NCBI GenBank assembly: GCA_949045875.1
Contig: CARPYP010000002.1
Coordinates: 36,063 to 100,062, forward strand
Source: an uncultured Clostridia bacterium
Lineage (GTDB): Bacteria; Bacillota; Clostridia; TANB77; CAG-508
Length of the DNA stretch: 64,000 nt
Direction: 5' to 3'
Shown here: piece after piece, positions 1 to 64,000 of the stretch
How the letters are laid out: each line of letters starts with the position of its first letter
Position numbering within the stretch: the stretch's first letter is position 1
The notes under the pieces: model-generated
Told to the model about the DNA's origin: nothing
Seen by the model: the letters and a program-made list of their open reading frames with translations, nothing else
The model's database searches: none
Program-made: the position numbers and the translations under genes

Positions 1-1275
1 CTGCTAATTCGTTTTCTAAAATTTTTATTTCCTCTATTTGTTTTTCTTTACATAGTATTTCTGTAACTTTCTCAGCTAAGTTATCGAATTTATTTTTGTT
101 ACTTTCAAAATTATCAGTTTTATTTCCTTCTAGTAATTTTGTGATTTCAAAAGTTTCAATTTCATCATATTTTTCATATTTATCTTTACTCTTTATAATT
201 TGGTCAGCAATAATTTTTCCAGAAATAATTGCTGATGCAAAAGGATGTCCTGGTAATCTACCAATTCCCTTATTACCATCAAATGCAATTTCTCCGCATA
301 CATATATATTATCTAATACTTTAAAGTCTTTTCCTACTTCTATTCCACCAGCAGTATAATGTGCAGTTACCCAAACTCTTATAAAATTATCTTTTATTAT
401 ATTTATTGAGTATCCGTTTTCTTTTAATTTTTCCTTAATCTTATCTATATCATTATAATGTAAATATATTTCTTTATTGTTAAAGGATTTTACTAGTTGT
501 GAAAATATATGATTACTATGATATTTATTATTTTTTATTGCTTCTAATATTTCATTATCTATGTATAATTCTTGTAAATCCCCATTTTGATTTTTTTCAT
601 ATATCTTATCTAATAATGAAACTACATCTCCAACTAAGATTCTCTTTCCTTCATTTACTCCAAAGGGGTGAAACATTATTGTTGAAGCTCCTTTTAGTTT
701 TCCTGTTTTACTTTGCAATAAATATGTACATTCTCCAGTTGCTACTTTTAAATTATCATTTGTTTTAAAAAGTCCTGCAAAACCACCAGTAGCAAATACA
801 ATTACTGAACAGTTTATTTGGCAAAATTCATTATTTTTCTCATCAAATATTAAACACGATATGTATCTATTATGTATTTTTATATCAATTAAACTACTGC
901 TAGTTTTTATTATTCCAGTATTTTTTAAGAGATTTTTTATTATATACCCCCCACCTGTACCAACTGGAACCTCATCTGGAATAATACCTATTGGTGTTTT
1001 TTTATATTTAATTTCTAAATTATTAAATAGCTCAATTAAAAATGATTGATTTGAATAAATTTCTTTTATCATTTCATAATTTCCATTACATTGTTCCATA
1101 TATAAATCTATTCCTCGATTTATATCCTCAAACATTCTCATATTTGCTGGTGCAATTACAGAATTTGATTCATATACATTTTCAGTTTTAGTTAATAGTA
1201 CTGAATTTATTTCTTTCATTTTTAAATTGTATGCTACAGTTAGTCCTGCTATCCCTGTTCCTACTATTAAAATTG
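1..1275 (-). CDS. FAD-dependent oxidoreductase, L-aspartate oxidase-like (NadB family). Partial: the C-terminus lies beyond the window start. Probable TTG start at 1275 preceded by AAGGAAAG
   Basis: Minus-strand frame is open from about 1275 to position 1. N-terminal Rossmann motif ILIVGTGIAGL. Internal AHYTAGGIEV and YVCGEIAFDGNKG motifs match the succinate dehydrogenase / aspartate oxidase flavoprotein family. NAD genes pncB and nadE lie in the same window. Confidence 0.5.
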
Positions 1276-1317
1276 GTGTATACAAAATCTTTCCTTCTTT
1301 TTCTTCAAAGATATTCT

Positions 1318-1884
1318 TTATTGTTTTTTCATATTTTCCAAGTCTTTTTTTATGTGGTTATTATATCGTTCCTCCTCTGAAAATACACATCCACAATATT
1401 TCTGCATATATAAACCTAATTCTCTTGCTTTTGCTTGTCCTTCCCTAAAACCTACTCTAAAGTCTCTATATAAAAATTTTAATCCATATTCTTTTGCAAT
1501 TTTATCCCCTAACTCATGTATAAATTCATGTTTTTGATAAGGGCTTACTAATAAAGTTGTACTAATTGTATCATATCCATTTTCTTTTGCGTATTTCGCT
1601 GTATCTTCTAATCTGACTCTATAACAATAGTTTACACATCTATTTTGTAAATCACATACTACATTTTTACAGAACTCATCTAAACCATATTCTTCATGAA
1701 ATACCGCTTCTATGCCTATACTTTTTGTATATTCTCTCAAAGTATCTCTTCTTGTTTTATATTCTATGTATGGGTGTATATTAGGATTATACCAATATAC
1801 TGTTGGTTCAATTTCTTCTTTTCTTAAACTATCTATGCAGTACACACTACATGGTGCACAACAGGTATGTATTAATAATTTCAT
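1318..1884 (-). CDS. queH: Epoxyqueuosine reductase QueH (DUF208)
   Basis: MKLLIHTCCAPCS N-terminal motif and Cys-rich DUF208 pattern. The ORF extends upstream only because the 39-bp repeats happen to be in frame. Confidence 0.8.
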   Translation of the reverse strand: MKLLIHTCCAPCSVYCIDSLRKEEIEPTVYWYNPNIHPYIEYKTRRDTLREYTKSIGIEAVFHEEYGLDEFCKNVVCDLQNRCVNYCYRVRLEDTAKYAKENGYDTISTTLLVSPYQKHEFIHELGDKIAKEYGLKFLYRDFRVGFREGQAKARELGLYMQKYCGCVFSEEERYNNHIKKDLENMKKQ

Positions 1885-1913
1885 TCCAGTCCCTTCTTTC
1901 CTATCTCCCAATA

Positions 1914-2090
1914 TAAGAAATTTCATTTCTATTTTTGAAATTTTTTTATCAATATGAAATTTCATTTCTATTTTTGAAATTTTTTTATCAATATGAAATT
2001 TCATTTCTATTTTTGGAATTTCCTATCAATATGAAATTTCATTTCTATTTTTGAAATTTTCTTATCAATATGAAAATTCATTATATTTTA
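1914..2090. repeat. About 4.5 tandem copies of a 39-bp unit, each containing the perfect 12-bp palindrome ATGAAATTTCAT (iteron-like array)
   Basis: Direct reading. Units start near 1954, 1993 and 2031, plus flanking partial copies, and are 38-39 bp long with 1-3 substitutions. Confidence 0.9.
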
Positions 2091-3505
2091 AGATGCGAGC
2101 AAAATTTGCTTCGCAAATTTTTCACGCTTTCCTTATTTGTTATAATCTTCCATATCATAAATAGCACAATTATGGCTCCTACAAAATATTTATCAAATCT
2201 ATATGATTCATATAAAAACATATATGCACAATTAGCAATTTCTGTACATAAACTTAACCCTATAATGTTTCTTATTGCGTTTGGCTTTTGCCATATTATT
2301 GTTGCAAATAGCCATATTAAATACCATTGATGAAAATTTGTTAATATTAATAAAAATAGGATTAATGCTATATTGTATTTTTTTATTACCTTATAAAATT
2401 TTATGTTTTTTTCTGTTAATAAATTTATACACATTACTGCATAATACATAAAAAATATTACTATAAATACAGCTCTAACTATATACACTAAGTTTTTATT
2501 ATATTGTAATAACACTGAATAAATTGAACATTGATATCTTGAAGTCTGCACCATCATTGCCAAAAATATTTGATAATCATTAAAATACAACACATATTCA
2601 AGAGCAAATATTACTAGAAAAATCACTCCATATTCTATACATCTTAGAAATCTTATACTTAGTCTTTTTTCTGTTCTAAAGTGATATAGTATTAATATTG
2701 GTAATAATAATATAGTAAAATATTTAACTCCTGTAGCTAATGCCAGAGCAATTATACTAAGTAGTAAGTTTCTTCGTTTTAGAAGAATATATAATGATAG
2801 TAAAACGAAGAATAGTATTATTATATCATTATGTACATTTGCTATCGCTTCTATAAATATGAAAGGATTTAATCCATACATAATTGCAAATTTCTTTTTT
2901 CCACTAATTTTATAAAATAGATATGTATTTATTATATGTATTAATAAATTAACGAGTTTAAATATGAATAATGCTACAGTAATGTTTTTCATTGATAAGA
3001 ATGAACAAATTTTAAAGAATAATTGTGCTATTGGTCCATATACTACTGTTGTATTCCCCCAGTAATTTGTTGCACCTTGCAATAATATATCATCATCTAG
3101 ATTTTCCTCATTTTGTATATAGTATTCTCTCATTGTAACATAGTACGGATTTTGATTATATCTGGCATCTAATTCTCCTACTCCCATATAATAAAATATA
3201 TCTGAGCTTGTCCATGGTAACATTATCATAAATATAATACCAATTAGAGTAATAAATATTAATATCCTTTTAATATTTTTAAAACAATCCATTTTATAAA
3301 TGATAAAATAAATTATTGTTAATAGTATAAATAATACTAGAAATGCTGATGTCGAAATAATTTTATTTATATTATCATTAAGAAAGAAATTAAAATATAT
3401 ATCAAACCCCATTATTGTTTTATTTGATATTAAATATATAATTGATGGAATTATCAGTAATATACTTAATAGTACAAAACTAATTTTTAAAATTTTACTT
3501 TTCAT
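2081..3505 (-). CDS. Polytopic membrane protein, putative GT-C type glycosyltransferase
   Basis: 474 aa with many predicted TM helices. Adjacent to a GT2 polyprenyl-phosphate glycosyltransferase and a second GT-C-like protein. Confidence 0.4.
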   Translation of the reverse strand: MKSKILKISFVLLSILLIIPSIIYLISNKTIMGFDIYFNFFLNDNINKIISTSAFLVLFILLTIIYFIIYKMDCFKNIKRILIFITLIGIIFMIMLPWTSSDIFYYMGVGELDARYNQNPYYVTMREYYIQNEENLDDDILLQGATNYWGNTTVVYGPIAQLFFKICSFLSMKNITVALFIFKLVNLLIHIINTYLFYKISGKKKFAIMYGLNPFIFIEAIANVHNDIIILFFVLLSLYILLKRRNLLLSIIALALATGVKYFTILLLPILILYHFRTEKRLSIRFLRCIEYGVIFLVIFALEYVLYFNDYQIFLAMMVQTSRYQCSIYSVLLQYNKNLVYIVRAVFIVIFFMYYAVMCINLLTEKNIKFYKVIKKYNIALILFLLILTNFHQWYLIWLFATIIWQKPNAIRNIIGLSLCTEIANCAYMFLYESYRFDKYFVGAIIVLFMIWKIITNKESVKNLRSKFCSHLKI

Positions 3506-3518
3506 TTATTTTTCCTTT

Positions 3519-4469
3519 TTAATTAAAATTTATTTTTTCTTCTATAATATATTCAGGTCTATTTTTGCTTTCATCATAAATTCTTGCAATATATTCTGAC
3601 ATTACCCATAAAGACACTAATTGTATACCAGCAAAAAAAGTAACTGTTACCATTATTGATGTCCATCCTGCTGTTAAGTTGTTCCATGAAAATATATACG
3701 ATAATATTGAGTATATTAAAATTATAATTGAAATTAATATTGAGCATATTCCAAGTGCTCCTACTATTTTTAATGGTTTTGTAGAAAATCCTATTATTCC
3801 ATCTGTTGCTAATTTTAACATTTTTCCTAATGGGTATTTAGTTTTTCCTGCATATCTTTCATTACGTTCATATTCTATTGGTGTTTGTTTATATCCTACC
3901 CAACTAAATAAACCTCTTAAAAATTTATTATGCTCTGGTAATTCTTTAATAACTTCTATTACTTCTTTATCTACTAGTCTAAAATCTCCAGTATCTTTTG
4001 GTATTTCTACATTTGATAAACCATTTAAGGCTTTATAGAACATTTTAGCTGTTATTAATTTGAATGGGCTTTCTCCTTTTCTCTTTTTTCTTTTTGCATA
4101 TACTATTTTATATCCTTCTTTCCATTTATCTAGCATATCTACAATTAATTCTGGTGGGTCTTGCATATCTGCATCTATTATAACAGTTACATCACCATTA
4201 CAATTTTTAATTCCTGCAGTTACAGCTGATTGATGTCCAAAGTTTCTTGAAAATGATATTATTTTTACAAGCTTGTCCTCAACTGCTATATCTTTTAATA
4301 TATCTAGTGTCTTGTCTTTGCTACCATCGTTTACAAATATTATTTCATGCTCATATTCATTCTCTAATCCTATTAGTACCTCTTTTATTCTTTTATAACA
4401 TTCTTTTGCAACTTCTTGTTCATAATACATAGGTACGACTATTGAAATTTTCTTCATTTTATATATCAT
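3519..4469 (-). CDS. GT2 family polyprenyl-phosphate sugar transferase (GtrB/CsbB/ArnC-like)
   Basis: KISIVVPMYYEQE, IIFVNDGSKD, DADMQDPPE motifs. Two C-terminal TM helices typical of GtrB-like enzymes. Confidence 0.8.
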   Translation of the reverse strand: MIYKMKKISIVVPMYYEQEVAKECYKRIKEVLIGLENEYEHEIIFVNDGSKDKTLDILKDIAVEDKLVKIISFSRNFGHQSAVTAGIKNCNGDVTVIIDADMQDPPELIVDMLDKWKEGYKIVYAKRKKRKGESPFKLITAKMFYKALNGLSNVEIPKDTGDFRLVDKEVIEVIKELPEHNKFLRGLFSWVGYKQTPIEYERNERYAGKTKYPLGKMLKLATDGIIGFSTKPLKIVGALGICSILISIIILIYSILSYIFSWNNLTAGWTSIMVTVTFFAGIQLVSLWVMSEYIARIYDESKNRPEYIIEEKINFN

Positions 4470-4517
4470 TCCTTTTTAATTTTTTATATCCACAAACACA
4501 ACGTGCCTCTCTCAAAT

Positions 4518-6002
4518 TTATTTCCAGATATCAAATATTTCTATATCTCCTGTTTTTTCATATTTCTGTTGTATATATTCTATTACTTCTATTGGAGTTT
4601 GCCAATTCAAATTTCTTTTGTTTTTCAAAATTAATAATGTAATATTTTCTTTAGATTGTAAATCTTCTATTATTCCTTTTGAGCCTTTACCTCCAAAGTT
4701 TCCTTTATTAAACATATCATAATTTTTATTATATCTGTTTATTGGTATCATATAGATTGCTGCTCTAGCATCAACAATATATACATCATTTTGTTGTTCT
4801 TCTAAATAGTTATCAATTTTTATTATTTGTTCCTCTAGTTCCTTAGAAACTGGTATATATTTAAAATTTTCTAAATTTATATATTCCTTAAAATTAATAA
4901 TATAATTTATTAATCTATATATTGAAACTCCAAGCATAATTAATATTATTATTAATACAAATGCTTTTATAAAATTTTCTACCCATATTATAATTGATTT
5001 TTTTAAAATACCTTTAAATTTATTTTCATATAGTTCCTTTAATAAATAGATTCCTGTAATAATTGTTATCGTTCCTGCTATTAGAAAATGAACATTATCT
5101 GATATTGGATATACTACAACTATTGTTGAAACAGAGTAAGCAAATAATATGGTTATAATTTGGTTATTTTTTCTTATGGCTATATATAAAGATATGATTA
5201 TTGTTATCGGCACTGATATTGCTAATATACTTAATTTACCTTTTAATAAGTTTAAATATGAAATACTATTTGAAAAATCCTTTATTCCCAAAATTGTATA
5301 ATCTATAAATTCACTCATTATATTATTACATAGTAAATATATTAATAATATAATTACAGGGATCATAGAAGATAAAAATCTTATTATTGATATTTTTAAA
5401 ACTGATATAAAATCTTCTTTATTTCTTACTGCTAATAATTTATATCCTATAAATGCAATAACAAAACAAATTCCAGTTGTTTGTTTCATTGTTATACTTA
5501 ATCCTGCTAAAATACTTAATAGTATTTCTTTTTTTAAGTTATATTCAAAAATATTATTGTTCTGTTTATATGTTTTTAACTCAATATATAATGTTATTAA
5601 TGCTATTAGTAATATTATGAAATTATAATCAATGCACATACTTCCTATAAAAAGTTTCATTATTATTATTGATATTAATAATGAAAACTCCTTCTTTATT
5701 TTAAAAGTTTTCAATATTTTATATATAATTAACATTATAAGTGAATTTGTGATAATTGCTATTATTCTCATAATAAACATTTCTGTTCCAAAAATTTTTA
5801 AAATCATTCCACAAAGTATTGGTAATCCTGGAGTTGTTACTAAATTAAAATCTTTATATGGTAATAATCCATTTGCAACATTTCTTGCTGTATTGAAAAT
5901 CCAAACCTCGTCTAAGTTGTTTAGATTTCTTATAAGAATAATAGCAGATGTTGTTATCACAAAAAATACAAATACTAGTATGTCTTCCCTATATTTTTTC
6001 AT
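4518..6002 (-). CDS. GT-C family membrane glycosyltransferase (ArnT/PMT/YfhO-like)
   Basis: 494 aa polytopic protein. An acidic DE-type motif sits in the first extracytoplasmic loop. Genomic context with GT2. Confidence 0.5.
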   Translation of the reverse strand: MKKYREDILVFVFFVITTSAIILIRNLNNLDEVWIFNTARNVANGLLPYKDFNLVTTPGLPILCGMILKIFGTEMFIMRIIAIITNSLIMLIIYKILKTFKIKKEFSLLISIIIMKLFIGSMCIDYNFIILLIALITLYIELKTYKQNNNIFEYNLKKEILLSILAGLSITMKQTTGICFVIAFIGYKLLAVRNKEDFISVLKISIIRFLSSMIPVIILLIYLLCNNIMSEFIDYTILGIKDFSNSISYLNLLKGKLSILAISVPITIIISLYIAIRKNNQIITILFAYSVSTIVVVYPISDNVHFLIAGTITIITGIYLLKELYENKFKGILKKSIIIWVENFIKAFVLIIILIMLGVSIYRLINYIINFKEYINLENFKYIPVSKELEEQIIKIDNYLEEQQNDVYIVDARAAIYMIPINRYNKNYDMFNKGNFGGKGSKGIIEDLQSKENITLLILKNKRNLNWQTPIEVIEYIQQKYEKTGDIEIFDIWK

Positions 6003-6054
6003 TATTTCTCCTTCTATATTTCAAAATTAATTATATATTTTAAATAATAATATA

Positions 6055-6135
6055 TATATTGAAATCAATGAGGCGTACTTGTGTATGTTGATTAAATTTC
6101 AATTGAAGTTTAACAACGCCAAACGCAACTATCTT
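6055..6135. repeat. Copy A of a conserved intergenic hairpin repeat family. Other copies are at 46745-46850, 59112-59205 and 61240-61335
   Basis: ATTGAAATCAA...ACGTACA..AAGTACGCC..TTGATTTCAAT-like nested inverted repeats shared between copies. Confidence 0.6.
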
Positions 6136-7133
6136 TCAAAATTATATCCTAAATGTGTATAAGCATCAGGCAATGCAACCCTTCCTCTTGTAGTTCTAGA
6201 AAGAAAACCAATTTGTATTAAATAAGGCTCATATACATCTTCTAATGTATCTACTTCTTCCCCAATAGTTGTTGCTATTGTATCTATTCCAACAGGTCCT
6301 CCATTGAATTTTGAAATTATTGTATCTAGTATCTTTCTATCAATTTCATCTAATCCTAATTCATCAATTTCTAAATTATTTAAAGCTGTTTTCGCTATCT
6401 TTATAGTTATACTACCATCTCCTAGTACAGCTGCATAATCTCTAACTCTTTTTAATAATCTATTAGCAATTCTAGGTGTTCCTCTTGAACGTCGTGCAAT
6501 TTCTTCACTTGCTTTTTCATCAATTTCAACTTCTAAAATTTGAGCAGATCTTTTTATAATATCATTTAGTTCATTTTCACTATATAATTCTAGTCTAGCT
6601 ACAATACCAAATCTATCTCTTAATGGAGTTGTAAGTGAACCTGCTTTAGTTGTTGCCCCAATTAATGTGAATTTTGGTAAATCTAATCTTATTGACCTAG
6701 CAGAGGGTCCTTTACCAATCATTATATCTAATGAATAATCTTCTAAAGCTGGATATAATATCTCTTCAACTGCTCTATTTAATCTATGTATTTCATCTAT
6801 AAATAAAATATCATATTCCGATAAATTTGTAAGTATTGCAGCTAAATCTCCCGATTTTTCTATTGCAGGACCTGATGTTATTTTTATTTTTGAGTTCATT
6901 TCATTAGCAATAATATTAGATAATGTAGTTTTTCCAAGTCCAGGAGGTCCATATAGTAAAACATGATCTAATGGTTCTCCTCTTTTCTTAGCTGCTTGTA
7001 TGTATATTTTCATGCTTTGTTTAACTTTAGTTTGTCCTATATATTCACTTAATGTCTTAGGTCTTAAAGACTTTTCCATTTGTTCTTCTTCAATACCATC
7101 TACTTCTGGTTTTGTTATATTATTTTCATCCAT
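6129..7133 (-). CDS. ruvB: Holliday junction branch migration ATPase RuvB
   Basis: [12 protein letters not shown] Walker A. Full-length similarity to the RuvB family layout. Confidence 0.9.
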
Positions 7134-7260
7134 TAACTATATTCATTCCTTTTTAATTTGATATGATTATTATATATGGAACAAACATTTTTTGCAATAG
7201 TCTGAACAATGAATATAAAAAAAATCCCTAAGCATTGCATAGAGATTTTATAAATATATT

Positions 7261-7431
7261 TTATACAACAAATATTAACTTACTATTTTTTATGTTTGGT
7301 TCTGTTCTAATATAATTCATTTGTTTTATTTCTTTTGGTGCTTCATCTAATAATCCAGAATAAACGATATTATTAAAGCCTTTTATTACCTCAATATCAA
7401 TTCCCTTGAAATCTCCAATTTTTTGTAACAT
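7261..7431 (-). CDS. Small hypothetical protein (56 aa)
   Basis: ORF MLQKIGDFKGIDIEV... with GAAGGAG RBS about 10 nt upstream. Below the ORF-track size cutoff. Confidence 0.25.
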   Translation of the reverse strand: MLQKIGDFKGIDIEVIKGFNNIVYSGLLDEAPKEIKQMNYIRTEPNIKNSKLIFVV

Positions 7432-7692
7432 ATTTTATAACATCTCCTTCTCTTGTAAATCGTTATAAGCATTATATCATTAAAATTTTTATATTTGCAA
7501 TAGAATTTCTACAATTTTTTTTAAGACAAATTCTAATATTTTTCTATATGATTTTTGTCTTATATCTCATCATGTTTTGCTTGATTTATTTGTCTAATAA
7601 AGAAATAAAATTTTTTTATATTTTCATATTGTTAATATTTATTACTTTTGAATATTATTAATTCATCAGACATATATATTAATAAAAACCGT

Positions 7693-7740
7693 CCTAAGAT
7701 TTTCTAGCAAATGAAAATTCTAAGAAAATCTTAGGCTCGG
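7693..7740. promoter_or_regulatory. Perfect 13-bp stem hairpin (CCTAAGATTTTCT / AGAAAATCTTAGG) upstream of the dac gene. Acts as a terminator on the minus strand
   Basis: Direct reading. A U-run follows on the minus strand. Confidence 0.5.
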
Positions 7741-7793
7741 CATAATTATTTATTATTTTGTAAATTATTACAAATAGCTAGATTGGAGGTTTT

Positions 7794-8258
7794 ATGTATA
7801 TAAAAAGATTAATATTTATTTTTATAGTTTTATTTTTTGTATTATTTTACTCCTGCTGTTCTTTTGCCTCTACTTATGAATATATTTGGTCAACTGTCGC
7901 AGATACAAATTCTGGTAATTCGTCTATCGCTGTGTCTTCTGACTTAAATAGTGGTTCTTTAAATTTAGAATCTACTGGTGCAATTTTAATTGAGCAATCT
8001 ACTGGACAGATATTGTATGAACAAAATTCTCATGAAAAATTACGTCCTGCAAGTGTAACAAAAGTTATGTCTATTTTACTAATAATGGAAGCTTTAGATA
8101 GAGGTGAAATCGCTTTAGATACTTTAATTCCATGTAGTGAAAATGCAAGGTCTATGGGTGGTTCACAAATATGGCTAGATACTAGAGAAACTTTAAGTGT
8201 AAATGATATGTTAAAAGCTATATGCGTAGTATCTGCTAATGATTGTAATGTTCAATAG
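7794..8258 (+). pseudogene. 5-prime part of a split sporulation-type D-alanyl-D-alanine carboxypeptidase (PBP5*/DacF/DacB-like), interrupted at the SAND motif
   Basis: Signal peptide, SxxK motif (ASVTK). Ends SANDCNVQ-stop right at the SxN motif. The continuation is found at 33180. Confidence 0.85.
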
Positions 8259-8375
8259 TAGCAGGAAATAATTTGAAATTTTATAGTCTATAAATGCAAT
8301 TTCTATAATTGTATTTTTTTAATTTTTAACACTAGAAATTTAAAATTATACCTACAACATTTGAATAAGTTAATT

Positions 8376-9978
8376 TTAATCAAGTGTTGTAGGTAATCTT
8401 TGCCTATCTATATCTTTAAATTTGTAATGGATATAAATAAAACCTTTTCCTAATTCAATTTTTGTAATTAATTTTTCTATATCTTCACTTGTTAAAGATT
8501 CATTTGTTAATGATTTTATAATCTTCTTTACTTTATTTGATTTCCCTATATTTATATTTTTATCCTCAAATTTCTCTATTTCTTGTTCAGTATAATTCTT
8601 TTCATTATTATATTGTTTTCTTTCTTTTAATAGGTATTCATATTGTTTTTTATAGTCATCCTCACTAATTTCTTCATTTAATCTATCATTATATAATTGT
8701 GATATTTTAAATGTTGTTTTTCTTAATGCCATTTCTTGCTCTTTATATTTCGACTCTAGTTCTTTTAGTTTTAAATTGTTATATTTTTTTAATGTTCTTA
8801 ATTTAACTGTATTTTCTTTAAAGTATTCCTCAAATGATTTTTGTATATGATTAATAATAAGTGGCTCAATTTGTTCATAAAAGTAATTATCTGAAAAATC
8901 ACAAAGTTCTTTACTATTTCTATTACTACTACAATGGAGATTTATCTTTCCTCTTGAATTTCGTTTTTCTATTCTTTTACCACAATAATAACAATAAATA
9001 TATTTTCCGAATTTGGTTTCTATATTTTTAGAAATTTCTCTTGTGATTCCCCATGATTTACTATTACTATGTACTTTATCATATATTTCCCTTGTTATTA
9101 TTGGTTCATGTGTATTTTCTACTACAATAAAATCTTTTCTCTTTACATTTATTCTCTTTTTGGTTTTATAACTAATATTTTGAGTTTTTCCTCTAATACA
9201 ATCACCTAAGTATACTCTATTACTTAATATTTTCCCTATAGATGCTCTTGTCCAAATTTGAGATATATCTGTTGATAGACCTTTTACTCTTAAATATTGA
9301 GCTGGCGTTTTAATATTTTTCTTATTTAGATATTCTGATATCTCCTTTTGTGTTAATCCTTTTAGCTTTAATTCAAAAATCATTTTTACAACTTTTGCTG
9401 ACTCTTCATCTATAATAAGTTTTCCTTGTTCATCTGGATTCTTCTTATATCCATAAGGAGGTGTATTGCAAGCATAAAATCCTTCTTGCATCTTTTTTCT
9501 TTTGGAGTTTTTTACACTTTTAGATGTTTCCTTACAAAACATTTCGTTAAAAACTCCTCTTATTGGAACAAAATCATTGGATACTTTGTCTTCAAAATTA
9601 TCTACTTTATCTAATATAGCTATGTATCTTACATTTTGATTTAGAAAAATTCTTTCTATATACTCGCCTGAATCTATATAGTTTCTTCCGAAATCTTGCT
9701 AGATTCTTTGTGATTACTAAATTAATTTTTTTATCTTCTATATCTCGTAACATCTCTTTAAATCCAGGGCGATTAAAATTAGCTCCTGTATATCCATCAT
9801 CTGTGTATTCATAACAATGTTCAAAAACAAAATTTTCATTTATAAAATCATAGATAATATTTCTTTGATTTCTAATACTCTCACTTTCTTCTCTATCTCC
9901 ATCATCTTTACTTAATCTCATATATAATGCAATGTTACTGATTTGCTGCTTGCTCATGTATATTAAAATACCCCCCAA
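8376..9978 (-). pseudogene. Large serine recombinase. Catalytic domain at 9607-9978, recombinase/zinc-ribbon/coiled-coil part at 8376-9542, split by a +1 frameshift near 9688-9690
   Basis: IYMRLSKDDGD and ESESIRNQR resolvase motifs. Removing one C restores NLARFGRNYIDSGEYIERIF... continuous with the downstream ORF. Confidence 0.75.
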
Positions 9979-11581
9979 TGCAATTTAATTCATAAAAGTT
10001 AAAATGTATTAGAATATTTTTGTCTTTATCTATTTCTATTTTATTAACTATCTGTTGTAATGTTTCTTTAGAAAAATTTTTATTTTTAACTATTTGTTCT
10101 AATGTATTTTTCATTTTCTCTTCAATTTTCTTACTATCAGATTCGTTTTCAAAACATTGTAATTCTTCTTCAGTTTCAGATTTGATTTTTTCTAATCTAT
10201 GTCTTTCATTTAATAATCCTTCTGAAAATAGTGAGTAATCTTGTTCTTCTATAATCCCATTTAATTTATCCGAATATAATGTATTTAGCTTCTTATTTGT
10301 ACTTTCTAGCTCCTTTGTAACACTATCCAATTTTTCTGCAATTTTACCTTTATTACTTTTTGCCTGTATTAATTTTTTTACTGCTTTTTCATTATCAAAA
10401 ACTTCTGAATTTAAAAATTGCTCAAATATTTCAGCAATTTTTTCTAAAATTAATGGTTCAACTTTGTTATAATTTATATATTGTTTATAGCATTTCTTGT
10501 TACTTACTGCTCTAGCTGCTGTAGAACATATAATGTATTTTCTTATTGTTATTTTGTCTTTATATTTATCTTTTTTACTTATTATTCCTAATCTATTATG
10601 ACAATGAGCACAATATAATAATGATTTTAAAAGAGGATCTTCTTGTCTGATTTTTTCACCTTTATGATTTTCAAATATCATTTGAACTGCATCCCAAATT
10701 TCCTTTTCTATAATAGGTTCATGATGATTTTCTATATTTGTATGTTCATTTTCTGGAAGTGCAATTATTTTCTTACTCTTATAGCTTATCTTTTTAGTTT
10801 TGTTTTGTACTACTTTTCCTATATATATTGGATTTGTTAAAATTCTCTTTATTACGGTATGAGTCCATATATTAGTAGTTTCAGTAAGATTATTCATTAC
10901 TGTTTTCATTTTCATTTGTAACCCTGGTGTAACAATCTTTTCTTCGGTAAGTAATCTAGAAATTTGATATGTTCCCTTACCTTTTAGGAATTCGTCAAAT
11001 ATTCTTCTAACTATTTCTGCTTGCACTTCATCTATCTTTAATTTTCCAGATTTATCAATTTTTTTATAACCAAATGGTGCATATGATATATAATAAAATC
11101 CTTCTTTCTTTTTTCTATTTTTTGTTTTCTTTATGTTCTTAGATGTTTCTTTTGCATAGTAGTCATTCATTATATTCTTAAATGCTGCTGTATCACAATT
11201 TCTATCTAAAAATGTATCAACATCATCTAATACTGCTATATATCTAATTTGATGTTCTGGAAAGTATGTTTCTATATATCTTCCTGTTTCTATATAATCT
11301 CTTCCAAGTCTTGCTAAATTTTTTGTTATCACCATGTTTACTTTCTTCATCTCAATATCTTTCAATAATCTTTTAAATCCAGGTCTATTGAAATTAGTTC
11401 CACTATAACCATCATCAACATATTCGTCATACAATAAATATCCATTTTCTTTAACATAGGTTTTTAAAATTTTTCTTTGATTTGTTATACTTTCGCTTTC
11501 TTCTTTATCACCATCATCTTTACTTAATCTCATATAGATTGCTACATTATATGTTGTATTAATATTATTTTCTACATACAT
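9935..11581 (-). CDS. Large serine recombinase (intact, 548 aa)
   Basis: Resolvase N-terminal domain (YMRLSKDDGD, ESITNQR), recombinase domain, Cys-rich zinc ribbon, coiled-coil C-terminus. Confidence 0.9.
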   Translation of the reverse strand: MYVENNINTTYNVAIYMRLSKDDGDKEESESITNQRKILKTYVKENGYLLYDEYVDDGYSGTNFNRPGFKRLLKDIEMKKVNMVITKNLARLGRDYIETGRYIETYFPEHQIRYIAVLDDVDTFLDRNCDTAAFKNIMNDYYAKETSKNIKKTKNRKKKEGFYYISYAPFGYKKIDKSGKLKIDEVQAEIVRRIFDEFLKGKGTYQISRLLTEEKIVTPGLQMKMKTVMNNLTETTNIWTHTVIKRILTNPIYIGKVVQNKTKKISYKSKKIIALPENEHTNIENHHEPIIEKEIWDAVQMIFENHKGEKIRQEDPLLKSLLYCAHCHNRLGIISKKDKYKDKITIRKYIICSTAARAVSNKKCYKQYINYNKVEPLILEKIAEIFEQFLNSEVFDNEKAVKKLIQAKSNKGKIAEKLDSVTKELESTNKKLNTLYSDKLNGIIEEQDYSLFSEGLLNERHRLEKIKSETEEELQCFENESDSKKIEEKMKNTLEQIVKNKNFSKETLQQIVNKIEIDKDKNILIHFNFYELNCIGGYFNIHEQAANQ

Positions 11582-11856
11582 TTATCCTCCCTTCTGTAAT
11601 TACCTATAAGCAAAAATTATCAGAATAATTTTTGCTTATCAAGCTCAGAAAAATTTTTCTAAATTTCATTAAATTTTCTTATTAGAATATCTTCAACTAT
11701 ATCTTGAAATCTTTTTCCATTTTTGTCATAAGTAACATATATATTGAATTTTTGTTTATTGTTGTCTTCCTTTGGTCTTGATTCCAATTCATTCACCTCA
11801 ATTAAATGTATGATAAATTTGTAATATTTATTAACAAAAATTAATCTGAGAAAAAA

Positions 11857-12144
11857 TTAAATATTTTTTGACTTCTCTATTGCTAATCTTTTAGTATATA
11901 TTCTAGGAAGTATATCAATTTCTTCTAATAAATCTTTTAAAGTAATAATATCATTTGCACTATTTTGCATATTATTTATGGCTATTTTAGAATATGCAAT
12001 ATATTCTAAACCATGTTCTTTCAGAACATTTTTCATTTCATCTTCTATACTACTTGGTGTAATGTTTTTATTGTGAGCAATTGCTTGTTTGTATGCTTTT
12101 TTTAAAATTTTTTTGCATTCAGTTTTATTCACTTTTTCCTCCAT
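11857..12144 (-). CDS. Hypothetical small protein (95 aa)
   Basis: ORF only. Lies just interior to the recombinase genes. Confidence 0.4.
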   Translation of the reverse strand: MEEKVNKTECKKILKKAYKQAIAHNKNITPSSIEDEMKNVLKEHGLEYIAYSKIAINNMQNSANDIITLKDLLEEIDILPRIYTKRLAIEKSKNI

Positions 12145-12185
12145 TTTTCCAAAATAAAAAAGCCTTATGGCCTTTTTTATTTTCT

Positions 12186-12608
12186 CTATACTTTTATATA
12201 CTGTGGTAAATCTATTGATCTAACAGAAGTACCTGCATCAAACTCATATCTTTTTTTCTCAGGATTATACTTATATGCACCTAAGCACCATTGTCTTAAT
12301 GCTTCTGTGCCAAGAGTTCTGCTCTTTGATAATTCCTTTGATGCCTGTTCATGAGAACTCTTTAATGCTAGATATGATGAGTCAGATTTTTTCTTTTGTT
12401 TTCTTTTATTATAAATAATTTCTTTTTGTTTTAACCTTCTTTTAGCCAGATTTTCCTCTTTTCGCTTCTCTTTTTCAACATTATACATTTCATTTTTCTT
12501 TAGTACTTTTGTAATATAACTAACTGATACCTTTAATTCTTCAGCAATTTCTGTTAATGTCTTCTTTTCTGCAAAATATAGTTTCTCAATAACTTTGTTT
12601 TTTTCCAC
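12186..12608 (-). CDS. HTH-domain protein, putative transcriptional regulator (sigma region-4-like or ArpU-like)
   Basis: N-terminal KTLTEIAEELKVSVSYITKVL helix-turn-helix. Basic, Lys-rich middle region. Confidence 0.5.
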   Translation of the reverse strand: MEKNKVIEKLYFAEKKTLTEIAEELKVSVSYITKVLKKNEMYNVEKEKRKEENLAKRRLKQKEIIYNKRKQKKKSDSSYLALKSSHEQASKELSKSRTLGTEALRQWCLGAYKYNPEKKRYEFDAGTSVRSIDLPQYIKV

Positions 12609-12928
12609 ATTACTATATTTCCTCCTTTCTGGTTAAAAAAGTGTTTACACCCTTTTGGGCATAAGTTTTTCTATATAGAGCCTTAAAGTCCCTATATATT
12701 GCATTTTAAGGCGACATATAGTATAATTTAAAGGAGTTGTGAGGTAGAAAATATAAAATTATACTATATATCAGCTATGTTAAAAACATTTTTCATATTT
12801 CATTGTTTTTAACTTTAACTGCATTATATTTTCCCTTTTGTACAAAGTCAATAAGTTGGACAGTTATTTGAACATAACAGATTTGTTTATAAATCTTAAA
12901 ATCTGTTTTTAACAGAAAGGAGTACTTT

Positions 12929-13939
12929 ATGATAGATTATAACTATCTTTCAGAAGTTTTCAATCATATAGGTATATTAATTAATCAAGAATTAAAACAA
13001 GAAATAATCTATTATTTTCCCCTTGTTTTTTCCAAAAAAAGTTGTAAATATGAGTTCAAAAGCTCCTATTCAATTATAGCTCAGCCATTGGGTACTTTTT
13101 TTATAGATTTTATTAATACTGACTTTGATAAAATAGATGAGTTTAAAGATTTCTTTCTAAAATATTCTTTTTCAATATTAGATAATAGCTATAAAAAAAT
13201 ATTCAGAACTAAATCATTTGATGAAAATGACTTTAAAGTTTTTATAGATACTATATACTCTAAAAAGTGTTCTTCTTTAAAGAGAATTCAAGAACAATTA
13301 GATGAGATTATGGATTATTGCATTATTAACCCTAGAAGAAAAAATCAAGGTTTTACAAGTCTAGATAGATTTTTAGTATTACAAACAGTACATGAGAATT
13401 TACCTCTACTTAGAGAAAATAAAATGGAAAATGTTATTTTTTATAAAGTAAATGATTGCCCAATAGCAAATAAATCTGAAAATGAATTATATAAGATTTT
13501 AGCAAATAAAGAAAATAAAGTTAAGAAAATTACAGTTTCGCTTCCTCCTTCAATAGAATCTCTATTATATTTTATTCTTTGTAATATCGTAGAAAACAAG
13601 CTATTTTTTAAAGTTTGTAAAAATTGTAATAACTATTTTATTTCTTCTAACTCTAAAATAGAGTATTGTAATAATATAGCTCCCTGCTCTAATAAAACTT
13701 GTAGAGAGATTGGAAGGCAAAATGTATTTCAAAAGAATTTGAATAAAGATAAACTTTTAGAACAGTATTATAAAATATATTCTCAAAAAGCCATGCTTGC
13801 TAGAAGAAATCCAGATATAAACGAATATATAACAGATTTTGAAAAATATAAGAGACTAGGTAAAATTAAAGTTGCATCATATAGAGCCAAAAAATTATCT
13901 GAGGAAGACTTTAAAAAGTGGCTAGAAAAAAATAATTAG
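12929..13939 (+). CDS. Hypothetical protein with C-terminal Cys cluster (CKNCNN...CNN..CSNKTC)
   Basis: ORF with GGAG RBS. Putative zinc-binding motif. Confidence 0.5.
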   Translation: MIDYNYLSEVFNHIGILINQELKQEIIYYFPLVFSKKSCKYEFKSSYSIIAQPLGTFFIDFINTDFDKIDEFKDFFLKYSFSILDNSYKKIFRTKSFDENDFKVFIDTIYSKKCSSLKRIQEQLDEIMDYCIINPRRKNQGFTSLDRFLVLQTVHENLPLLRENKMENVIFYKVNDCPIANKSENELYKILANKENKVKKITVSLPPSIESLLYFILCNIVENKLFFKVCKNCNNYFISSNSKIEYCNNIAPCSNKTCREIGRQNVFQKNLNKDKLLEQYYKIYSQKAMLARRNPDINEYITDFEKYKRLGKIKVASYRAKKLSEEDFKKWLEKNN

Positions 13940-14262
13940 ATTAAAATTGTCTTTTCTAATCTTTTTTGGTTTTTTGTTCCTTAAATTTGTTCTTATTAGT
14001 CTTTTTCGGACTTTTAACATAAATCTATTTATAATCATCTTAGGTGATGAAAATGAGTAGAACCATTAAGCCCTACAAAAGAAAAAAGGGTTCACCAAAA
14101 CAAAAAAGAAACCTAGAAGCATTTAATATATTTACTGATGAATTAGTGCATAATTACTTTAAGCCTATTGAACGAAAAGTATTAATGAAAATTTAATATT
14201 TTATTTTAAATTTTGAAACTTTTTTTATAAAATTTATATCTAATTAATGTAAGGAGGTTTAT

Positions 14263-15270
14263 ATGTCAAAGAAATTATTTATTATATTATTTTTATTATT
14301 TATTATATTTGTTATTATTTCATATTTTATATATGAAAATTCAAAAATTAACATTCCAGTAGATGGTACTTCTCAATCTAATATACCTTATTTATTTAAT
14401 AATATTGTTCCTAATGGATTTTCTAAAGTTGAATTACCTGATGCTAGTTGGGAACTAGATGAGTATGGTAGACCTAAAGGCTGGAATAATGGGTTGGTTG
14501 TTGAAGATAGTAATGGAAATCAATTTGTTTGGGTCCCTTGTTCTATTAATTCTTCTGACTTAACTACATATGGAAGATATACATATTCAACAGACGATTT
14601 CTATTTATCAAATGATGAACTATTAGTTTCAGATATTGGTGATTTATTTGTTGATAATGATACAGTAAATTTGGTTATTAAACAAAGTGTTGAAAAATAT
14701 GGTGGTTTTTATATTGGAAGATATGAAACTGGAATAGAAAATGGAAATTTACTAAACAAAAAAACTAGGGATAATACTGAATTGAATTGGACAGGTTGGA
14801 GTAATGGAAATTTAGCTATAAAACAAAATTTGCAGGTTTGGAACTATATCACATTAGACAAAGCTATTGAACTAAGTAATTCTTTCATAGATAATGAAAC
14901 TGTTGCAAGTTCGATATTGACCTCATATTGTTACGATACCACTTTAAAATGGATAAGTTCTACAAATAATTCCTTTTGGACTAACATGTATGAGTATGGA
15001 AATTTTAATAATAGAGACAAAGATGGACTTGCAAATACTGGAACTTCTTCTAATACTAAGTTAAATAATATATATGATTTAGTTGGAAATGTATGTGAAT
15101 GGTCTACAGAAAAGTGTATTGACGATGTCGCTATCCAAACCAATCTTACTGCTGTGATTAAGGGTGGACATTGGCATACTCATTCTTCTGCAATCTATAG
15201 TAGAGTTCCTACATTTCCTTATTATGCTAAAGATACTATTGGATTTAGAATTATTTTATATTTAAAATAA
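14263..15270 (+). CDS. Membrane-anchored formylglycine-generating-enzyme (SUMF1/FGE-sulfatase) domain protein
   Basis: N-terminal TM helix. GFYIGRYE, NVCEWS, IKGGHW...IGFRI motifs of the FGE-sulfatase fold. Confidence 0.65.
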   Translation: MSKKLFIILFLLFIIFVIISYFIYENSKINIPVDGTSQSNIPYLFNNIVPNGFSKVELPDASWELDEYGRPKGWNNGLVVEDSNGNQFVWVPCSINSSDLTTYGRYTYSTDDFYLSNDELLVSDIGDLFVDNDTVNLVIKQSVEKYGGFYIGRYETGIENGNLLNKKTRDNTELNWTGWSNGNLAIKQNLQVWNYITLDKAIELSNSFIDNETVASSILTSYCYDTTLKWISSTNNSFWTNMYEYGNFNNRDKDGLANTGTSSNTKLNNIYDLVGNVCEWSTEKCIDDVAIQTNLTAVIKGGHWHTHSSAIYSRVPTFPYYAKDTIGFRIILYLK

Positions 15271-15273
15271 AAG

Positions 15274-15308
15274 AGATTCAATGAATCTCTTTTATTTTTT
15301 AACTTTAG
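15274..15308. terminator. Bidirectional rho-independent terminator between convergent genes
   Basis: AGAGATTCA-ATG-AATCTCT hairpin flanked by A-run and T-run. Confidence 0.7.
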
Positions 15309-15316
15309 AACATCCT

Positions 15317-17221
15317 CTATTTAGTTGTTATATATATATCTATATCTCCTATTGCCTCTTTGTTATCTTGATTCTCACTATAGAAACTACAATAATATTC
15401 AAAATATTTATCTACTCCGTTAGTTATTTTAATTTCATTTGACTCATATTCTTTCCCAGGTATATTATAATTACCATTTGCTATTGGTTCTTTTCTTCCA
15501 TATTCATATAATTGTAATCGTAATGATAAATCCGATGGCTCTCCTGAACTTAATATATAATTAAGAGAATATTTCATTTTATCTGCTAACACATTAAATA
15601 ATTGTCCTCTACTTGAGTGTACTTGTTTAGCTGTTCCTAAATAATATTTATCTGCTCCTTCTCTTATTGTACAATGTCCTGCAAGTCCTGGTGTTCCAAG
15701 TTTTGATATTGGTTTAAAGTTTGAATTACTGTTATATGAAACTATATCTAAATCCCATGTTCCACTTGCTGTTTCAATTTTTTTAATTGTTTTAAATTGA
15801 TCAAATGTCCAACTTTTTGGAATTGTTTCTCCTAAATTTCCTTCCCAGCCTGTTGACATATCACTTACGAAAGCTGTAACAGCATATCCTTTATCTAATA
15901 CTCTTTTACATACCTTTCTTGTTCCATAAATACCTACTTTATATGTAGCACCAGAATCTGCTGTAGAACTTATTGTGCTATTCAATTCTTTAAAGTATGG
16001 AATTATATTATTATCAATTTGGCTATCTGTTGCATCTAAATCCACTGCAAAATATATAACATTTCCTGAATCTATACCATGCTTCTTCGCTGCATGTTTC
16101 GCACTTAGTGCATCTATTCTACCATTTTCTTTCGTAAAATAGTCTATATCTGATCCTGACTCTTGAAAAATCGGGAAAAATGATAAACCTGCATCCAATA
16201 TTCTTTGGGGTTCACCTGGTCTTAATTGTTTAAAAATTCCTCCAGTTAAATATCTACCTACTATTCTATATCCATTATTATATAAATATTCTAATCTGTC
16301 ACTTGTCATTTCATGTCTTGTATCACATGCTAATGCTGTTCTAGAGGTATCTCCACAACTTACAGCTAATGCTGCCCATGTTTGTCTTCCACAAACTCCA
16401 TCTGGTGTTAGATTATAATCTTGTTGACATAGCTTTACAGCTGATTCTACACCTGCACCAAAACCTCCATCAAATCCATTTGGATTATATCCATTTACAT
16501 ATAATAAATATTGTAATATATATACCATTTGTTTATTAGTTACAGTTCCATATCTTCTTAGAGTAGGTAACTTTGACATTGTACCTTCTCCCCAAAGTCC
16601 GTCTACTGCTGAATTTACCTCGATTTGTATTGCACTAATTAATGCTTTATTCGTCTTTTTTTCATACAATCCATTTGTTGCAATTAATCCTATTTTATTA
16701 CCATATTTATTGTTTAAATTTCTTTGTATAGTTCTTACATTTTCATCTCCTCCTGATACAAGTATATATGAATCTGTTGTTAAAATTGCTTTCATTAGAT
16801 AACCTCTAACAACTCCATCTTGTGTAACTCCAACTTGCTCTTGAAATTTTTTTACTGCTGATGTTAAGTTATTACCAAAAGCACCATCTAATCCTCCTGG
16901 TATAATTCCTCTAGCTGTATAAAAAGCACCTTGTAAAATACATACTATTCTTTTTAACTTATCTCCATCTTCCAATACTGTTGATGAACTTAATCCTGAA
17001 GGAAACAAAGAATTAAATTGAGTGCTTGTTCCTCCACCCCAAATTCCATCAGCTACTGTTTCAACTTCTATCTGTAAGGCTTGTATTAAACCTTTAATTG
17101 TCGTTCCTCTTCCTGTTCCGTCTGTTGGAACTCCAATTGTAAACAATGGATTTTCTCCATATATTCTATGTAGCCATCTTTGAGTTTCTACTAACATTTC
17201 ATCTACTGCCATAATAATCAC
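15317..17221 (-). CDS. Cell-wall hydrolase-like protein with peptidoglycan-binding repeats and a DUF1906 (Rv2525c-like glycoside-hydrolase) domain
   Basis: Repeated DG.WG..T and DGGFG...TW PG-binding-like segments. DUF1906-like GRYLTGG...IYFAVDLD...YKVGIYGTRKVC block. Confidence 0.6.
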   Translation of the reverse strand: MIIMAVDEMLVETQRWLHRIYGENPLFTIGVPTDGTGRGTTIKGLIQALQIEVETVADGIWGGGTSTQFNSLFPSGLSSSTVLEDGDKLKRIVCILQGAFYTARGIIPGGLDGAFGNNLTSAVKKFQEQVGVTQDGVVRGYLMKAILTTDSYILVSGGDENVRTIQRNLNNKYGNKIGLIATNGLYEKKTNKALISAIQIEVNSAVDGLWGEGTMSKLPTLRRYGTVTNKQMVYILQYLLYVNGYNPNGFDGGFGAGVESAVKLCQQDYNLTPDGVCGRQTWAALAVSCGDTSRTALACDTRHEMTSDRLEYLYNNGYRIVGRYLTGGIFKQLRPGEPQRILDAGLSFFPIFQESGSDIDYFTKENGRIDALSAKHAAKKHGIDSGNVIYFAVDLDATDSQIDNNIIPYFKELNSTISSTADSGATYKVGIYGTRKVCKRVLDKGYAVTAFVSDMSTGWEGNLGETIPKSWTFDQFKTIKKIETASGTWDLDIVSYNSNSNFKPISKLGTPGLAGHCTIREGADKYYLGTAKQVHSSRGQLFNVLADKMKYSLNYILSSGEPSDLSLRLQLYEYGRKEPIANGNYNIPGKEYESNEIKITNGVDKYFEYYCSFYSENQDNKEAIGDIDIYITTK

Positions 17222-17480
17222 TTCTCTTTCTTAATTTTTATTAATTCATTATATTGCTGATCAGTCTTTATAATAAATTGTATATACTAATTATATTTAA
17301 ACTTTTTTATTAAATAAGAAAAAAAGATTAATGTAGTTAATTGTGGTTGTTTATATATTAATGTGGTCTTTAATAATTATCTTTCTTCAACCATATAAAA
17401 CCTTTTTTATCCATTTTTTAATTTTTTACTTAATAGATGCATTATTATTTTATTATATCCTAAAGAAAGGAGGGTTTCAT

Positions 17481-18062
17481 ATGGCATTATTCACAAAATT
17501 ACTTATTAATAAAACCAACAATGTATATAACATTTATGATGAAGACAAAAATAACCAATTAGTAGGTAAACTAAATCCAAGAGAAGCATATGTCGTCTAT
17601 GGTGGAGAAGGAGATTTTGTAGGGATTAACTTTTTAAATTCTTCAGGTGTATTTACAAGTGCTACTGTTAATATTTACAAGCATCCTCTTCCTGGCGATG
17701 TCAGTGGTTCATATTATCCAGAAGCAGGACTATGCAGTAATTATCCTTATGGTACTGCAAGTATTAAAGATCCTAAAGATGGAAAAGTTGAGACATATAA
17801 AGTATATAAAATGCGTTCTAAGAAAGAAATAATAAAACCAAAAGGTGGCCATTGGGGATATGTCGCAGCTGGTTGTCTCGTTGCTACTAATACTGCTACT
17901 GTTGGAGCAGATAAACCATATTTTAAAGCTATCGATTATGTCCAAAGTTCTGCTGGTGAATGGGTTAGAGTTACTGGTGATGGATTGAGACATGGTTTTG
18001 TTGATACTGGAATAAGAAGTTCATCTGGCTATTCTAAAATAGCTTTTTATGGTTCTTGGTAA
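17481..18062 (+). CDS. Hypothetical small protein, paralog of 29022-29549 (shared WVRV.GDG...GFVDTG...SKIA C-terminus)
   Basis: AAGGAGG RBS before ATG at 17481. Internal paralogy. Confidence 0.55.
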   Translation: MALFTKLLINKTNNVYNIYDEDKNNQLVGKLNPREAYVVYGGEGDFVGINFLNSSGVFTSATVNIYKHPLPGDVSGSYYPEAGLCSNYPYGTASIKDPKDGKVETYKVYKMRSKKEIIKPKGGHWGYVAAGCLVATNTATVGADKPYFKAIDYVQSSAGEWVRVTGDGLRHGFVDTGIRSSSGYSKIAFYGSW

Positions 18063-18300
18063 ACTTTAATTAACAAATATAAAGAGGTTTTTCTGTAATA
18101 AATAGGAAAACCTCTTTTTAATTTGGATATTTAATAATTAGATTTTATTAATGAATCGACTATCAACAATAAAACACCACATTTATCTTTCTTCTAAATT
18201 TTGTTATCAAACATTCTTTATAATATTATTAATATTTATTAAAATTCTGATCAGAAACATAATGAATATAAAAATTTTATAATTGAAAGAAGGTTTTTTT

Positions 18301-20211
18301 ATGGCAGATATATTAGTTGAAAAAACTCAACAATGGCTTAACGAAACTTATCATGGTAAACAAGGATATGGTGAAGATATTGTTGTTGATGGAATTACTG
18401 GCTGGGGCACAGTTCATGCACTTCTTAGAGCTTTCCAAATAGAATTAGGTATTACAGCTACATCAACTTCTTTTGGTCCTTCCACTACATCAAAATTTAA
18501 AGCAAGATTTCCTAATGGTGTACAACAACAATCCTCAGACGATACAACAGAAGATAATATATATGGAATTATTCAAGGTGCTTGTTTCTGTAAAGGTTAT
18601 TCAATAGGCTCAAATGATATAACTAATCATTTTTACTCTGGAACAGGTTCTGCAATTACTTCCATAAAAAAAGATGCTGGGTGCTCAGATACGAGTTCTA
18701 CGGTTACCCTTAATATGATGAAAGCATTACTTTCTATGGATCAATTTAAACTTGTACGTGGTGGAAATAGTAATATTAGAGAGATTCAACAAAAACTTAA
18801 TAACAAATACGAAAATTACATTGGATTAACACCTTGCGATGGAGTTTATAGTAGAGAAATGAATAAATCTCTTATAGCTGTACTCCAAAAAATAGAGGGA
18901 TTTACTGGCTCAAATATAGATGGCAAATTTGGCAATGGTACTAAATCACGTTTACCTATTGTCCCTAGTAATGGTAATCTTAATAATGAGACTGAGCAAG
19001 ATGCAATAGAACTTGTTAGATATGCATTAGTATGTAATGGTTATCCAATAGATGTTGGTATAAATTCTAATAAATGGGATTCATTCTTGGGCAATACTAT
19101 TGGAAGGTTTCAAAAAGATATGATTTTAGAGGAAACAAATATATGCGATACTAACACTTGGATGGCTTTATTAGTAAGTACAGGTAATCAAGATAGACCT
19201 TACAATGCCATCGATACAGCATATACTATCCATAGTGAAATTCGTGATATTAATAGAGTAGATATTGTGAAAAATTTAGGAGTGTCTATTGTTGGAAGAT
19301 ATATTAGTGGTAATAAAGGAAAAGAGTTGGCATTTGATGAAGCTAAAGGTATGTTAGATAATGGTATAAACTTTTATCCTATATATCAAAGAGATGGTGA
19401 ACCAAGCATAAGCTACTTTACAGAGTCTCAAGGATGGAAAGACGTTCAAGAAGCATACTCAAGAGCAAGAAGTTATTGTATTCCTAAGGGAACTATAATT
19501 TATTTTGCAGTTGATATTGATATGCTTGATAATCAAATAGAAAAATACGCCCTTCCCTATTTTAAAGCAATTGATGGAGGTTCTACATATTATAAAGTTG
19601 GTGTGTATGGAACTAGAAATGTTTGTTCACGTGTAATGGATAAAGGATACGCAACAACTTGCTTTGTTAGTAATTCTTCTTCTGGATATTCTGGTAATAT
19701 GGGATTTAAAATGCCTACTAATTGGAATCTTGACCAATTTCAGACAAATGTTAAAATAAGTGATAACTTTGCAATAGATAAAAATATTTTCTCTAATAAA
19801 TTTCCTGTTGTTACTGAGTTATCTCCAAGAGATTATTACTACGGAACTGTTTTATTAGAATCTGGACATCTTGTTGGTAGACAGCTTAAATATGCAGGTA
19901 GAAAATTAAACTTATCTATTCAAGCAAGTGGTGAGAATGGTGAAAAATATGATAATATGATTGTTGATGTATGGTTTAAGAATGTTGAACCATTTGAAGA
20001 TTGGGCTTGCACAAAAGGACATGTTGTTGCTAATGTAGATAATAAAATATATAATTTATCATCTACTCAAGATAACGACTCCATATTTATTAATGATACA
20101 ATACCTTATTATATTGAATATGATGTTTTTAGAATAACTGATACTGGTTATGTTAGAGTTACAGATAAAAAAATTAAAATTACTACTACTGTTAATGCTT
20201 ATTATTTATAA
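18301..20211 (+). CDS. Paralogous PG-binding plus DUF1906 hydrolase-like protein (divergent copy of 15317-17221)
   Basis: Same domain order. VGRYISGNKG...IIYFAVDIDM...YKVGVYGTRNVC. Confidence 0.6.
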   Translation: MADILVEKTQQWLNETYHGKQGYGEDIVVDGITGWGTVHALLRAFQIELGITATSTSFGPSTTSKFKARFPNGVQQQSSDDTTEDNIYGIIQGACFCKGYSIGSNDITNHFYSGTGSAITSIKKDAGCSDTSSTVTLNMMKALLSMDQFKLVRGGNSNIREIQQKLNNKYENYIGLTPCDGVYSREMNKSLIAVLQKIEGFTGSNIDGKFGNGTKSRLPIVPSNGNLNNETEQDAIELVRYALVCNGYPIDVGINSNKWDSFLGNTIGRFQKDMILEETNICDTNTWMALLVSTGNQDRPYNAIDTAYTIHSEIRDINRVDIVKNLGVSIVGRYISGNKGKELAFDEAKGMLDNGINFYPIYQRDGEPSISYFTESQGWKDVQEAYSRARSYCIPKGTIIYFAVDIDMLDNQIEKYALPYFKAIDGGSTYYKVGVYGTRNVCSRVMDKGYATTCFVSNSSSGYSGNMGFKMPTNWNLDQFQTNVKISDNFAIDKNIFSNKFPVVTELSPRDYYYGTVLLESGHLVGRQLKYAGRKLNLSIQASGENGEKYDNMIVDVWFKNVEPFEDWACTKGHVVANVDNKIYNLSSTQDNDSIFINDTIPYYIEYDVFRITDTGYVRVTDKKIKITTTVNAYYL

Positions 20212-20411
20212 TAAAGTTTTAGCATATATTTAATTTTATAATCTACCCAATAGAATTGATACTAAAATTACTTCCTATTGGGTAGATTTTGATGTATAAT
20301 ATAGATAAATTAGTATGGATATATATTTTATTTTAGAATATACACTTATTTTTTTATATTTATGAAACTATTATAGAAAATTTTGTATCTAATATATGAT
20401 AGGAGGAAAAA

Positions 20412-21248
20412 ATGAAAAAATTTAATTTACTAAAACTAATAATAATTATTATATTTATCATTATTATATTATGTATTTTTGTAACCTTAAAGTTAATTCT
20501 AAATAAGGTTTTGTATATTAATGATACTTCAAATTATACCCCCCATGATAATGTTACTACACATACAGATATATCAAACATTACATTTCAAGACTATACT
20601 GAAAAGGTTAAAGGAATCATATTTTCATCATATAATGGTACTAACACAGAATATAATTATAATATTCTAAGTATAAAAAATGATTATATGATTTATAATG
20701 ATCATATTGTTTGCGATATCCCTAACTATACTTTTTTTACTTTATATACTCCTTTAGATATTGAAATTTTAAGTTATACTAACTCTTGCACAATATCATT
20801 TGATGATATTGAAGAAAATGACATATTGATTTATAATGGTACAATTTCATATTCTACTAGTAATTCATCTCCTAACATAGCAAAAATTAATGGCGATTTA
20901 CCTATATATATACTAAAAGAAAATGAATTGTCAGAACTTATCCTAAATGAATATAATGATAAAAAGGAATTATCAAATGTACATATTAGATATCAAACTC
21001 CATATCTTGAAGATTTCAATGTTACTTATTTATTTGCAGAAATAACTTATATATCATCTAAAAATGATAAATTTATATATCCGATAATTCTCGAAATATC
21101 TGAAGATACTATAGTGAAAAATAATAATTTGAAAACAGAACTTCATGAAGTATATGCGAATATAGTATTAAAAAATTCTTTTGAAATTTCTGAAACTTCT
21201 GCAATTTATAACGTTAAAAAGATAAAAGAAATTACATATAAAAACTAA
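20412..21248 (+). CDS. Hypothetical membrane-anchored protein
   Basis: N-terminal TM helix, GGAGG RBS. Confidence 0.5.
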   Translation: MKKFNLLKLIIIIIFIIIILCIFVTLKLILNKVLYINDTSNYTPHDNVTTHTDISNITFQDYTEKVKGIIFSSYNGTNTEYNYNILSIKNDYMIYNDHIVCDIPNYTFFTLYTPLDIEILSYTNSCTISFDDIEENDILIYNGTISYSTSNSSPNIAKINGDLPIYILKENELSELILNEYNDKKELSNVHIRYQTPYLEDFNVTYLFAEITYISSKNDKFIYPIILEISEDTIVKNNNLKTELHEVYANIVLKNSFEISETSAIYNVKKIKEITYKN

Positions 21249-21325
21249 CTCTCAAAATTCTCGACAAAAAGTAGATTTCATAGCATAAAAAATTATATCA
21301 GTACAAATAGTACTGATATAATTTT

Positions 21326-22384
21326 TTATTTTATTATAGATGCCTTACCAAAATATGTTTTAAACGCACTCCAGTCATATGGTTCTATCATTAAATTCAT
21401 TACTGGATAATTTATTACCCAAATACTATAATCATGTAATATCTCGTGTGCTTCAAAGCACTTTTCAATATCACGTTCATCAAGCCCTTCTTTCAATAAA
21501 TTACAGAATTTTTCTAAATCTCTTTTAGTTTCTTCATCTTTTATAATTTCAACCTGTTTTTTTACCTCTTGTAATACTTTTATTAACCTATCTCCATTAT
21601 ACACTTTTGTTCCTGTTATATTATCTGTAAATACCTCATCATAAATTTGTTGTCTCCAATAATAGCTTGTTTTCTCTTTTAATACCCATGTACTTTCACC
21701 TAATATACTCTCCATCATACATTGATAATCGTATATGGTTTTCTGTAGCTCTCTTATTTCGTTTTCATTTAAACCTGTTAATGCTTTTTCTTTTGCTTTA
21801 TAGCATATATCTTTATTAGGTAGTTCTAAATTACTTTTATGAAGATAATACTTTGGTTTTTCAAAACCATATAATTCATAATATGCTCCACCATTTACAG
21901 TAAAATTAACTTTCAAATCGCCTTTTATTAGTTTTATATATCCTAGCTTTTCTTGCATTTCGGTTACATGTATAGCTTCTAACTCCAGCCTAGTAGTACT
22001 ATCTTTGCCTTTAATATCAATACCCAAATAACAACATTCTATATTTTCATCTGTCTCAGTCCATGTAGCATTATGTAGAATTCTTACTAACTCTAATATT
22101 AAATCGCTATCTGTATAAATATCTGTCTTTTGGTCTTCTGTTTGGTAATTTATTAATTTTATTTCTGATATATCTCTAGGTAAATAATTAGAAATATCGC
22201 TTTTTTCCAACAGTTTATTTATTTCTGCGTTTGTGTCTTTTACTTTTTCATCTTCTTGATTAAAATTAGACTCTTCTTTTGATTTTTCTTCTTTTTTCTC
22301 ATTTATCCCTTTCATGGTTACTATTCCAATAATACCACTTATTATTAAAATTATAACTATAAATATAATTACCTTCTTTTTCAT
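21326..22384 (-). CDS. Hypothetical exported or membrane-anchored protein
   Basis: N-terminal hydrophobic segment. 352 aa ORF. Confidence 0.5.
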   Translation of the reverse strand: MKKKVIIFIVIILIISGIIGIVTMKGINEKKEEKSKEESNFNQEDEKVKDTNAEINKLLEKSDISNYLPRDISEIKLINYQTEDQKTDIYTDSDLILELVRILHNATWTETDENIECCYLGIDIKGKDSTTRLELEAIHVTEMQEKLGYIKLIKGDLKVNFTVNGGAYYELYGFEKPKYYLHKSNLELPNKDICYKAKEKALTGLNENEIRELQKTIYDYQCMMESILGESTWVLKEKTSYYWRQQIYDEVFTDNITGTKVYNGDRLIKVLQEVKKQVEIIKDEETKRDLEKFCNLLKEGLDERDIEKCFEAHEILHDYSIWVINYPVMNLMIEPYDWSAFKTYFGKASIIK

Positions 22385-22425
22385 ATTTCTCTCCTTATTA
22401 TTTCCTATATTTAACTTAATATTTT

Positions 22426-23133
22426 TTATATTTTATTCAATACTGTAAAAATTACTGTCTTTGCTGTTGGCTTCTTATCATCATAAAATCCAAAATATCT
22501 TTTTAATCTTTCACTATCACATTCATAATACATACATTCTGTTGCTCTAGTAATATCACATTTTATATTATGTATAGGTTTATTGTGTATTTTTGATATT
22601 ATCGGATATACATCTTTTTGAAGATTATCTAACATAGCTTCTCTATTTAAATATATTTGAAGAATTGCATCTACTAAGTATTTAGTACCTATATGTTCTA
22701 TATTATATCCTATATATCTTAACTCATTAATTATACTTTTTCGTTTTATCTCCAAGTCTTTGCTTATAATCATCCTATTAATTTTATATAATATTTCATT
22801 ATTATCATCATCTTTAGCTGAGTAATCAAATATCATTTTATTTCCTATATATTTTTGCACTTCTTTGAGATTTCTTGTAGTTAATATTATAGAGTCTCTA
22901 TATTTGTCTTGTTTTTCTATCTTAATCATATCAAATATCGTATCTCTATTATTTCTAATAATATTTAAGTCTACTAAAGCTACATCTATATTCTCATTAT
23001 TTAAAATATCTATTGTTTCTTTTTCATTCATTGCTATTTTTTCTATTCTTATATTTTTATTTTTTGTTACTACTTCATTTATTAACTTTTTTAGTTTTAA
23101 TACATCTCTATCGGCTATTAGCATATTAACCAT
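22426..23133 (-). CDS. Spo0A-like protein: degenerate receiver domain plus Spo0A C-terminal DNA-binding domain
   Basis: VALVDLNI receiver aspartate region. C-terminal GTKYLVDAILQIYL...VYPIISKIH...ITRATECM resembles Spo0A_C. Confidence 0.55.
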   Translation of the reverse strand: MVNMLIADRDVLKLKKLINEVVTKNKNIRIEKIAMNEKETIDILNNENIDVALVDLNIIRNNRDTIFDMIKIEKQDKYRDSIILTTRNLKEVQKYIGNKMIFDYSAKDDDNNEILYKINRMIISKDLEIKRKSIINELRYIGYNIEHIGTKYLVDAILQIYLNREAMLDNLQKDVYPIISKIHNKPIHNIKCDITRATECMYYECDSERLKRYFGFYDDKKPTAKTVIFTVLNKI

Positions 23134-23276
23134 TTTATCACCCCACTATAATACTATTAATTAGATACACTATATTGCTTTTGGGTTTCAAATTCGTTTT
23201 ATTTTTTTTTATCTTTTTGTATTTATTTATATATTCGTTGATATAATTATTAAAACTTTACAAAGGGGGTGTATTA

Positions 23277-23702
23277 ATGAAAAGTCTAGTTACGAAATTA
23301 TGTACATCTATATTAATGTCATTTTTATTGGTATATCTATTTATTTGCTCTACTCCAGTTAATGCCTCAAGTCCATATAGCATTCAGCCTTATGCATACT
23401 ATTCTACAGGTTCTTTTCAATTTAAAGGTAGTAGTAGACCAATTACTAAAAACTATGATGGCACTTTTATGGCTATTGAAGCCAAGTCTACATCAGCATC
23501 TGGAAATATTTACGATGTAACAATATATGTAACCATTGCTAGTCGTAAAGTTACTAATAAATATACAATATCTACAAATGGTTCATCAAAGAAATTTGAC
23601 TACATATTTTTAGGTTTGTCTGGTTCTAGTGATGTTTCTATTGAATGTAAATGTAATTCTTCGGATACTATAAACATAGAATTAACATCCTATAGTTGGT
23701 AA
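23277..23702 (+). CDS. Small secreted hypothetical protein
   Basis: Signal peptide, GGGG RBS. Confidence 0.5.
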   Translation: MKSLVTKLCTSILMSFLLVYLFICSTPVNASSPYSIQPYAYYSTGSFQFKGSSRPITKNYDGTFMAIEAKSTSASGNIYDVTIYVTIASRKVTNKYTISTNGSSKKFDYIFLGLSGSSDVSIECKCNSSDTINIELTSYSW

Positions 23703-23711
23703 TATTAAATT

Positions 23712-23750
23712 ATCTAGGCATTTCTGCCTAGATTTCCTTTTTATATAACT
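23712..23750. terminator. Bidirectional terminator
   Basis: TAGGCA-TTTC-TGCCTA hairpin with flanking T-run. Confidence 0.6.
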
Positions 23751-25116
23751 TTATAACTTCATTTTTATTTTTTAATACTAATTGTTTGTAATTATCTTCT
23801 AATTTTATATCTGATAAAATTAAATAATAATATATTTCTTCACTGTTATACGAACTTAATAGCCTATAATTACATTTATTTTTATAATACTCATCTATTT
23901 CTAATGTAAAATTTACATCCATACTTTTACTCTTTATAATAGCATAAAAACCTGTTTCTGTTATTATAGCCTTTTGAATATTATATTTATTGTTATCTTC
24001 ATATTCTGTAATATATTCAATAGTATTGGTATTAATAAATTTTTCATCTATGTCGATATATATCTTCTTTTCATTTTCATTAATTATTTTACTGTCTTTG
24101 CTTGGATTATTACTATTATAAATCATAACTTTAGAAAAAGTTATTTCTAATTTTTTCATATTGAAATTTCCATTTGATATCATATAGTTTAACTCTCTTA
24201 TATTGGTGTTTGACTCAGTTTCTATATTCTTCCATCCTTCTAATTGAACTATAGTTTCTTCCATTAGATCTTTATTATTAAATATAATATTATTATTTTC
24301 ATCTTTAATCGTTAAATCTATTATGCTCATTCTATCATATTCATTCAAATCTTCATCCGATTTTAAGTCATAAATCATATACATATTAATATCATCAAGT
24401 AATAAGTAATCAATTCTTATTTTATATCCTTTGTCTAACTCTATATAGTCCATTTCAATATTCTGTACCCATTCTTTTTCCTCTATTGCCATCAATATTC
24501 CATCATTATTTTGTCCTATACTACTTAAATTAAAAATACCTTTTAAATAATTTATTATGTCTTTTCCAAATGTTATTCCTGTTGTTACAATTCCTAAGAT
24601 TACAACTATCATTATAATCTTCTTATATGTAGAATTTACTTTTTGCCTTCCTCTACGTAACTTTGTTTTAATAGTATTTGGATTAATTTTTAGAATTTTA
24701 GATATATCTTCTATTGAATATTGTTCTTCATAATACAGTTTAAAAATATTCTTTTCAATATCATTTAATTCTTGTATTAGAGTATCAAATTCTAAAGATT
24801 CATCTTTCGTATTTTTGTTTTCTAAGTTTTCTTTATATCTATTTTTCATATTATCTTCATATTTTTTATTTCTGTAGAATCTATTACATTTATTAATTAA
24901 TATTTTAATAAGCCATGTTTTAAAATATTTATTATTTCTTAATTGACCTATTTTTAAATATGCATTTATTATGGTTTCTTGAATTACATCTTCTATATCA
25001 TCATAATCCCTAATTCTTTCTTTTGCAATTCTATATAACTCTTCTTTCATATCCGTTATTAAGATCATATAAGAATCTTTATCTCCATTTTTTACCCTTT
25101 TTACTAATTCTTCCAT
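23728..25116 (-). CDS. ECF-type sigma-70 factor fused to a transmembrane segment and a large C-terminal extracytoplasmic domain (sigma/anti-sigma-like fusion)
   Basis: Region-2-like DVIQETIINAYLKIGQL and region-4-like SIEDISKILKINPNTIKTKLRRGRQ. Then TM helix IIMIVVILGIVTTGITFG plus about 270 aa. Confidence 0.6.
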   Translation of the reverse strand: MEELVKRVKNGDKDSYMILITDMKEELYRIAKERIRDYDDIEDVIQETIINAYLKIGQLRNNKYFKTWLIKILINKCNRFYRNKKYEDNMKNRYKENLENKNTKDESLEFDTLIQELNDIEKNIFKLYYEEQYSIEDISKILKINPNTIKTKLRRGRQKVNSTYKKIIMIVVILGIVTTGITFGKDIINYLKGIFNLSSIGQNNDGILMAIEEKEWVQNIEMDYIELDKGYKIRIDYLLLDDINMYMIYDLKSDEDLNEYDRMSIIDLTIKDENNNIIFNNKDLMEETIVQLEGWKNIETESNTNIRELNYMISNGNFNMKKLEITFSKVMIYNSNNPSKDSKIINENEKKIYIDIDEKFINTNTIEYITEYEDNNKYNIQKAIITETGFYAIIKSKSMDVNFTLEIDEYYKNKCNYRLLSSYNSEEIYYYLILSDIKLEDNYKQLVLKNKNEVIKLYKKEI

Positions 25117-25224
25117 TAACTCACCTTTTATTAGATAATATTTCCTTAAAATAGTTTTACCTCTTTTATTATATTTTAATTTTACTAAAAAGTAAAATAT
25201 AACTTTACATATTTCGTAATATAT

Positions 25225-25638
25225 TCAGTGTATTTTTATATCTTCTACTCCAGCAATATATAATCTTCTAATAGTTTCTTCGTATGAAATTAATGCCTCA
25301 AATGATTTTATAATCCCCTTATTATTTGTTAAATCAAATCTTTTAATATACTTTTTTATTTTATGCTTTAGTTTTTTATATTCTTTTAATTCCTTATTCT
25401 CACCTATTTTGGACTTCCTCATAATATTATCGTTTCCCCATATAGAATTAACTTTTGCAATTGTTATACTTTCATTCAAATATATCATTCTTTGAAAGCT
25501 TTTTATCATATCATCCTTTTTATCTCCAATTTGCATTAAAAAACATATAATTGTTTCTTCTTCTTCTAAATGAAAATATTTGAATCTTTTTATTCTATTA
25601 TCATTAGATAATAAATTATAAATTAAACTTTTGGCCAT
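25225..25638 (-). CDS. Hypothetical protein
   Basis: ORF only. Confidence 0.4.
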   Translation of the reverse strand: MAKSLIYNLLSNDNRIKRFKYFHLEEEETIICFLMQIGDKKDDMIKSFQRMIYLNESITIAKVNSIWGNDNIMRKSKIGENKELKEYKKLKHKIKKYIKRFDLTNNKGIIKSFEALISYEETIRRLYIAGVEDIKIH

Positions 25639-25795
25639 CTCTTCTCCTTTTCGTATTTTAATACGATTTTATTTTAGCACATTTCGATTTTTGTTGCAAA
25701 TTGTCGGCTCTTGTAATATTTTCATTCGTATTATAATATCTTAATTTTTACTTTCACAATTGATATAATTTATAAAATGAGTTAGGAGGAAATAT

Positions 25796-26140
25796 ATGCA
25801 AAGTATTGACGAAAGTAATTTTAAAAAAAATGTTGGTGAAAGAATTAAGAAATATAGAGATGTTACACAGGAAGTTTTATCTGAGAAAGCACAAATTTCT
25901 TCTGATACTCTTTCATTAATAGAACGTGGAGAGAATACAGCTTCTAGTTTAACTTTAGTAAAAATATGCAATGCATTAAATACAACTCCAAATCACATTT
26001 TAAAAGAATTTATTTCTAATAAATCTGAATGTATGGATTCTATTCTTCTCGATGAAATATCACATCTTACAGTAGAAGAAAAGGATTTTATATTATATAC
26101 AATAAATTTCATTAAACAGAATAAACAACTAGGACAATAA
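25796..26140 (+). CDS. XRE-family HTH transcriptional regulator
   Basis: LSEKAQISSDTLSLIERGEN HTH_3 pattern. AGGAGG RBS. Confidence 0.75.
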   Translation: MQSIDESNFKKNVGERIKKYRDVTQEVLSEKAQISSDTLSLIERGENTASSLTLVKICNALNTTPNHILKEFISNKSECMDSILLDEISHLTVEEKDFILYTINFIKQNKQLGQ

Positions 26141-26204
26141 TAATTTTCATGATTTTGAAACTTTTTTTCTTTACTTAGTATCTAAATACTAAGAGGTGTT
26201 TTTT

Positions 26205-26537
26205 ATGAACTTATCATATCCCCTTTTTCAACATTTTATTCAAAAACATGGCAAAGATAACCTATTTGATATTATTAATACTATATTAAATGAATTTGAT
26301 AGTAATATATTAATTAACTTTGATATTCCATTAGAGAAATATGTTCAATTCATATTTGCAATTGCTACAGCAAAATTTCTTAACTTTGACGATTATAAGA
26401 GAATAATATTGTTAAATAGTTCTTCTAAAGACTTGCTTCTTTATGATTATTTTAAATCTATAAATGCTGTTAAACTTCATTCTAAGTCAATTTCAAAAAT
26501 CATATTTTTTCTTAAACAGGATTTTCCTAATCTTTAG
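26205..26537 (+). CDS. Hypothetical protein
   Basis: ORF with AAGAGG RBS. Confidence 0.4.
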   Translation: MNLSYPLFQHFIQKHGKDNLFDIINTILNEFDSNILINFDIPLEKYVQFIFAIATAKFLNFDDYKRIILLNSSSKDLLLYDYFKSINAVKLHSKSISKIIFFLKQDFPNL

Positions 26538-26584
26538 GGAATTATTTTCTATGCTTTATTTAATTATACATTTATCACATATTA

Positions 26585-26953
26585 TTAATTATTATTCCAT
26601 TCATATTTACACAATACTGTATATATAATGGATTTCAAACTAGGTTTTGTATTTTCTTCTATGTTAAAATATTTACATATTTTACTCTCTTCTGTATTAT
26701 TATACATAGTCCTTACAGATTGTTCTATACACCACTTAACATTGGATGGCGACTTCTCTTTATATTTTTCTGCAATAAAAGGGAATACATTTTTATGTAA
26801 ATTTTCTATAGCTTCAGCATCCTTTATACATAAATATATTGCCTCATTAAGATATCTAAATCCTTTTGTATATTTTCTAAAACTAAACTTTGATAATTCA
26901 TTTAGTATAAATTCTTTTGTTCTCTTGTCCTCCATTCTATTCCTCCTCAACAA
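26585..26953 (-). CDS. Stand-alone Spo0A C-terminal-domain-like protein
   Basis: GFRYLNEAIYLCIKD...VFPFIAEKY...VKWCIEQSVRTMY resembles the Spo0A_C DNA-binding domain. Confidence 0.5.
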   Translation of the reverse strand: MLRRNRMEDKRTKEFILNELSKFSFRKYTKGFRYLNEAIYLCIKDAEAIENLHKNVFPFIAEKYKEKSPSNVKWCIEQSVRTMYNNTEESKICKYFNIEENTKPSLKSIIYTVLCKYEWNNN

Positions 26954-27728
26954 TTAATTTTTGTCCTATTTGGATAAAATTAGGATTATCACCTATTGTT
27001 TCTTTATTTAAATTATAGATTTCTTTCCAGTTTGTATTAAATTTTTTTGCAATTTTAGTAAGAGTATCACCAGATTGCACTACATAGATATTATTTTTTT
27101 CAGTTAATAAATTTAGTTTAGCATTTCTTATTATAGACGGATAATCTCTCAAGTCATAGTTTAAATCTACTTTTCCAGCTATTCCAGATATATTTCCATT
27201 AGATGAATATTGCCACATTCCAAATTCCTTTTTATACTTACAACTATTTGACCACTGAGCTACCCATTTATCAAATTTGTCTAATCTACTGTCATTTATT
27301 TTATTATTTAACCAATCTAAATTAGCATAAATTCCCACATAATAGCCAGCATTTTCTATGCGATTGCAAAAAGTCTCACATATATCAATACAAGTAGAGT
27401 AATTTACTTTATTTTGTGATTTATAATTATCTGCATCCTCCATATCAATATAAATAGGATACTCCAACTTAAGATCTTTTACTGTATCTAAAACAAACTG
27501 TGCTTCCTTTAAAGCATCATTTGTATTAAGAGCATAAGAGTATATATATACTCCTATTGGAATTCCTTGCTGAATGGCTTTATTGTAATTTTCATAAAAT
27601 TTTTTATCAATATGATTCTCTTTTTTTCTATATCCTAGTCTTAATATAATAAATTCTATTCCACTTAACTTCACCTCTGACATATCTATAGTGCCATTGT
27701 GATATGATAAATCAATACCTTTCTTCAT
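26937..27728 (-). CDS. Endolysin: GH25 muramidase with C-terminal LysM domain
   Basis: GIDLSYHNG..., YIYSYA, DxE-type GH25 pattern. C-terminal LysM (YVVQSGDTLTKIAKKF...). Confidence 0.85.
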   Translation of the reverse strand: MKKGIDLSYHNGTIDMSEVKLSGIEFIILRLGYRKKENHIDKKFYENYNKAIQQGIPIGVYIYSYALNTNDALKEAQFVLDTVKDLKLEYPIYIDMEDADNYKSQNKVNYSTCIDICETFCNRIENAGYYVGIYANLDWLNNKINDSRLDKFDKWVAQWSNSCKYKKEFGMWQYSSNGNISGIAGKVDLNYDLRDYPSIIRNAKLNLLTEKNNIYVVQSGDTLTKIAKKFNTNWKEIYNLNKETIGDNPNFIQIGQKLIVEEE

Positions 27729-28316
27729 ACTCCTCCCTCCTATATTGCTTTATTATTTTATAGTGATTTTACTACATTCTTACAATATTGCATAAAAAAT
27801 GGTGTTGAATGTAATAAAATGTATAGTAATGTATAATAGTGTAAAATTCTTTACATAATTTCAATCCTAAAACTTTTTATCGTTTTATTTTTACAAAATC
27901 ATGTAAATTAATTATTATATTAAAAGTATTGAAGTAACTTTTTCGGTAACATATAAAAATAAAAACTCTGTATAAACTTCTAAATTGATTATAACTGTTT
28001 TTTGTAAATACAAAAAGAGACGAATCTCGCCCCTTGTACATAAGAAAATTGTTATTTTAATTGAATTTAAGTGTAAAATTTATAAAAATAAATGTTTTAA
28101 TTCTTTACTTATTCATGACAAGAACTCAATTAAAGGTAAGACTAAGGCTCATAATCAATATCATATTCTTAATTTACTTACTAATATATTGCCTTTTCAC
28201 CATCACAGTTATTATATTTAGTATATAGTATAAATTATGTAAATATCGAAAAAGATAAAAAAAGATACTTTTTTCACACAGTAACAGAAATATTATATAC
28301 CATTCATAAAGTGCAA

Positions 28317-28790
28317 TTATTTCTTATTCTCTAAATTAGTTATTGTATTATCTATTATTTTTTGATATTGCTCTAATCCTTTTTTTAGAAACTCTGGAAC
28401 ATTTATACCAATTTCAATTAGATTTTCTATGATACTTCTAGATTCATTTATTATAAGACAAGCAAGTGTAAACCAGCCAAAAAGCATAATAAATTCTAAA
28501 TTAATGTTAATTTTATTTCCTAATTGTACTAGTAAATATGATATAAAAAATGATACCCCTATAAGAATCCAATAACAAATTTTTTTAACCACCCCAACTA
28601 ACCCTCTATTAGAACTCTCAGCTTTTTTTACCTTAGCTTTTATAGTTCCTGTAAAATAATCCACTAGATTCAATAGCAAATATCCTGCAAACAATACCCA
28701 TTCAATTCCAAATATTGATGTGAGTATTGTGCAAATGCCACTTATTGTAGTAGTTGTTTTATTAAATATTTTTAACATTTCTTCTTCCAT
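28317..28790 (-). CDS. Phage holin (TcdE / phage_holin_4_1-like)
   Basis: 157 aa, three TM segments, charged C-terminus. Lies upstream of the endolysin. Confidence 0.7.
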   Translation of the reverse strand: MEEEMLKIFNKTTTTISGICTILTSIFGIEWVLFAGYLLLNLVDYFTGTIKAKVKKAESSNRGLVGVVKKICYWILIGVSFFISYLLVQLGNKININLEFIMLFGWFTLACLIINESRSIIENLIEIGINVPEFLKKGLEQYQKIIDNTITNLENKK

Positions 28791-29021
28791 AAGATTTCCT
28801 CCTTTTTAATCGTAATTTACAATAAAAATAGCAACATATTAAAAAAAATTGCGTTTTATAGTGAAAAATAGAGTATTTTTAAGATAGTTATTTCTAATAT
28901 TAAATTTTTATACACTTTAATCAACTTTACAATTAAATTCTAAAAGAATAGATATAATATCACCATACTAATCATCTGATCAGATTTAGCAAAATTTTAC
29001 ATATTTAGAAGGGAGAAAATT

Positions 29022-29549
29022 ATGAGTCAAATTTATATTGGTATAAATAATACTAAAAATACCTATATAATAAGAGAATATCCTATACTATCAAACAAAA
29101 TAGTAGGAAGATTATACCCTAATGAACTTTGTATTTGTAATACAGAACATAATGAAGTTGTAGCATTTAGAAACTCAAGTGGTGTAATAACTTCTGGAAT
29201 AATCTCCGATCAAACATTTTACCATGCAGGTATTAATCAGCTTCCTTATGCAATAGAAAATATTGAGGGTAAAGACTATAAAATTTATCGTATGAGAAGA
29301 AGTATGCCAGTTTATAAAGCAGGTCAAAATAGTGATCGTTGGGGAACAGTAGCAGCAGGAATGTATGTAGCTACAGATACTTGCACACCAGGACAAAAAC
29401 ATAGTGATTGGATGAAAGTTACATATGTAAAAAGTACAAAAGGTAAATGGGTTCGTGTTTCAGGAGATGGCGTTGATTATGGCTTTGTTGATACAGGCTT
29501 CAGTCAAGCATCTGCTGGTAGCAAAATAGCATTACAAGGTAATTGGTAG
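29022..29549 (+). CDS. Hypothetical small protein, paralog of 17481-18062
   Basis: Shared C-terminal motif WVRVSGDGVDYGFVDTGF...SKIALQGNW. Confidence 0.55.
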   Translation: MSQIYIGINNTKNTYIIREYPILSNKIVGRLYPNELCICNTEHNEVVAFRNSSGVITSGIISDQTFYHAGINQLPYAIENIEGKDYKIYRMRRSMPVYKAGQNSDRWGTVAAGMYVATDTCTPGQKHSDWMKVTYVKSTKGKWVRVSGDGVDYGFVDTGFSQASAGSKIALQGNW

Positions 29550-29643
29550 TATCTTTTATTAATAATCAAAAATCTCATTCGTCAAGAATGAGATTTTTGA
29601 TTTACAATTGAAAATTATAATTTAAATTAAAATTAATAATGCT

Positions 29644-30336
29644 CTATTGCTCAACATAGTATCTTACCATTGAAATAACACATTTAGGGCTAGGGCTTTC
29701 ATATTCACCTAATCGTAAAAATTTCCTTACTTTTTCCTTGTTAGCATATAACCACATTTTATTAACTGCTCCTTGAATATCAGCTTTAATTGTATATGAG
29801 CTTTTTTCTTCTAATTCTGCTAATTCATCATAAATTATCTTTAAATTTTCCTGTTTTTCTTTAGTTGATATTTCAATACATTCTTTAATAAATTGTGTTC
29901 CTTTATGCTCAGCTCTAAATCCCATTTTAAAGAGTATTTCGTAAATTTTTTTATCCAATTCTTCGTTAGCAATATTTTTTGCAATCTTCTGAATTTCTAA
30001 TCCAACATTTTCATAGGATTCAACTTTATTAAATACTTTCTCTACACTCTTGAATTCCAACACTCTAGCCATATGATTTGTCTCTTCTGAGTATATAATA
30101 ACTCTTGTTTTTAATGTAATATCATTTTCTATCTTTCGTAAAATATCAAATTCATCTTCCGTTTGTAATTTTAAATCAAGTATAACAATTTCAGGCTACA
30201 ATAATTTTATTGTTTCATAAACTTTAGTTTCATCATTAATAATAGATACTGCTTGAGCAGATTTCGTAAAATTAATCACATTTGAAAGATGTATACTGAT
30301 TGGCATATTATTCTCAGCAATAAGTACCTTAACCAT
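29644..30336 (-). pseudogene. Spo0A-like gene broken by an in-frame TAG at 30197-30199. The Spo0A_C part (142 aa ORF) remains
   Basis: Upstream frame encodes a receiver domain MVKVLIAENN...KLL-stop-PEIVILDLKL... continuous with the ORF. GGGAGG RBS at 30337-30350. Confidence 0.6.
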
Positions 30337-30424
30337 AATACCTCCCTATTATAACTATAATAAAATTTTATCATACTTTACATAAAATGTAATATAATCG
30401 CCTTATTGTTTAAATTATCTTTTC

Positions 30425-31147
30425 TTATTTTTTTGTCGAATTTTGTCGTATTTCATTTATAATTTTCTCTCCCCCTGGATGTATATATCTATCTGTTGCA
30501 TTAGACGTTTGTCCTAATGACTTTTTTAGCATCATATCAGTATAACCTTCTTCATATTTATTAGTAGCGAAATCATGTCTAAAAATATGTGGATTAATAC
30601 TATTTTCATTAATTTTTTTACAATACTTTTCTAACATTTTATTAACCATACTTCTATCAATCTTTTTCCCTGTTTTTACTGATTTGTTACTTATAATTAA
30701 GTACTTATTTTCTCTTCCATCTAATTGTTTATTCCTTATAGGTAAATATTCCTCCAAAACATCAAACATAGCATTAGTTATTATAATTTCTCTGATTCTA
30801 TTTCCTTTTCCCCATATAGTAATTTTACGCATTTCTAAATTAATATCTCTTTCTAACTGTATATTTATTACTTCAGAAACTCTTAAACCTCCTTCATGTA
30901 TAAAAACTAATATTACTTAACCTGCATCTGTTAATAACTTAGCACTAATCTTTATATTCGATAAACCATATTTTAAATTATTGTAAAATTCTTTTAAATT
31001 TGCTTCTGACTTTGTCCTTTCTTCACATGAAGTAACTATTAAATAATTTTTTCTAACGTATAAATCTTCCTCTTGCATAATATTTTCTAGGTATTCTATA
31101 ATACTTCTTCCATAATCAATCATTTTTTCATTTTTTTGCTTTTGCAT
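30425..31147 (-). pseudogene. Tyrosine recombinase/integrase remnant with an in-frame TAA at 30917-30919 and further upstream stops
   Basis: GLRVSEV box I, HIFRHDFAT and TDRYIH catalytic motifs. The frame is continuous across the stop. Confidence 0.7.
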
Positions 31148-31486
31148 ATTATCTATGATTTCTTCAATTTTCTCACTAGTTTTACACTACTTTTCTCTTT
31201 AGGTTTAAAATTATAAAAAGCATTATTCTTTTTTACATATATAGCTGTTGATATAGCTACAACTATACTTATTAATATAAAAAATATTGTAATTCCCATC
31301 TTTTTACCTTTCTAAAATATAAATAAAATATTTATCTGCATTTGTCTCATCAATTTTTAAAAAAGCAAATACAGTACATACTCCAACAATTGTAAGGAAT
31401 AAGTATAGTGCTTGTCTGACAGAAACATATCCTCCGAAATATTTTCTCTTCATGCTCAAAATTGTATGGTACTTGATAAACCTGCA

Positions 31487-42093: not shown

Positions 42094-43290
42094 TTATTTT
42101 TCAATTAGTCGTTCTGTTTCTTTGGCAATAACTAGCTCCTCATTAGTAGGAATTACATATACTTTAACTTTAGAATCAGAAGTCGAAATCATTTTTTCCT
42201 CTCCACGCATATCATTAGCATTTACATCTATATTAACCCCCATAAATGCTAATTGCTCACAAATAGATTTTCTAATATTTATTTGATTTTCTCCAACTCC
42301 ACCAGTAAATATAATATAATCAATTCCACCCATAGCAACTGCATATTTTGCAACATAACTTGCTATTGAATAAGTAAATTGTTTTATTGCAATTTGTGCT
42401 CTTTCATTATTTTCATCATATGATGCAAGCTCTATTTCTCTAAAGTCTGGAACCATTCCTGATACTGCTGTTAATCCAGATTTTTTATTTAACATATTAT
42501 CTGCTTCTTCTGGTGTCATATTTTCTTTTTTCATTATGAAAGTTACAACACATGGGTCTACATCACCTGAACGTGTAACCATTGGTAAACCAGCTACTGG
42601 AGTTAACCCCATTGATGTATCTATTGATTTTCCACCTTTAATAGCACATACACTAGATCCTTGACCTAAATGACATGTTACTATTTTTAAATCTTTAATG
42701 TCTTTATTTAAAATATCTCCAAGTCTATTAGAAACATACATGTGTGATGTGCCATGGAATCCATATTTACGTATTCCATATTTTTCATAATATTCATAAG
42801 GAATTGAGTATAAATACTTATCTTTAGAAATTGTTTGATGAAATGCAGTATCAAATACTCCTGCCATTGGTTTTCCTGGCATAACTTTTTTACATGCTTC
42901 AATTCCCATAATTCCTGCTGGATTATGAAGTGGTGCTAAGTCTGTACATTCTTTTAATAATTCTATAACATGGTCATCTATTATAGTAGATTCACTAATT
43001 TTTTCTCCACCATGTGCAAGTCTATGTCCTATAGCATTTATTTCGTCTAGGCTTTCTACTACTTTATATTCTGGATTTACTAATTGCTTTAAGGTAAAGT
43101 CTATTGCTTCAGTGTGATCCATAGCAGTATGCTCTATTGTTACTTTTTTTCCACATGCTTTGTGTGTAATAAATGCTTCTTTTTCTCCTATTCTTTCATA
43201 TTTTCCTGAGGCTATTACCTCATCTGTTTCCATATCAATTAATTGATATTTTAATGATGAACTTCCACAGTTTAGTACTAAAATTTTCAT
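42094..43290 (-). CDS. ackA: Acetate kinase
   Basis: MKILVLNCGSSSLKYQL. Confidence 0.95.
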   Translation of the reverse strand: MKILVLNCGSSSLKYQLIDMETDEVIASGKYERIGEKEAFITHKACGKKVTIEHTAMDHTEAIDFTLKQLVNPEYKVVESLDEINAIGHRLAHGGEKISESTIIDDHVIELLKECTDLAPLHNPAGIMGIEACKKVMPGKPMAGVFDTAFHQTISKDKYLYSIPYEYYEKYGIRKYGFHGTSHMYVSNRLGDILNKDIKDLKIVTCHLGQGSSVCAIKGGKSIDTSMGLTPVAGLPMVTRSGDVDPCVVTFIMKKENMTPEEADNMLNKKSGLTAVSGMVPDFREIELASYDENNERAQIAIKQFTYSIASYVAKYAVAMGGIDYIIFTGGVGENQINIRKSICEQLAFMGVNIDVNANDMRGEEKMISTSDSKVKVYVIPTNEELVIAKETERLIEK

Positions 43291-43371
43291 TTTCTTTTCT
43301 TTCCTTTCCTTATAAATTTGAAATTATTCCACAAACCATTGCAATAATAAACATTACAATAGGAATTGCCA

Positions 43372-43698
43372 CTAACAAATATTTTGCTTTCTTTCTATTA
43401 TTAGCACTTTTTTTAACATAAGAAAAAAATTATCTTTATAATCGTCAGTATCTTCTGTTGAATTGCTATCATTTGTATATTCAGCTAATAAACTTTTTGA
43501 TAATTCTACATAATCTGTTGGAACATATATAGACATCCAGTCTAAATATTTAGGAGTTCTAATACCTTCCCATTTACTTTCATGCTTTAATTTAAAAGGG
43601 ACATTGCTTTGATTAAGTTTTTGTCTAACTAATTTGAAAATTTCTTCATTTTCTTTGTTAAAGACTAGTACTCTAATATAATTTGTCATTATTATCAC
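43372..43698 (-). CDS. Small hypothetical protein between pta and ackA
   Basis: ORF only. Confidence 0.4.
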   Translation of the reverse strand: MIIMTNYIRVLVFNKENEEIFKLVRQKLNQSNVPFKLKHESKWEGIRTPKYLDWMSIYVPTDYVELSKSLLAEYTNDSNSTEDTDDYKDNFFLMLKKVLIIERKQNIC

Positions 43699-43705
43699 CT
43701 ATTAA

Positions 43706-44719
<1,014 letters not shown>

Positions 44720-44910
44720 TTACAATATTTATAATGTAAATATTATATAGCAAAAATAATAAAATGACAAGTACTTTTATCTTGAAAAATATAATTTATT
44801 ACTATATTGTTGCAGTCCTCAAATTAAAACTAATTTGAGGACTGCAATTTAAATACATAGATATAATAATGACTTTTCATATACTTAAAAAATTAGAACA
44901 AGAAATTAAA

Positions 44911-45378
44911 TTAAATTATTGGAAAATTTGAGCTAGGTCTCATTGGTGGTCTTATAGTTCTTCTCCTCAATAATTCTTTTATAATTAAAATTCTTATTAA
45001 ATCTCTCAATAAAAAATTGTGTTGTCTAGGTTCTTCTACTTTTTTTATATTTTGTGAATTATTTGTTCTAATCTCACTGCTACTTTTTTTGACATCTCTA
45101 ACTTCTTTTGTTTCTTCTGTCATTGCATTATATATTTCGTCTGTCATACTACATAACATTTCTTCATTTATTACTCCTGTTACCCTCATACATGCTTTTT
45201 GTACCATTGGTTGTATCATTCTGTATATATCTGGATATAAATTTTCTAAATCTATATTTTCATAGTTACTACCTCTTTGCATTTCATATATATTTTCTGG
45301 CATTTGATATGTATTTTGAGGTCTTATATTATAACCTAATACATTTTGCATATATTCTTCATAATTTGAATTATACAT
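44911..45378 (-). CDS. Hypothetical protein (Y/Q/N-rich N-terminus, basic C-terminus)
   Basis: ORF only. Confidence 0.4.
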   Translation of the reverse strand: MYNSNYEEYMQNVLGYNIRPQNTYQMPENIYEMQRGSNYENIDLENLYPDIYRMIQPMVQKACMRVTGVINEEMLCSMTDEIYNAMTEETKEVRDVKKSSSEIRTNNSQNIKKVEEPRQHNFLLRDLIRILIIKELLRRRTIRPPMRPSSNFPII

Positions 45379-45565
45379 AAAACTATCCTCCCTAATTTAT
45401 TCTCGTAATATTTTATTCTTCATAGTTATATTTAGTGCATATTATATTCAATTTTATATATTCTTCATTATTTTTTATACAAATTAGGAAATAATACAAA
45501 ACTTTTAGAAACTTAAATTAGCAAAAGAAAAAGTGGCTAAACTAATTTTCTTGTTTTCAAAAATT

Positions 45566-46717
45566 TTACCCGATTTTTCTATTGTATCTTGATATTATAT
45601 TAGTAGCAATTATAAACACCATCATAAAAATTAAAATAATTCCCATGTTTTTTAATATTGGTATTATTGTTTCAAAATTTACTATTTCTAGTTTTGCTAT
45701 CATCTCATTACTGCTTATATAATAGTATGATGGCAATATGTGTGCAATTTTTATTACAGTGTCTGGTAACCATTCTAAAGGTACAAATGAACCACATAAG
45801 AAACTTGAACCTAATGCTACAACATTTACAATTCCATTTATTGCATTTTTGTTACTTACTAGGTTTCCTATTAAAAACGCTATTGTTACAGCACAAATGG
45901 TAAATATAAATGAGTTTAAAATATATATTAGTCCATGTGTAGTAAACATTATATCTCCAACTAATATAAAACTTAAAATTACATAAAATATCCATAATAT
46001 AATGGCAAATAGACTGTTTGATACAAGTAGTTCAAAATTATGTTTTTTATAATTCATACTACTTATAATCGTTCTTTTAGATATTTTTTCTTCTTTAAAA
46101 CTAGATAGTATTAGACAAATTACATATACACAACCTGCTAATATACTATAATTTGCGAAATTAAAGAAGAATGAGGCTTTAGTTAGATTATCTGTGTCTA
46201 ACTTAGATGTAATCTCTATTTCTGTTTGTTTTGATAATGTTTCATTTATTTTATTTATTAGTTCTTCTTCATTTTCTATATTTCCCTCATATATATTTGC
46301 GATTTTTATGTATCTTTCTAACATCATTTCTGCAAGACTTGCTTGATAATCTCCGGTACTTTTTATTTCAATTTCAGGATTTTCTCCTTTTAAAAATTCT
46401 TCTCTATAATTTTCTGGTATATATATAATATAATTTACATCTCTATAAAATAATGCATCATTAATTGCTTCTTCATTAGACTCTATATCTTTTATATTGC
46501 TATTTTCCTTTATATAATCTATTAGGTTTTTAGTTATTCCTTCTTCTTTATCTTTATTTATAATTAAAATATCTGGTTTACTTGCTACAAAACTTGTACT
46601 ATTTTCACTTGTCTGAATATTAAATGCACCAAAGAAAACTAAAATTACTGTATATAAAATAATAGGCAATTTACTTTTATTTAATACTTTTAAAAATGTT
46701 TTAAATACTGTCATATT
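45566..46717 (-). CDS. ABC-2 type transporter permease
   Basis: N-terminal TM, large extracytoplasmic loop, C-terminal TM bundle. Start at MTVFK. Confidence 0.7.
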   Translation of the reverse strand, partial: NMTVFKTFLKVLNKSKLPIILYTVILVFFGAFNIQTSENSTSFVASKPDILIINKDKEEGITKNLIDYIKENSNIKDIESNEEAINDALFYRDVNYIIYIPENYREEFLKGENPEIEIKSTGDYQASLAEMMLERYIKIANIYEGNIENEEELINKINETLSKQTEIEITSKLDTDNLTKASFFFNFANYSILAGCVYVICLILSSFKEEKISKRTIISSMNYKKHNFELLVSNSLFAIILWIFYVILSFILVGDIMFTTHGLIYILNSFIFTICAVTIAFLIGNLVSNKNAINGIVNVVALGSSFLCGSFVPLEWLPDTVIKIAHILPSYYYISSNEMIAKLEIVNFETIIPILKNMGIILIFMMVFIIATNIISRYNRKIG

Positions 46718-46744
46718 TTTTTCCTTTCTTTTTATTAATAATTT

Positions 46745-46850
46745 GGAAAATTTTAGTATATTGCTAGGCACACAAATTAAAAATCTATGAGACATACTAG
46801 TGTACGTTGATTAGATTTTTAATGAAGTGTAACGAAGCAAGATGGCTATA
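46745..46850. repeat. Copy of the intergenic hairpin repeat family
   Basis: TGCTAGGCACACAAATT...ACTAGTGTACGTTGATTAGATTTTTAATGAAG similarity to copies at 6055, 59112, 61240. Confidence 0.6.
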
Positions 46851-48036
46851 AGTTTTCAAATTTCTGCCTCCTTAAACTTGTGTAAGAGATCAATATCATT
46901 ATTATAGAAAATATTAGTAAACTTATTATATTAAAGTAATATCTATCTAAGGTATCATAATAGTATAGTGAATAAAATCCATCTGTTATCATACTAGCAG
47001 GATTTATTTTATTGATAATTGGTGCATTTGTATCTATAATATATTTCATTGTAATTCCCATCATTCCAGATAGAAAACAGCCTAACATTGTAACTGCTAT
47101 AACAATTCCTGTTTTTACATTTTCATTTGTCTTAAGTATTGTTCCAATGGCTAAGCCCATTGATAGTCCAGCTAAACTTCCTACTATTCCTAATAAAATT
47201 ATTAATGGTAAATTAGTTCCATAATCTACTTTTAATACAAATATTGTATAAATGAATAATAATGTTAATCCCACTAATTGTGTTATATAACTTGCTAAAA
47301 TACTGCTAAAAATTACTTTTCCTTTTGTAGTAGGTGCCACCGATACTCTTTTCCCATTACTACTCATATTTGCTAAATTTTTATTAATAGCAACCATTCC
47401 AAGTATTCCACCATATAAACAAGCCATTGCGATTAATGTATAAAATTCTATCATTGTGTAACTTAAATTGTTATTTGATATATTGGTTATTCTTACCTCT
47501 TGATTTTGTGTTTTTTCTAATACATTTTCATATATTTTTTTATAATCCAAATTGTACAAATTATAGTTTCCTGAACTCAGTTCCTTGTTTATCTCTTTAT
47601 CCATTAAACTTTCTACTATTTGTCCATTAGTAGTAATTTCTTCTACTACATATTTTAAAATTGTTTCATTTATTCCACTTGTAGTAACTACTACTTTGGG
47701 AGTATCTTCTTCTAATATCATATATCCTGTTATCTCATTTTTTTCTAATAGCTGTTTTGCTTCTTCTTCTGTAACATATCTTGTATTAAATAATCTATCT
47801 GCATTTCCTTCATCACTTAATGTTTTTAATGCTTCTTTATATAACTCATTATTTTGAAATTCATCATTATCTACTATTGCTATATCTATTATTTCTAATT
47901 TTTCACTATTTTCAATATTGGAAAACGCCATATTGAAAAATGTTCCTAATATAATTGGAAAGGCAAAGGTCCAAAATATTAGCATTTTATCCCTAAAGAG
48001 AGTTTTTAAGGCATATTTAAAATTATGTATAAACAT
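46846..48036 (-). CDS. ABC-2 type transporter permease
   Basis: Same architecture as 45566-46717. Confidence 0.7.
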   Translation of the reverse strand: MFIHNFKYALKTLFRDKMLIFWTFAFPIILGTFFNMAFSNIENSEKLEIIDIAIVDNDEFQNNELYKEALKTLSDEGNADRLFNTRYVTEEEAKQLLEKNEITGYMILEEDTPKVVVTTSGINETILKYVVEEITTNGQIVESLMDKEINKELSSGNYNLYNLDYKKIYENVLEKTQNQEVRITNISNNNLSYTMIEFYTLIAMACLYGGILGMVAINKNLANMSSNGKRVSVAPTTKGKVIFSSILASYITQLVGLTLLFIYTIFVLKVDYGTNLPLIILLGIVGSLAGLSMGLAIGTILKTNENVKTGIVIAVTMLGCFLSGMMGITMKYIIDTNAPIINKINPASMITDGFYSLYYYDTLDRYYFNIISLLIFSIIMILISYTSLRRQKFENL

Positions 48037-48975
48037 TAGTCTCTAAGTTCCTTCCCTGTCAATTCTAAGAATACATCATTAAGTGTTGGTCTTTCTGAAT
48101 AAATTTTATTATATCTAATACTCTCTTTCTTTAGATAATCAATTAGCTCTACTAAGTTGTTTTTGCCTTTTTTATATGTAACAAGTAATATATTTCCATT
48201 ATATGTTACTTCATCTACATTCTCTAATTTTCTTATTGCTTCTAAATATTGGGGACTAAGACCATTAACTTCTACTGTTACTTTTTCTTCTATTTTCGCA
48301 AGTTCTTTTAATTCATCTGTTGTTCCTGTTGCTAATACCTTTCCCTTATCTAAGATTATTATCCTATCACAGATAATTTCAACTTCTTCCATGTAATGTG
48401 TTGTATAAACTATAGTTGCACCACCATCTCTTAATTTTTGAATTCCATTTAATATATTATTTCTACTTTGTGGATCTACTGCAACTGTTGGTTCATCTAA
48501 GAATATTAATTTAGGTTTATGTGCTATTCCACAAGCTATATTTAGTCTTCTTAAAAGTCCTCCTGATAATTGTTTTGGATGATACTTCTTAAATTCTTCT
48601 AATCCTACTAAGTCTATTGCCTCTTCTATATATTGCTTTCTTTTTTCTTTATCTTTTATATATAATCCACAAAAATAATCTATATTTTCATATACTGTAA
48701 GTTCTTCAAATACTGCTACATCTTGAAATACCACTCCTAATTTTGCTTTTATATCATAAGCATCTGGACTCATTTCTTTTCCGAATATTTTTATACTTCC
48801 TTCACTAAAATTTAATAGTGATAAAATACAATTTATTGTTGTTGATTTACCACTTCCATTTGGTCCGTAGTAATCCTAATATTTCTCCTTCATTTACTTC
48901 AAATGATAGACTATCTATTGCTTTTACTCCTTTGTATTGTTTTGTTAAATTATTAATTTCTATTATTTTGTTCAT
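48036..48975 (-). pseudogene. ABC transporter ATP-binding protein interrupted by a +1 frameshift inside the Walker A motif (near 48864-48866)
   Basis: N-terminal piece MNKIIEINNLTKQYKGVKAIDSLSFEVNEGEILGLL. Removing one C restores GPNGSGKSTTIN...MSPD continuous with ORF 48036-48773. Confidence 0.8.
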
Positions 48976-49128
48976 TATTTTCTCCCTTCTAAAAGCATAA
49001 AAACTCTTGTGTAAGCATTTTACTCATTCATTTGCTAATATTTCTCAAGTTTTTGTTGCTATCATTGTTGCAATAACATTTTTGTATCTTCTTTACATTA
49101 AATTCTTATTTTTAACAACTTTCGTTAA

Positions 49129-49157
49129 ATTATAATCCTTTTTATACCATATGTCAA
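49129..49157 (-). promoter_or_regulatory. Consensus sigma-A promoter (TTGACA-17-TATAAT) driving the ABC transporter operon
   Basis: Minus-strand TTGACAtatggtataaaaaggatTATAAT. Confidence 0.6.
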
Positions 49158-49322
49158 TAATTGTTCCTTTTTGGCTTCTGTCTGTTATTATATCAATCTT
49201 ATATGCTAATTCATACTCTTAAAAAACTTTTCATATCCCATTATTTTTCACTTCTTTTATTAATGGTTCTATTTTGTTTCAATTTTTTCTTCTAAAAAAC
49301 ATAAGTGACATTTATATTACTT

Positions 49323-49355
49323 AAGGCTGTTAACACCAATTGTGTTAACAGCCTT
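49323..49355. promoter_or_regulatory. Perfect 14-bp inverted repeat AAGGCTGTTAACAC-caatt-GTGTTAACAGCCTT. Terminator or operator
   Basis: Direct reading. Sits between spoIIM's 3-prime end and the ABC promoter. Confidence 0.6.
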
Positions 49356-49496
49356 CTACCTTTTAATACTTTCTTCCCATTATACATTTTTAGCAATAGT
49401 ATAAAGATTTTGGCGCTTAACATTTTTTTCAACAAACATTTGTAAATATTATTTTATTTGTTATTGAAAATCTACTTTCTTTTGTTATACTCTATG

Positions 49497-50138
49497 TTAT
49501 GTAAATATAATTTTAAATATATTTGTTGATGCATAAGTCTCAATTATAGCTGAAATTATATTTACAACTCCAATAAATATTGCTATTATTGTATATCTTA
49601 TAATCTCAATCTTTATATTTTCTCTCCTTCTATCTTTCATTATTGCTTTATATAATTTTATTCCACTAACTGCTAATATCAATACACTTGGAATTATAAT
49701 AATATTTTGTAATAACATTGTTGAAAGTGCAAACTTTAAACCTTGTGTAACCCCTAAAGTAGCTATAATTGATGAGACAGTATAACCCATGCAAAATCCT
49801 TTAATAGATACTATTAAATATACTATTGGCATTCCAATTACAGTTAAACCTGAAATCCATAATAATATTGTAATTAATAAATTATTACATATTGATGTTT
49901 TTAATAATTTATTAGAATCAATATTACTACCATTTTGTATATCTCCTATAAAATCATTAACATAACTAGATATTTCCTGTTTTTGAGTGAAATCGGTCTT
50001 ATTTATATACATTGTTCCTAATATAATACCAATAAAAAATATAATAATCATTACAATATATTCCATAATATTGTTATTTATATGATTTATAATAGCTTCA
50101 CTTATTAAACTTCTTTTATATATTCTTTTGTTAATCAT
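49497..50138 (-). CDS. spoIIM: Stage II sporulation protein M
   Basis: 213 aa polytopic membrane protein with SpoIIM-like topology. Confidence 0.6.
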   Translation of the reverse strand: MINKRIYKRSLISEAIINHINNNIMEYIVMIIIFFIGIILGTMYINKTDFTQKQEISSYVNDFIGDIQNGSNIDSNKLLKTSICNNLLITILLWISGLTVIGMPIVYLIVSIKGFCMGYTVSSIIATLGVTQGLKFALSTMLLQNIIIIPSVLILAVSGIKLYKAIMKDRRRENIKIEIIRYTIIAIFIGVVNIISAIIETYASTNIFKIIFT

Positions 50139-50326
50139 ATATAACTACATCCTTTCACATTTTATATCATAAGACATGTTTATGTAGTATCAATATATTT
50201 TATGATTACATATTTTATTGTTATAAAATTTATTTAATTTGTATAATTTCAAGAAAGTTGTTTTGCAACCTTTTCTTTTGCCAATTTAAATTTCCGAATG
50301 TAAATGAGGAAATCTTACATTATAAT

Positions 50327-51568
50327 CTACAATAAAATTTTTTCCTTTTGTTTAATTTGTGAAAATTGTAGTATTTCTAATCCTTTTTTTACATATTTAC
50401 TTTTCATCATGTATTCCCATATTGTACCATTTAAGTAGTTTTCTATCATTACTAATTCTATTCCTTTGTCAATTCCTATATATTCTTTTGCAAACCATGG
50501 TTTTTCTTTTTCTAAGTTGTATCCATCTTTAAAGCCATAATTTCCCCATAGTTTAGGAAATGTATTATAATAGTATTCCATTGCTCTTATACTCTCTTCT
50601 GGTGTAAATGCTATTGAACCTATTGCTCCACAAGGTGTTATTGTTCCATCATTTTCTACTTCTAGATTTGTATCACATGGCTTTGAACCAAAACTACAAT
50701 ATCCGTTTGGTCCAAGGCAGGCTGTTAATCCCCATGAATTTTCTCCATATGTTTTAAATTTTTCTTTATTATCTATACAATATTGCCTATTAGCTTTTGT
50801 AGCTTTTATTGAATTTTCAAACCAATTTATAGATTCTTTGTCTATTATGTTTCTAAAGTCTATCCATGCATGTGAAAATTGATATGTAAATAATGTTCCA
50901 CAATATGTATATATTATATCTTCTATATTTTTGTAGTTTTTTCGCTTCTTTTTAAAGTCATCATACATGTTTTTATTTATTGGAAACACTGGAGAACTGA
51001 CTCCTAAAACATATAACATTAATTGTTCTGCATACATATCCCAGTGTCCCCAAAACCCTTCTTCTGGTGTATATCCCATATAAAAATAATTTGTCTCTTT
51101 ATTTCTATACCATTCCCAGTTTACTCTTTTATATAAAATCTCTGCTTTTTCCTTTACTTCTTTTCCAAAGTATTCTCCTGTAGTTATTGCTCCGCATATA
51201 AAAATAGCTGTATCTATTATAGAAATTTCGCAATTCCATTCCCTTTTTCCTGTATCCATATTTACAAAATGATAATAGAATCCATTTTTTCCTTCTACAT
51301 TATTTATAAAAGTATCTAAAGTTCTATTTGCTCTATCATATGCTTTTTCATATTCAATCCATTTATGCTCTACTCCAACTATTAATGCCGCTAATCCATA
51401 TCCTACTGAAGCAATACTTGCTACATGATTTGCATATATTGTTTTATCTCTTGTTAATCCGTATCCACGACTTTCTTTATTAGTATTAGTTTCATTAATA
51501 AAAAAATTAAAGCTTTTTTTAAGTTCTTTTAATATAAGCTTTTTTCCATAGCATTTAATAAATCTCAT
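50327..51568 (-). CDS. Glycoside-hydrolase-like protein (alpha/alpha barrel, glucoamylase or DUF3131 / GH144-like)
   Basis: 413 aa. Weak family-level resemblance only. Confidence 0.35.
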   Translation of the reverse strand: MRFIKCYGKKLILKELKKSFNFFINETNTNKESRGYGLTRDKTIYANHVASIASVGYGLAALIVGVEHKWIEYEKAYDRANRTLDTFINNVEGKNGFYYHFVNMDTGKREWNCEISIIDTAIFICGAITTGEYFGKEVKEKAEILYKRVNWEWYRNKETNYFYMGYTPEEGFWGHWDMYAEQLMLYVLGVSSPVFPINKNMYDDFKKKRKNYKNIEDIIYTYCGTLFTYQFSHAWIDFRNIIDKESINWFENSIKATKANRQYCIDNKEKFKTYGENSWGLTACLGPNGYCSFGSKPCDTNLEVENDGTITPCGAIGSIAFTPEESIRAMEYYYNTFPKLWGNYGFKDGYNLEKEKPWFAKEYIGIDKGIELVMIENYLNGTIWEYMMKSKYVKKGLEILQFSQIKQKEKILL

Positions 51569-51738
51569 ATATACAACACCTACTTACCAATATTATATAA
51601 TAATAGTATAGATGTAATCAATGTTAGTTTCTGGAAATTATTTTTATTCTTTTGTAATATTTTTCATTTTCGACTAATATACATTAACAAATGAAGTTTA
51701 TAGTACAAACATTTTGTATATAGTTTATGGAGGTTAAT

Positions 51739-53217
51739 ATGGAAAATTCAAATTTATATCAGGATATACAATCTAGAACTGATGGAGATATTTATGTAGG
51801 TGTTGTAGGTCCCGTTAGAACTGGTAAATCAACTTTTATAAAGCGTTTTATGGATTTATTAGTTATTCCAAATATTGAAAATGAATATAAAAAAGAAAGG
51901 GCTAAAGATGAATTACCTCAAAGCGCTGGTGGTAGAACTATTATGACTACAGAGCCAAAGTTCGTTCCTAATGAAGCTGTTCAAATTAATCTTGGTGATA
52001 ATTTGAAATTTAAAGCTAGACTTGTTGATTGCGTTGGCTATCTTGTAAATAATGCTATTGGCTATTTAGAAGATGATGTTCCTAGAATGGTAAAAACTCC
52101 TTGGTCTGATGAAGAAATCCCTTTTGAAAGAGCAGCAGAAATAGGAACCAAAAAAGTTATTGATGAGCATTCTACTATTGGAATTTTAATTACTACTGAT
52201 GGAAGCTTTTCTGATATTCCTAGAGAAGATTACATAGAAGCAGAGGAACGTGTAGTAAATGAATTAAAAGCATTAAATAAACCTTTTGTAATAGTATTAA
52301 ATAGCTCTGAACCTTCTTCTGAGTATACTAATCAACTTGCAAATAAACTTGAGGAAAAATATGGTGTTTCTGTATTACCTCTTAACTGTTCAGAATTAGA
52401 TATTGAAGATATTAATAACATGTTTAGTAAAATTCTTTATGAATTCCCTATTGAACAAATTAATTTAAGTCTTCCTAAATGGGTTAATACTCTTGATGAT
52501 TCACACTGGTTGAAACAGTCTCTTTATTCTGATATCAAAAGCTCTTTCAGTAATATACGTGTACTCAAAGAAGTAAAACCATGTGTTGATAACATAAGTT
52601 CTACTGATATAATTAATAATAGTGTTTTACAAGAGATTAATCTTGGTAATGGTAATATAAATATTTCTATTGAATTAAAAGATAATTTATTCTATCAAAT
52701 TTTAAGTGATATGACAGGTGTATCTATATCTGATGAAGGTGATTTATTCTCTGTGCTTACTTCTTTTGCCCAAACCAAAAAAGAATATGACAAAATATCT
52801 TATGCTTTAGAATCTGCAAAAGCTACAGGATATGGTATTGTAACACCTGGAATGGAGGATTTAATTTTAGATGAGCCAGAAATGGTAAAACAGGGTTCTA
52901 AATTTGGTGTAAAATTAAAAGCTACTGCTCCAAGTCTTCATATTGTAAAAGCTAATATAGAAACTGAAGTTTCTCCTATTGTAGGTTCAGAAAAACAATC
53001 AGAAGAGTTAGTTAATTACCTACTTTCAGAATTTGAAAGTGATCCTCAAAAAATTTGGGAATCTAATATCTTCGGAAAAAATTTACATGAGCTTGTTAAT
53101 GAAGGATTACAAAATAAATTGTCTCGTATGCCTGAAGATGCCCAAGGAAAATTGCAAGAAACTTTAGAACGTATTGTAAATGAAGGTAGTGGTGGATTAA
53201 TCTGCATAATTTTATAG
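51739..53217 (+). CDS. spoIVA: Stage IV sporulation protein A (spore coat morphogenetic ATPase)
   Basis: GDIYVGVVGPVRTGKSTFIKRFMDLLVIPNI Walker A region typical of SpoIVA. Confidence 0.9.
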   Translation: MENSNLYQDIQSRTDGDIYVGVVGPVRTGKSTFIKRFMDLLVIPNIENEYKKERAKDELPQSAGGRTIMTTEPKFVPNEAVQINLGDNLKFKARLVDCVGYLVNNAIGYLEDDVPRMVKTPWSDEEIPFERAAEIGTKKVIDEHSTIGILITTDGSFSDIPREDYIEAEERVVNELKALNKPFVIVLNSSEPSSEYTNQLANKLEEKYGVSVLPLNCSELDIEDINNMFSKILYEFPIEQINLSLPKWVNTLDDSHWLKQSLYSDIKSSFSNIRVLKEVKPCVDNISSTDIINNSVLQEINLGNGNINISIELKDNLFYQILSDMTGVSISDEGDLFSVLTSFAQTKKEYDKISYALESAKATGYGIVTPGMEDLILDEPEMVKQGSKFGVKLKATAPSLHIVKANIETEVSPIVGSEKQSEELVNYLLSEFESDPQKIWESNIFGKNLHELVNEGLQNKLSRMPEDAQGKLQETLERIVNEGSGGLICIIL

Positions 53218-53237
53218 AACTTATATATAGAATTAAT

Positions 53238-53270
53238 TTGAGCACATATCACTGTGCTCAAATTTCTTTT
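53238..53270. terminator. Rho-independent terminator after spoIVA, between convergent genes
   Basis: GAGCACA-tatcac-TGTGCTC followed by a T-rich run. Confidence 0.7.
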
Positions 53271-53319
53271 AGCATAAAATATTAAGACTTATTTACACCT
53301 ATCTACCTTTAATTTCACC

Positions 53320-55080
53320 TTATATATTGTTACTTATATCTTCTACAATTTGTTTTGGAGTAAGTCTATTTTCTCTTAAAATGTCATTTACATCATATCT
53401 ATCTATAAACTCTTTCTTCAATCCGTAATTTTTAACTTTCATATCTGATTCTCCATAATAACTTGCTATACTTGAACCAAAACCACCATCTAAAATTCCA
53501 TCTTCTAATGTAATTACTAATTTATGATTTTTCTTTAAATCTTCTAATAATTCTTTATCTAATCCTGTTACATATCTTGGATTAATTAATGTTGGATTAA
53601 ATCCTAATTTTTCTTTTACTTCTTTTGAAACTTCCTCTCCAATTTGATAGAAATCTCCTAATGCTAAAATTGCGACTTTTTCACCTTGTTCTTCCACTTT
53701 ATATTTATTGATATTACTATAATCCTTCTCTGATGTCCTTCCATCATTTATTACTCCATTTCCTGGCATTAATATCATTACTGGATGCTCTTTTTGTTCA
53801 ATAGACCAATCAAGCATTGACATATATTCAGCTTTATTTGTTGGTGCAAGTATTACTAAATTAGGAATATGTGAAAATGCTGAAATAGTAAATATTCCTA
53901 AATGTGTTACATCATTTAGTCCTGCAACTGATGTGTAATTTAAAACGATTGTTGCTGCATTATTATTTATACATAAGTCTTGCGATATTTGGTCATAAGT
54001 TCTTTGTATAAATGTTGAGTTTGTTCCAAGTATTGGCTTACCACCATTTTTAGCAATTCCTGAAATCAATGCAACTGCTTGTTCTTCTGCAATTCCTACA
54101 TCTACAAACTGTTTTCCTGCTTGTTTTCTTCTTTCAATATCAAATCCTATTGTTTCAGGCATAGCTGGTGTTACTGCTACTATTGTTTTATCTTTCTTCA
54201 TTTTTTCTAATAAATAATCTGCTGTTAAAGTAGCATAATCTTCGGCATCTCCAAAATCAACTGTTGTTTTACCTGTTTCTTCATCAAAAGGCATACACCA
54301 ATGCCAATCTTCTTTATTTTCTTCTGCAAGTTTATATCCTTTACCTTTTTGAGTATTAATATGAACTACTATTGGATGATCTATGTTTTTTACTTTTTCA
54401 AAAGTTTCTATCATTTTCTCAATATTATTTCCTTCATTTTGATAAATATAATCTAATCCGAAAGCTTTAAATAAATTGTTTTCTGCCATTCCGTTCGTAT
54501 TTCTTAATTCTTCTAAATTTTTATAGATTCCACCATGATTTTCTGCAATAGATTGTTGATTATCATTTACAACTACTATAAAATTTGAATTTAGTTCTGA
54601 TCCGACATAATCTAAACCTTCAAAAGCCTCTCCACCACTTAAAGAACCATCTCCAATAACTGCTATAATATTTTCATTATTTCCTTTTAAATCTCTTGCT
54701 TTTGCTAAACCTGATGCTAAACTAATTGATGTAGATGTGTGTCCTACATTAAAGAAGTCATGCTCACTTTCTTCTGGATTTGTATATCCTGAAATTTCTC
54801 TAAAATGTTCTTCATATAGGTATCCATCTTTTCTTCCTGTTAGCATTTTGTGTGGATATGTTTGATGTGATACATCAAATACAAATTTATCTTTTGGAGA
54901 TTCAAATACATAGTGCATTGCTATAATTGTTTCTACCATACCAAAATTTGGTCCAAAATGTCCTCCCATTTTAGTTAGTCTATTCATCAATGCTTTTCTT
55001 ATTTCTTCTGCTAATTTTTCTAATTCTTCCATATTTAATTTCTTTACATCTTTTGGACTGTTAATCTTTTCTAAATACAT
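53320..55080 (-). CDS. dxs: 1-deoxy-D-xylulose-5-phosphate synthase-like (transketolase family)
   Basis: GGHFGPNFGMVE...HYVF..P.DK...DV.HQ.YPHKMLTGR matches the Dxs N-terminal signature. Confidence 0.7.
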   Translation of the reverse strand: MYLEKINSPKDVKKLNMEELEKLAEEIRKALMNRLTKMGGHFGPNFGMVETIIAMHYVFESPKDKFVFDVSHQTYPHKMLTGRKDGYLYEEHFREISGYTNPEESEHDFFNVGHTSTSISLASGLAKARDLKGNNENIIAVIGDGSLSGGEAFEGLDYVGSELNSNFIVVVNDNQQSIAENHGGIYKNLEELRNTNGMAENNLFKAFGLDYIYQNEGNNIEKMIETFEKVKNIDHPIVVHINTQKGKGYKLAEENKEDWHWCMPFDEETGKTTVDFGDAEDYATLTADYLLEKMKKDKTIVAVTPAMPETIGFDIERRKQAGKQFVDVGIAEEQAVALISGIAKNGGKPILGTNSTFIQRTYDQISQDLCINNNAATIVLNYTSVAGLNDVTHLGIFTISAFSHIPNLVILAPTNKAEYMSMLDWSIEQKEHPVMILMPGNGVINDGRTSEKDYSNINKYKVEEQGEKVAILALGDFYQIGEEVSKEVKEKLGFNPTLINPRYVTGLDKELLEDLKKNHKLVITLEDGILDGGFGSSIASYYGESDMKVKNYGLKKEFIDRYDVNDILRENRLTPKQIVEDISNNI

Positions 55081-55510
55081 AAATTTACGTCCTTTCTATT
55101 CTTTTTTTTAATAATTAAATTTTACCAAATGTTTAGATATACTGTCAATAGTTTTAAAAATCTTGGGTTTCATTATTCCCGCTATACATTCTTTATTTAT
55201 CAATGTATGTCTCTTTTAACCCCTCTACTAGTTGCCATTTATCTAATAACTTTCTTTCTTCCTTTTCTTTTGACATTATTTTGTTTTCTATTTTCATTAT
55301 TATTGTTCGTATTGCTTCAAAACTTAGTGTTGCATTTGTTGTCTCTTTTATTACTCTTTCCGCTTTTCTATATGAATCTGTTATTGGTACTATAGATTTT
55401 TGCTTAGAGGCTTAGATAAAGTTGACCTTAAATGGGGACTTTTATGCTTTGCATTAAATATAAAAAGAATGGATAAAAGGATACAGAAAAATTAAAAATT
55501 ATATTATTTT

Positions 55511-55800
55511 CTTAATTGGAAGAAGTCCCTACTTTGGTAAGGACTTCGAATACGTCAATAGGAATTTTGGCAGGCATGCCATAATCCTGCAGCTCTCGGG
55601 TTTCCCCTGTTATTACCGAATCGGCGCGTGGTCGGCACAATATTTTACCACCACAAAATCCCTATCTATATTGGAAGAGCACTTGCCTAAACAAGTGCCT
55701 CTCATTAACATAGGTTTTACAGGTGTGCCCTTTCCTGTATTTCTTTTGACCTTATTTCTAAGGTGCATGGCAGAACAATCTCCACTTCAAATTCCTATGT
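55511..55800. ncRNA. GC-rich structured island in an AT-rich background. Candidate unidentified structured RNA; strand uncertain
   Basis: Local GC far above background. Several stable hairpins (GAAGTCC...GGACTTC, GGCATGCC palindrome, CACTTG..CAAGTG). No convincing ORF. Confidence 0.3.
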
Positions 55801-56100
55801 TCTTATTGTATCTTTATTATAACATTTTTATTCCTTCTTGTAAATTTTACTATATTTTTACTTTATATGCAATAAAATGACTATATTTCTCTAGCCATTA
55901 CAATATATCTATATGTACTACATTTTTCATGTTAGTATTATTTGTATATGTATATCTTGCATAAATGGGTTGGATAATTTACTGCTGGAAGAAAAAGTGA
56001 TGGCAAGAGTGTATTTGATAGATTTGAAGGACAGGAAGACTATAAGATTAATAATTATTTATTAGAAAATAAAACCGAGTTGCATTAAATTAAAGAAAAA

Positions 56101-56123
56101 AGAGAGGTTCTAAAATCTCTCTT
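56101..56123 (-). terminator. Terminator following tRNA-Leu
   Basis: AGAGAG-gttctaaaat-CTCTCT then a T-run on the minus strand. Confidence 0.6.
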
Positions 56124-56133
56124 TTCCTACTCT

Positions 56134-56216
56134 GGTGCGGATGAAGGGACTTGAACCCCCACTCCGAAGAACTGGTTCCTAAGACCAGCGCGTCTGCCAA
56201 TTTCGCCACATCCGCC
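56134..56216 (-). tRNA. tRNA-Leu (anticodon UAG), type II with long variable arm, encoded CCA
   Basis: Acceptor GCGGATG/CATCCGC. Anticodon loop CTTAGGA. T-loop GGTTCAAGTCC. 3-prime CCA. Confidence 0.9.
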
Positions 56217-56466
56217 TATATATTTAATTCTTATTTATAATAACATATTTTTTCATTCTTTGTCAATAGATTATTTTTATAAAACTAAAAAAATTTTTGA
56301 CACGTTTATTTTAATTCTTTATATACATTTATTGTAATTCTTAAAATTAACATTACAATTATATGTAATTTACAATATTTTACCTATTGGATGTTGTAAA
56401 ATATACAATGTTATGTTAAATTGTATATATTAATTTTTATAATATTAAACTAGGAGGATTAATTAA

Positions 56467-57352
56467 ATGTACGATTTAGAATATAAAATAATTGATAATA
56501 GATATTACAATATAAAACAAATTATAAAAGAAGAATTTAATATTTCAGATAGATTATTAAAACGTTTAAAAACTAATAATAAAATATTTTTAAATAATCA
56601 AATCATAAATCCTAATTTTACTAATCTTAATGTTGGTGATATAGTTTCTATTACTTTCAGTTTTGATGAAGAGTATGATAATATTCTTCCTGTTAAAATG
56701 GATTTAGATATAGCTTTTGAAGATGACTATTTATTAATTATAAATAAGTTGCCAAATACTCCTGTTCACCCTTCTTGTAACCACTTTTCTGATAGTTTAT
56801 CTAATGGAGTAAAATTCTATTTTGATTCTATTGGACTAAAACGTAAAATTAGAATTGTTAATAGATTAGACAAAGATACTTCTCGGTCTTGTAATCTTTG
56901 CAAAGAATGAATATATACAAGAATGTCTAATTCGTCAAATGAAAAATAACTATTTTAAAAAAGAATATATTGCTGTTTTAGATGGGATTTTATCAGAAAA
57001 ATCTGGAACAATATCTGCACCTATTGCTAGAAAAGATAATAGTATAATTGAAAGATGTGTTGATTTCAAAAATGGCGAAATTGCAATAACCCATTATGAT
57101 TTAATTAAAAACATTAATAATTCTTTGTCTTTAGTTCATTTTGTACTTGAGACTGGACGAACACATCAAATACGTGTACATTCTGCTTATATTGGTAATC
57201 CTATTGTTGGAGATACCCTTTATGGTAATTCATCTGAATTAATAGATAGACAAGCCCTTCATTCATATAAGATTACATTTATTCATCCTATTACTAGAGA
57301 AAATATGATATTAGAAGCGGATTTACCTAAGGATATGAAAGTATTCTTCTAG
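56467..57352 (+). pseudogene. RluA-family pseudouridine synthase split by a +1 frameshift at 56884-56886
   Basis: RLDKDTS motif then stop. Removing one C gives RLDKDTSGLVIFAKNEYIQECLIRQMKNNYFKKEY... joining ORF 56939-57352. Confidence 0.8.
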
Positions 57353-57977
57353 TATATCTTCTATACATGTTACAATTTTTGCTCCTTCTCTTATCATTTC
57401 ATTTGTTCCTTGAGAAGAATTATTATTTATATTTCCGTGGAACTGCAAAAATTTCTTTTCCTTGTTCTAAGGCATAATCTACAGTTATTAAAGTTCCACT
57501 TTTTTTTCTTGCTTCTATTACAATTACTCCATCACTTAATCCACTTATAATTCTATTTCTAAGTGGGAAATTAGCTCCTATTGGTTTTACATCTGGTGAA
57601 TATTCACTAATAACTGCTCCACCTGTTCTTATTATTTCTTTAAGCAATTCTATATTTTCTTTAGGATATATATTATTGAATCCACCTCCAAGTACAGCTA
57701 TTGTTTTTCCTCCTGCTACCATACACCCCATATGTGCAAAACTATCTATTCCTCTTGCCATTCCACTTATAATTTTTATTCCTTGTTTAGCTAACTTAAA
57801 GCTTATATCTTTTGCTACTTTTTTACCATATTCTGAGTATTGTCTACAACCTATTATTGCTAATCCAAAATCATCTAATATTTTTTCGTTTCCCAATACA
57901 TATAATTGTTTGGGCGGATTATCAATATTTTTTAATTTTTCTGGATAATCCTCATTTTTAATTTTTAATATTTTCAT
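57333..57977 (-). pseudogene. dprA: DNA processing protein DprA (Smf) with a +1 frameshift near 57435-57437. The ORF as given is truncated at 184 aa
   Basis: DprA Rossmann-like core (GMARGIDS, LGGG). The alternate frame restores ...FAVPGNINNNSSQGTNEMIREGAKIVTCIEDILEE. Confidence 0.75.
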
Positions 57978-58173
57978 TTTTATCTCCTTCTTTATTTTAA
58001 AAAATCAATTACTAGGCAAATTATAATCAATATTAATATTGTGTTTTTATTAGTCATACGAAAGATCTTCCCCCAAATATGATTATATATAAAATGTCAA
58101 AAAGAGAGCACCAATCAAATATGCTCCCTTAATTCATAAATTTATATTTTATCCCCCATAAAAATTTAATAGA

Positions 58174-59046
58174 CTATTTTGCTAATATAGTATATTCCTT
58201 ATTAGAATTTTCTAGTGCATTTTCAGCTGCTTTAACTACATTTTGCATTAACATTGCTATTGTCATAGGTCCTACTCCTCCTGGTACTGGTGTTATATAT
58301 GACGCAATTTCTTTTACACTTTCAAAGTCAACATCACCTATAATTCCATTTTCTGTTCTATTTATTCCAACATCTATAATAACTGCTCCTTCTTTTACCA
58401 TATCTTTTGTTAAAAATTTAGGTTTTCCTAATGCTATTACTATAATATCTGCATTTTTTGTAATTTCAGATAAATTTTGCGTTTTTGAATGACATATAGT
58501 AACTGTTGAATCTTTGTTCAACAAACATAATGACATTGGTTTTCCTACAATATTGCTTCTTCCTAATACAACTGCATTTTTACCTTCTAAACTAATATTA
58601 TATTTTTCAAACATTTTCATTATTCCAGCAGGTGTACAAGAAACAAATCCTTCTTGCTTTAGACACAATTTTCCTACATTTACAGGGTTAAAACCATCAA
58701 CATCTTTTTTAGGTGAAATTCTTTCAAAAGCCTCATCAATATTTAAATGTTTTGGCATTGGACTTTGTAACAAAATACCATGTATATCTTCTCTTTCATT
58801 AAGTGTATCAATTAATGAAAGTAATTGTTCCATTGTTGTACTACTATTTAATAAAAATTCTTCATATTTAATTCCTATTTCTAAACATGCTTTACTTTTA
58901 TTTTTTACATATATTTGAGATGGTTTATCTTCTCCTACTAGAATTACTGCTAAATTAGGTATTATCCCTTTGTCTTTTATTTCTTGTACTTCTGATTTTA
59001 AACCTTCTCTAATGTTTGCTGCAAGTGTTTTTCCATCTATTATCAT
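58174..59046 (-). CDS. folD: Bifunctional methylenetetrahydrofolate dehydrogenase/cyclohydrolase
   Basis: N-terminal IIDGK...AVILVG..P.S..YV..K and C-terminal PVPGGVGPMT. Confidence 0.9.
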   Translation of the reverse strand: MIIDGKTLAANIREGLKSEVQEIKDKGIIPNLAVILVGEDKPSQIYVKNKSKACLEIGIKYEEFLLNSSTTMEQLLSLIDTLNEREDIHGILLQSPMPKHLNIDEAFERISPKKDVDGFNPVNVGKLCLKQEGFVSCTPAGIMKMFEKYNISLEGKNAVVLGRSNIVGKPMSLCLLNKDSTVTICHSKTQNLSEITKNADIIVIALGKPKFLTKDMVKEGAVIIDVGINRTENGIIGDVDFESVKEIASYITPVPGGVGPMTIAMLMQNVVKAAENALENSNKEYTILAK

Positions 59047-59111
59047 TTTTAGTATCCTTTCTTGTTAATTATATAAATATATAACCAAATTGGAAAATAA
59101 TTGTTATTTGA

Positions 59112-59205
59112 CTAGGCAAACAAAATTGAAATCAATAAGGCGTACTTATGTACGTTGTTTGATTTCAATTGAAGTTTAACGACGTCAAAGGACAATTATT
59201 TTTCG
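59112..59205. repeat. Copy of the intergenic hairpin repeat family plus the TGCCTAG...TTTCCAAT motif
   Basis: Near identity to 6055-6135 over ATTGAAATCAA..AAGGCGTACTT..GTACGTTG..TTGATTTCAATTGAAGTTTAAC. Confidence 0.65.
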
Positions 59206-59208
59206 ATT

Positions 59209-59922
59209 TTATGTTTGTTTAGCATATACAATAATCCTCTTACCTGCTTCATTAGAACATGTAGAAAGGGTTATTTCTCTTGATCCATTAGTCTCACGCG
59301 TTGCATATGTCATATCAGAATCAGTAGTTTCATAACTATTATATACTTGATATTCTAACTTGGTACCAGATGTATCTTTTATGTATATTTTAGCACCTGT
59401 TGTTAATTTTCCAATATCTGAGAAAAATGTTCCGTTTTTATAATTATGTCCCCATAACACAAGATTTCCTGGTTTATTAACTGCATTTGCAGGATCTTGA
59501 GGATATACTGCAACTATAGCTATTTTTAAAGTTGCTGATGTGTTTTCTTCAAGTATTGGATATTCAACATCTATACTCGGAATAGATATTGTACCTATTA
59601 CCTTATATCCTTCATAATAGGTATCTTTATTTCCTGGTTGTTGATAAATAGAGTTTGAATTGTCATTCCCTAAATTATCTAATATATCTTGTAAAGAAGA
59701 ATTGTTTCCATCTGTTTCTGAAGAATTATTATTAGAATTATTTGTATCATCATTATCTGCATCATTTGTATTTTTATCAAATTGAGAAACTACATCTTCT
59801 GCTTTTTTCTTTGTTTTGTTACTAGTATATACTTTATATCCGAAAAAACCTAATATTGCAACAACTATAACTATTGCAAAAATTAACATTATTGATAAAA
59901 AATTTCCATATTTATTTTCCAT
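59209..59922 (-). CDS. Sortase family transpeptidase with N-terminal TM and low-complexity linker
   Basis: LVLWGHNY (His), TLSTC (Cys), conserved Arg near the C-terminus. Confidence 0.7.
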   Translation of the reverse strand: MENKYGNFLSIMLIFAIVIVVAILGFFGYKVYTSNKTKKKAEDVVSQFDKNTNDADNDDTNNSNNNSSETDGNNSSLQDILDNLGNDNSNSIYQQPGNKDTYYEGYKVIGTISIPSIDVEYPILEENTSATLKIAIVAVYPQDPANAVNKPGNLVLWGHNYKNGTFFSDIGKLTTGAKIYIKDTSGTKLEYQVYNSYETTDSDMTYATRETNGSREITLSTCSNEAGKRIIVYAKQT

Positions 59923-60040
59923 ACATGTTCCCTCCTATTCTAAATTACATTATTAAACTAATATATATATTATAACACATTTTTTAGATTTTTTCGACCC
60001 TTTAATACATTTTTTATCAAGCACAATATATTTTTATACT

Positions 60041-60790
60041 TTATTCTGCTCTTGCCCATACAACAGTTCTTGTACTAGCATCATTTGTACAAGTGCTTAA
60101 TGAAATTTCTATATAACCTCTGGTGTCTCTAGTTGCATAGTCAAAGTCATTTGCCCCAGCTGTATAATTATTATACACTTTATATTCTAATTTAACACCA
60201 TTAATATTAGTTATAAATATAGAATCTCCGTTTTGTAATGTGTGTAATTTGGAAAACATTCTACTATTTCTATAATTATGTCCAGCTATTACTGCATTTC
60301 CTGAAATGTTTAAAGTTTCTTCAACATTTGATGGATAAATTGCAGCTGTTCCAACTCTAAGTGTTGCTGTATTATCTACATTAAATATAGGATATTGGAT
60401 TTTAAGCTTTGGAATTGAAATTATTCCTATTACTTTGTACCCTTTATAAAAAGTTCCTAAACTATATGAAGAACCACTATTACCTGATGAGGCTGTTGGC
60501 TTTTTGTTAGTTGGTTTTGAGGTATTAGAATTATTGTTATTTCCTTGTGAAGGCTGTTCTGTATTGTCTGCTCCTTCTGTCAGATTTCCTTCTGAAATTT
60601 GTCCTTCCCCAATTTCTTCATAATTATTTTCGAATTGAGCCATTAATTCTTCTGCTGATTCATCTGCTGTGTAATTGTCATACAAACTATATATGGCATA
60701 TCCTACTAATATAATTAAAAATACAGTTAATATAATGATTAATGCTGTTAAAAACTTACTATACATCTTTAATTTATTATATTTTTTCAT
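60041..60790 (-). CDS. Sortase family transpeptidase (paralog)
   Basis: AVIAGHNY, SLSTCT motifs. Confidence 0.7.
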   Translation of the reverse strand: MKKYNKLKMYSKFLTALIIILTVFLIILVGYAIYSLYDNYTADESAEELMAQFENNYEEIGEGQISEGNLTEGADNTEQPSQGNNNNSNTSKPTNKKPTASSGNSGSSYSLGTFYKGYKVIGIISIPKLKIQYPIFNVDNTATLRVGTAAIYPSNVEETLNISGNAVIAGHNYRNSRMFSKLHTLQNGDSIFITNINGVKLEYKVYNNYTAGANDFDYATRDTRGYIEISLSTCTNDASTRTVVWARAE

Positions 60791-60850
60791 ATGATTTACC
60801 TTTCTTGTTTTATAATTATGTAAAAAAATCTTATGTGATTTTAAACTTCC

Positions 60851-61195
60851 TTAAATTATTCTCTCTCCTAATTTTTCTCCTGCTAATATATGAAAATGCA
60901 AATGCTTTACTGTCTGTCCTGCATTTTCTCCGCAGTTAGATATTACTCTAAATCCTGTTTTGTCTATTCCAATATCTTTAGCAATATTGTTTATAGCTGT
61001 AAATATTTTTCCAACTAGAGTTTCATCTTCGCTTTTTAAGTCTATTATTGCTTCAATATGTTTTTTTGGAATAACAAGTATATGTATTGGCATTTGAGGA
61101 TTTATATCTTTAAATGCTAATACCTCTTCATCTTCATAAACTATATCTGATGGTATCTCTCTATTTATTATTTTGCAAAATATACAATCGTCCAT
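60851..61195 (-). CDS. HIT family (histidine triad) protein
   Basis: CIFCKI and HLHFHIL motifs. Confidence 0.9.
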   Translation of the reverse strand: MDDCIFCKIINREIPSDIVYEDEEVLAFKDINPQMPIHILVIPKKHIEAIIDLKSEDETLVGKIFTAINNIAKDIGIDKTGFRVISNCGENAGQTVKHLHFHILAGEKLGERII

Positions 61196-61239
61196 GTTAT
61201 AGATCCTTCCTTTATTTATATTAAAATATAATATTTTAA

Positions 61240-61335
61240 AATTGGAAAAAAATTGTTATTTGGCTAGGCATTCAAGAAAGAATTACCAGAAACGTACTGT
61301 TGTACATTGAGGATTTTCTTTTGAAGAACTATTTA
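61240..61335. repeat. Copy of the intergenic hairpin repeat family plus the TGCCTAG motif
   Basis: AATTGTTATTTGGCTAGGCA...ACGTACTGTTGTACATTG similarity. Confidence 0.55.
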
Positions 61336-61404
61336 GCGAGTGAAATTTATTTCATAAATTTTTCAAACTTTGCTATTCTAGCTATACTAAATGTCAATCA
61401 TTTT

Positions 61405-63165
61405 TCAATTTATTAAAACGGCTTTAATTCTACGTATTCCCGCTGATGATGCTTCTTCTTTTTGTATTTTAAAATGCCCTAATACTTTTGTATTTTCTAC
61501 ATGTGGTCCCATACAAATTTCCTTTGATACATCACCTATTGTATAAACTGTTACAATATCTGGATATCTTTCTATAAACATTGCTTCTGCACCTGTAGCT
61601 ACTGCATCTTCTTTTTTCATTTCTGTATTTGTAACGGTTAAACCATCTTCTATCCATTCATTAATTAAGTCTTCTATTTTCCTCTTTTCTTCATCAGTTA
61701 ATTTATGATCACAAGGAAAATCAAATCTCATTCTTTCTGGAGTAATATTGCTACCAGCTTGATGTGTTTCTGGTCCCAAAACCACTTTTAATGCAGCGTT
61801 TAGTAGATGTGTTGCTGTATGATATTTCGTTTCCATTTCTCCGCTTCCACTTAATCCACCTTTAAATTTTTTATCAGAACCTAGTTTAGATTTTTCTTGA
61901 TGTTCTTTAAATAGTTTATCTATCTCTTTTAAATCTACTAAATATCCCTGTTCTTCTGCAATTTCTTTTGTAACTTCTGGTGGAAATCCATAGGTTTCAT
62001 AAAGATTAAATACTGTTGATGGTTCTAATATAGTTTTGTTTTCTTGTTTTGCTCTATTTAAAACTTTTTCTAATTCTCTTTGACCATGTTCAAGTGTTTT
62101 TACAAATTTATCTTTTTCATCTATTAAAACTTGTTTTATTTCTTCCTTTTTTAATACTAAATCAGGATACATTTCTCCAAGAGTATCTATATAAATATCT
62201 ACTAAACTAGATAACTCATTTAAGTTTATTTCAAGTTTATTTAAATGTCTTACCATTCTACGAATTAATCTTCTTAATATATAGCCTCTATCTATATTTG
62301 ACGGTCTTCCTCCATCTGAAATAACCATCATACTTGCACGTAAATGCTCTGTAACTATTCTTCTACTTTGAATATTCTCTTTATGTGGAGTTAATTCTAA
62401 TAACTTGTCCATTACTGGTACAAAAAGTTCTGTATCATAAGGAGTTTCTTTTCCTTGCAATAACATGTTTATTCTTTCAAGCCCTAAACCTGTGTCTACA
62501 TTTTTTTGTGATAATTTTTTATATGTACCATCTTCATTTTTATAAAATTCCATAAATACATTATTCCAAATTTCAACATATTTACCACAACCACAAGATG
62601 GGTTACATTCTGAAGAACATTTCGGCTTTCCTGTGTCATAAAACATTTCAGTATCTGGTCCGCATGGTCCTGTTTCACCTGCTATCCACCAGTTATCATC
62701 TTTCCCAAAGAAATATATTCTTTCTTCTGGTATTCCTACTTTTTTCCATACTTTTGCACTTTCTTCATCTCTCTCACAATCAGAGTCTCCTCCAAAACAT
62801 GTTACAGATAATTTTTCTACTGGAATACCCAATTCTTTTGTTAAAAATTCATAACTCATACTAATAGATTCTTCTTTAAAATAATCTCCTAATGACCAAT
62901 TTCCTAGCATTTCAAAATATGTTAAATGTCTATTATCTCCTACTTCATCAATATCAACAGTTCTTAGACATTTTTGATAATCTGTAAGACGTGTTCCATT
63001 AGGATGTTTTTGACCTAATAAATAAGGAACTAATGGTTGCATACCTGCTGTTGTAAATAAAACAGATGCATCATTTTCTGGAATTAATGGTGCACTTGGT
63101 ATAACAGTATGTCCCTTTGATTTAAAATAATTCAAGTATTTGTTTCTAATTTCAATTGCTTTCAT
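61405..63165 (-). CDS. alaS: Alanine--tRNA ligase, short form (586 aa, lacks the C-Ala domain)
   Basis: Class II AlaRS N-terminus (FTTAGMQP). Editing motifs HTATHLL and ...C.GPH. Ends after the editing core. Confidence 0.7.
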   Translation of the reverse strand: MKAIEIRNKYLNYFKSKGHTVIPSAPLIPENDASVLFTTAGMQPLVPYLLGQKHPNGTRLTDYQKCLRTVDIDEVGDNRHLTYFEMLGNWSLGDYFKEESISMSYEFLTKELGIPVEKLSVTCFGGDSDCERDEESAKVWKKVGIPEERIYFFGKDDNWWIAGETGPCGPDTEMFYDTGKPKCSSECNPSCGCGKYVEIWNNVFMEFYKNEDGTYKKLSQKNVDTGLGLERINMLLQGKETPYDTELFVPVMDKLLELTPHKENIQSRRIVTEHLRASMMVISDGGRPSNIDRGYILRRLIRRMVRHLNKLEINLNELSSLVDIYIDTLGEMYPDLVLKKEEIKQVLIDEKDKFVKTLEHGQRELEKVLNRAKQENKTILEPSTVFNLYETYGFPPEVTKEIAEEQGYLVDLKEIDKLFKEHQEKSKLGSDKKFKGGLSGSGEMETKYHTATHLLNAALKVVLGPETHQAGSNITPERMRFDFPCDHKLTDEEKRKIEDLINEWIEDGLTVTNTEMKKEDAVATGAEAMFIERYPDIVTVYTIGDVSKEICMGPHVENTKVLGHFKIQKEEASSAGIRRIKAVLIN

Positions 63166-63300
63166 AATCTACCCTCTTTTTATACATACTAATTTAATTA
63201 TATAATATAATTTAATAAATTTCAATTATATTATTATAAAAAGTCGTTTTTTTATAATAATATATTAAAAGCTTATGTACAAAAATGCGCATAAGCCTTA

Positions 63301-63863
63301 TTCTAATCTATATTTCCATTTGATTTCCCAAAAATCCTGCTGCTGATTGAACTAATTTATATTCTGTATCACCCATTTTAGTTTGAGCATCTTTAGACAT
63401 TAAAATTACACTTCCGATAACATCTCCTTGAGAAATTATAGGGTATACTACTTGAGAATTAAATTTTCTATCTTTATTATCATTTTGAGTTATTGGTATT
63501 GATATTTCATTATTCTCACTACTTGTATAAACTTCTTTATCCTCTAATAATTGTTCTAATTCAGATGATAAATTTTGCTCTAAAAATTCTTTTTTTGATC
63601 CCCCTGAAACAGCAATAACTGTATCCTTATCTGTAATACAAGCAATATGCCCAGTTGTCTTTGATAATGTCTCTGTATATCCAGAAGCAAACTCTGAAAG
63701 TTCTCCAATAGGAGAATATTTTTTTAATATTACTCCGCCTTCTCTATCTGTAAAAATTTCTAACGGATCTCCGCTCTTTTATATGAAGTACTCTTCTTAT
63801 TTCTTTTGGAATTACAATTCTCCCCAAATCATCTATTCTTCTTACTACTCCAGTTGCTTTCAT
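63301..63863 (-). pseudogene. spoVT: Stage V sporulation protein T (AbrB-N plus GAF) with a +1 frameshift at about 63771-63773
   Basis: MKATGVVRRIDDLGRIVIPKEIRR then a frame break. Removing one C restores EGDPLEIFTDREGGVILKKYSPIGEL. The hairpin at 63265-63295 serves as its terminator. Confidence 0.75.

Positions 63864-64000: not shown

Follow-up and report, generated by a model that had tools for sequence, protein, structure and literature searches.

Spo0A_C-fold proteins with recognition helices of their own on an integrative element of an uncultured gut Clostridium

Three genes encoding the Spo0A effector-domain fold, here called A, B and C, were found on the minus strand of a mobile element carried by an uncultured gut Clostridium, within a window (the whole stretch of DNA analysed) of 64 kb. 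They represent three separate, long-diverged Spo0A_C-fold families, each with its own fixed recognition helix, a conserved partner and purifying selection. Judging from their sequences, here it is proposed, with a probability of roughly 0.58, that these families serve integrative elements as conserved accessory or regulatory genes, which would act on DNA sites of their own and would not be mimics of Spo0A; because their DNA-reading helices differ from that of Spo0A, regulators belonging to the element are the likelier reading. A and B would bind family-specific DNA sites instead of 0A boxes and control transcription of the element cassette, in which the lysin, holin and sigma-factor genes lie with those for secreted hydrolases. 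In intact elements, the C protein would make the recombinase or the behaviour of the element responsive to a host kinase that signals by phosphorylation.

Gene A (22426..23133, minus strand) encodes a 235 aa protein with a degenerate (pseudo-)receiver and a Spo0A_C domain, gene B (26585..26935, minus strand) a stand-alone Spo0A_C domain of 116 aa, and gene C (29644..30336, minus strand) is the pseudogene of a 230 aa receiver and Spo0A_C regulator. The sequence-only reading had described two receiver-like proteins with Spo0A_C domains, one of which is interrupted by a stop codon, and a Spo0A_C domain on its own, and these architectures hold, as does the Spo0A_C homology claimed for all three. 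Against the Pfam Spo0A_C profile (PF08769, gathering threshold of 25 bits), A scored 43.2 bits (E 4e-11, residues 135-235), B 53.1 bits, the 142 aa open reading frame left of C 38.8 bits, and the read-through product of C 37.4 bits. Structure prediction agreed with the profiles: the Spo0A effector domain, with its six helices, superposes on the AlphaFold models at 1.5-2.0 Å, and 1lq1 and 1fc3 were the top or only Foldseek matches. In the model of A (pLDDT 87.7), the C-terminal domain matched 1lq1_C with a TM score of 0.81 and an rmsd of 2.0 Å; for B (pLDDT 93.4), the significant PDB matches were only seven Spo0A effector-domain chains, with TM scores of 0.82-0.89.

The evidence on the receivers is mixed. 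Both A (15.4 bits) and the read-through product of C (27.3 bits) stay below the Response_reg gathering threshold (PF00072, 30.2 bits), but the N-terminal domain of model A folds like CheY, with TM scores of 0.69-0.76 against receiver domains, and some A relatives and most C orthologues have precomputed PF00072 matches. Where receiver profiles match, they are of general NarL-, CheB- or PhoP-like types and not Spo0A-like. In family A the receiver positions are poorly kept (D10 in 9/43, D11 in 6/43, T86 in 2/43 and K108 in 13/43), leaving a receiver-like domain without a phospho-acceptor pocket. On the NCBIfam equivalog model for Spo0A (TIGR02875, spore_0_A), which applies a cut-off of 200 bits to the whole protein, the scores were 37.2 bits for A, 39.4 for B, 22.5 for the C remnant and 32.9 for the C read-through product, all far from those of a Spo0A orthologue.

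The DNA-contacting residues of true Spo0A orthologues are all kept from Bacillus to C. difficile (PMC3485338). The conserved recognition helix, SRVERAIRHAIEVAW, is found in none of the three proteins, which have HNIKCDITRATECMY (A), PSNVKWCIEQSVRTMY (B) and YTIKADIQGAVNKMW (C) instead. The base-contacting residues of Spo0A, within the helix SRVERAIRH, are said to have been identified by Zhao et al. in 2002 as E213, R214 and R217. E213 is replaced by K in A, B, C and nearly all members of their families; at R214, family A has C and family B has W without exception, and family C has A, S or G; most have also lost R217. Across the superfamily, the buried helix positions are conserved and the exposed ones diversified, with 15 of 172 surveyed domains Spo0A-like at 213/214/217. 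The role of these three positions is also backed by their invariance in Spo0A, together with the same survey. The families comprise 47 (A), 46 (B) and 31 (C) clusters, from elements in MAGs of gut Clostridia, with a uniform domain architecture in each, and the B profile alone retrieved 1,756 representative clusters. Profile-profile comparison gave 29% identity between B and A, 21% between A and C, and an E value of 7e-9 between B and C, and dN/dS was 0.29 for A (against a sister element), 0.04 for B and 0.20 for C. Scores, helix and context ruled out that the three genes represent the spo0A of the host itself or copies recently duplicated from it.

Gene B is part of a lysis cassette. Its start is the ATG at 26935, in agreement with public gene calls; the mechanical open reading frame (26585-26953) extends to a TTG at 26953. 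A strong ribosome-binding site, GAGGAGGA, lies in the 3' end of the gene immediately upstream, which encodes a lysin with GH25 muramidase and LysM domains (26937..27728, minus strand; Pfam domains and PHROG endolysin families), and from this arrangement B appears to be translationally coupled to the lysin on the same transcript. The same cassette has a Phage_holin_4_1 holin (28317..28790, minus strand; Pfam and PHROG), with a terminator-like site at 28035-28015 between the holin and the lysin-B unit. In 9 of 12 diverged loci the lysin is directly followed by B, in 11 of the 12 a holin lies at most about 6 kb from B, and A-like and sigma genes are recurrent as well.

Gene A has conserved neighbours of its own. 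The 462 aa ECF-type sigma factor beside it (23728..25116, minus strand) has a transmembrane segment and is extended at its C-terminus by a DUF4179-like region (matches to Sigma70_r2/r4_2, DUF4179 and NCBIfam ECF families); a sigma gene of about 455 aa also stands beside an A relative at 50% identity, and the pairing is repeated in three more related loci. A membrane-anchored protein of 352 aa (21326..22384, minus strand, from the list of open reading frames) starts 41 bp downstream of A, is probably co-transcribed with it and is followed by a hairpin terminator at 21285-21329; this arrangement was found in two relatives as well. Between B and the sigma gene, an XRE/HTH_3 regulator (25796..26140, plus strand; Pfam HTH_3) is kept in four relatives. 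An operator search for direct and inverted repeats in 21200-31000 gave no motif. When the regions upstream of the holin, lysin, A-like and sigma genes of up to 13 loci were compared for GC-containing 8-10-mers in common, only ribosome-binding sites and a few words confined to two or three close relatives emerged.

The position of B invites another reading, in which A and/or B would bind novel chromosomal sites of the host and, to the benefit of the element, reprogramme its genes, whether or not these belong to sporulation. In temperate phages, conversion genes are often located directly downstream of the lysis genes, as B is here, and the strong purifying selection on B and the conserved, family-specific recognition helices would suit such a function. 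However, B appears to be co-translated with the lysin and not independently expressed, no host target can be named, and the same element genes accompany the families across diverged hosts. Since the families travel with these genes, targets inside the element fit more simply, and this form of lysogenic conversion is considered unlikely.

The sequence-only reading had instead proposed Spo0A mimics, whose effector domains would bind 0A boxes in competition with host Spo0A and activate or block its targets, so that the element tunes the sporulation decision. The shared fold agrees with this, and the isolated Spo0A effector domain needs no phosphorylation to bind its targets (PMC3485338). Sporulation genes are present in the host lineage, with profile scores above cut-off for SpoIVA and SpoIIM, an intervening element that alters sporulation timing has a precedent (PMC10747680), and the hypothesis itself has been put forward for phage-borne truncated spo0A (Schwartz et al. 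2023, PMC10294663). Against it, the invariant helix residues of Spo0A are replaced in all three families, in each in its own conserved manner, the equivalog scores are 22-39 bits against the 200 bits of the cut-off, and the conserved linkage is to element genes, without sporulation context. The 0A box TGTCGAA is not enriched either, with two occurrences in 64 kb against 1.5 expected. Binding to 0A-like sequences may be formally compatible with an altered recognition helix, but competition for 0A boxes is unsupported by these observations and mimicry is regarded as improbable.

The element is inserted within a gene for a PBP5-type DD-carboxypeptidase, between two copies of the core ATGATTG. The left junction (8239..8245, plus strand) lies within the N-terminal part of the gene (7794-8258), and the C-terminal part, at the right junction (33173..33179, plus strand), extends to 33960. 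Fusion across both cores gives a 410 aa protein that aligns without gaps to PDB 4k91 across the SxN motif. The insertion thus has the features of an intervening element, namely an interrupted coding sequence, precise joining that restores the frame, and a large serine recombinase at one end. The claim that the element sits in a sporulation gene was right as to a host gene interrupted by a mobile element; sporulation specificity is unproven, the profile matches being of the generic DacA/DacC/DacD/PBP5 type only. No synteny with spoIIA or spmAB was found at the split gene, and neither inspection nor a scan for CATANNNTA was informative as to a sporulation-type promoter upstream of it. Sister elements carry genes for a T4SS coupling protein, PcfJ/K, HU, SSB and ERF, and the group comprises mosaic integrative elements of uncultured gut Clostridia, with conjugative and phage-like parts. 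The element itself has no capsid, tail or terminase genes.

Gene C is broken by one in-frame TAG at codon 47. The stop is present as claimed in the sequence-only reading, at 30196-30198, one base from the 30197-30199 given there. Codon 47 encodes E or K in 30 intact C orthologues, none of them broken (GAA in two relatives, AAG in a third). A sequencing error was considered and ruled out, since the same stop is fixed in three independent assemblies. The 142 aa frame downstream (29644-30072), described earlier as a DNA-binding-only open reading frame, is the remnant of the nonsense-mutated 230 aa gene. It was rejected as a designed product, as the ribosome-binding site before its internal ATG is weak and its methionine is unconserved in the intact orthologues. 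In family C, all five receiver positions (D10, D11, D56, T86 and K108 in B. subtilis numbering) are kept in 29-30 of 30 sequences; the window copy is truncated and has D11N, with AENN where the 30 intact orthologues have AEDN or AEDD. An intact Xer-like recombinase gene (298-310 aa) lies directly upstream of C in five related loci, and the order of tyrosine recombinase followed by C is syntenic in relatives at 87% and 53% identity. In the window, this position is occupied by a recombinase fragment (30425..30832, minus strand) of the C-terminal 135 aa, which matched the XerS, XerC and XerD profiles in their C-terminal part only.

A more ambitious version of the element-regulator reading would apply to the intact elements. 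Host orphan sporulation kinases would phosphorylate family C proteins, by which the element would sense commitment to sporulation and switch recombinase, transfer or lysis-cassette genes, with A and B as phosphorylation-independent partners on their own operators. This is a speculative extension, with a small chance of being right; if true, the logic of Spo0A signalling would have been copied by a mobile element and redirected to other DNA targets. The five retained receiver positions agree with interference at the protein level, in which receivers, above all the canonical one of family C, would be phosphate sinks or decoys for the orphan sporulation kinases of the host, or effector domains would titrate the sigma contact of RNA polymerase, with DNA binding secondary. 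Neither the element nor the 10 kb examined in sister loci showed a histidine kinase gene, and orphan kinases phosphorylate clostridial Spo0A directly (PMC6136694). However, with C a pseudogene and the receiver of A degenerate, such interference would be inoperable in this window, the receiver matches are generic and not Spo0A-like, and the conservation of the recognition helix in each family speaks for the importance of DNA binding; the idea is held to be very unlikely.

The window element is a reduced derivative. Besides the truncated tyrosine recombinase and the nonsense and D-to-N changes in C, the second of two large serine recombinases (8376..9978, minus strand) is frameshifted into two open reading frames (9607-9978 and 8376-9542), as seen from the list of frames and their translations, and its CcrB-like match is limited to the C-terminal part. 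The other (9935..11581, minus strand; NCBIfam CcrB/CcrC/XisF-like) is intact at the left end. These losses would suit a reading of A, B and C as functionless remnants in a degenerating element, which is the least credible of all, as A and B are intact and identical across independent assemblies, are under purifying selection (0.29 and 0.04) and, in the case of B, keep a strong ribosome-binding site.

For annotation, the consequence is that Spo0A cannot be recognised by a Spo0A_C domain, even in fusion with a receiver, although at least one survey assumes that the domain 'uniquely distinguishes Spo0A' (PMC6136694). Pfam-based spo0A calls in MAGs and viromes, when used as the basis for sporulation capacity or 'sporulation hijacking', will catch these paralogues. 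For element-borne Spo0A domains, control of host sporulation has to be weighed against the simpler alternative of ordinary element regulators with their own specificity; comparing recognition helices is an inexpensive way to make a first selection, and concrete test cases are at hand in the pairs lysin-B, sigma-A and recombinase-C.

Compared with Spo0A itself (TIGR02875; receiver and PF08769; 1LQ1, 1FC3), the three proteins have the same effector-domain fold (rmsd 1.5-2.0 Å, TM 0.8-0.9), A and C share its two-domain order, and the family C receiver is canonical. They differ in having only 23-28% identity in structural alignments, in the replacement of E213, R214 and R217, in the degenerate receiver of A and the lack of one in B, and in their place on a mobile element beside lysin, sigma and recombinase genes, whereas Spo0A is encoded at a chromosomal sporulation locus.

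Clostridial toxin and bacteriocin loci, such as the C. difficile PaLoc (TcdR/TcdE), combine an alternative sigma factor with a PF05105 holin and the remnant of a lysin. By analogy, the present element appears similar in bringing together an alternative sigma factor, a lysin, a Phage_holin_4_1 holin and large secreted proteins, although its sigma factor belongs to the ECF type, with a membrane segment fused to it, and not to the TcdR family, and the cargo consists of peptidoglycan-binding, hydrolase-like proteins. Such toxin or bacteriocin loci are not known to encode a Spo0A_C regulator.

Elements of the skin/SPbeta/gin/yin type (PMC5025042, PMC4191935, PMC5595907, PMC10747680) likewise interrupt a coding sequence whose frame is restored by joining at a short core, with a large serine recombinase at the end adjoining the 5' part of the split gene, as here. 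Those elements split sporulation genes, whereas here the split gene is a generic PBP5-type one and developmental excision is putative. Spo0A_C genes were not found in the accessible part of the yin paper.

The nearest published kind consists of truncated spo0A homologues that phages carry in viromes of the human gut (Schwartz et al. 2023, PMC10294663) and of PF08769 domains enriched on mobile elements of gut Firmicutes (Jiang et al. 2019, PMC6907783). Viral collections are nearly devoid of the present families: one 34% match was found in IMG/VR, B gave only 23-27% matches in curated phage records (unannotated faecal phage contigs), A had no match in curated phage records, and the C receiver had chance-level matches only in plasmid records. 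The same B search also matched a true spo0A on a Paenibacillus replicon. Two PHROGs match the families, phrog_24603 (matched by B) and phrog_37855, and have no assigned function there. Divergence of the recognition helix was not found addressed in the available parts of either paper, and in comparison with the elements described there, two of the three proteins here have receiver-like domains and capsid, tail and terminase genes are missing. Gene B is of the same kind as those described, an effector domain only, on a gut Firmicute mobile element, here the 24.9 kb insertion with its recombinases, holin and lysin. Spo0A_C genes on mobile elements are therefore already published, and A, B and C add members of that uncharacterised kind.

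Three minus-strand ORFs with Spo0A_C domains are present between 21.5 and 31.5 kb of the window: A (22426-23133, 235 aa), B (listed as 26585-26953) and, within C, a 142 aa ORF (29644-30072). They score 43.2, 53.1 and 38.8 bits, respectively, all above the Pfam gathering score of 25, so the Spo0A_C homology claimed in the sequence-only reading is upheld by profile search. Read through its stop, C encodes a receiver domain (27.3 bits, just under the Pfam threshold of 30.2 bits) followed by Spo0A_C. Structure prediction supports the assignments of A and B. The model of A (pLDDT 87.7) has a CheY-like N-domain and a C-domain that superposes on chain 1lq1_C of the Spo0A-DNA complex (rmsd 2.0 Å, TM 0.81). 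For the model of B (pLDDT 93.4), the only PDB matches are the seven chains of the Spo0A effector domain (TM 0.82-0.89).

The identity of the three proteins as Spo0A itself was rejected, with 22-39 bits against the cut-off of 200 bits of the NCBIfam Spo0A equivalog model and a replaced recognition helix. Each family was aligned to a B. subtilis Spo0A reference sequence (numbering with SRVERAIRH at 210-218), the C-terminal part of which agrees with PDB alignments. The helix is replaced differently in each family and conserved within it: E213 is K/R in family A and K in families B (44/44) and C (30/30); R214 is C in A (43/43), W in B (44/44) and A/S/G in C; R217 is N/R/T, E/D/N and Q/R/N, respectively; and a change of A215, to C (44/44), is noted for family B only. 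True Spo0A orthologues, from Bacillus to C. difficile, keep all DNA-contacting residues and have the TGTCGAA box as their common target (PMC3485338). Among 172 domains drawn from the 150 best superfamily representatives, the buried helix positions (212, 216, 220, 223, 224) are conserved and the exposed ones (210, 211, 213, 214, 217, 218, 221) highly diverse, with the Spo0A-like E-R-R/K at 213/214/217 in only 15; such a pattern marks DNA-binding proteins that have diversified their targets within a family. The 0A box TGTCGAA is not in excess, occurring twice in the window against 1.5 expected. The earlier proposal of Spo0A mimics competing for 0A boxes is not supported in its simple form, as the recognition helices argue against it, and mimicry in general is possible but less likely than the reading proposed here.

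The best-supported reading is that A, B and C serve the element itself as transcription factors, with DNA specificities of their own; their DNA targets are inferred, and operator searches in the element region and across related loci (repeats, shared k-mers) found none. Regulation of host genes via novel sites is possible, if less likely, and the same grade applies to roles as kinase decoys. All receiver catalytic positions are retained in family C and not in family A. Homologue searches gave 47 clusters for family A (all about 230-250 aa), 46 for B (about 115-120 aa) and 31 for C (30 of them intact, 229-247 aa). Profile-profile comparison shows the families as related yet old, with 29% identity between B and the C-domain of A, an E of 7e-9 between B and C, and 21% identity when A and C are aligned over their full length. 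Comparison with the sister element gives dN/dS values of 0.29 (A), 0.04 (B) and 0.20 (C). The relatives come from Clostridia MAGs, where they are named solely "hypothetical protein", and for B they span 11 species-level MAGs, all from uncultured Clostridia of the gut. Some superfamily proteins carry three to four tandem Spo0A_C domains (P0150, P0152 and P0209, 439-468 aa; P0155, 1003 aa), an architecture of which we know no description.

Conserved partner genes accompany all three families. Of 12 diverged loci, 9 have the lysin gene directly before B and 11 have a holin gene close to B; in the window, the B ATG is 1 nt past the lysin stop, with GAGGAGGA within the last lysin codons. A gene for a sigma factor of 451-462 aa adjoins family A genes even at 50% identity, and a tyrosine recombinase of 298-310 aa precedes family C genes at both 87% and 53% identity. 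Terminator-like sites suggest three putative transcription units: holin, lysin-B, and A with p352, a gene for a 352 aa membrane-anchored protein. Here it is proposed that B would be expressed together with the lysis/hydrolase cassette, that A would be a phosphorylation-independent regulator tied to the membrane-tethered sigma factor, and that C, in intact elements, would be a phosphorylation-dependent regulator tied to the recombinase.

The window copy of C (29644-30336) is a pseudogene. The reported in-frame TAG exists, one base from the position first given (codon 47, 30196-30198), and is also seen in independent assemblies. In orthologues this codon encodes E or K (GAA in the sister elements L009 and L022, AAG in the related locus L012), and at the site of AENN in the window copy all of them read AEDN or AEDD. 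The DNA-binding-only ORF also exists; however, its Met (ATG at 30072) is not conserved and lacks a Shine-Dalgarno like the GGGAGG preceding the original start. Beside it, a Xer-like recombinase fragment (30425-30832, the C-terminal 135 of 310 aa; intact counterpart at L009 8979-9911) abuts pilin and replication-initiator genes, and at least 9 kb upstream of the recombinase is absent compared with the sister elements (HU, pP_pnuc, group II intron, others). L009 and L022 have the same gene order with recombinase (310 aa) and C intact; upstream of these lie HU, a group II intron and further genes. T4SS coupling-protein, PcfJ/K, SSB, ERF and SpoVG genes occur in relatives that are more distant. 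The window element is a reduced derivative.

The 24.9 kb element (8239-33179) has ATGATTG cores at 8239-8245 and 33173-33179 and is inserted exactly in the codons for the SxN active-site motif of a DD-carboxypeptidase of PBP5 type. Fused at the cores, the two gene parts encode 410 aa, and this protein aligns to PDB 4k91 with no gap across the motif. It does split a host gene, as had been stated, but the sporulation-specific status of that gene is unproven because its NCBIfam matches are generic (DacA/DacC/DacD-type) only. SpoIVA and SpoIIM are present in the host lineage. Upstream of the split dac gene, an intergenic region of 660 bp contains a long hairpin with stems of ~12 bp (CCTAAGATTTTC...GAAAATCTTAGG, 7693-7736). 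Elsewhere in the window, the product of ORF 1318-2004 starts with a 13-residue segment that occurs twice (MKFHIDKKISKIE), indicating that a short stretch of DNA at the gene 5' end was duplicated in tandem. A RluA/RluD-type pseudouridine synthase gene is split into two ORFs just past its RLDKDTS motif (56467-56910 and 56939-57352), either as a frameshift pseudogene or through an error in the assembly.

At its left end the element has two tandem CcrB/XisF-like large serine recombinase genes, one intact (9935-11581) and one nearer the junction (8376-9978) frameshifted into ORFs of 123 and 388 aa. It also encodes a PF05105 holin and a GH25/LysM lysin, accompanied by two paralogous PG_binding_1 + Rv2525c_GlyHyd-like proteins (634/642 aa; 15317-17221, 18283-20211) and by a pair of small paralogues whose C-terminus is SH3-like (17343-18062, 29022-29549). 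Further genes encode an XRE regulator, a T4SS pilin-like protein and an HTH_36 replication initiator; no capsid, tail or terminase genes were found in the 24.9 kb. The 462 aa ECF-type sigma factor (23728-25116) is membrane-tethered, as it continues into a transmembrane segment and an extracytoplasmic part that is DUF4179-like.

A 2019 report describes enrichment of PF08769 on gut Firmicutes mobile elements (PMC6907783), and a 2023 report on gut phages describes truncated homologues of spo0A and puts forward the same idea of hijacking (PMC10294663). Because Spo0A_C on mobile elements had thus been reported, matching families are already in PHROGs without assigned function, and the B profile matches 1,756 representative clusters, A, B and C belong to a known but uncharacterised kind. 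New are the receiver-bearing Spo0A_C paralogues on mobile elements, against the assumption that the domain marks Spo0A uniquely (PMC6136694), the recognition-helix evidence, which speaks against simple 0A-box competition, and the gene partner of each family, which points to experiments. By analogy, the combination of sigma factor, PF05105 holin, lysin and large secreted hydrolase-like proteins would recall clostridial toxin/bacteriocin holin-dependent export loci.

What the first reader, a model, noticed from the sequence alone, without database searches (positions are those of the whole stretch)
23728..25116. Single-polypeptide ECF sigma factor fused through a TM helix to a 270 aa extracytoplasmic domain
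Regions 2 and 4 of an ECF sigma occupy the first 170 aa or so. A single hydrophobic helix follows, then a large Asn/Ile-rich domain with no recognisable fold. Sigma and anti-sigma functions are normally on separate proteins. A membrane-tethered one-component sigma inside a mobile element suggests a signal-triggered release mechanism, for instance regulated proteolysis.
Basis: partly seen in the sequence, partly recalled or inferred. Interest (0 to 1): 0.55.

Follow-up and report, generated by a model that had tools for sequence, protein, structure and literature searches.

The report
One-piece membrane-tethered ECF sigma factor
This gene really does encode a transcription (sigma) factor joined through one membrane helix to the outside sensor part of its former inhibitor; the design is rare but already known from other bacteria, and here it appears to switch on a Spo0A-like regulator and several envelope genes on a 25 kb inserted element in a gut Clostridium.

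Summary
ORF 23728-25116 (-) encodes 462 aa: an ECF sigma (regions 2 and 4, aa 1-165), one TM helix (aa 167-184) and a 277 aa outside domain.

It is not an artefact. At least 68 protein clusters down to about 33% identity keep the fusion, and they form essentially one clade.

The outside part is not fold-less. It carries Pfam DUF4179, the RsiV-type TM plus amphipathic-helix switch. Its model matches only PDB 3FBQ, the ectodomain of the B. anthracis anti-sigma factor BAS1627.

Sister loci encode the same sensor as a separate anti-sigma protein. Compared with them, the fusion has lost the roughly 45-55 aa cytoplasmic sigma-binding segment, so inhibition must come from tethering alone.

The likely activation route is signal peptidase followed by a site-2 protease. 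This is inferred, not shown.

The clade's promoter (TGAAAC-N19-TCTAAT) lies in front of a conserved neighbouring Spo0A-like gene and of three more genes on the element. That element splits a DD-carboxypeptidase gene.

Precedents exist (IutY, ECF52), so this is a new variant of a known kind. Interest is moderate.

The parts
23728..25116 (-). Fused ECF sigma / TM / sensor gene (462 aa)
   Evidence: ORF; domains; conserved full length in at least 68 clusters
24862..25062 (-). Sigma region 2 (aa 19-85)
   Evidence: Pfam Sigma70_r2, E 1.8e-11; invariant D40, F65, W68, I72, N75 in the family
24637..24795 (-). Sigma region 4 (aa 108-160)
   Evidence: Pfam Sigma70_r4_2, E 4.4e-12, and Sigma70_r4
24565..24618 (-). 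Single TM helix (aa 167-184), ending in T-F-G. This is a candidate signal-peptidase site after G184.
   Evidence: Only hydropathy peak; charge +7 inside and -1 outside; position 184 is G in 24 and A in 16 of 40 members; only 6-7 residues separate region 4 from the helix
24358..24615 (-). DUF4179 module (aa 168-253): TM helix plus juxtamembrane amphipathic helix (aa 186-198, DIINYLKGIFNLS)
   Evidence: Pfam 31.2 bits against a cut-off of 30.1; 37 of 40 family members match; hydrophobic moment 0.48-0.56; role in RsiV from PMC6066255
23731..24561 (-). Extracytoplasmic sensor domain (aa 186-462): two short helices followed by beta-sandwiches
   Evidence: AF2 model pLDDT 88.3, pTM 0.85; Foldseek hit to 3FBQ, E 1.7e-8, TM 0.56, 284 columns; homologous to split anti-sigma ORFs, E 4e-50
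25168..25196 (-). Sigma-A-type promoter candidate for the sigma gene (TTTACT-17-TATAAT)
   Evidence: Consensus scan, 10 of 12 matches. Consensus match only.
25130..25158 (-). Weak ECF-like site (TAAAAC-N18-TCTAAT), 14 nt before the sigma ATG
   Evidence: Relaxed scan. Seen only in the window and its 87% relative L003, so of doubtful significance.
23712..23733 (.). Bidirectional hairpin terminator between the sigma gene and the convergent small gene
   Evidence: 9 bp stem with T-runs on both strands
23277..23702 (+). Conserved convergent gene for a secreted protein of about 14 kDa (141 aa; signal peptide, then about 110 aa mature)
   Evidence: Syntenic in fused and split loci; alignment shows the signal peptide and a conserved mature domain; no Pfam hit
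23160..23189 (-). ECF promoter TGAAAC-N19-TCTAAT in front of the Spo0A-like gene
   Evidence: the same motif is in the same place in 11 of 11 module loci under a relaxed pattern; it is the autoregulatory motif of 21 stand-alone relatives
22426..23133 (-). Spo0A-like regulator (235 aa): degenerate receiver plus conserved Spo0A_C DNA-binding domain. Predicted primary target.
   Evidence: Pfam Spo0A_C, E 4e-11; Response_reg only E 0.021; acidic pocket not conserved; syntenic
21326..22384 (-). N-terminally anchored 352 aa membrane protein, 42 nt downstream of the Spo0A-like gene and probably co-transcribed with it
   Evidence: ORF; TM anchor; hairpin at 21285-21329 after it
20364..20393 (+). ECF promoter TGAAAC-N19-TCTAAT, 19 nt before the 278 aa membrane-anchored ORF (20412-21248)
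14215..14244 (+). ECF promoter TGAAAC-N19-TCTAAT, 19 nt before the 335 aa membrane-anchored FGE-sulfatase-like ORF (14263-15270)
26157..26186 (+). ECF promoter variant (TGAAAC-N19-TCTAAA, one mismatch), 10 nt before the 113 aa ORF (26196-26537)

Best explanation
The gene encodes a one-component transmembrane ECF sigma factor.

Origin: it arose once, from a sigma / DUF4179-type anti-sigma gene pair. An in-frame fusion removed the tail of the sigma and the roughly 45-55 aa cytoplasmic sigma-binding segment of the anti-sigma.

Off state: region 4 runs into the membrane helix after only 6-7 residues. The sigma domain is therefore held against the membrane and cannot form a productive holoenzyme. 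This point is inferred.

Sensor: the outside part keeps the RsiV-type DUF4179 switch and an ectodomain with the BAS1627 (3FBQ) fold. The switch is a TM helix ending in a small residue, followed by an amphipathic helix.

Activation (inferred): an unknown extracellular cue, possibly involving the conserved co-located secreted 14 kDa protein, exposes the site at the end of the helix to type I signal peptidase. A RasP-type site-2 protease then cuts within the helix and releases the sigma domain.

Output: the free sigma directs RNA polymerase to TGAAAC-N19-TCTAAT promoters.
- The conserved target is the neighbouring gene for a Spo0A-like regulator with a degenerate receiver. That regulator would thus be controlled by its abundance rather than by phosphorylation.
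- In this window the operon also includes a membrane protein.
- Three further genes of the 25 kb element carry the promoter, and at least two of them encode membrane-anchored proteins.

Steps shown here: architecture, topology signals, homology to split anti-sigmas, loss of the cytoplasmic segment, fold, single origin, promoter motif and its positions.

Steps inferred: inactivity when tethered, the two proteases, the cue, and that this sigma rather than a paralogue reads these promoters.
For: Architecture and topology.

Fusion conserved: 47 full-length clusters. 68 fused against 46 split among near-complete ectodomain relatives. The fused forms make essentially one clade that is sister to split pairs.

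Split relatives L008-L012: a sigma of 177-184 aa, then an overlapping ORF of 337-356 aa with the same TM/juxtamembrane motif. Residues 148-437 of the fused protein align to these ORFs, from about residue 34-63 of the ORF onward, at E 4e-50 to 2e-41. Their N-terminal 35-55 aa therefore have no counterpart. These ORFs hit DUF4179 only.

DUF4179: above the gathering score in the window protein and found in 37 of 40 members. In RsiV this module carries the signal-peptidase site-1, masked by amphipathic helices, and RasP then cuts (PMC6066255, PMC8844934).

Cleavage-site features: position -1 is G or A in 40 of 40 members and -3 is T or V. The following helix is amphipathic.

Fold: 3FBQ is the only significant PDB match and covers the full length.

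Precedent that tethering plus RIP suffices: IutY (PMC5411451).

Promoter: the motif lies upstream of the sigma gene in 21 stand-alone relatives and upstream of the Spo0A-like gene in all module loci. The window has 3 exact hits against 0.33 expected, and only 1 of 100 shuffles reaches 3. All are 19-27 nt upstream of a same-strand start codon and all lie inside the element.

The terminator after the sigma gene shows that the Spo0A-like gene needs its own promoter.
Against: - No experiment. Cleavage, the proteases and the cue are all inferred by analogy.
- The DUF4179 score is marginal (31.2 against 30.1 bits).
- In RsiV the released fragment is an inhibitor that is then degraded. Here the released fragment must survive with a hydrophobic C-terminal stub, which in Bacillus RsiW-type systems acts as a Clp degron. 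Stability is therefore an open problem.
- The fused sigma gene itself lacks a conserved ECF promoter, which is unusual for ECFs.
- Hosts carry several paralogous sigmas of this clade (for example two loci from each of several MAGs) that may read the same motif.
- The ligand of the 3FBQ-type domain is unknown.
Confidence: 0.55

Rival explanations
1. The full-length protein is active while still in the membrane. It would be a ToxR/CadC-like membrane-bound sigma that recruits RNA polymerase to DNA at the membrane, with the ectodomain modulating activity by conformation or oligomerisation and no proteolysis.
For: There is no anti-sigma domain to remove. The sigma gene has only a sigma-A-type promoter candidate and no autoregulation, as expected for a constitutively present receptor.
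Against: Only 6-7 residues separate region 4 from the bilayer, and the model makes one continuous helix over aa 146-195. This leaves little room for the beta-flap and the -35 DNA. The conserved small -1 residue and the DUF4179 switch have no role in this model. The one tested analogue, IutY, needs RseP cleavage (PMC5411451).
Confidence: 0.17
2. It is a constitutively processed pro-sigma. The TM helix acts as an uncleaved-looking signal anchor that signal peptidase and the site-2 protease cut as soon as the protein is inserted. Control would then be transcriptional only, and the ectodomain would be a discarded or separately functioning secreted product.
For: The helix ends in a plausible signal-peptidase site in all members. 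An Xre-type HTH gene often lies next to the sigma gene, and A-rich phased repeats lie upstream. These could give transcriptional control.
Against: The 277 aa ectodomain and the amphipathic helix are conserved down to about 33% identity. They are shared with bona fide anti-sigma proteins whose job is to gate cleavage.
Confidence: 0.13
3. It is an artefact or pseudogene: a frameshift or assembly error has joined a sigma gene and an anti-sigma gene, or the sigma part is a degenerate decoy.
For: Split sigma/anti-sigma relatives have overlapping genes, so a single indel could in principle join them.
Against: The identical protein occurs on 23 or more contigs from independent samples. At least 68 clusters keep one frame with the same junction and lack the 45-55 aa segment. 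They form a clade. The r2 and r4 motifs are conserved in 40 of 40 members. A matching promoter motif is conserved next door.
Confidence: 0.02

Closest known systems
IutY of Pseudomonas putida (sigma/anti-sigma hybrid of cell-surface signalling; ECF243)
   Same: A single polypeptide with a cytosolic ECF sigma domain, one TM segment and an extracytoplasmic anti-sigma-type domain. There is no separate inhibitor. It is activated experimentally by site-1 (Prc) and site-2 (RseP) cleavage, and truncation activates it (PMC5411451, PMC8999054).
   Different: It is from a Gram-negative bacterium. It has a FecR-type periplasmic domain that receives its signal from a TonB-dependent outer-membrane receptor, and its site-1 protease is Prc. 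The protein here has a DUF4179/3FBQ-type ectodomain in Clostridia, with signal peptidase as the expected site-1 enzyme. No sequence relation beyond the sigma core was found.
SigV/RsiV (ECF30) of B. subtilis, C. difficile and E. faecalis
   Same: The DUF4179 TM plus amphipathic-helix module directly after the membrane helix. The TGAAAC-type -35 element is typical of Firmicute ECFs. The route of signal peptidase followed by RasP is the model transferred here (PMC6066255, PMC8844934).
   Different: RsiV is a separate protein with an N-terminal sigma-binding domain and a lysozyme-binding C-terminal domain. Here the sigma replaces that N-terminal domain, and the ectodomain matches 3FBQ, not RsiV. 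NCBIfam SigV scores only 71.7 bits against a cut-off of 190.
BAS1627 anti-sigma factor of B. anthracis (PDB 3FBQ)
   Same: The whole ectodomain fold, comprising two juxtamembrane helices and beta-sandwiches: Foldseek E 1.7e-8, TM 0.55-0.56, 284 columns. It is a DUF4179 member (PMC6066255).
   Different: It is a separate anti-sigma protein. Identity is only 15%, and a sequence profile does not detect it. Its ligand and function are unknown.
ECF48/52/53 of Actinobacteria (for example SCO4117)
   Same: ECF sigma with a C-terminal extension containing TM helices and an extracytoplasmic domain. Release by proteolysis is predicted (PMC8999054).
   Different: Those extensions retain a zinc-finger (ZAS) anti-sigma domain between the sigma and the membrane. 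Here no residues are available for one and no zf-HC2 hit was found. They also belong to a different phylum and have different ectodomains.

Membership tests
ECF (group 4) sigma-70 family | Regions 2 and 4 present; regions 1.1 and 3 absent | tested here: met
   Pfam r2 and r4_2 with a 22-residue linker between them. Sigma70_ECF 22.3 bits against a cut-off of 21.1. TIGR02937 72 bits against 42.9. PDB profile hits to SigW and RpoE over positions 5-164.
ECF (group 4) sigma-70 family | Cognate promoter with an AAC-containing -35 element and a conserved -10 element, associated with the locus | tested here: met
   TGAAAC-N17-21-TCTAAT lies upstream of 21 related sigma operons and next to the fused gene in all module loci. 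Four sites occur in the window. Recognition by this particular protein was not tested.
ECF (group 4) sigma-70 family | Membership of a named equivalog (SigV, SigW, SigM, TIGR02954 and others) | tested here: not met
   The best hit, TIGR02954, scores 115.7 bits against a cut-off of 188.5. All named equivalogs fall far below their cut-offs.
DUF4179-type (RsiV/BAS1627-like) anti-sigma factors | TM helix followed by juxtamembrane amphipathic helices (Pfam PF13786) | tested here: met
   31.2 bits against a cut-off of 30.1, aa 168-253. 37 of 40 family members match. Hydrophobic moment 0.48-0.56 for aa 186-198.
DUF4179-type (RsiV/BAS1627-like) anti-sigma factors | N-terminal cytoplasmic sigma-binding (anti-sigma) segment before the TM helix | tested here: not met
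   Split relatives have 45-57 aa before the helix. In the fused protein, region 4 ends at about aa 160 and the helix starts at aa 167. Alignments to split ORFs begin at the helix.
DUF4179-type (RsiV/BAS1627-like) anti-sigma factors | Signal-gated site-1 cleavage by type I signal peptidase, then RasP | not testable with these tools
   Only the sequence prerequisites could be checked: -1 is G or A in 40 of 40 members and -3 is T or V.
DUF4179-type (RsiV/BAS1627-like) anti-sigma factors | Ectodomain fold of a solved family member | tested here: met
   3FBQ: E 1.7e-8, probability 1.00, TM 0.56/0.55.
IutY-type sigma/anti-sigma hybrid | One polypeptide: cytosolic ECF sigma, single TM helix, extracytoplasmic anti-sigma-derived domain | tested here: met
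IutY-type sigma/anti-sigma hybrid | FecR-type periplasmic domain, partner TonB-dependent transducer, ECF243 sigma | tested here: not met
   No FecR Pfam hit. The host is a Gram-positive Clostridium-like organism. The neighbours are a secreted 14 kDa protein and a Spo0A-like regulator.
IutY-type sigma/anti-sigma hybrid | Activation by sequential proteolysis that releases the sigma domain | not testable with these tools
   Needs Western blots and protease mutants.
ECF52-type fused ZAS sigma | Zinc-binding anti-sigma (HxxxCxxC) domain between the sigma and the TM helix | tested here: not met
   No zf-HC2 hit. Only 6-7 residues lie between region 4 and the helix, and none is Cys or His (sequence).

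The most novel reading that the evidence does not exclude
The cassette (tethered sigma, secreted 14 kDa protein, pseudo-receiver Spo0A paralogue) is a signalling device that lets an extracellular cue set the level of a phosphorylation-independent Spo0A-like DNA-binding protein. In this genome it is carried, with three further Spo0A_C genes, on a serine-recombinase element that interrupts a DD-carboxypeptidase gene. A mobile element would then use it to tap into, or override, the host's Spo0A/sporulation regulon. It would also be the first natural Gram-positive case showing that membrane tethering alone, without any anti-sigma domain, is enough to silence an ECF sigma.
Probability: 0.15. Interest if true: 0.75.

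Novelty: new variant of a known kind. Interest (0 to 1): 0.5.

Why it matters
ECF sigma factors are normally silenced by a separate anti-sigma protein that clamps regions 2 and 4. This clade has discarded the clamp and kept only the membrane anchor, the RsiV-type cleavage switch and the sensor.

That makes it a natural experiment on whether tethering alone suffices. It also raises the question of how a released sigma escapes the degradation that normally follows site-2 cleavage.

It is a compact, apparently orthogonal single-gene 'outside signal to promoter' device from Gram-positive gut anaerobes, and its promoter is already predictable.

Its conserved output is a Spo0A-like regulator with a degenerate receiver. 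This links envelope sensing to a family of Spo0A paralogues about which nothing turned up in the limited literature searches run here, which did not target them directly.

Tried and rejected
- A classical Bacillus ECF promoter (GAAAC-N15-18-CGT) gave 1 hit in the window against 0.77 expected, and it was not near the gene. I dropped it in favour of the motif found by comparing loci.
- Megablast of 20-30 kb of the window against the plasmid and phage collections found no match.
- IMG/VR viral contigs hold no relative of the ectodomain.
- The metagenome-contig scan returned only 2 loci.
- Cluster look-up gave no source names.
- Sequence-profile searches of the PDB with the ectodomain found nothing. 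Only the fold comparison found 3FBQ.
- PADLOC gave no defence-system hit for the cassette or the target genes.
- The supplement of the ECF classification paper is not held. I therefore could not check whether an existing ECF group or subgroup already lists this fusion.
- Literature searches for a DUF4179-fused or 'membrane-tethered' sigma in Firmicutes found nothing specific.
- I considered that CGAA-containing '0A-box-like' sequences upstream of the sigma gene mark control by the Spo0A-like protein. This was not pursued, because they are too short and too few to test.
- I considered autoregulation through the TAAAAC-N18-TCTAAT site at 25130-25158. It is not conserved beyond the 87% relative.
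Full report
**1. The observation**

An uninterrupted ORF of 462 codons occupies 23728-25116 on the minus strand. The window has about 25% G+C.

The sigma part is well supported:
- Pfam places Sigma70_r2 at aa 19-85 and Sigma70_r4_2 at aa 108-159. Sigma70_ECF is above its cut-off.
- NCBIfam's general ECF model TIGR02937 is passed at 72 bits against a cut-off of 42.9. No named equivalog is reached; the best, TIGR02954, scores 115.7 against 188.5.
- A profile of the family matches solved ECF sigmas (SigW, RpoE, SigH) across positions 5-164 and matches nothing beyond that.

There is exactly one hydrophobic segment, aa 166-185. Net charge is +7 just before it and -1 just after it, which indicates that the N-terminus is inside and the C-terminus outside. 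The remaining 277 residues are enriched in Asn and Ile (13.0% and 15.2%, against 6.5% and 10.4% in other proteins of the window).

**2. Not an artefact**

- The identical protein is found on 23 or more contigs from NCBI, ENA, JGI and Logan.
- 47 clusters at 90% identity cover the full length down to 34% identity.
- An exhaustive search with the C-terminal part alone found only 119 representatives in 1.84 billion proteins.
- Among near-complete relatives, 68 are fused and 46 are stand-alone.
- All 40 aligned fused members keep r2 and r4, and 37 keep DUF4179.
- A neighbour-joining tree of the ectodomain puts the fused proteins in essentially one clade. The few 'unfused' members inside it are short fragments. 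Two fused outliers, P0053 and P0138, sit among split proteins.

The fusion is old and has been maintained by selection. The hosts are uncultured gut Clostridia, Clostridiaceae and Clostridium MAGs.

**3. What the C-terminal part is**

The segment directly after region 4 is Pfam DUF4179 (aa 168-253, just above the gathering score). According to PMC6066255, DUF4179 is the TM helix plus amphipathic helices of the anti-sigma factor RsiV. It contains the signal-peptidase site-1 and masks it until lysozyme binds; RasP then cuts (see also PMC8844934). DUF4179 also occurs in BAS1627 of B. anthracis, whose ectodomain is PDB 3FBQ.

An AlphaFold model of aa 186-462 (pLDDT 88.3, pTM 0.85) has a single significant PDB match, 3FBQ, over the whole length (E 1.7e-8, TM 0.56). 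All other hits are immunoglobulin-like noise with rmsd of about 15 Å or more. 'No recognisable fold' is therefore wrong: this is the sensor half of a known class of anti-sigma factor. The ligand of that class is unknown.

**4. How the fusion was made**

Genome loci fetched with the family alignment fall into two kinds:
- L003-L007 are fused (444-468 aa).
- L008-L012 and others have a sigma of 165-185 aa followed by an overlapping ORF of 336-403 aa.

That downstream ORF has three parts: a cytoplasmic N-terminus of about 45-57 aa (for example MEHNKNNPKDEIDDLLYDYFKNNDEDVPIETSKAIDEALYKKKKH), then a TM helix, then the same juxtamembrane motif as here (TTGxxFAKDIxxF...N.D..I..AI....YIQNVDMDY).

BLASTP aligns aa 148-437 of the fused protein to these ORFs, starting at their TM helix, at E 4e-50 to 2e-41. 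They hit only DUF4179 in Pfam. The fused protein therefore equals sigma plus anti-sigma, minus the tail of the sigma and minus the whole cytoplasmic segment of the anti-sigma. In this type of anti-sigma, that cytoplasmic segment is where the sigma is bound (established for RsiV-type proteins; inferred for these).

In every fused member, the sigma match ends 1-5 residues before the ectodomain match begins. The full-length model draws one continuous helix from aa 146 to 195: the last helix of region 4, the TM helix and the juxtamembrane helix.

**5. Cleavage signature**

- The last residue of the helix (position 184) is G in 24 and A in 16 of 40 members.
- Position -3 is T or V.
- The split relatives have A or S at -1.

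This satisfies the -3/-1 rule of type I signal peptidase. The next 11-13 residues (DIINYLKGIFNLS) form an amphipathic helix with a hydrophobic moment of 0.48-0.56, as in RsiV. The helix also contains Gly and Thr residues (GIVTTGITFG), as site-2 protease substrates often do. These are prerequisites, not proof.

**6. Context: a conserved cassette**

Contigs for distant fused homologues (37-55% identity) have unrelated flanks: purine genes, a P-type ATPase, PGA_cap. The same three genes recur in all of them:
- the sigma fusion;
- a convergent gene of 136-141 aa;
- a gene of 211-236 aa with a Spo0A_C domain, divergent from the small gene.

The closest split loci (L008, L010, L012) have the same neighbours.

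The small protein has a conserved signal peptide and a mature domain of about 110 aa. It has no Pfam family.

The Spo0A-like protein has a well conserved Spo0A_C DNA-binding domain. Its receiver half is degenerate: Response_reg scores only E 0.021, the acidic pocket is not conserved, and the putative acceptor Asp is replaced in two of the ten aligned sequences.

A 9 bp hairpin with T-runs on both strands separates the sigma gene from the small gene. The Spo0A-like gene therefore needs its own promoter.

**7. The promoter**

The intergenic region in front of the Spo0A-like gene contains TGAAAC(C)-N19-TCTAAT in the window, L003, L005, L006, L083, L085 and L087. One- or two-base variants (TGCACC, TGCAAC, TCTATT, TCTTAT) occur in L008, L010, L086 and L088.

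The same motif, (A/T)TGAAAC-N18-20-TCTAAT, often with G before the TCTAAT, lies 29-127 nt upstream of the sigma gene in 21 stand-alone relatives. That is the usual autoregulatory arrangement, so the motif is the clade's cognate promoter.

In the window the exact pattern occurs three times against 0.33 expected, and only 1 of 100 shuffles reaches 3. Each occurrence lies 19-27 nt before a same-strand start codon with a good ribosome-binding site:

| Position | Strand | Downstream gene |
|---|---|---|
| 23160-23189 | - | Spo0A-like gene, then a 352 aa membrane protein |
| 20364-20393 | + | 278 aa membrane-anchored protein |
| 14215-14244 | + | 335 aa membrane-anchored FGE-sulfatase-like protein |
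| 26157-26186 (one mismatch) | + | 113 aa ORF |

The fused sigma gene itself has only a sigma-A-like candidate (TTTACT-17-TATAAT) and a non-conserved TAAAAC-N18-TCTAAT site. It is probably not autoregulated.

**8. The mobile element**

Most of the window is chromosomal. It carries queH, ruvB, an aspartate carbamoyltransferase, NAD-salvage genes, IMPDH, pta-ackA and spoIIM.

A DD-carboxypeptidase (Peptidase_S11) gene is split. Profile positions 9-109 are at 7794-8258, and positions 110-239 plus PBP5_C are at 33184-33960. The two halves share the core ATGATTG, and joining them would restore ...VVSANDC|TMAMAEYLGG.... Two or three large serine recombinase ORFs lie at the left end, at 8376-11581.

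The region of about 8250-33170 also holds:
- a holin and a GH25-LysM lysin;
- two PG_binding_1/Rv2525c-like hydrolases;
- an HTH_36 protein;
- a truncated tyrosine integrase;
- four Spo0A_C genes in all.

The cassette and all four predicted promoters lie inside this element. 'Inside a mobile element' is therefore true here, but the cassette also occurs in unrelated flanks elsewhere.

**9. Comparison with what is known**

- The closest functional precedent is IutY of P. putida: sigma, then TM helix, then a FecR-type periplasmic domain, activated by Prc and RseP. Its authors called it a unique hybrid (PMC5411451).
- ECF48/52/53 of Actinobacteria are predicted to work similarly but keep a zinc-finger anti-sigma domain (PMC8999054).
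- ECF263 has extensions with multiple TM helices, and ECF258 has separate DUF4179 anti-sigmas (PMC7826278).
- I found no description of a DUF4179-fused ECF. I could not consult the ECF classification supplement.
- Databases already carry the domain architecture as an automatic annotation.

**10. Verdict**

The mechanism is probably membrane tethering relieved by cleavage with signal peptidase and then a site-2 protease (confidence about 0.55). The main rivals are activity while tethered and constitutive processing.

This is a new variant of a known kind and is moderately interesting. The most original aspects are the loss of the anti-sigma domain, the conserved link to a pseudo-receiver Spo0A paralogue and a secreted partner, and carriage on an element that interrupts a DD-carboxypeptidase gene.

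Noticed in passing
window 7794-8258 and 33165-33960; element about 8250-33170; recombinases 8376-9542, 9607-9978, 9935-11581: A DD-carboxypeptidase (Peptidase_S11/PBP5) gene is cleanly split by an element of about 25 kb, with large serine recombinases at one end and a shared core ATGATTG. This resembles the skin/SPbeta/gin/yin class of elements that interrupt sporulation genes and excise in the mother cell. Whether this dac gene is sporulation-specific, and whether the element excises, is unknown.
   Followed up: partly
window 22426-23133, 26585-26953, 29644-30072 (all minus strand); also L001: The element carries several Spo0A_C-domain genes: one with a degenerate receiver (235 aa) and two or more short ones (122 and 142 aa) without any receiver. 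I did not investigate the function of these Spo0A DNA-binding-domain paralogues.
   Followed up: partly
L016, L021, L023-L028, L030, L037, L039, L052, L071, L082: More distant sigma/DUF4179 anti-sigma pairs of the same clade also have a Spo0A-like (235 aa type) gene within a few kb. In L021 and L028 the TGAAAC...TCTAAT motif sits directly upstream of it. The link between ECF sigmas and Spo0A paralogues therefore seems broader than the fused clade.
   Followed up: partly
window 23190-23240 (minus-strand reading); the same region in L005, L008, L085, L086, L087; the reverse complement upstream of sigma genes in L004, L005, L009 and the window (about 25185-25200): Phased A-rich repeats (AAAAAGATA / AAAAAGTAA every 10-11 bp, 2-4 copies) lie just upstream of the -35 element of the Spo0A-like gene's promoter, between the two divergent promoters. 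The same words occur in the opposite orientation upstream of several sigma genes. They could be an UP element or a regulator binding site. Unexplained.
   Followed up: no
window 23277-23702 (+): The small secreted protein (141 aa) has a conserved extended -10 sigma-A promoter (TGATATAAT) in most loci. It is always convergent with the sigma/anti-sigma gene. It is a candidate ligand or co-sensor for the ectodomain.
   Followed up: partly
window 15317-17221 (-) and 18283-20211 (+): Two paralogous proteins of about 640 aa with PG_binding_1 plus an Rv2525c-like glycoside-hydrolase-like domain lie between two of the predicted ECF promoters. Together with a holin (28317-28790) and a GH25-LysM lysin (26937-27728), they make the element rich in cell-wall enzymes.
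   Followed up: no
window 30425-30832 (-), 34928-35383 (-), 9607-9978 / 8376-9542 (-): Truncated or split genes: a 135 aa C-terminal fragment of a tyrosine integrase, a Fic fragment, and a serine recombinase apparently broken into a Resolvase part and a Recombinase part. These are signs of decay in and beside the element.
   Followed up: no
proteins P0053 (485 aa) and P0138 (517 aa): Two fused-architecture proteins fall among split anti-sigma proteins in the ectodomain tree. They are either independent fusion events or gene-calling artefacts.
   Followed up: no
L006, L087, L088 (upstream of the sigma gene); window 25796-26140 (+): A small Xre-type HTH_3 gene is frequently adjacent to the fused sigma gene: same strand and immediately upstream in several loci, divergent in the window. 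It is a possible transcriptional regulator of the cassette.
   Followed up: no

What the first reader, a model, noticed from the sequence alone, without database searches (positions are those of the whole stretch)
55511..55800. GC-rich, hairpin-dense island between dxs and tRNA-Leu: candidate structured ncRNA of unknown family
About 290 bp of markedly elevated GC in a roughly 25% GC genome. It has several stable stems (GAAGTCC/GGACTTC near 55511-55537, the palindrome GGCATGCC, CACTTG-N6-CAAGTG at about 55690-55720, GGGTTTCCC). There is no plausible ORF; 55671-55880 is low-complexity. On the minus strand it lies about 330 nt downstream of tRNA-Leu, beyond the tRNA terminator. I could not match it by eye to RNase P, tmRNA, SRP RNA, 6S, TPP, FMN, T-box or glmS consensus motifs.
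Basis: seen in the sequence. Interest (0 to 1): 0.55.

Follow-up and report, generated by a model that had tools for sequence, protein, structure and literature searches.

The report
Two orphan skipping-rope RNA genes
The GC-rich island is two tandem copies of a known but functionally unexplained bacterial/phage RNA (the "skipping-rope" motif), left here without the phage-type RNase gene that almost always sits directly in front of it, which suggests the RNA may be that nuclease's inhibitor.

Summary
Window 55511-55800 is 42.8% GC against a 26.4% mean, the highest in the window, and it folds far better than shuffles.

It is not an unknown family. On the minus strand, Rfam calls two full-length skipping-rope RNAs (RF02924) at 55795-55711 and 55661-55562. 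There is a near-consensus promoter (55844-55816), and each copy is followed by a terminator-like hairpin.

In related loci this RNA starts 20-60 nt after the stop codon of a PBECR2/3 (BECR-fold RNase) domain. That domain is either fused to phage MuF minor-capsid proteins or stands alone at about 130 aa. All 78 evaluable protein-first viral loci and all 5 evaluable stand-alone loci carry the RNA.

The window has no such gene. Its closest relative (L324) has the nuclease ORF exactly where the window has copy 1, and the window keeps only that gene's promoter, 5' UTR and ATG.

I also found a strongly covarying loop-loop pseudoknot, which gives the RNA a tRNA-like cloverleaf topology.

My best mechanistic reading, which is inferred and untested, is that the RNA is the nuclease's partner, most likely an immunity or antitoxin RNA. 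The window would then carry an orphan array of two RNA types, possibly decaying.

The identity is secure. The function is a hypothesis.

The parts
55844..55872 (-). Candidate upstream promoter, TTGCAT-17 nt-TAAAAT. It lies in a stretch (55823-55912) that is 91% identical to the promoter, 5' UTR and RBS region of the stand-alone PBECR gene in L324. A weak hairpin at 55895-55878 precedes it.
   Evidence: Sequence reading. blastn to L324. L324 and L333 sequences. The -35 matches only 3 of 6, so the promoter scan did not list it.
55816..55844 (-). Sigma-70-type promoter of the RNA genes: TTTACA, 17 nt, TG-n-TATAAT (11 of 12 matches, extended -10). The predicted start is near 55809.
   Evidence: Promoter scan. 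The same TTTACA...GGAATAA...TGnTATAAT arrangement precedes the RNA in the phage loci.
55823..55857 (-). Relic of the missing nuclease gene. The ATG at 55825-55823 aligns with the start codon of the PBECR ORF of L324. The codons ...KIYKKE-stop (stop at 55830-55828) resemble the conserved ...LYK(K/S)E-stop end of PBECR ORFs. There is an in-frame stop at 55860-55858 and no ORF body.
   Evidence: (tblastn of PBECR proteins against the window finds nothing significant).
55707..55801 (-). Skipping-rope RNA copy 1 ('type 1a'). An outer stem encloses three hairpins. The Rfam match is 55795-55711.

It departs from near-invariant positions in four ways:
- a G55788.A55718 mismatch closing the outer stem;
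- a G.U at the last pair of hairpin 1;
- a compensated A-U at the first pair of hairpin 3;
- G to U at 55774 in the pseudoknot strand.
   Evidence: Rfam 37.9 bits (gathering score 36.7). Own model R1 gives 80.3 bits. The MFE fold reproduces the architecture. It is 88.7% identical to phage locus L112.
55674..55704 (-). Hairpin 1 after copy 1, with the tail CUCUUCCAAU. It is terminator-like but has a poor U-tract, so read-through into copy 2 is plausible.
   Evidence: Fold (-14 kcal/mol, z = -3.6). The terminator scan found no canonical site. Similar hairpins with UCUUCC tails occur in L112, L129 and L087.
55558..55665 (-). Skipping-rope RNA copy 2 ('type 2', about 102 nt). It has the same four helices plus an extra GGG-GAAA-CCC hairpin (55607-55598) in the junction before the last hairpin.

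The loop-loop pseudoknot pairs 55639-55634 (UGUGCC) with 55580-55575 (GGCAUG).

It carries a unique A to C change at 55592, at an otherwise invariant junction base.
   Evidence: Rfam 42.5 bits. R1 gives 31.8 bits. It is 93% identical to L324.
55508..55547 (-). Hairpin 2 (arms 55547-55537 and 55532-55522), followed by UUCUUCCAAUUAAG. Homology to L324 ends here, so this is the end of the module.
   Evidence: I13, D2. (-16.3 kcal/mol, z = -4.6)..

Best explanation
SHOWN
- The island is a small transcription unit on the minus strand, about 55872 to 55508.
- It holds two tandem skipping-rope RNA genes (Rfam RF02924) of two different subtypes. There is a near-consensus promoter, and each gene is followed by a weak terminator hairpin.
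- Each RNA is an outer stem closing a four-way junction with three hairpins. The loops of the first and third hairpins pair with each other in a 6-bp pseudoknot.
- In phages, prophages and chromosomal cassettes, this RNA starts 20-60 nt after the stop codon of a PBECR2/3 domain. That domain is a predicted metal-independent BECR-fold endoRNase. It is either the C-terminal 'toxin' domain of MuF/minor-capsid proteins or a stand-alone protein of about 130 aa. The RNA's -35 box is embedded in the last codons of that ORF.
- The window has lost the nuclease ORF. Its nearest relative, L324, has the ORF exactly where the window has copy 1. The window keeps only the gene's promoter, 5' UTR and ATG.

INFERRED
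- The RNA is the dedicated partner of the PBECR nuclease.
- Most likely it binds and neutralises the nuclease, as an RNA immunity factor or type-III-like antitoxin.
- It may do so by presenting a tRNA-like cloverleaf that the RNase binds but does not cleave.
- On this reading, the window carries an orphan array of two RNA types. It is transcribed constitutively and could blunt PBECR nucleases injected by incoming phages.
- Each copy also carries substitutions at otherwise invariant positions, so the array may equally be starting to decay.

CONFIDENCE
The figure of 0.4 is for the whole statement, including the inferred inhibitor role. For the identity and the orphan status alone I would give about 0.95.
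For: Identity
- Two full-length Rfam hits above the gathering score.
- The independent MFE fold reproduces the architecture, with z = -4.8.
- Across 85 homologues, 98.2% of cells are paired and 15 of 22 pairs change on both sides. 0 of 500 shuffles reach this, and slid controls give 30-47% paired.
- On a MAFFT alignment not fitted to the structure, 98.6% of cells are paired. The pseudoknot helix is 98.2% paired, with 4 of 6 pairs changing on both sides.

Linkage to PBECR
- RNA-first sample: 29 of 36 viral loci have a PBECR ORF directly upstream. In 28 it ends 29-32 nt before the RNA. In L100 it ends 141 nt before, with another RNA copy in between.
- Protein-first sample: 78 of 80 viral loci carry the RNA just downstream on the same strand, and the other two stop at a contig end. 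The proteins are 36-100% identical to the query alignment. There were no hits anywhere else in 384 kb. 60 of these contigs were new.
- Stand-alone 130-aa PBECR family: 77 clusters. All 5 evaluable loci have the RNA 22-36 nt after the stop codon. They lie at prophage ends or between ligA and ruvB.
- No conserved protein ORF occupies the slot after the nuclease domain. MuF toxins normally have a small immunity ORF there (PMC5576092).
- Two MuF proteins that carry a different toxin domain (Ntox50) have the RNA further away. In L120, two small ORFs lie between.
- The candidate catalytic His, His and Thr/Ser residues are invariant.
- The major protein clades partition exactly with RNA subtype: 44 of 44 and 74 of 74.

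Orphans
- About one third of type-2 RNAs in metagenome contigs lack the gene: 30 against 55 with it, including second copies of tandems.
- Some orphans sit in plain chromosomal settings (L210, L280).
- Orphan tandems exist (L270, L278, L283).
- This is the pattern known for orphan immunity genes.

The window as an orphan.
Against: - No experiment of any kind supports the function. RNA inhibition of a BECR-fold nuclease has no precedent that I could find.
- Tight linkage fits equally well with the RNA being a substrate, a cofactor or a packaged partner.
- The match between subtype and protein clade is expected from physical linkage alone. Within one protein cluster of at least 55% identity, both subtypes 1b and 2 occur.
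- My samples are biased toward gut Firmicutes phages and toward the window's own subtypes.
- Weinberg et al. describe the associated protein as lying on either side and in either orientation. I could not read which domain they meant.
- PBECR toxicity is itself only predicted (PMC5512222).
- The AF2 model (pLDDT 88.8) had no significant PDB match. The best plausible hit was a CdiA-CT toxin at probability 0.63.
- The window copies carry changes at near-invariant sites.
- One low-coverage contig of the same species lacks both promoters.
Confidence: 0.4

Rival explanations
1. Decaying relic. The two RNAs are what remains of a PBECR-RNA cassette after the nuclease gene was deleted. They now do nothing, whatever the RNA's original job was.
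For: - The nuclease ORF is gone while its 5' UTR and ATG remain.
- Copy 1 scores barely above the Rfam threshold (37.9 against 36.7). It has a G.A mismatch and a G to U change in the pseudoknot strand.
- Copy 2 has a unique A to C change at a base that is A in 82 of 82 other RNAs.
- L082 lacks both promoters.
Against: - The promoter is intact at 11 of 12 matches, with an extended -10.
- All helices in both copies still pair, including a compensated A-U pair in copy 1.
- The pseudoknot can still form in copy 2. In copy 1 it can form in a shifted register.
- Orphan copies are frequent elsewhere, including in tandem.
Confidence: 0.3
2. The RNA is needed for, rather than against, the nuclease. It could be a cofactor, a guide, a scaffold or a processed substrate that is packaged with the MuF-PBECR protein or activates it.
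For: - The same tight linkage.
- Conserved junction nucleotides and a compact tertiary fold are typical of RNP components.
- The PBECR domain of phage Mu's MuF protein itself is predicted to be catalytically inactive and RNA-binding (PMC5512222).
Against: - Orphan RNAs with their own promoters in chromosomes that lack the protein are hard to explain as cofactors.
- So are orphan tandems of different subtypes.
- The RNA has its own constitutive-looking promoter rather than being part of the nuclease transcript.
Confidence: 0.18
3. An independent trans-acting small RNA, or phage 'moron', whose position next to PBECR genes is only a preferred insertion spot. It would regulate host or phage mRNAs by base pairing.
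For: - Weinberg et al. regard the motif as a likely stand-alone RNA with its own terminator.
- It has its own promoter.
- It occurs at prophage ends, where morons are common.
Against: - The RNA follows the nuclease domain whatever that domain is fused to and wherever the module sits. All 78 evaluable protein-first viral loci have it, and so do all 5 evaluable loci of the stand-alone family, giving 83 of 83.
- Conservation lies in junctions and paired regions, not in a single-stranded seed.
- The one antisense idea I tested, the RNA tail against the nuclease start region, is no better than shuffles.
Confidence: 0.08
4. A cis-regulatory leader, either a riboswitch or attenuator for the downstream dxs gene or an antitermination or 3'-end element for phage late genes.
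For: - It lies on the same strand as dxs and about 430 nt upstream of it.
- Its terminator hairpins are weak.
Against: - dxs has its own 11 of 12 promoter at 55148-55119.
- dxs homologues at 85-94% identity elsewhere have no such RNA and share no flanks.
- Genes downstream of the RNA are not conserved and are often on the other strand.
- Rfam finds no riboswitch.
- Weinberg et al. note the motif is rarely in 5' UTRs.
Confidence: 0.03
5. A fragment of foreign, higher-GC coding DNA.
For: GC content is elevated in an AT-rich genome.
Against: - There is no ORF with family support.
- The GC lies in covarying helices.
- The element matches an RNA covariance model end to end, twice.
Confidence: 0.01

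Closest known systems
Skipping-rope RNA motif (Rfam RF02924; Weinberg et al. 2017, PMC5737381)
   Same: - Both copies match the full 80-position model above the gathering score.
- They have the same layout of an outer stem plus three hairpins, and the same conserved junction bases.
- Each has its own hairpin at the 3' end.
- The motif is found in Firmicutes and phages.
- Its function is unknown, and it is reported to associate with one protein domain.
   Different: - Here two different subtypes sit in tandem.
- The 3' hairpins lack a good U-tract.
- No associated protein gene is present.
- Each copy has one or more changes at near-invariant positions.
- Rfam's structure line as printed shows no pseudoknot. 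I could not check whether the loop-loop pairing I found is in the published model.
Type III toxin-antitoxin systems (ToxIN, CptIN, TenpIN). Comparison from established knowledge, not tested here.
   Same: - An endoribonuclease gene sits next to a small structured RNA gene that has its own expression signals.
- The RNA can be in tandem copies.
- Compact two-gene modules occur on phages, prophage ends and chromosomes.
   Different: - The nuclease here has a predicted BECR fold (PBECR2/3), not the ToxN/AbiQ type.
- The RNA lies downstream of the nuclease gene, not upstream.
- It is an 85-100 nt cloverleaf with a pseudoknot, not a 34-36 nt repeat.
- Processing, binding and inhibition are all untested.
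- The window has no toxin gene at all.
MuF polymorphic toxin / immunity modules of temperate phages (Jamet et al. 2017, PMC5576092; Iyer et al. 2017, PMC5512222)
   Same: - In the related phage loci, a variable C-terminal toxin domain on a MuF/minor-capsid protein is followed at once by a small genetic element.
- That element varies with the toxin type.
- Orphan copies occur without the toxin.
   Different: - The element in the immunity position is an RNA gene, not a small ORF.
- No immunity activity has been shown.
- The window holds only the putative immunity part.
tRNA and tRNA-like structures
   Same: - Four-way junction with linker lengths 2, 1, 4 and 0 nt.
- Helices of 8, 4-5, about 5 and 5 bp.
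- The loops of the first and third hairpins pair, like the D-loop/T-loop elbow. This comes from reading.
   Different: - ARAGORN and the Rfam tRNA model do not detect it.
- There are no T-loop or D-loop sequence signatures.
- The middle arm is short, bulged and variable, with no anticodon loop.
- The loop-loop helix is 6 bp.
drum and DUF3800-I motifs (same section of Weinberg et al. 2017)
   Same: They are highly conserved, terminator-followed RNAs with a 'compelling association' to one protein domain and unknown function.
   Different: Their structures are unrelated. I did not examine them.

Membership tests
Skipping-rope RNA (RF02924) | Full-length match to the covariance model at or above the curated gathering score (36.7 bits) | tested here: met
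   55661-55562 scores 42.5 bits and 55795-55711 scores 37.9 bits. Both cover model positions 1-80 and neither is truncated.
Skipping-rope RNA (RF02924) | Outer stem enclosing three hairpins, supported by covariation | tested here: met
   The MFE folds reproduce it. 98.2% of cells are paired and 15 of 22 pairs covary across 85 homologues. The same holds at 98.6% on an alignment not fitted to the structure.
Skipping-rope RNA (RF02924) | Conserved junction and loop nucleotides | tested here: inconclusive
   Most are present. Copy 2 has C instead of an invariant A at 55592. Copy 1 has a G.A closing mismatch and a G to U change in the pseudoknot strand.
Skipping-rope RNA (RF02924) | Rho-independent terminator at the 3' end (Weinberg et al.) | tested here: inconclusive
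   Stable hairpins follow both copies. Their tails are CUCUUCCAAU and UUCUUCCAAUU, and the terminator scan found no canonical site.
Skipping-rope RNA (RF02924) | A specific protein domain encoded nearby | tested here: not met
   No PBECR homologue was found in the 64-kb window by tblastn or HMM. Only a relic of the 5' UTR and ATG remains. This is a common property of the family, not a requirement of the RNA model.
Type III toxin-antitoxin system | EndoRNase toxin gene adjacent to the RNA gene | tested here: not met
   It is absent from the window. It is present in relatives L324, L330-L337 and in the phage loci.
Type III toxin-antitoxin system | The RNA binds and inhibits the toxin, and the toxin processes the RNA precursor | not testable with these tools
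   This needs toxicity-rescue, binding and cleavage assays.
MuF polymorphic toxin / immunity module | Immunity determinant immediately downstream of the toxin domain | tested here: inconclusive
   The position is met in relatives: the RNA lies 20-60 nt after the PBECR stop codon and there is no conserved ORF there. Immunity itself is untested, and the window lacks the toxin.
tRNA / tRNA-like | Detected by tRNA models | tested here: not met
   ARAGORN finds only tRNA-Leu. Rfam shows no tRNA match on the island even at E <= 1.
Riboswitch (TPP or other) for dxs | Match to a riboswitch model in the 5' UTR of the regulated gene | tested here: not met
   There is no riboswitch hit. The RNA lies 430 nt from dxs, which has its own promoter.

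The most novel reading that the evidence does not exclude
Skipping-rope RNAs are RNA immunity factors, that is type-III-like antitoxins and perhaps tRNA-mimicking decoys, for the PBECR2/3 BECR-fold RNases. Phages carry these RNases on MuF capsid proteins, and small cassettes carry them as stand-alone genes.

The window would then hold an orphan immunity array of two RNA types that a host retained after losing the nuclease gene. This would be the first RNA immunity determinant for a polymorphic-toxin or BECR nuclease. It would also assign a function to an orphan RNA class.
Probability: 0.3. Interest if true: 0.85.

Novelty: new member of a known kind. Interest (0 to 1): 0.5.

Why it matters
The locus itself is two more members of an RNA family already in Rfam, so as a discovery it is modest.

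What matters is what the surroundings show. The skipping-rope motif has had no function since 2017. Here it turns out to be the constant downstream companion of one predicted RNase domain, PBECR2/3. That holds whether the domain is fused to phage MuF capsid proteins or stands alone in 750-bp cassettes. The RNA also survives as promoter-bearing orphans and tandem arrays.

This turns an open question into a simple experiment: does the RNA neutralise the nuclease? If it does, there are three consequences:
- phage MuF toxins of this class would use RNA rather than protein immunity;
- BECR nucleases would gain a new kind of inhibitor;
- chromosomal orphan copies would count as a form of anti-phage protection.

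The covarying loop-loop pseudoknot and the tRNA-like junction geometry also give structural biologists a concrete model to test.

Tried and rejected
1. Synteny through dxs. 80 genome loci with dxs relatives (up to 94% aa identity) share no flanking DNA with the window. The 15 closest of them (L001-L015), which I scanned with Rfam, have no tRNA or skipping-rope RNA. So this gave no information on site conservation.

2. att-like repeats of tRNA-Leu. No repeat of the tRNA's 3' end occurs elsewhere in the window. A 21-nt, 81% direct repeat flanks the module (55449-55469 and 56080-56100), but a repeat like this is expected by chance in sequence this AT-rich.

3. A nuclease pseudogene upstream of the RNA. 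tblastn and HMM searches find nothing beyond the last few codons and the 5' UTR.

4. The 72-codon frame without a start codon at 55190-55405. It has no Pfam match.

5. Antisense pairing between the RNA's UCUUCC tail and the nuclease's start region. The median longest complement is 5.5 nt, the same as shuffles at 5.56 nt.

6. BLAST of the island against plasmids. Only chance AT-rich matches came back.

7. Literature. Nothing links skipping-rope RNA to a function or to PBECR. The supplement of Weinberg et al. that names the associated domain is not held. My memory that the domain is COG3943/RhuM could not be verified, and I did not use it.

8. Defence databases. PADLOC has no hit for the stand-alone nuclease, and its PHROG family is of unknown function.

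10. An early note that the window holds two dxs paralogues was wrong.
Full report
OBSERVATION

Window 55511-55800 is 42.8% GC in a window averaging 26.4%. It is the single highest 290-nt stretch in 64 kb.

The minus strand from 55812 to 55500 folds at -94.5 kcal/mol, against -70.1 +/- 5.1 for dinucleotide shuffles (z = -4.8). Only spurious 42-69 aa ORFs overlap the region.

tRNA-Leu(TAG) is at 56215-56133 on the minus strand, followed by its own terminator. dxs is at 55080-53320 and has its own 11 of 12 promoter at 55148-55119.

WHAT IT IS

The Rfam scan gives two full-length matches to RF02924, skipping-rope RNA, on the minus strand. They are at 55795-55711 (37.9 bits) and 55661-55562 (42.5 bits), against a gathering score of 36.7. 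Nothing else reaches threshold on the island. The sub-threshold rli23 and MicX matches are chance.

Reading the minus strand in order:
- A possible upstream promoter, TTGCAT-17-TAAAAT, at 55872-55844.
- A near-consensus promoter, TTTACA-17-TGtTATAAT, at 55844-55816.
- RNA copy 1. Its outer stem extends to 55801/55707.
- Hairpin 1 at 55704-55674, with the tail CUCUUCCAAU.
- RNA copy 2. Its outer stem extends to 55665/55558.
- Hairpin 2 at 55547-55522, with the tail UUCUUCCAAUU.

Neither hairpin has a canonical U-tract, so the two RNAs may be partly co-transcribed.

Weinberg et al. 2017 (PMC5737381) describe skipping-rope as a highly conserved motif with 3' terminators. They report no self-cleavage, rare occurrence in 5' UTRs, and a 'compelling association' with one protein domain. 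The function is unknown. The supplement that names the domain is not held.

STRUCTURE AND COVARIATION

I collected relatives in three ways:
- exact-pattern scans of viral contigs;
- a BLAST hit in a gut phage record;
- one metagenome scan.

I built a covariance model, R1, from 14 sequences.

On 85 aligned homologues, 98.2% of cells are paired and 15 of 22 pairs change on both sides. No shuffle out of 500 reaches this, and sliding the 3' partners drops pairing to 30-47%. That alignment was fitted to the model.

A plain MAFFT alignment of 37 'type 2' sequences gives the same picture at 98.6% paired.

There is a further helix, between the loop of the first hairpin and the loop of the third. It is 6 bp. 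In type 2 it reads CGU-NNN / NNN-ACG, and the variable core appears as ACC/GGU, CCC/GGG, GGC/GCC, ACG/CGU, AGC/GCU, CCG/CGG and ACA/UGU. In type 1a it reads UGUGCU/GGCACA. On the MAFFT alignment this helix is 98.2% paired, with 4 of 6 pairs changing on both sides.

With linkers of 2, 1, 4 and 0 nt between helices, the RNA has the topology of a tRNA cloverleaf with a D-loop/T-loop-like contact. This is my reading of the alignments. tRNA detectors do not see it.

Subtypes:
- Copy 1 is 'type 1a' and is 88.7% identical to phage locus L112.
- Copy 2 is 'type 2', about 100 nt. It has an extra GGG-GAAA-CCC hairpin in the junction before the last hairpin. That hairpin is conserved and covaries (G-C to A-U) in relatives.

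GENOMIC COMPANY

RNA-first sample. In 36 RNA-bearing viral loci, one ORF family lies upstream on the same strand in 34. In 28 of them it ends 29-32 nt before the RNA. In L100 it ends 141 nt before, with another RNA copy in between. That makes 29 of 36 with a PBECR ORF directly upstream.

The shared part of this family is a C-terminal domain of about 110 aa that matches Pfam PBECR2/PBECR3. It is usually fused to Phage_min_cap2, a MuF-type minor capsid protein. The domain always ends ...LYK(K/S)E-stop. The RNA's -35 TTTACA is the L-Y-K codons, and the conserved GAATAA in the promoter spacer is Glu plus the stop codon.

[quoted passage not shown] They are thought to be packaged in virions and injected (PMC5512222). 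MuF proteins with C-terminal toxin domains are a polymorphic-toxin family. Their toxin genes are normally followed by a small immunity ORF (PMC5576092).

Protein-first sample. An alignment of the domain retrieved 80 viral loci at 36-100% identity. R1 found the RNA in 78 of them, always on the same strand just downstream, with no other hit in 384 kb. The remaining two loci end at the contig edge. Sixty of these contigs were not in the RNA-first set.

Other findings:
- The two main protein clades partition exactly with RNA subtype: clade 1 with type 1a (44 of 44), and clade 2 with types 1b and 2 (74 of 74). Linkage alone would also produce this.
- No conserved protein ORF follows the nuclease domain.
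- Phages whose MuF protein carries Ntox50 instead have the RNA further away. In L120, two small ORFs lie between.
- A family of stand-alone PBECR proteins of about 130 aa (77 clusters) shows the same rule. In all five evaluable loci a 102-nt type-2 RNA starts 22-36 nt after the stop codon.
- These two-gene cassettes sit after the lysis genes at prophage ends (L330-L334) or between ligA and ruvB (L335-L337). In L335 the 747-nt unit is bounded by a perfect 35-nt direct repeat.

ORPHANS

In non-redundant counts, 55 type-2 RNAs in metagenome contigs have the nuclease ORF upstream and 30 do not. Those 30 include second copies of tandems.

Some orphans lie among ordinary chromosomal genes (L210, L280). 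Others lie next to an integrase or a prophage edge (L213, L237).

Tandem pairs recur in L100, L104, L114, L129, L256, L262, L270, L278 and L283.

THE WINDOW'S LOCUS IS AN ORPHAN

No PBECR homologue exists anywhere in the 64 kb.

The closest relative of the module is L324, a metagenome contig from another AT-rich spore-former, where the module is flanked by rpsR and a radical-SAM/spoIIIA region.
- L324 is 93% identical to window 55508-55673 (copy 2 plus hairpin 2).
- L324 is 91% identical to window 55823-55912 (upstream hairpin, promoter, 5' UTR, RBS, ATG).
- Between these two blocks L324 has a 131-aa PBECR2 ORF (Pfam E = 2.8e-11).
- In the same place the window has only the -10 box, copy 1 and hairpin 1.

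The 5' UTR of stand-alone nuclease genes (AGAAAGGAATATAAATG) resembles the ORF end plus promoter spacer (AAAAAGGAATAAATAATG). A deletion between these two similar stretches would give exactly the hybrid seen in the window. This is inference.

The flanks differ between the window and L324, so the module has moved.

Contigs of the same species are 99-100% identical across the region. The exception is the low-coverage L082, which lacks 55791-55879: both promoters and the first 5 nt of copy 1.

STATE OF THE TWO COPIES

All helices still pair.

Copy 1:
- a G.U in place of a near-invariant G-C;
- an A-U in place of an invariant G-C, changed on both sides;
- a G.A mismatch closing the outer stem;
- G to U at 55774 in the pseudoknot strand, although a shifted 6-bp pairing remains possible.

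Copy 2 shares all its unusual bases with L324, which still has the nuclease. The one exception is an A to C change at 55592, where 82 of 82 and 36 of 36 other RNAs have A.

This is compatible with relaxed constraint after loss of the nuclease, but it is too little to decide.

HOW IT MOST LIKELY WORKS

Shown: the identity, the structure, the promoter, the near-obligate linkage to PBECR2/3, and the orphan status of the window's copies.

Inferred: the RNA is the nuclease's partner, and most probably its inhibitor.

The arguments for the inhibitor reading are positional and comparative:
- The RNA occupies the immunity slot of a polymorphic-toxin gene.
- It follows the toxin domain regardless of what that domain is fused to.
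- It has its own constitutive-type promoter, so it could be made in lysogens while late genes are silent.
- Stand-alone nuclease-plus-RNA cassettes look like toxin-antitoxin modules.
- Promoter-bearing orphans and mixed-subtype arrays mirror orphan immunity genes.

A tRNA-shaped RNA would be a natural decoy for a nuclease family that includes tRNA anticodon nucleases. That step is speculation.

The alternatives and my weights for them:
- decaying relic, 0.3 (this concerns the window's copies only);
- cofactor, substrate or packaged partner, 0.18;
- unrelated sRNA or moron, 0.08;
- cis-regulator of dxs or of phage late genes, 0.03;
- foreign coding fragment, 0.01.

The AF2 model of the stand-alone nuclease is confident (pLDDT 88.8) but has no significant PDB neighbour. 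The best plausible match is a CdiA-CT toxin at probability 0.63. The nuclease assignment therefore rests on Pfam, on the invariant His/His/Thr-Ser pattern, and on Iyer et al.

VERDICT

The 'unknown family' part is not: these are two new members of the known skipping-rope family.

The function of the family remains unproven. The analysis gives it a specific, testable partner and role.

Caveats:
- The samples are biased toward gut Firmicutes phages and toward the window's subtypes.
- Weinberg et al. had already noted an association with a protein domain that I could not identify.
- Nothing here is experimental.

Noticed in passing
L335:3953-3987 and L335:4700-4734: A perfect 35-nt direct repeat bounds a 747-nt unit made of a stand-alone PBECR gene, its skipping-rope RNA and terminators. 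The unit is inserted right after a 79-aa ORF between ligA and ruvB. This suggests the two-gene cassette moves as a unit with a long target duplication.
   Followed up: partly
window 55634-55639 with 55575-55580 (copy 2); family-wide in alignment A5, columns 24-30 with 91-96: A loop-loop pseudoknot joins the first and third hairpins of skipping-rope RNAs. Its 3-nt core is hypervariable but always complementary. Together with junction lengths of 2-1-4-0 nt, this gives a tRNA-like cloverleaf topology.
   Followed up: yes
window 56467-56910 and 56939-57352 (+): An RluA-type pseudouridine synthase is split into two ORFs of 147 and 137 aa. Both match PseudoU_synth_2. All same-species contigs that reach it show the same split, so it is either a pseudogene or a real two-part gene.
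   Followed up: no
window 53320-55080 (-) against L001-L009: This dxs gene has relatives at 85-94% amino-acid identity (up to 93% DNA identity) in other uncultured Clostridia genomes. None of them shares any flanking DNA or neighbouring genes, which points to transfer or rearrangement of dxs itself.
   Followed up: partly
L082, relative to window 55791-55879: One same-species contig (coverage about 2x) lacks an 89-nt stretch holding both promoters and the first 5 nt of RNA copy 1. The end points share the short sequence ATAG. It is either a real promoter-deletion variant or an assembly artefact.
   Followed up: no
window 55081-55507 (-): A 430-nt AT-rich spacer lies between the RNA module and dxs. 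It holds a 72-codon open frame with no usable start codon and no SD sequence. It has no Pfam match and no similarity to any fetched locus.
   Followed up: partly
L093, L106, L108, L107, L120 (viral loci): Some phages carry the skipping-rope RNA after MuF proteins whose C-terminal domain is not PBECR (Ntox50 or an unassigned domain). In L093, L106, L108 and L120, small ORFs lie between that gene and the RNA. These are orphan RNAs inside phage genomes, as expected if toxin cassettes are swapped while the RNA stays.
   Followed up: partly
window 55449-55469 and 56080-56100 (+): A 21-nt direct repeat with 81% identity brackets the whole RNA module downstream of tRNA-Leu. An 11-nt exact seed is expected about once by chance in sequence this AT-rich, so it is probably not an insertion scar.
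   Followed up: partly
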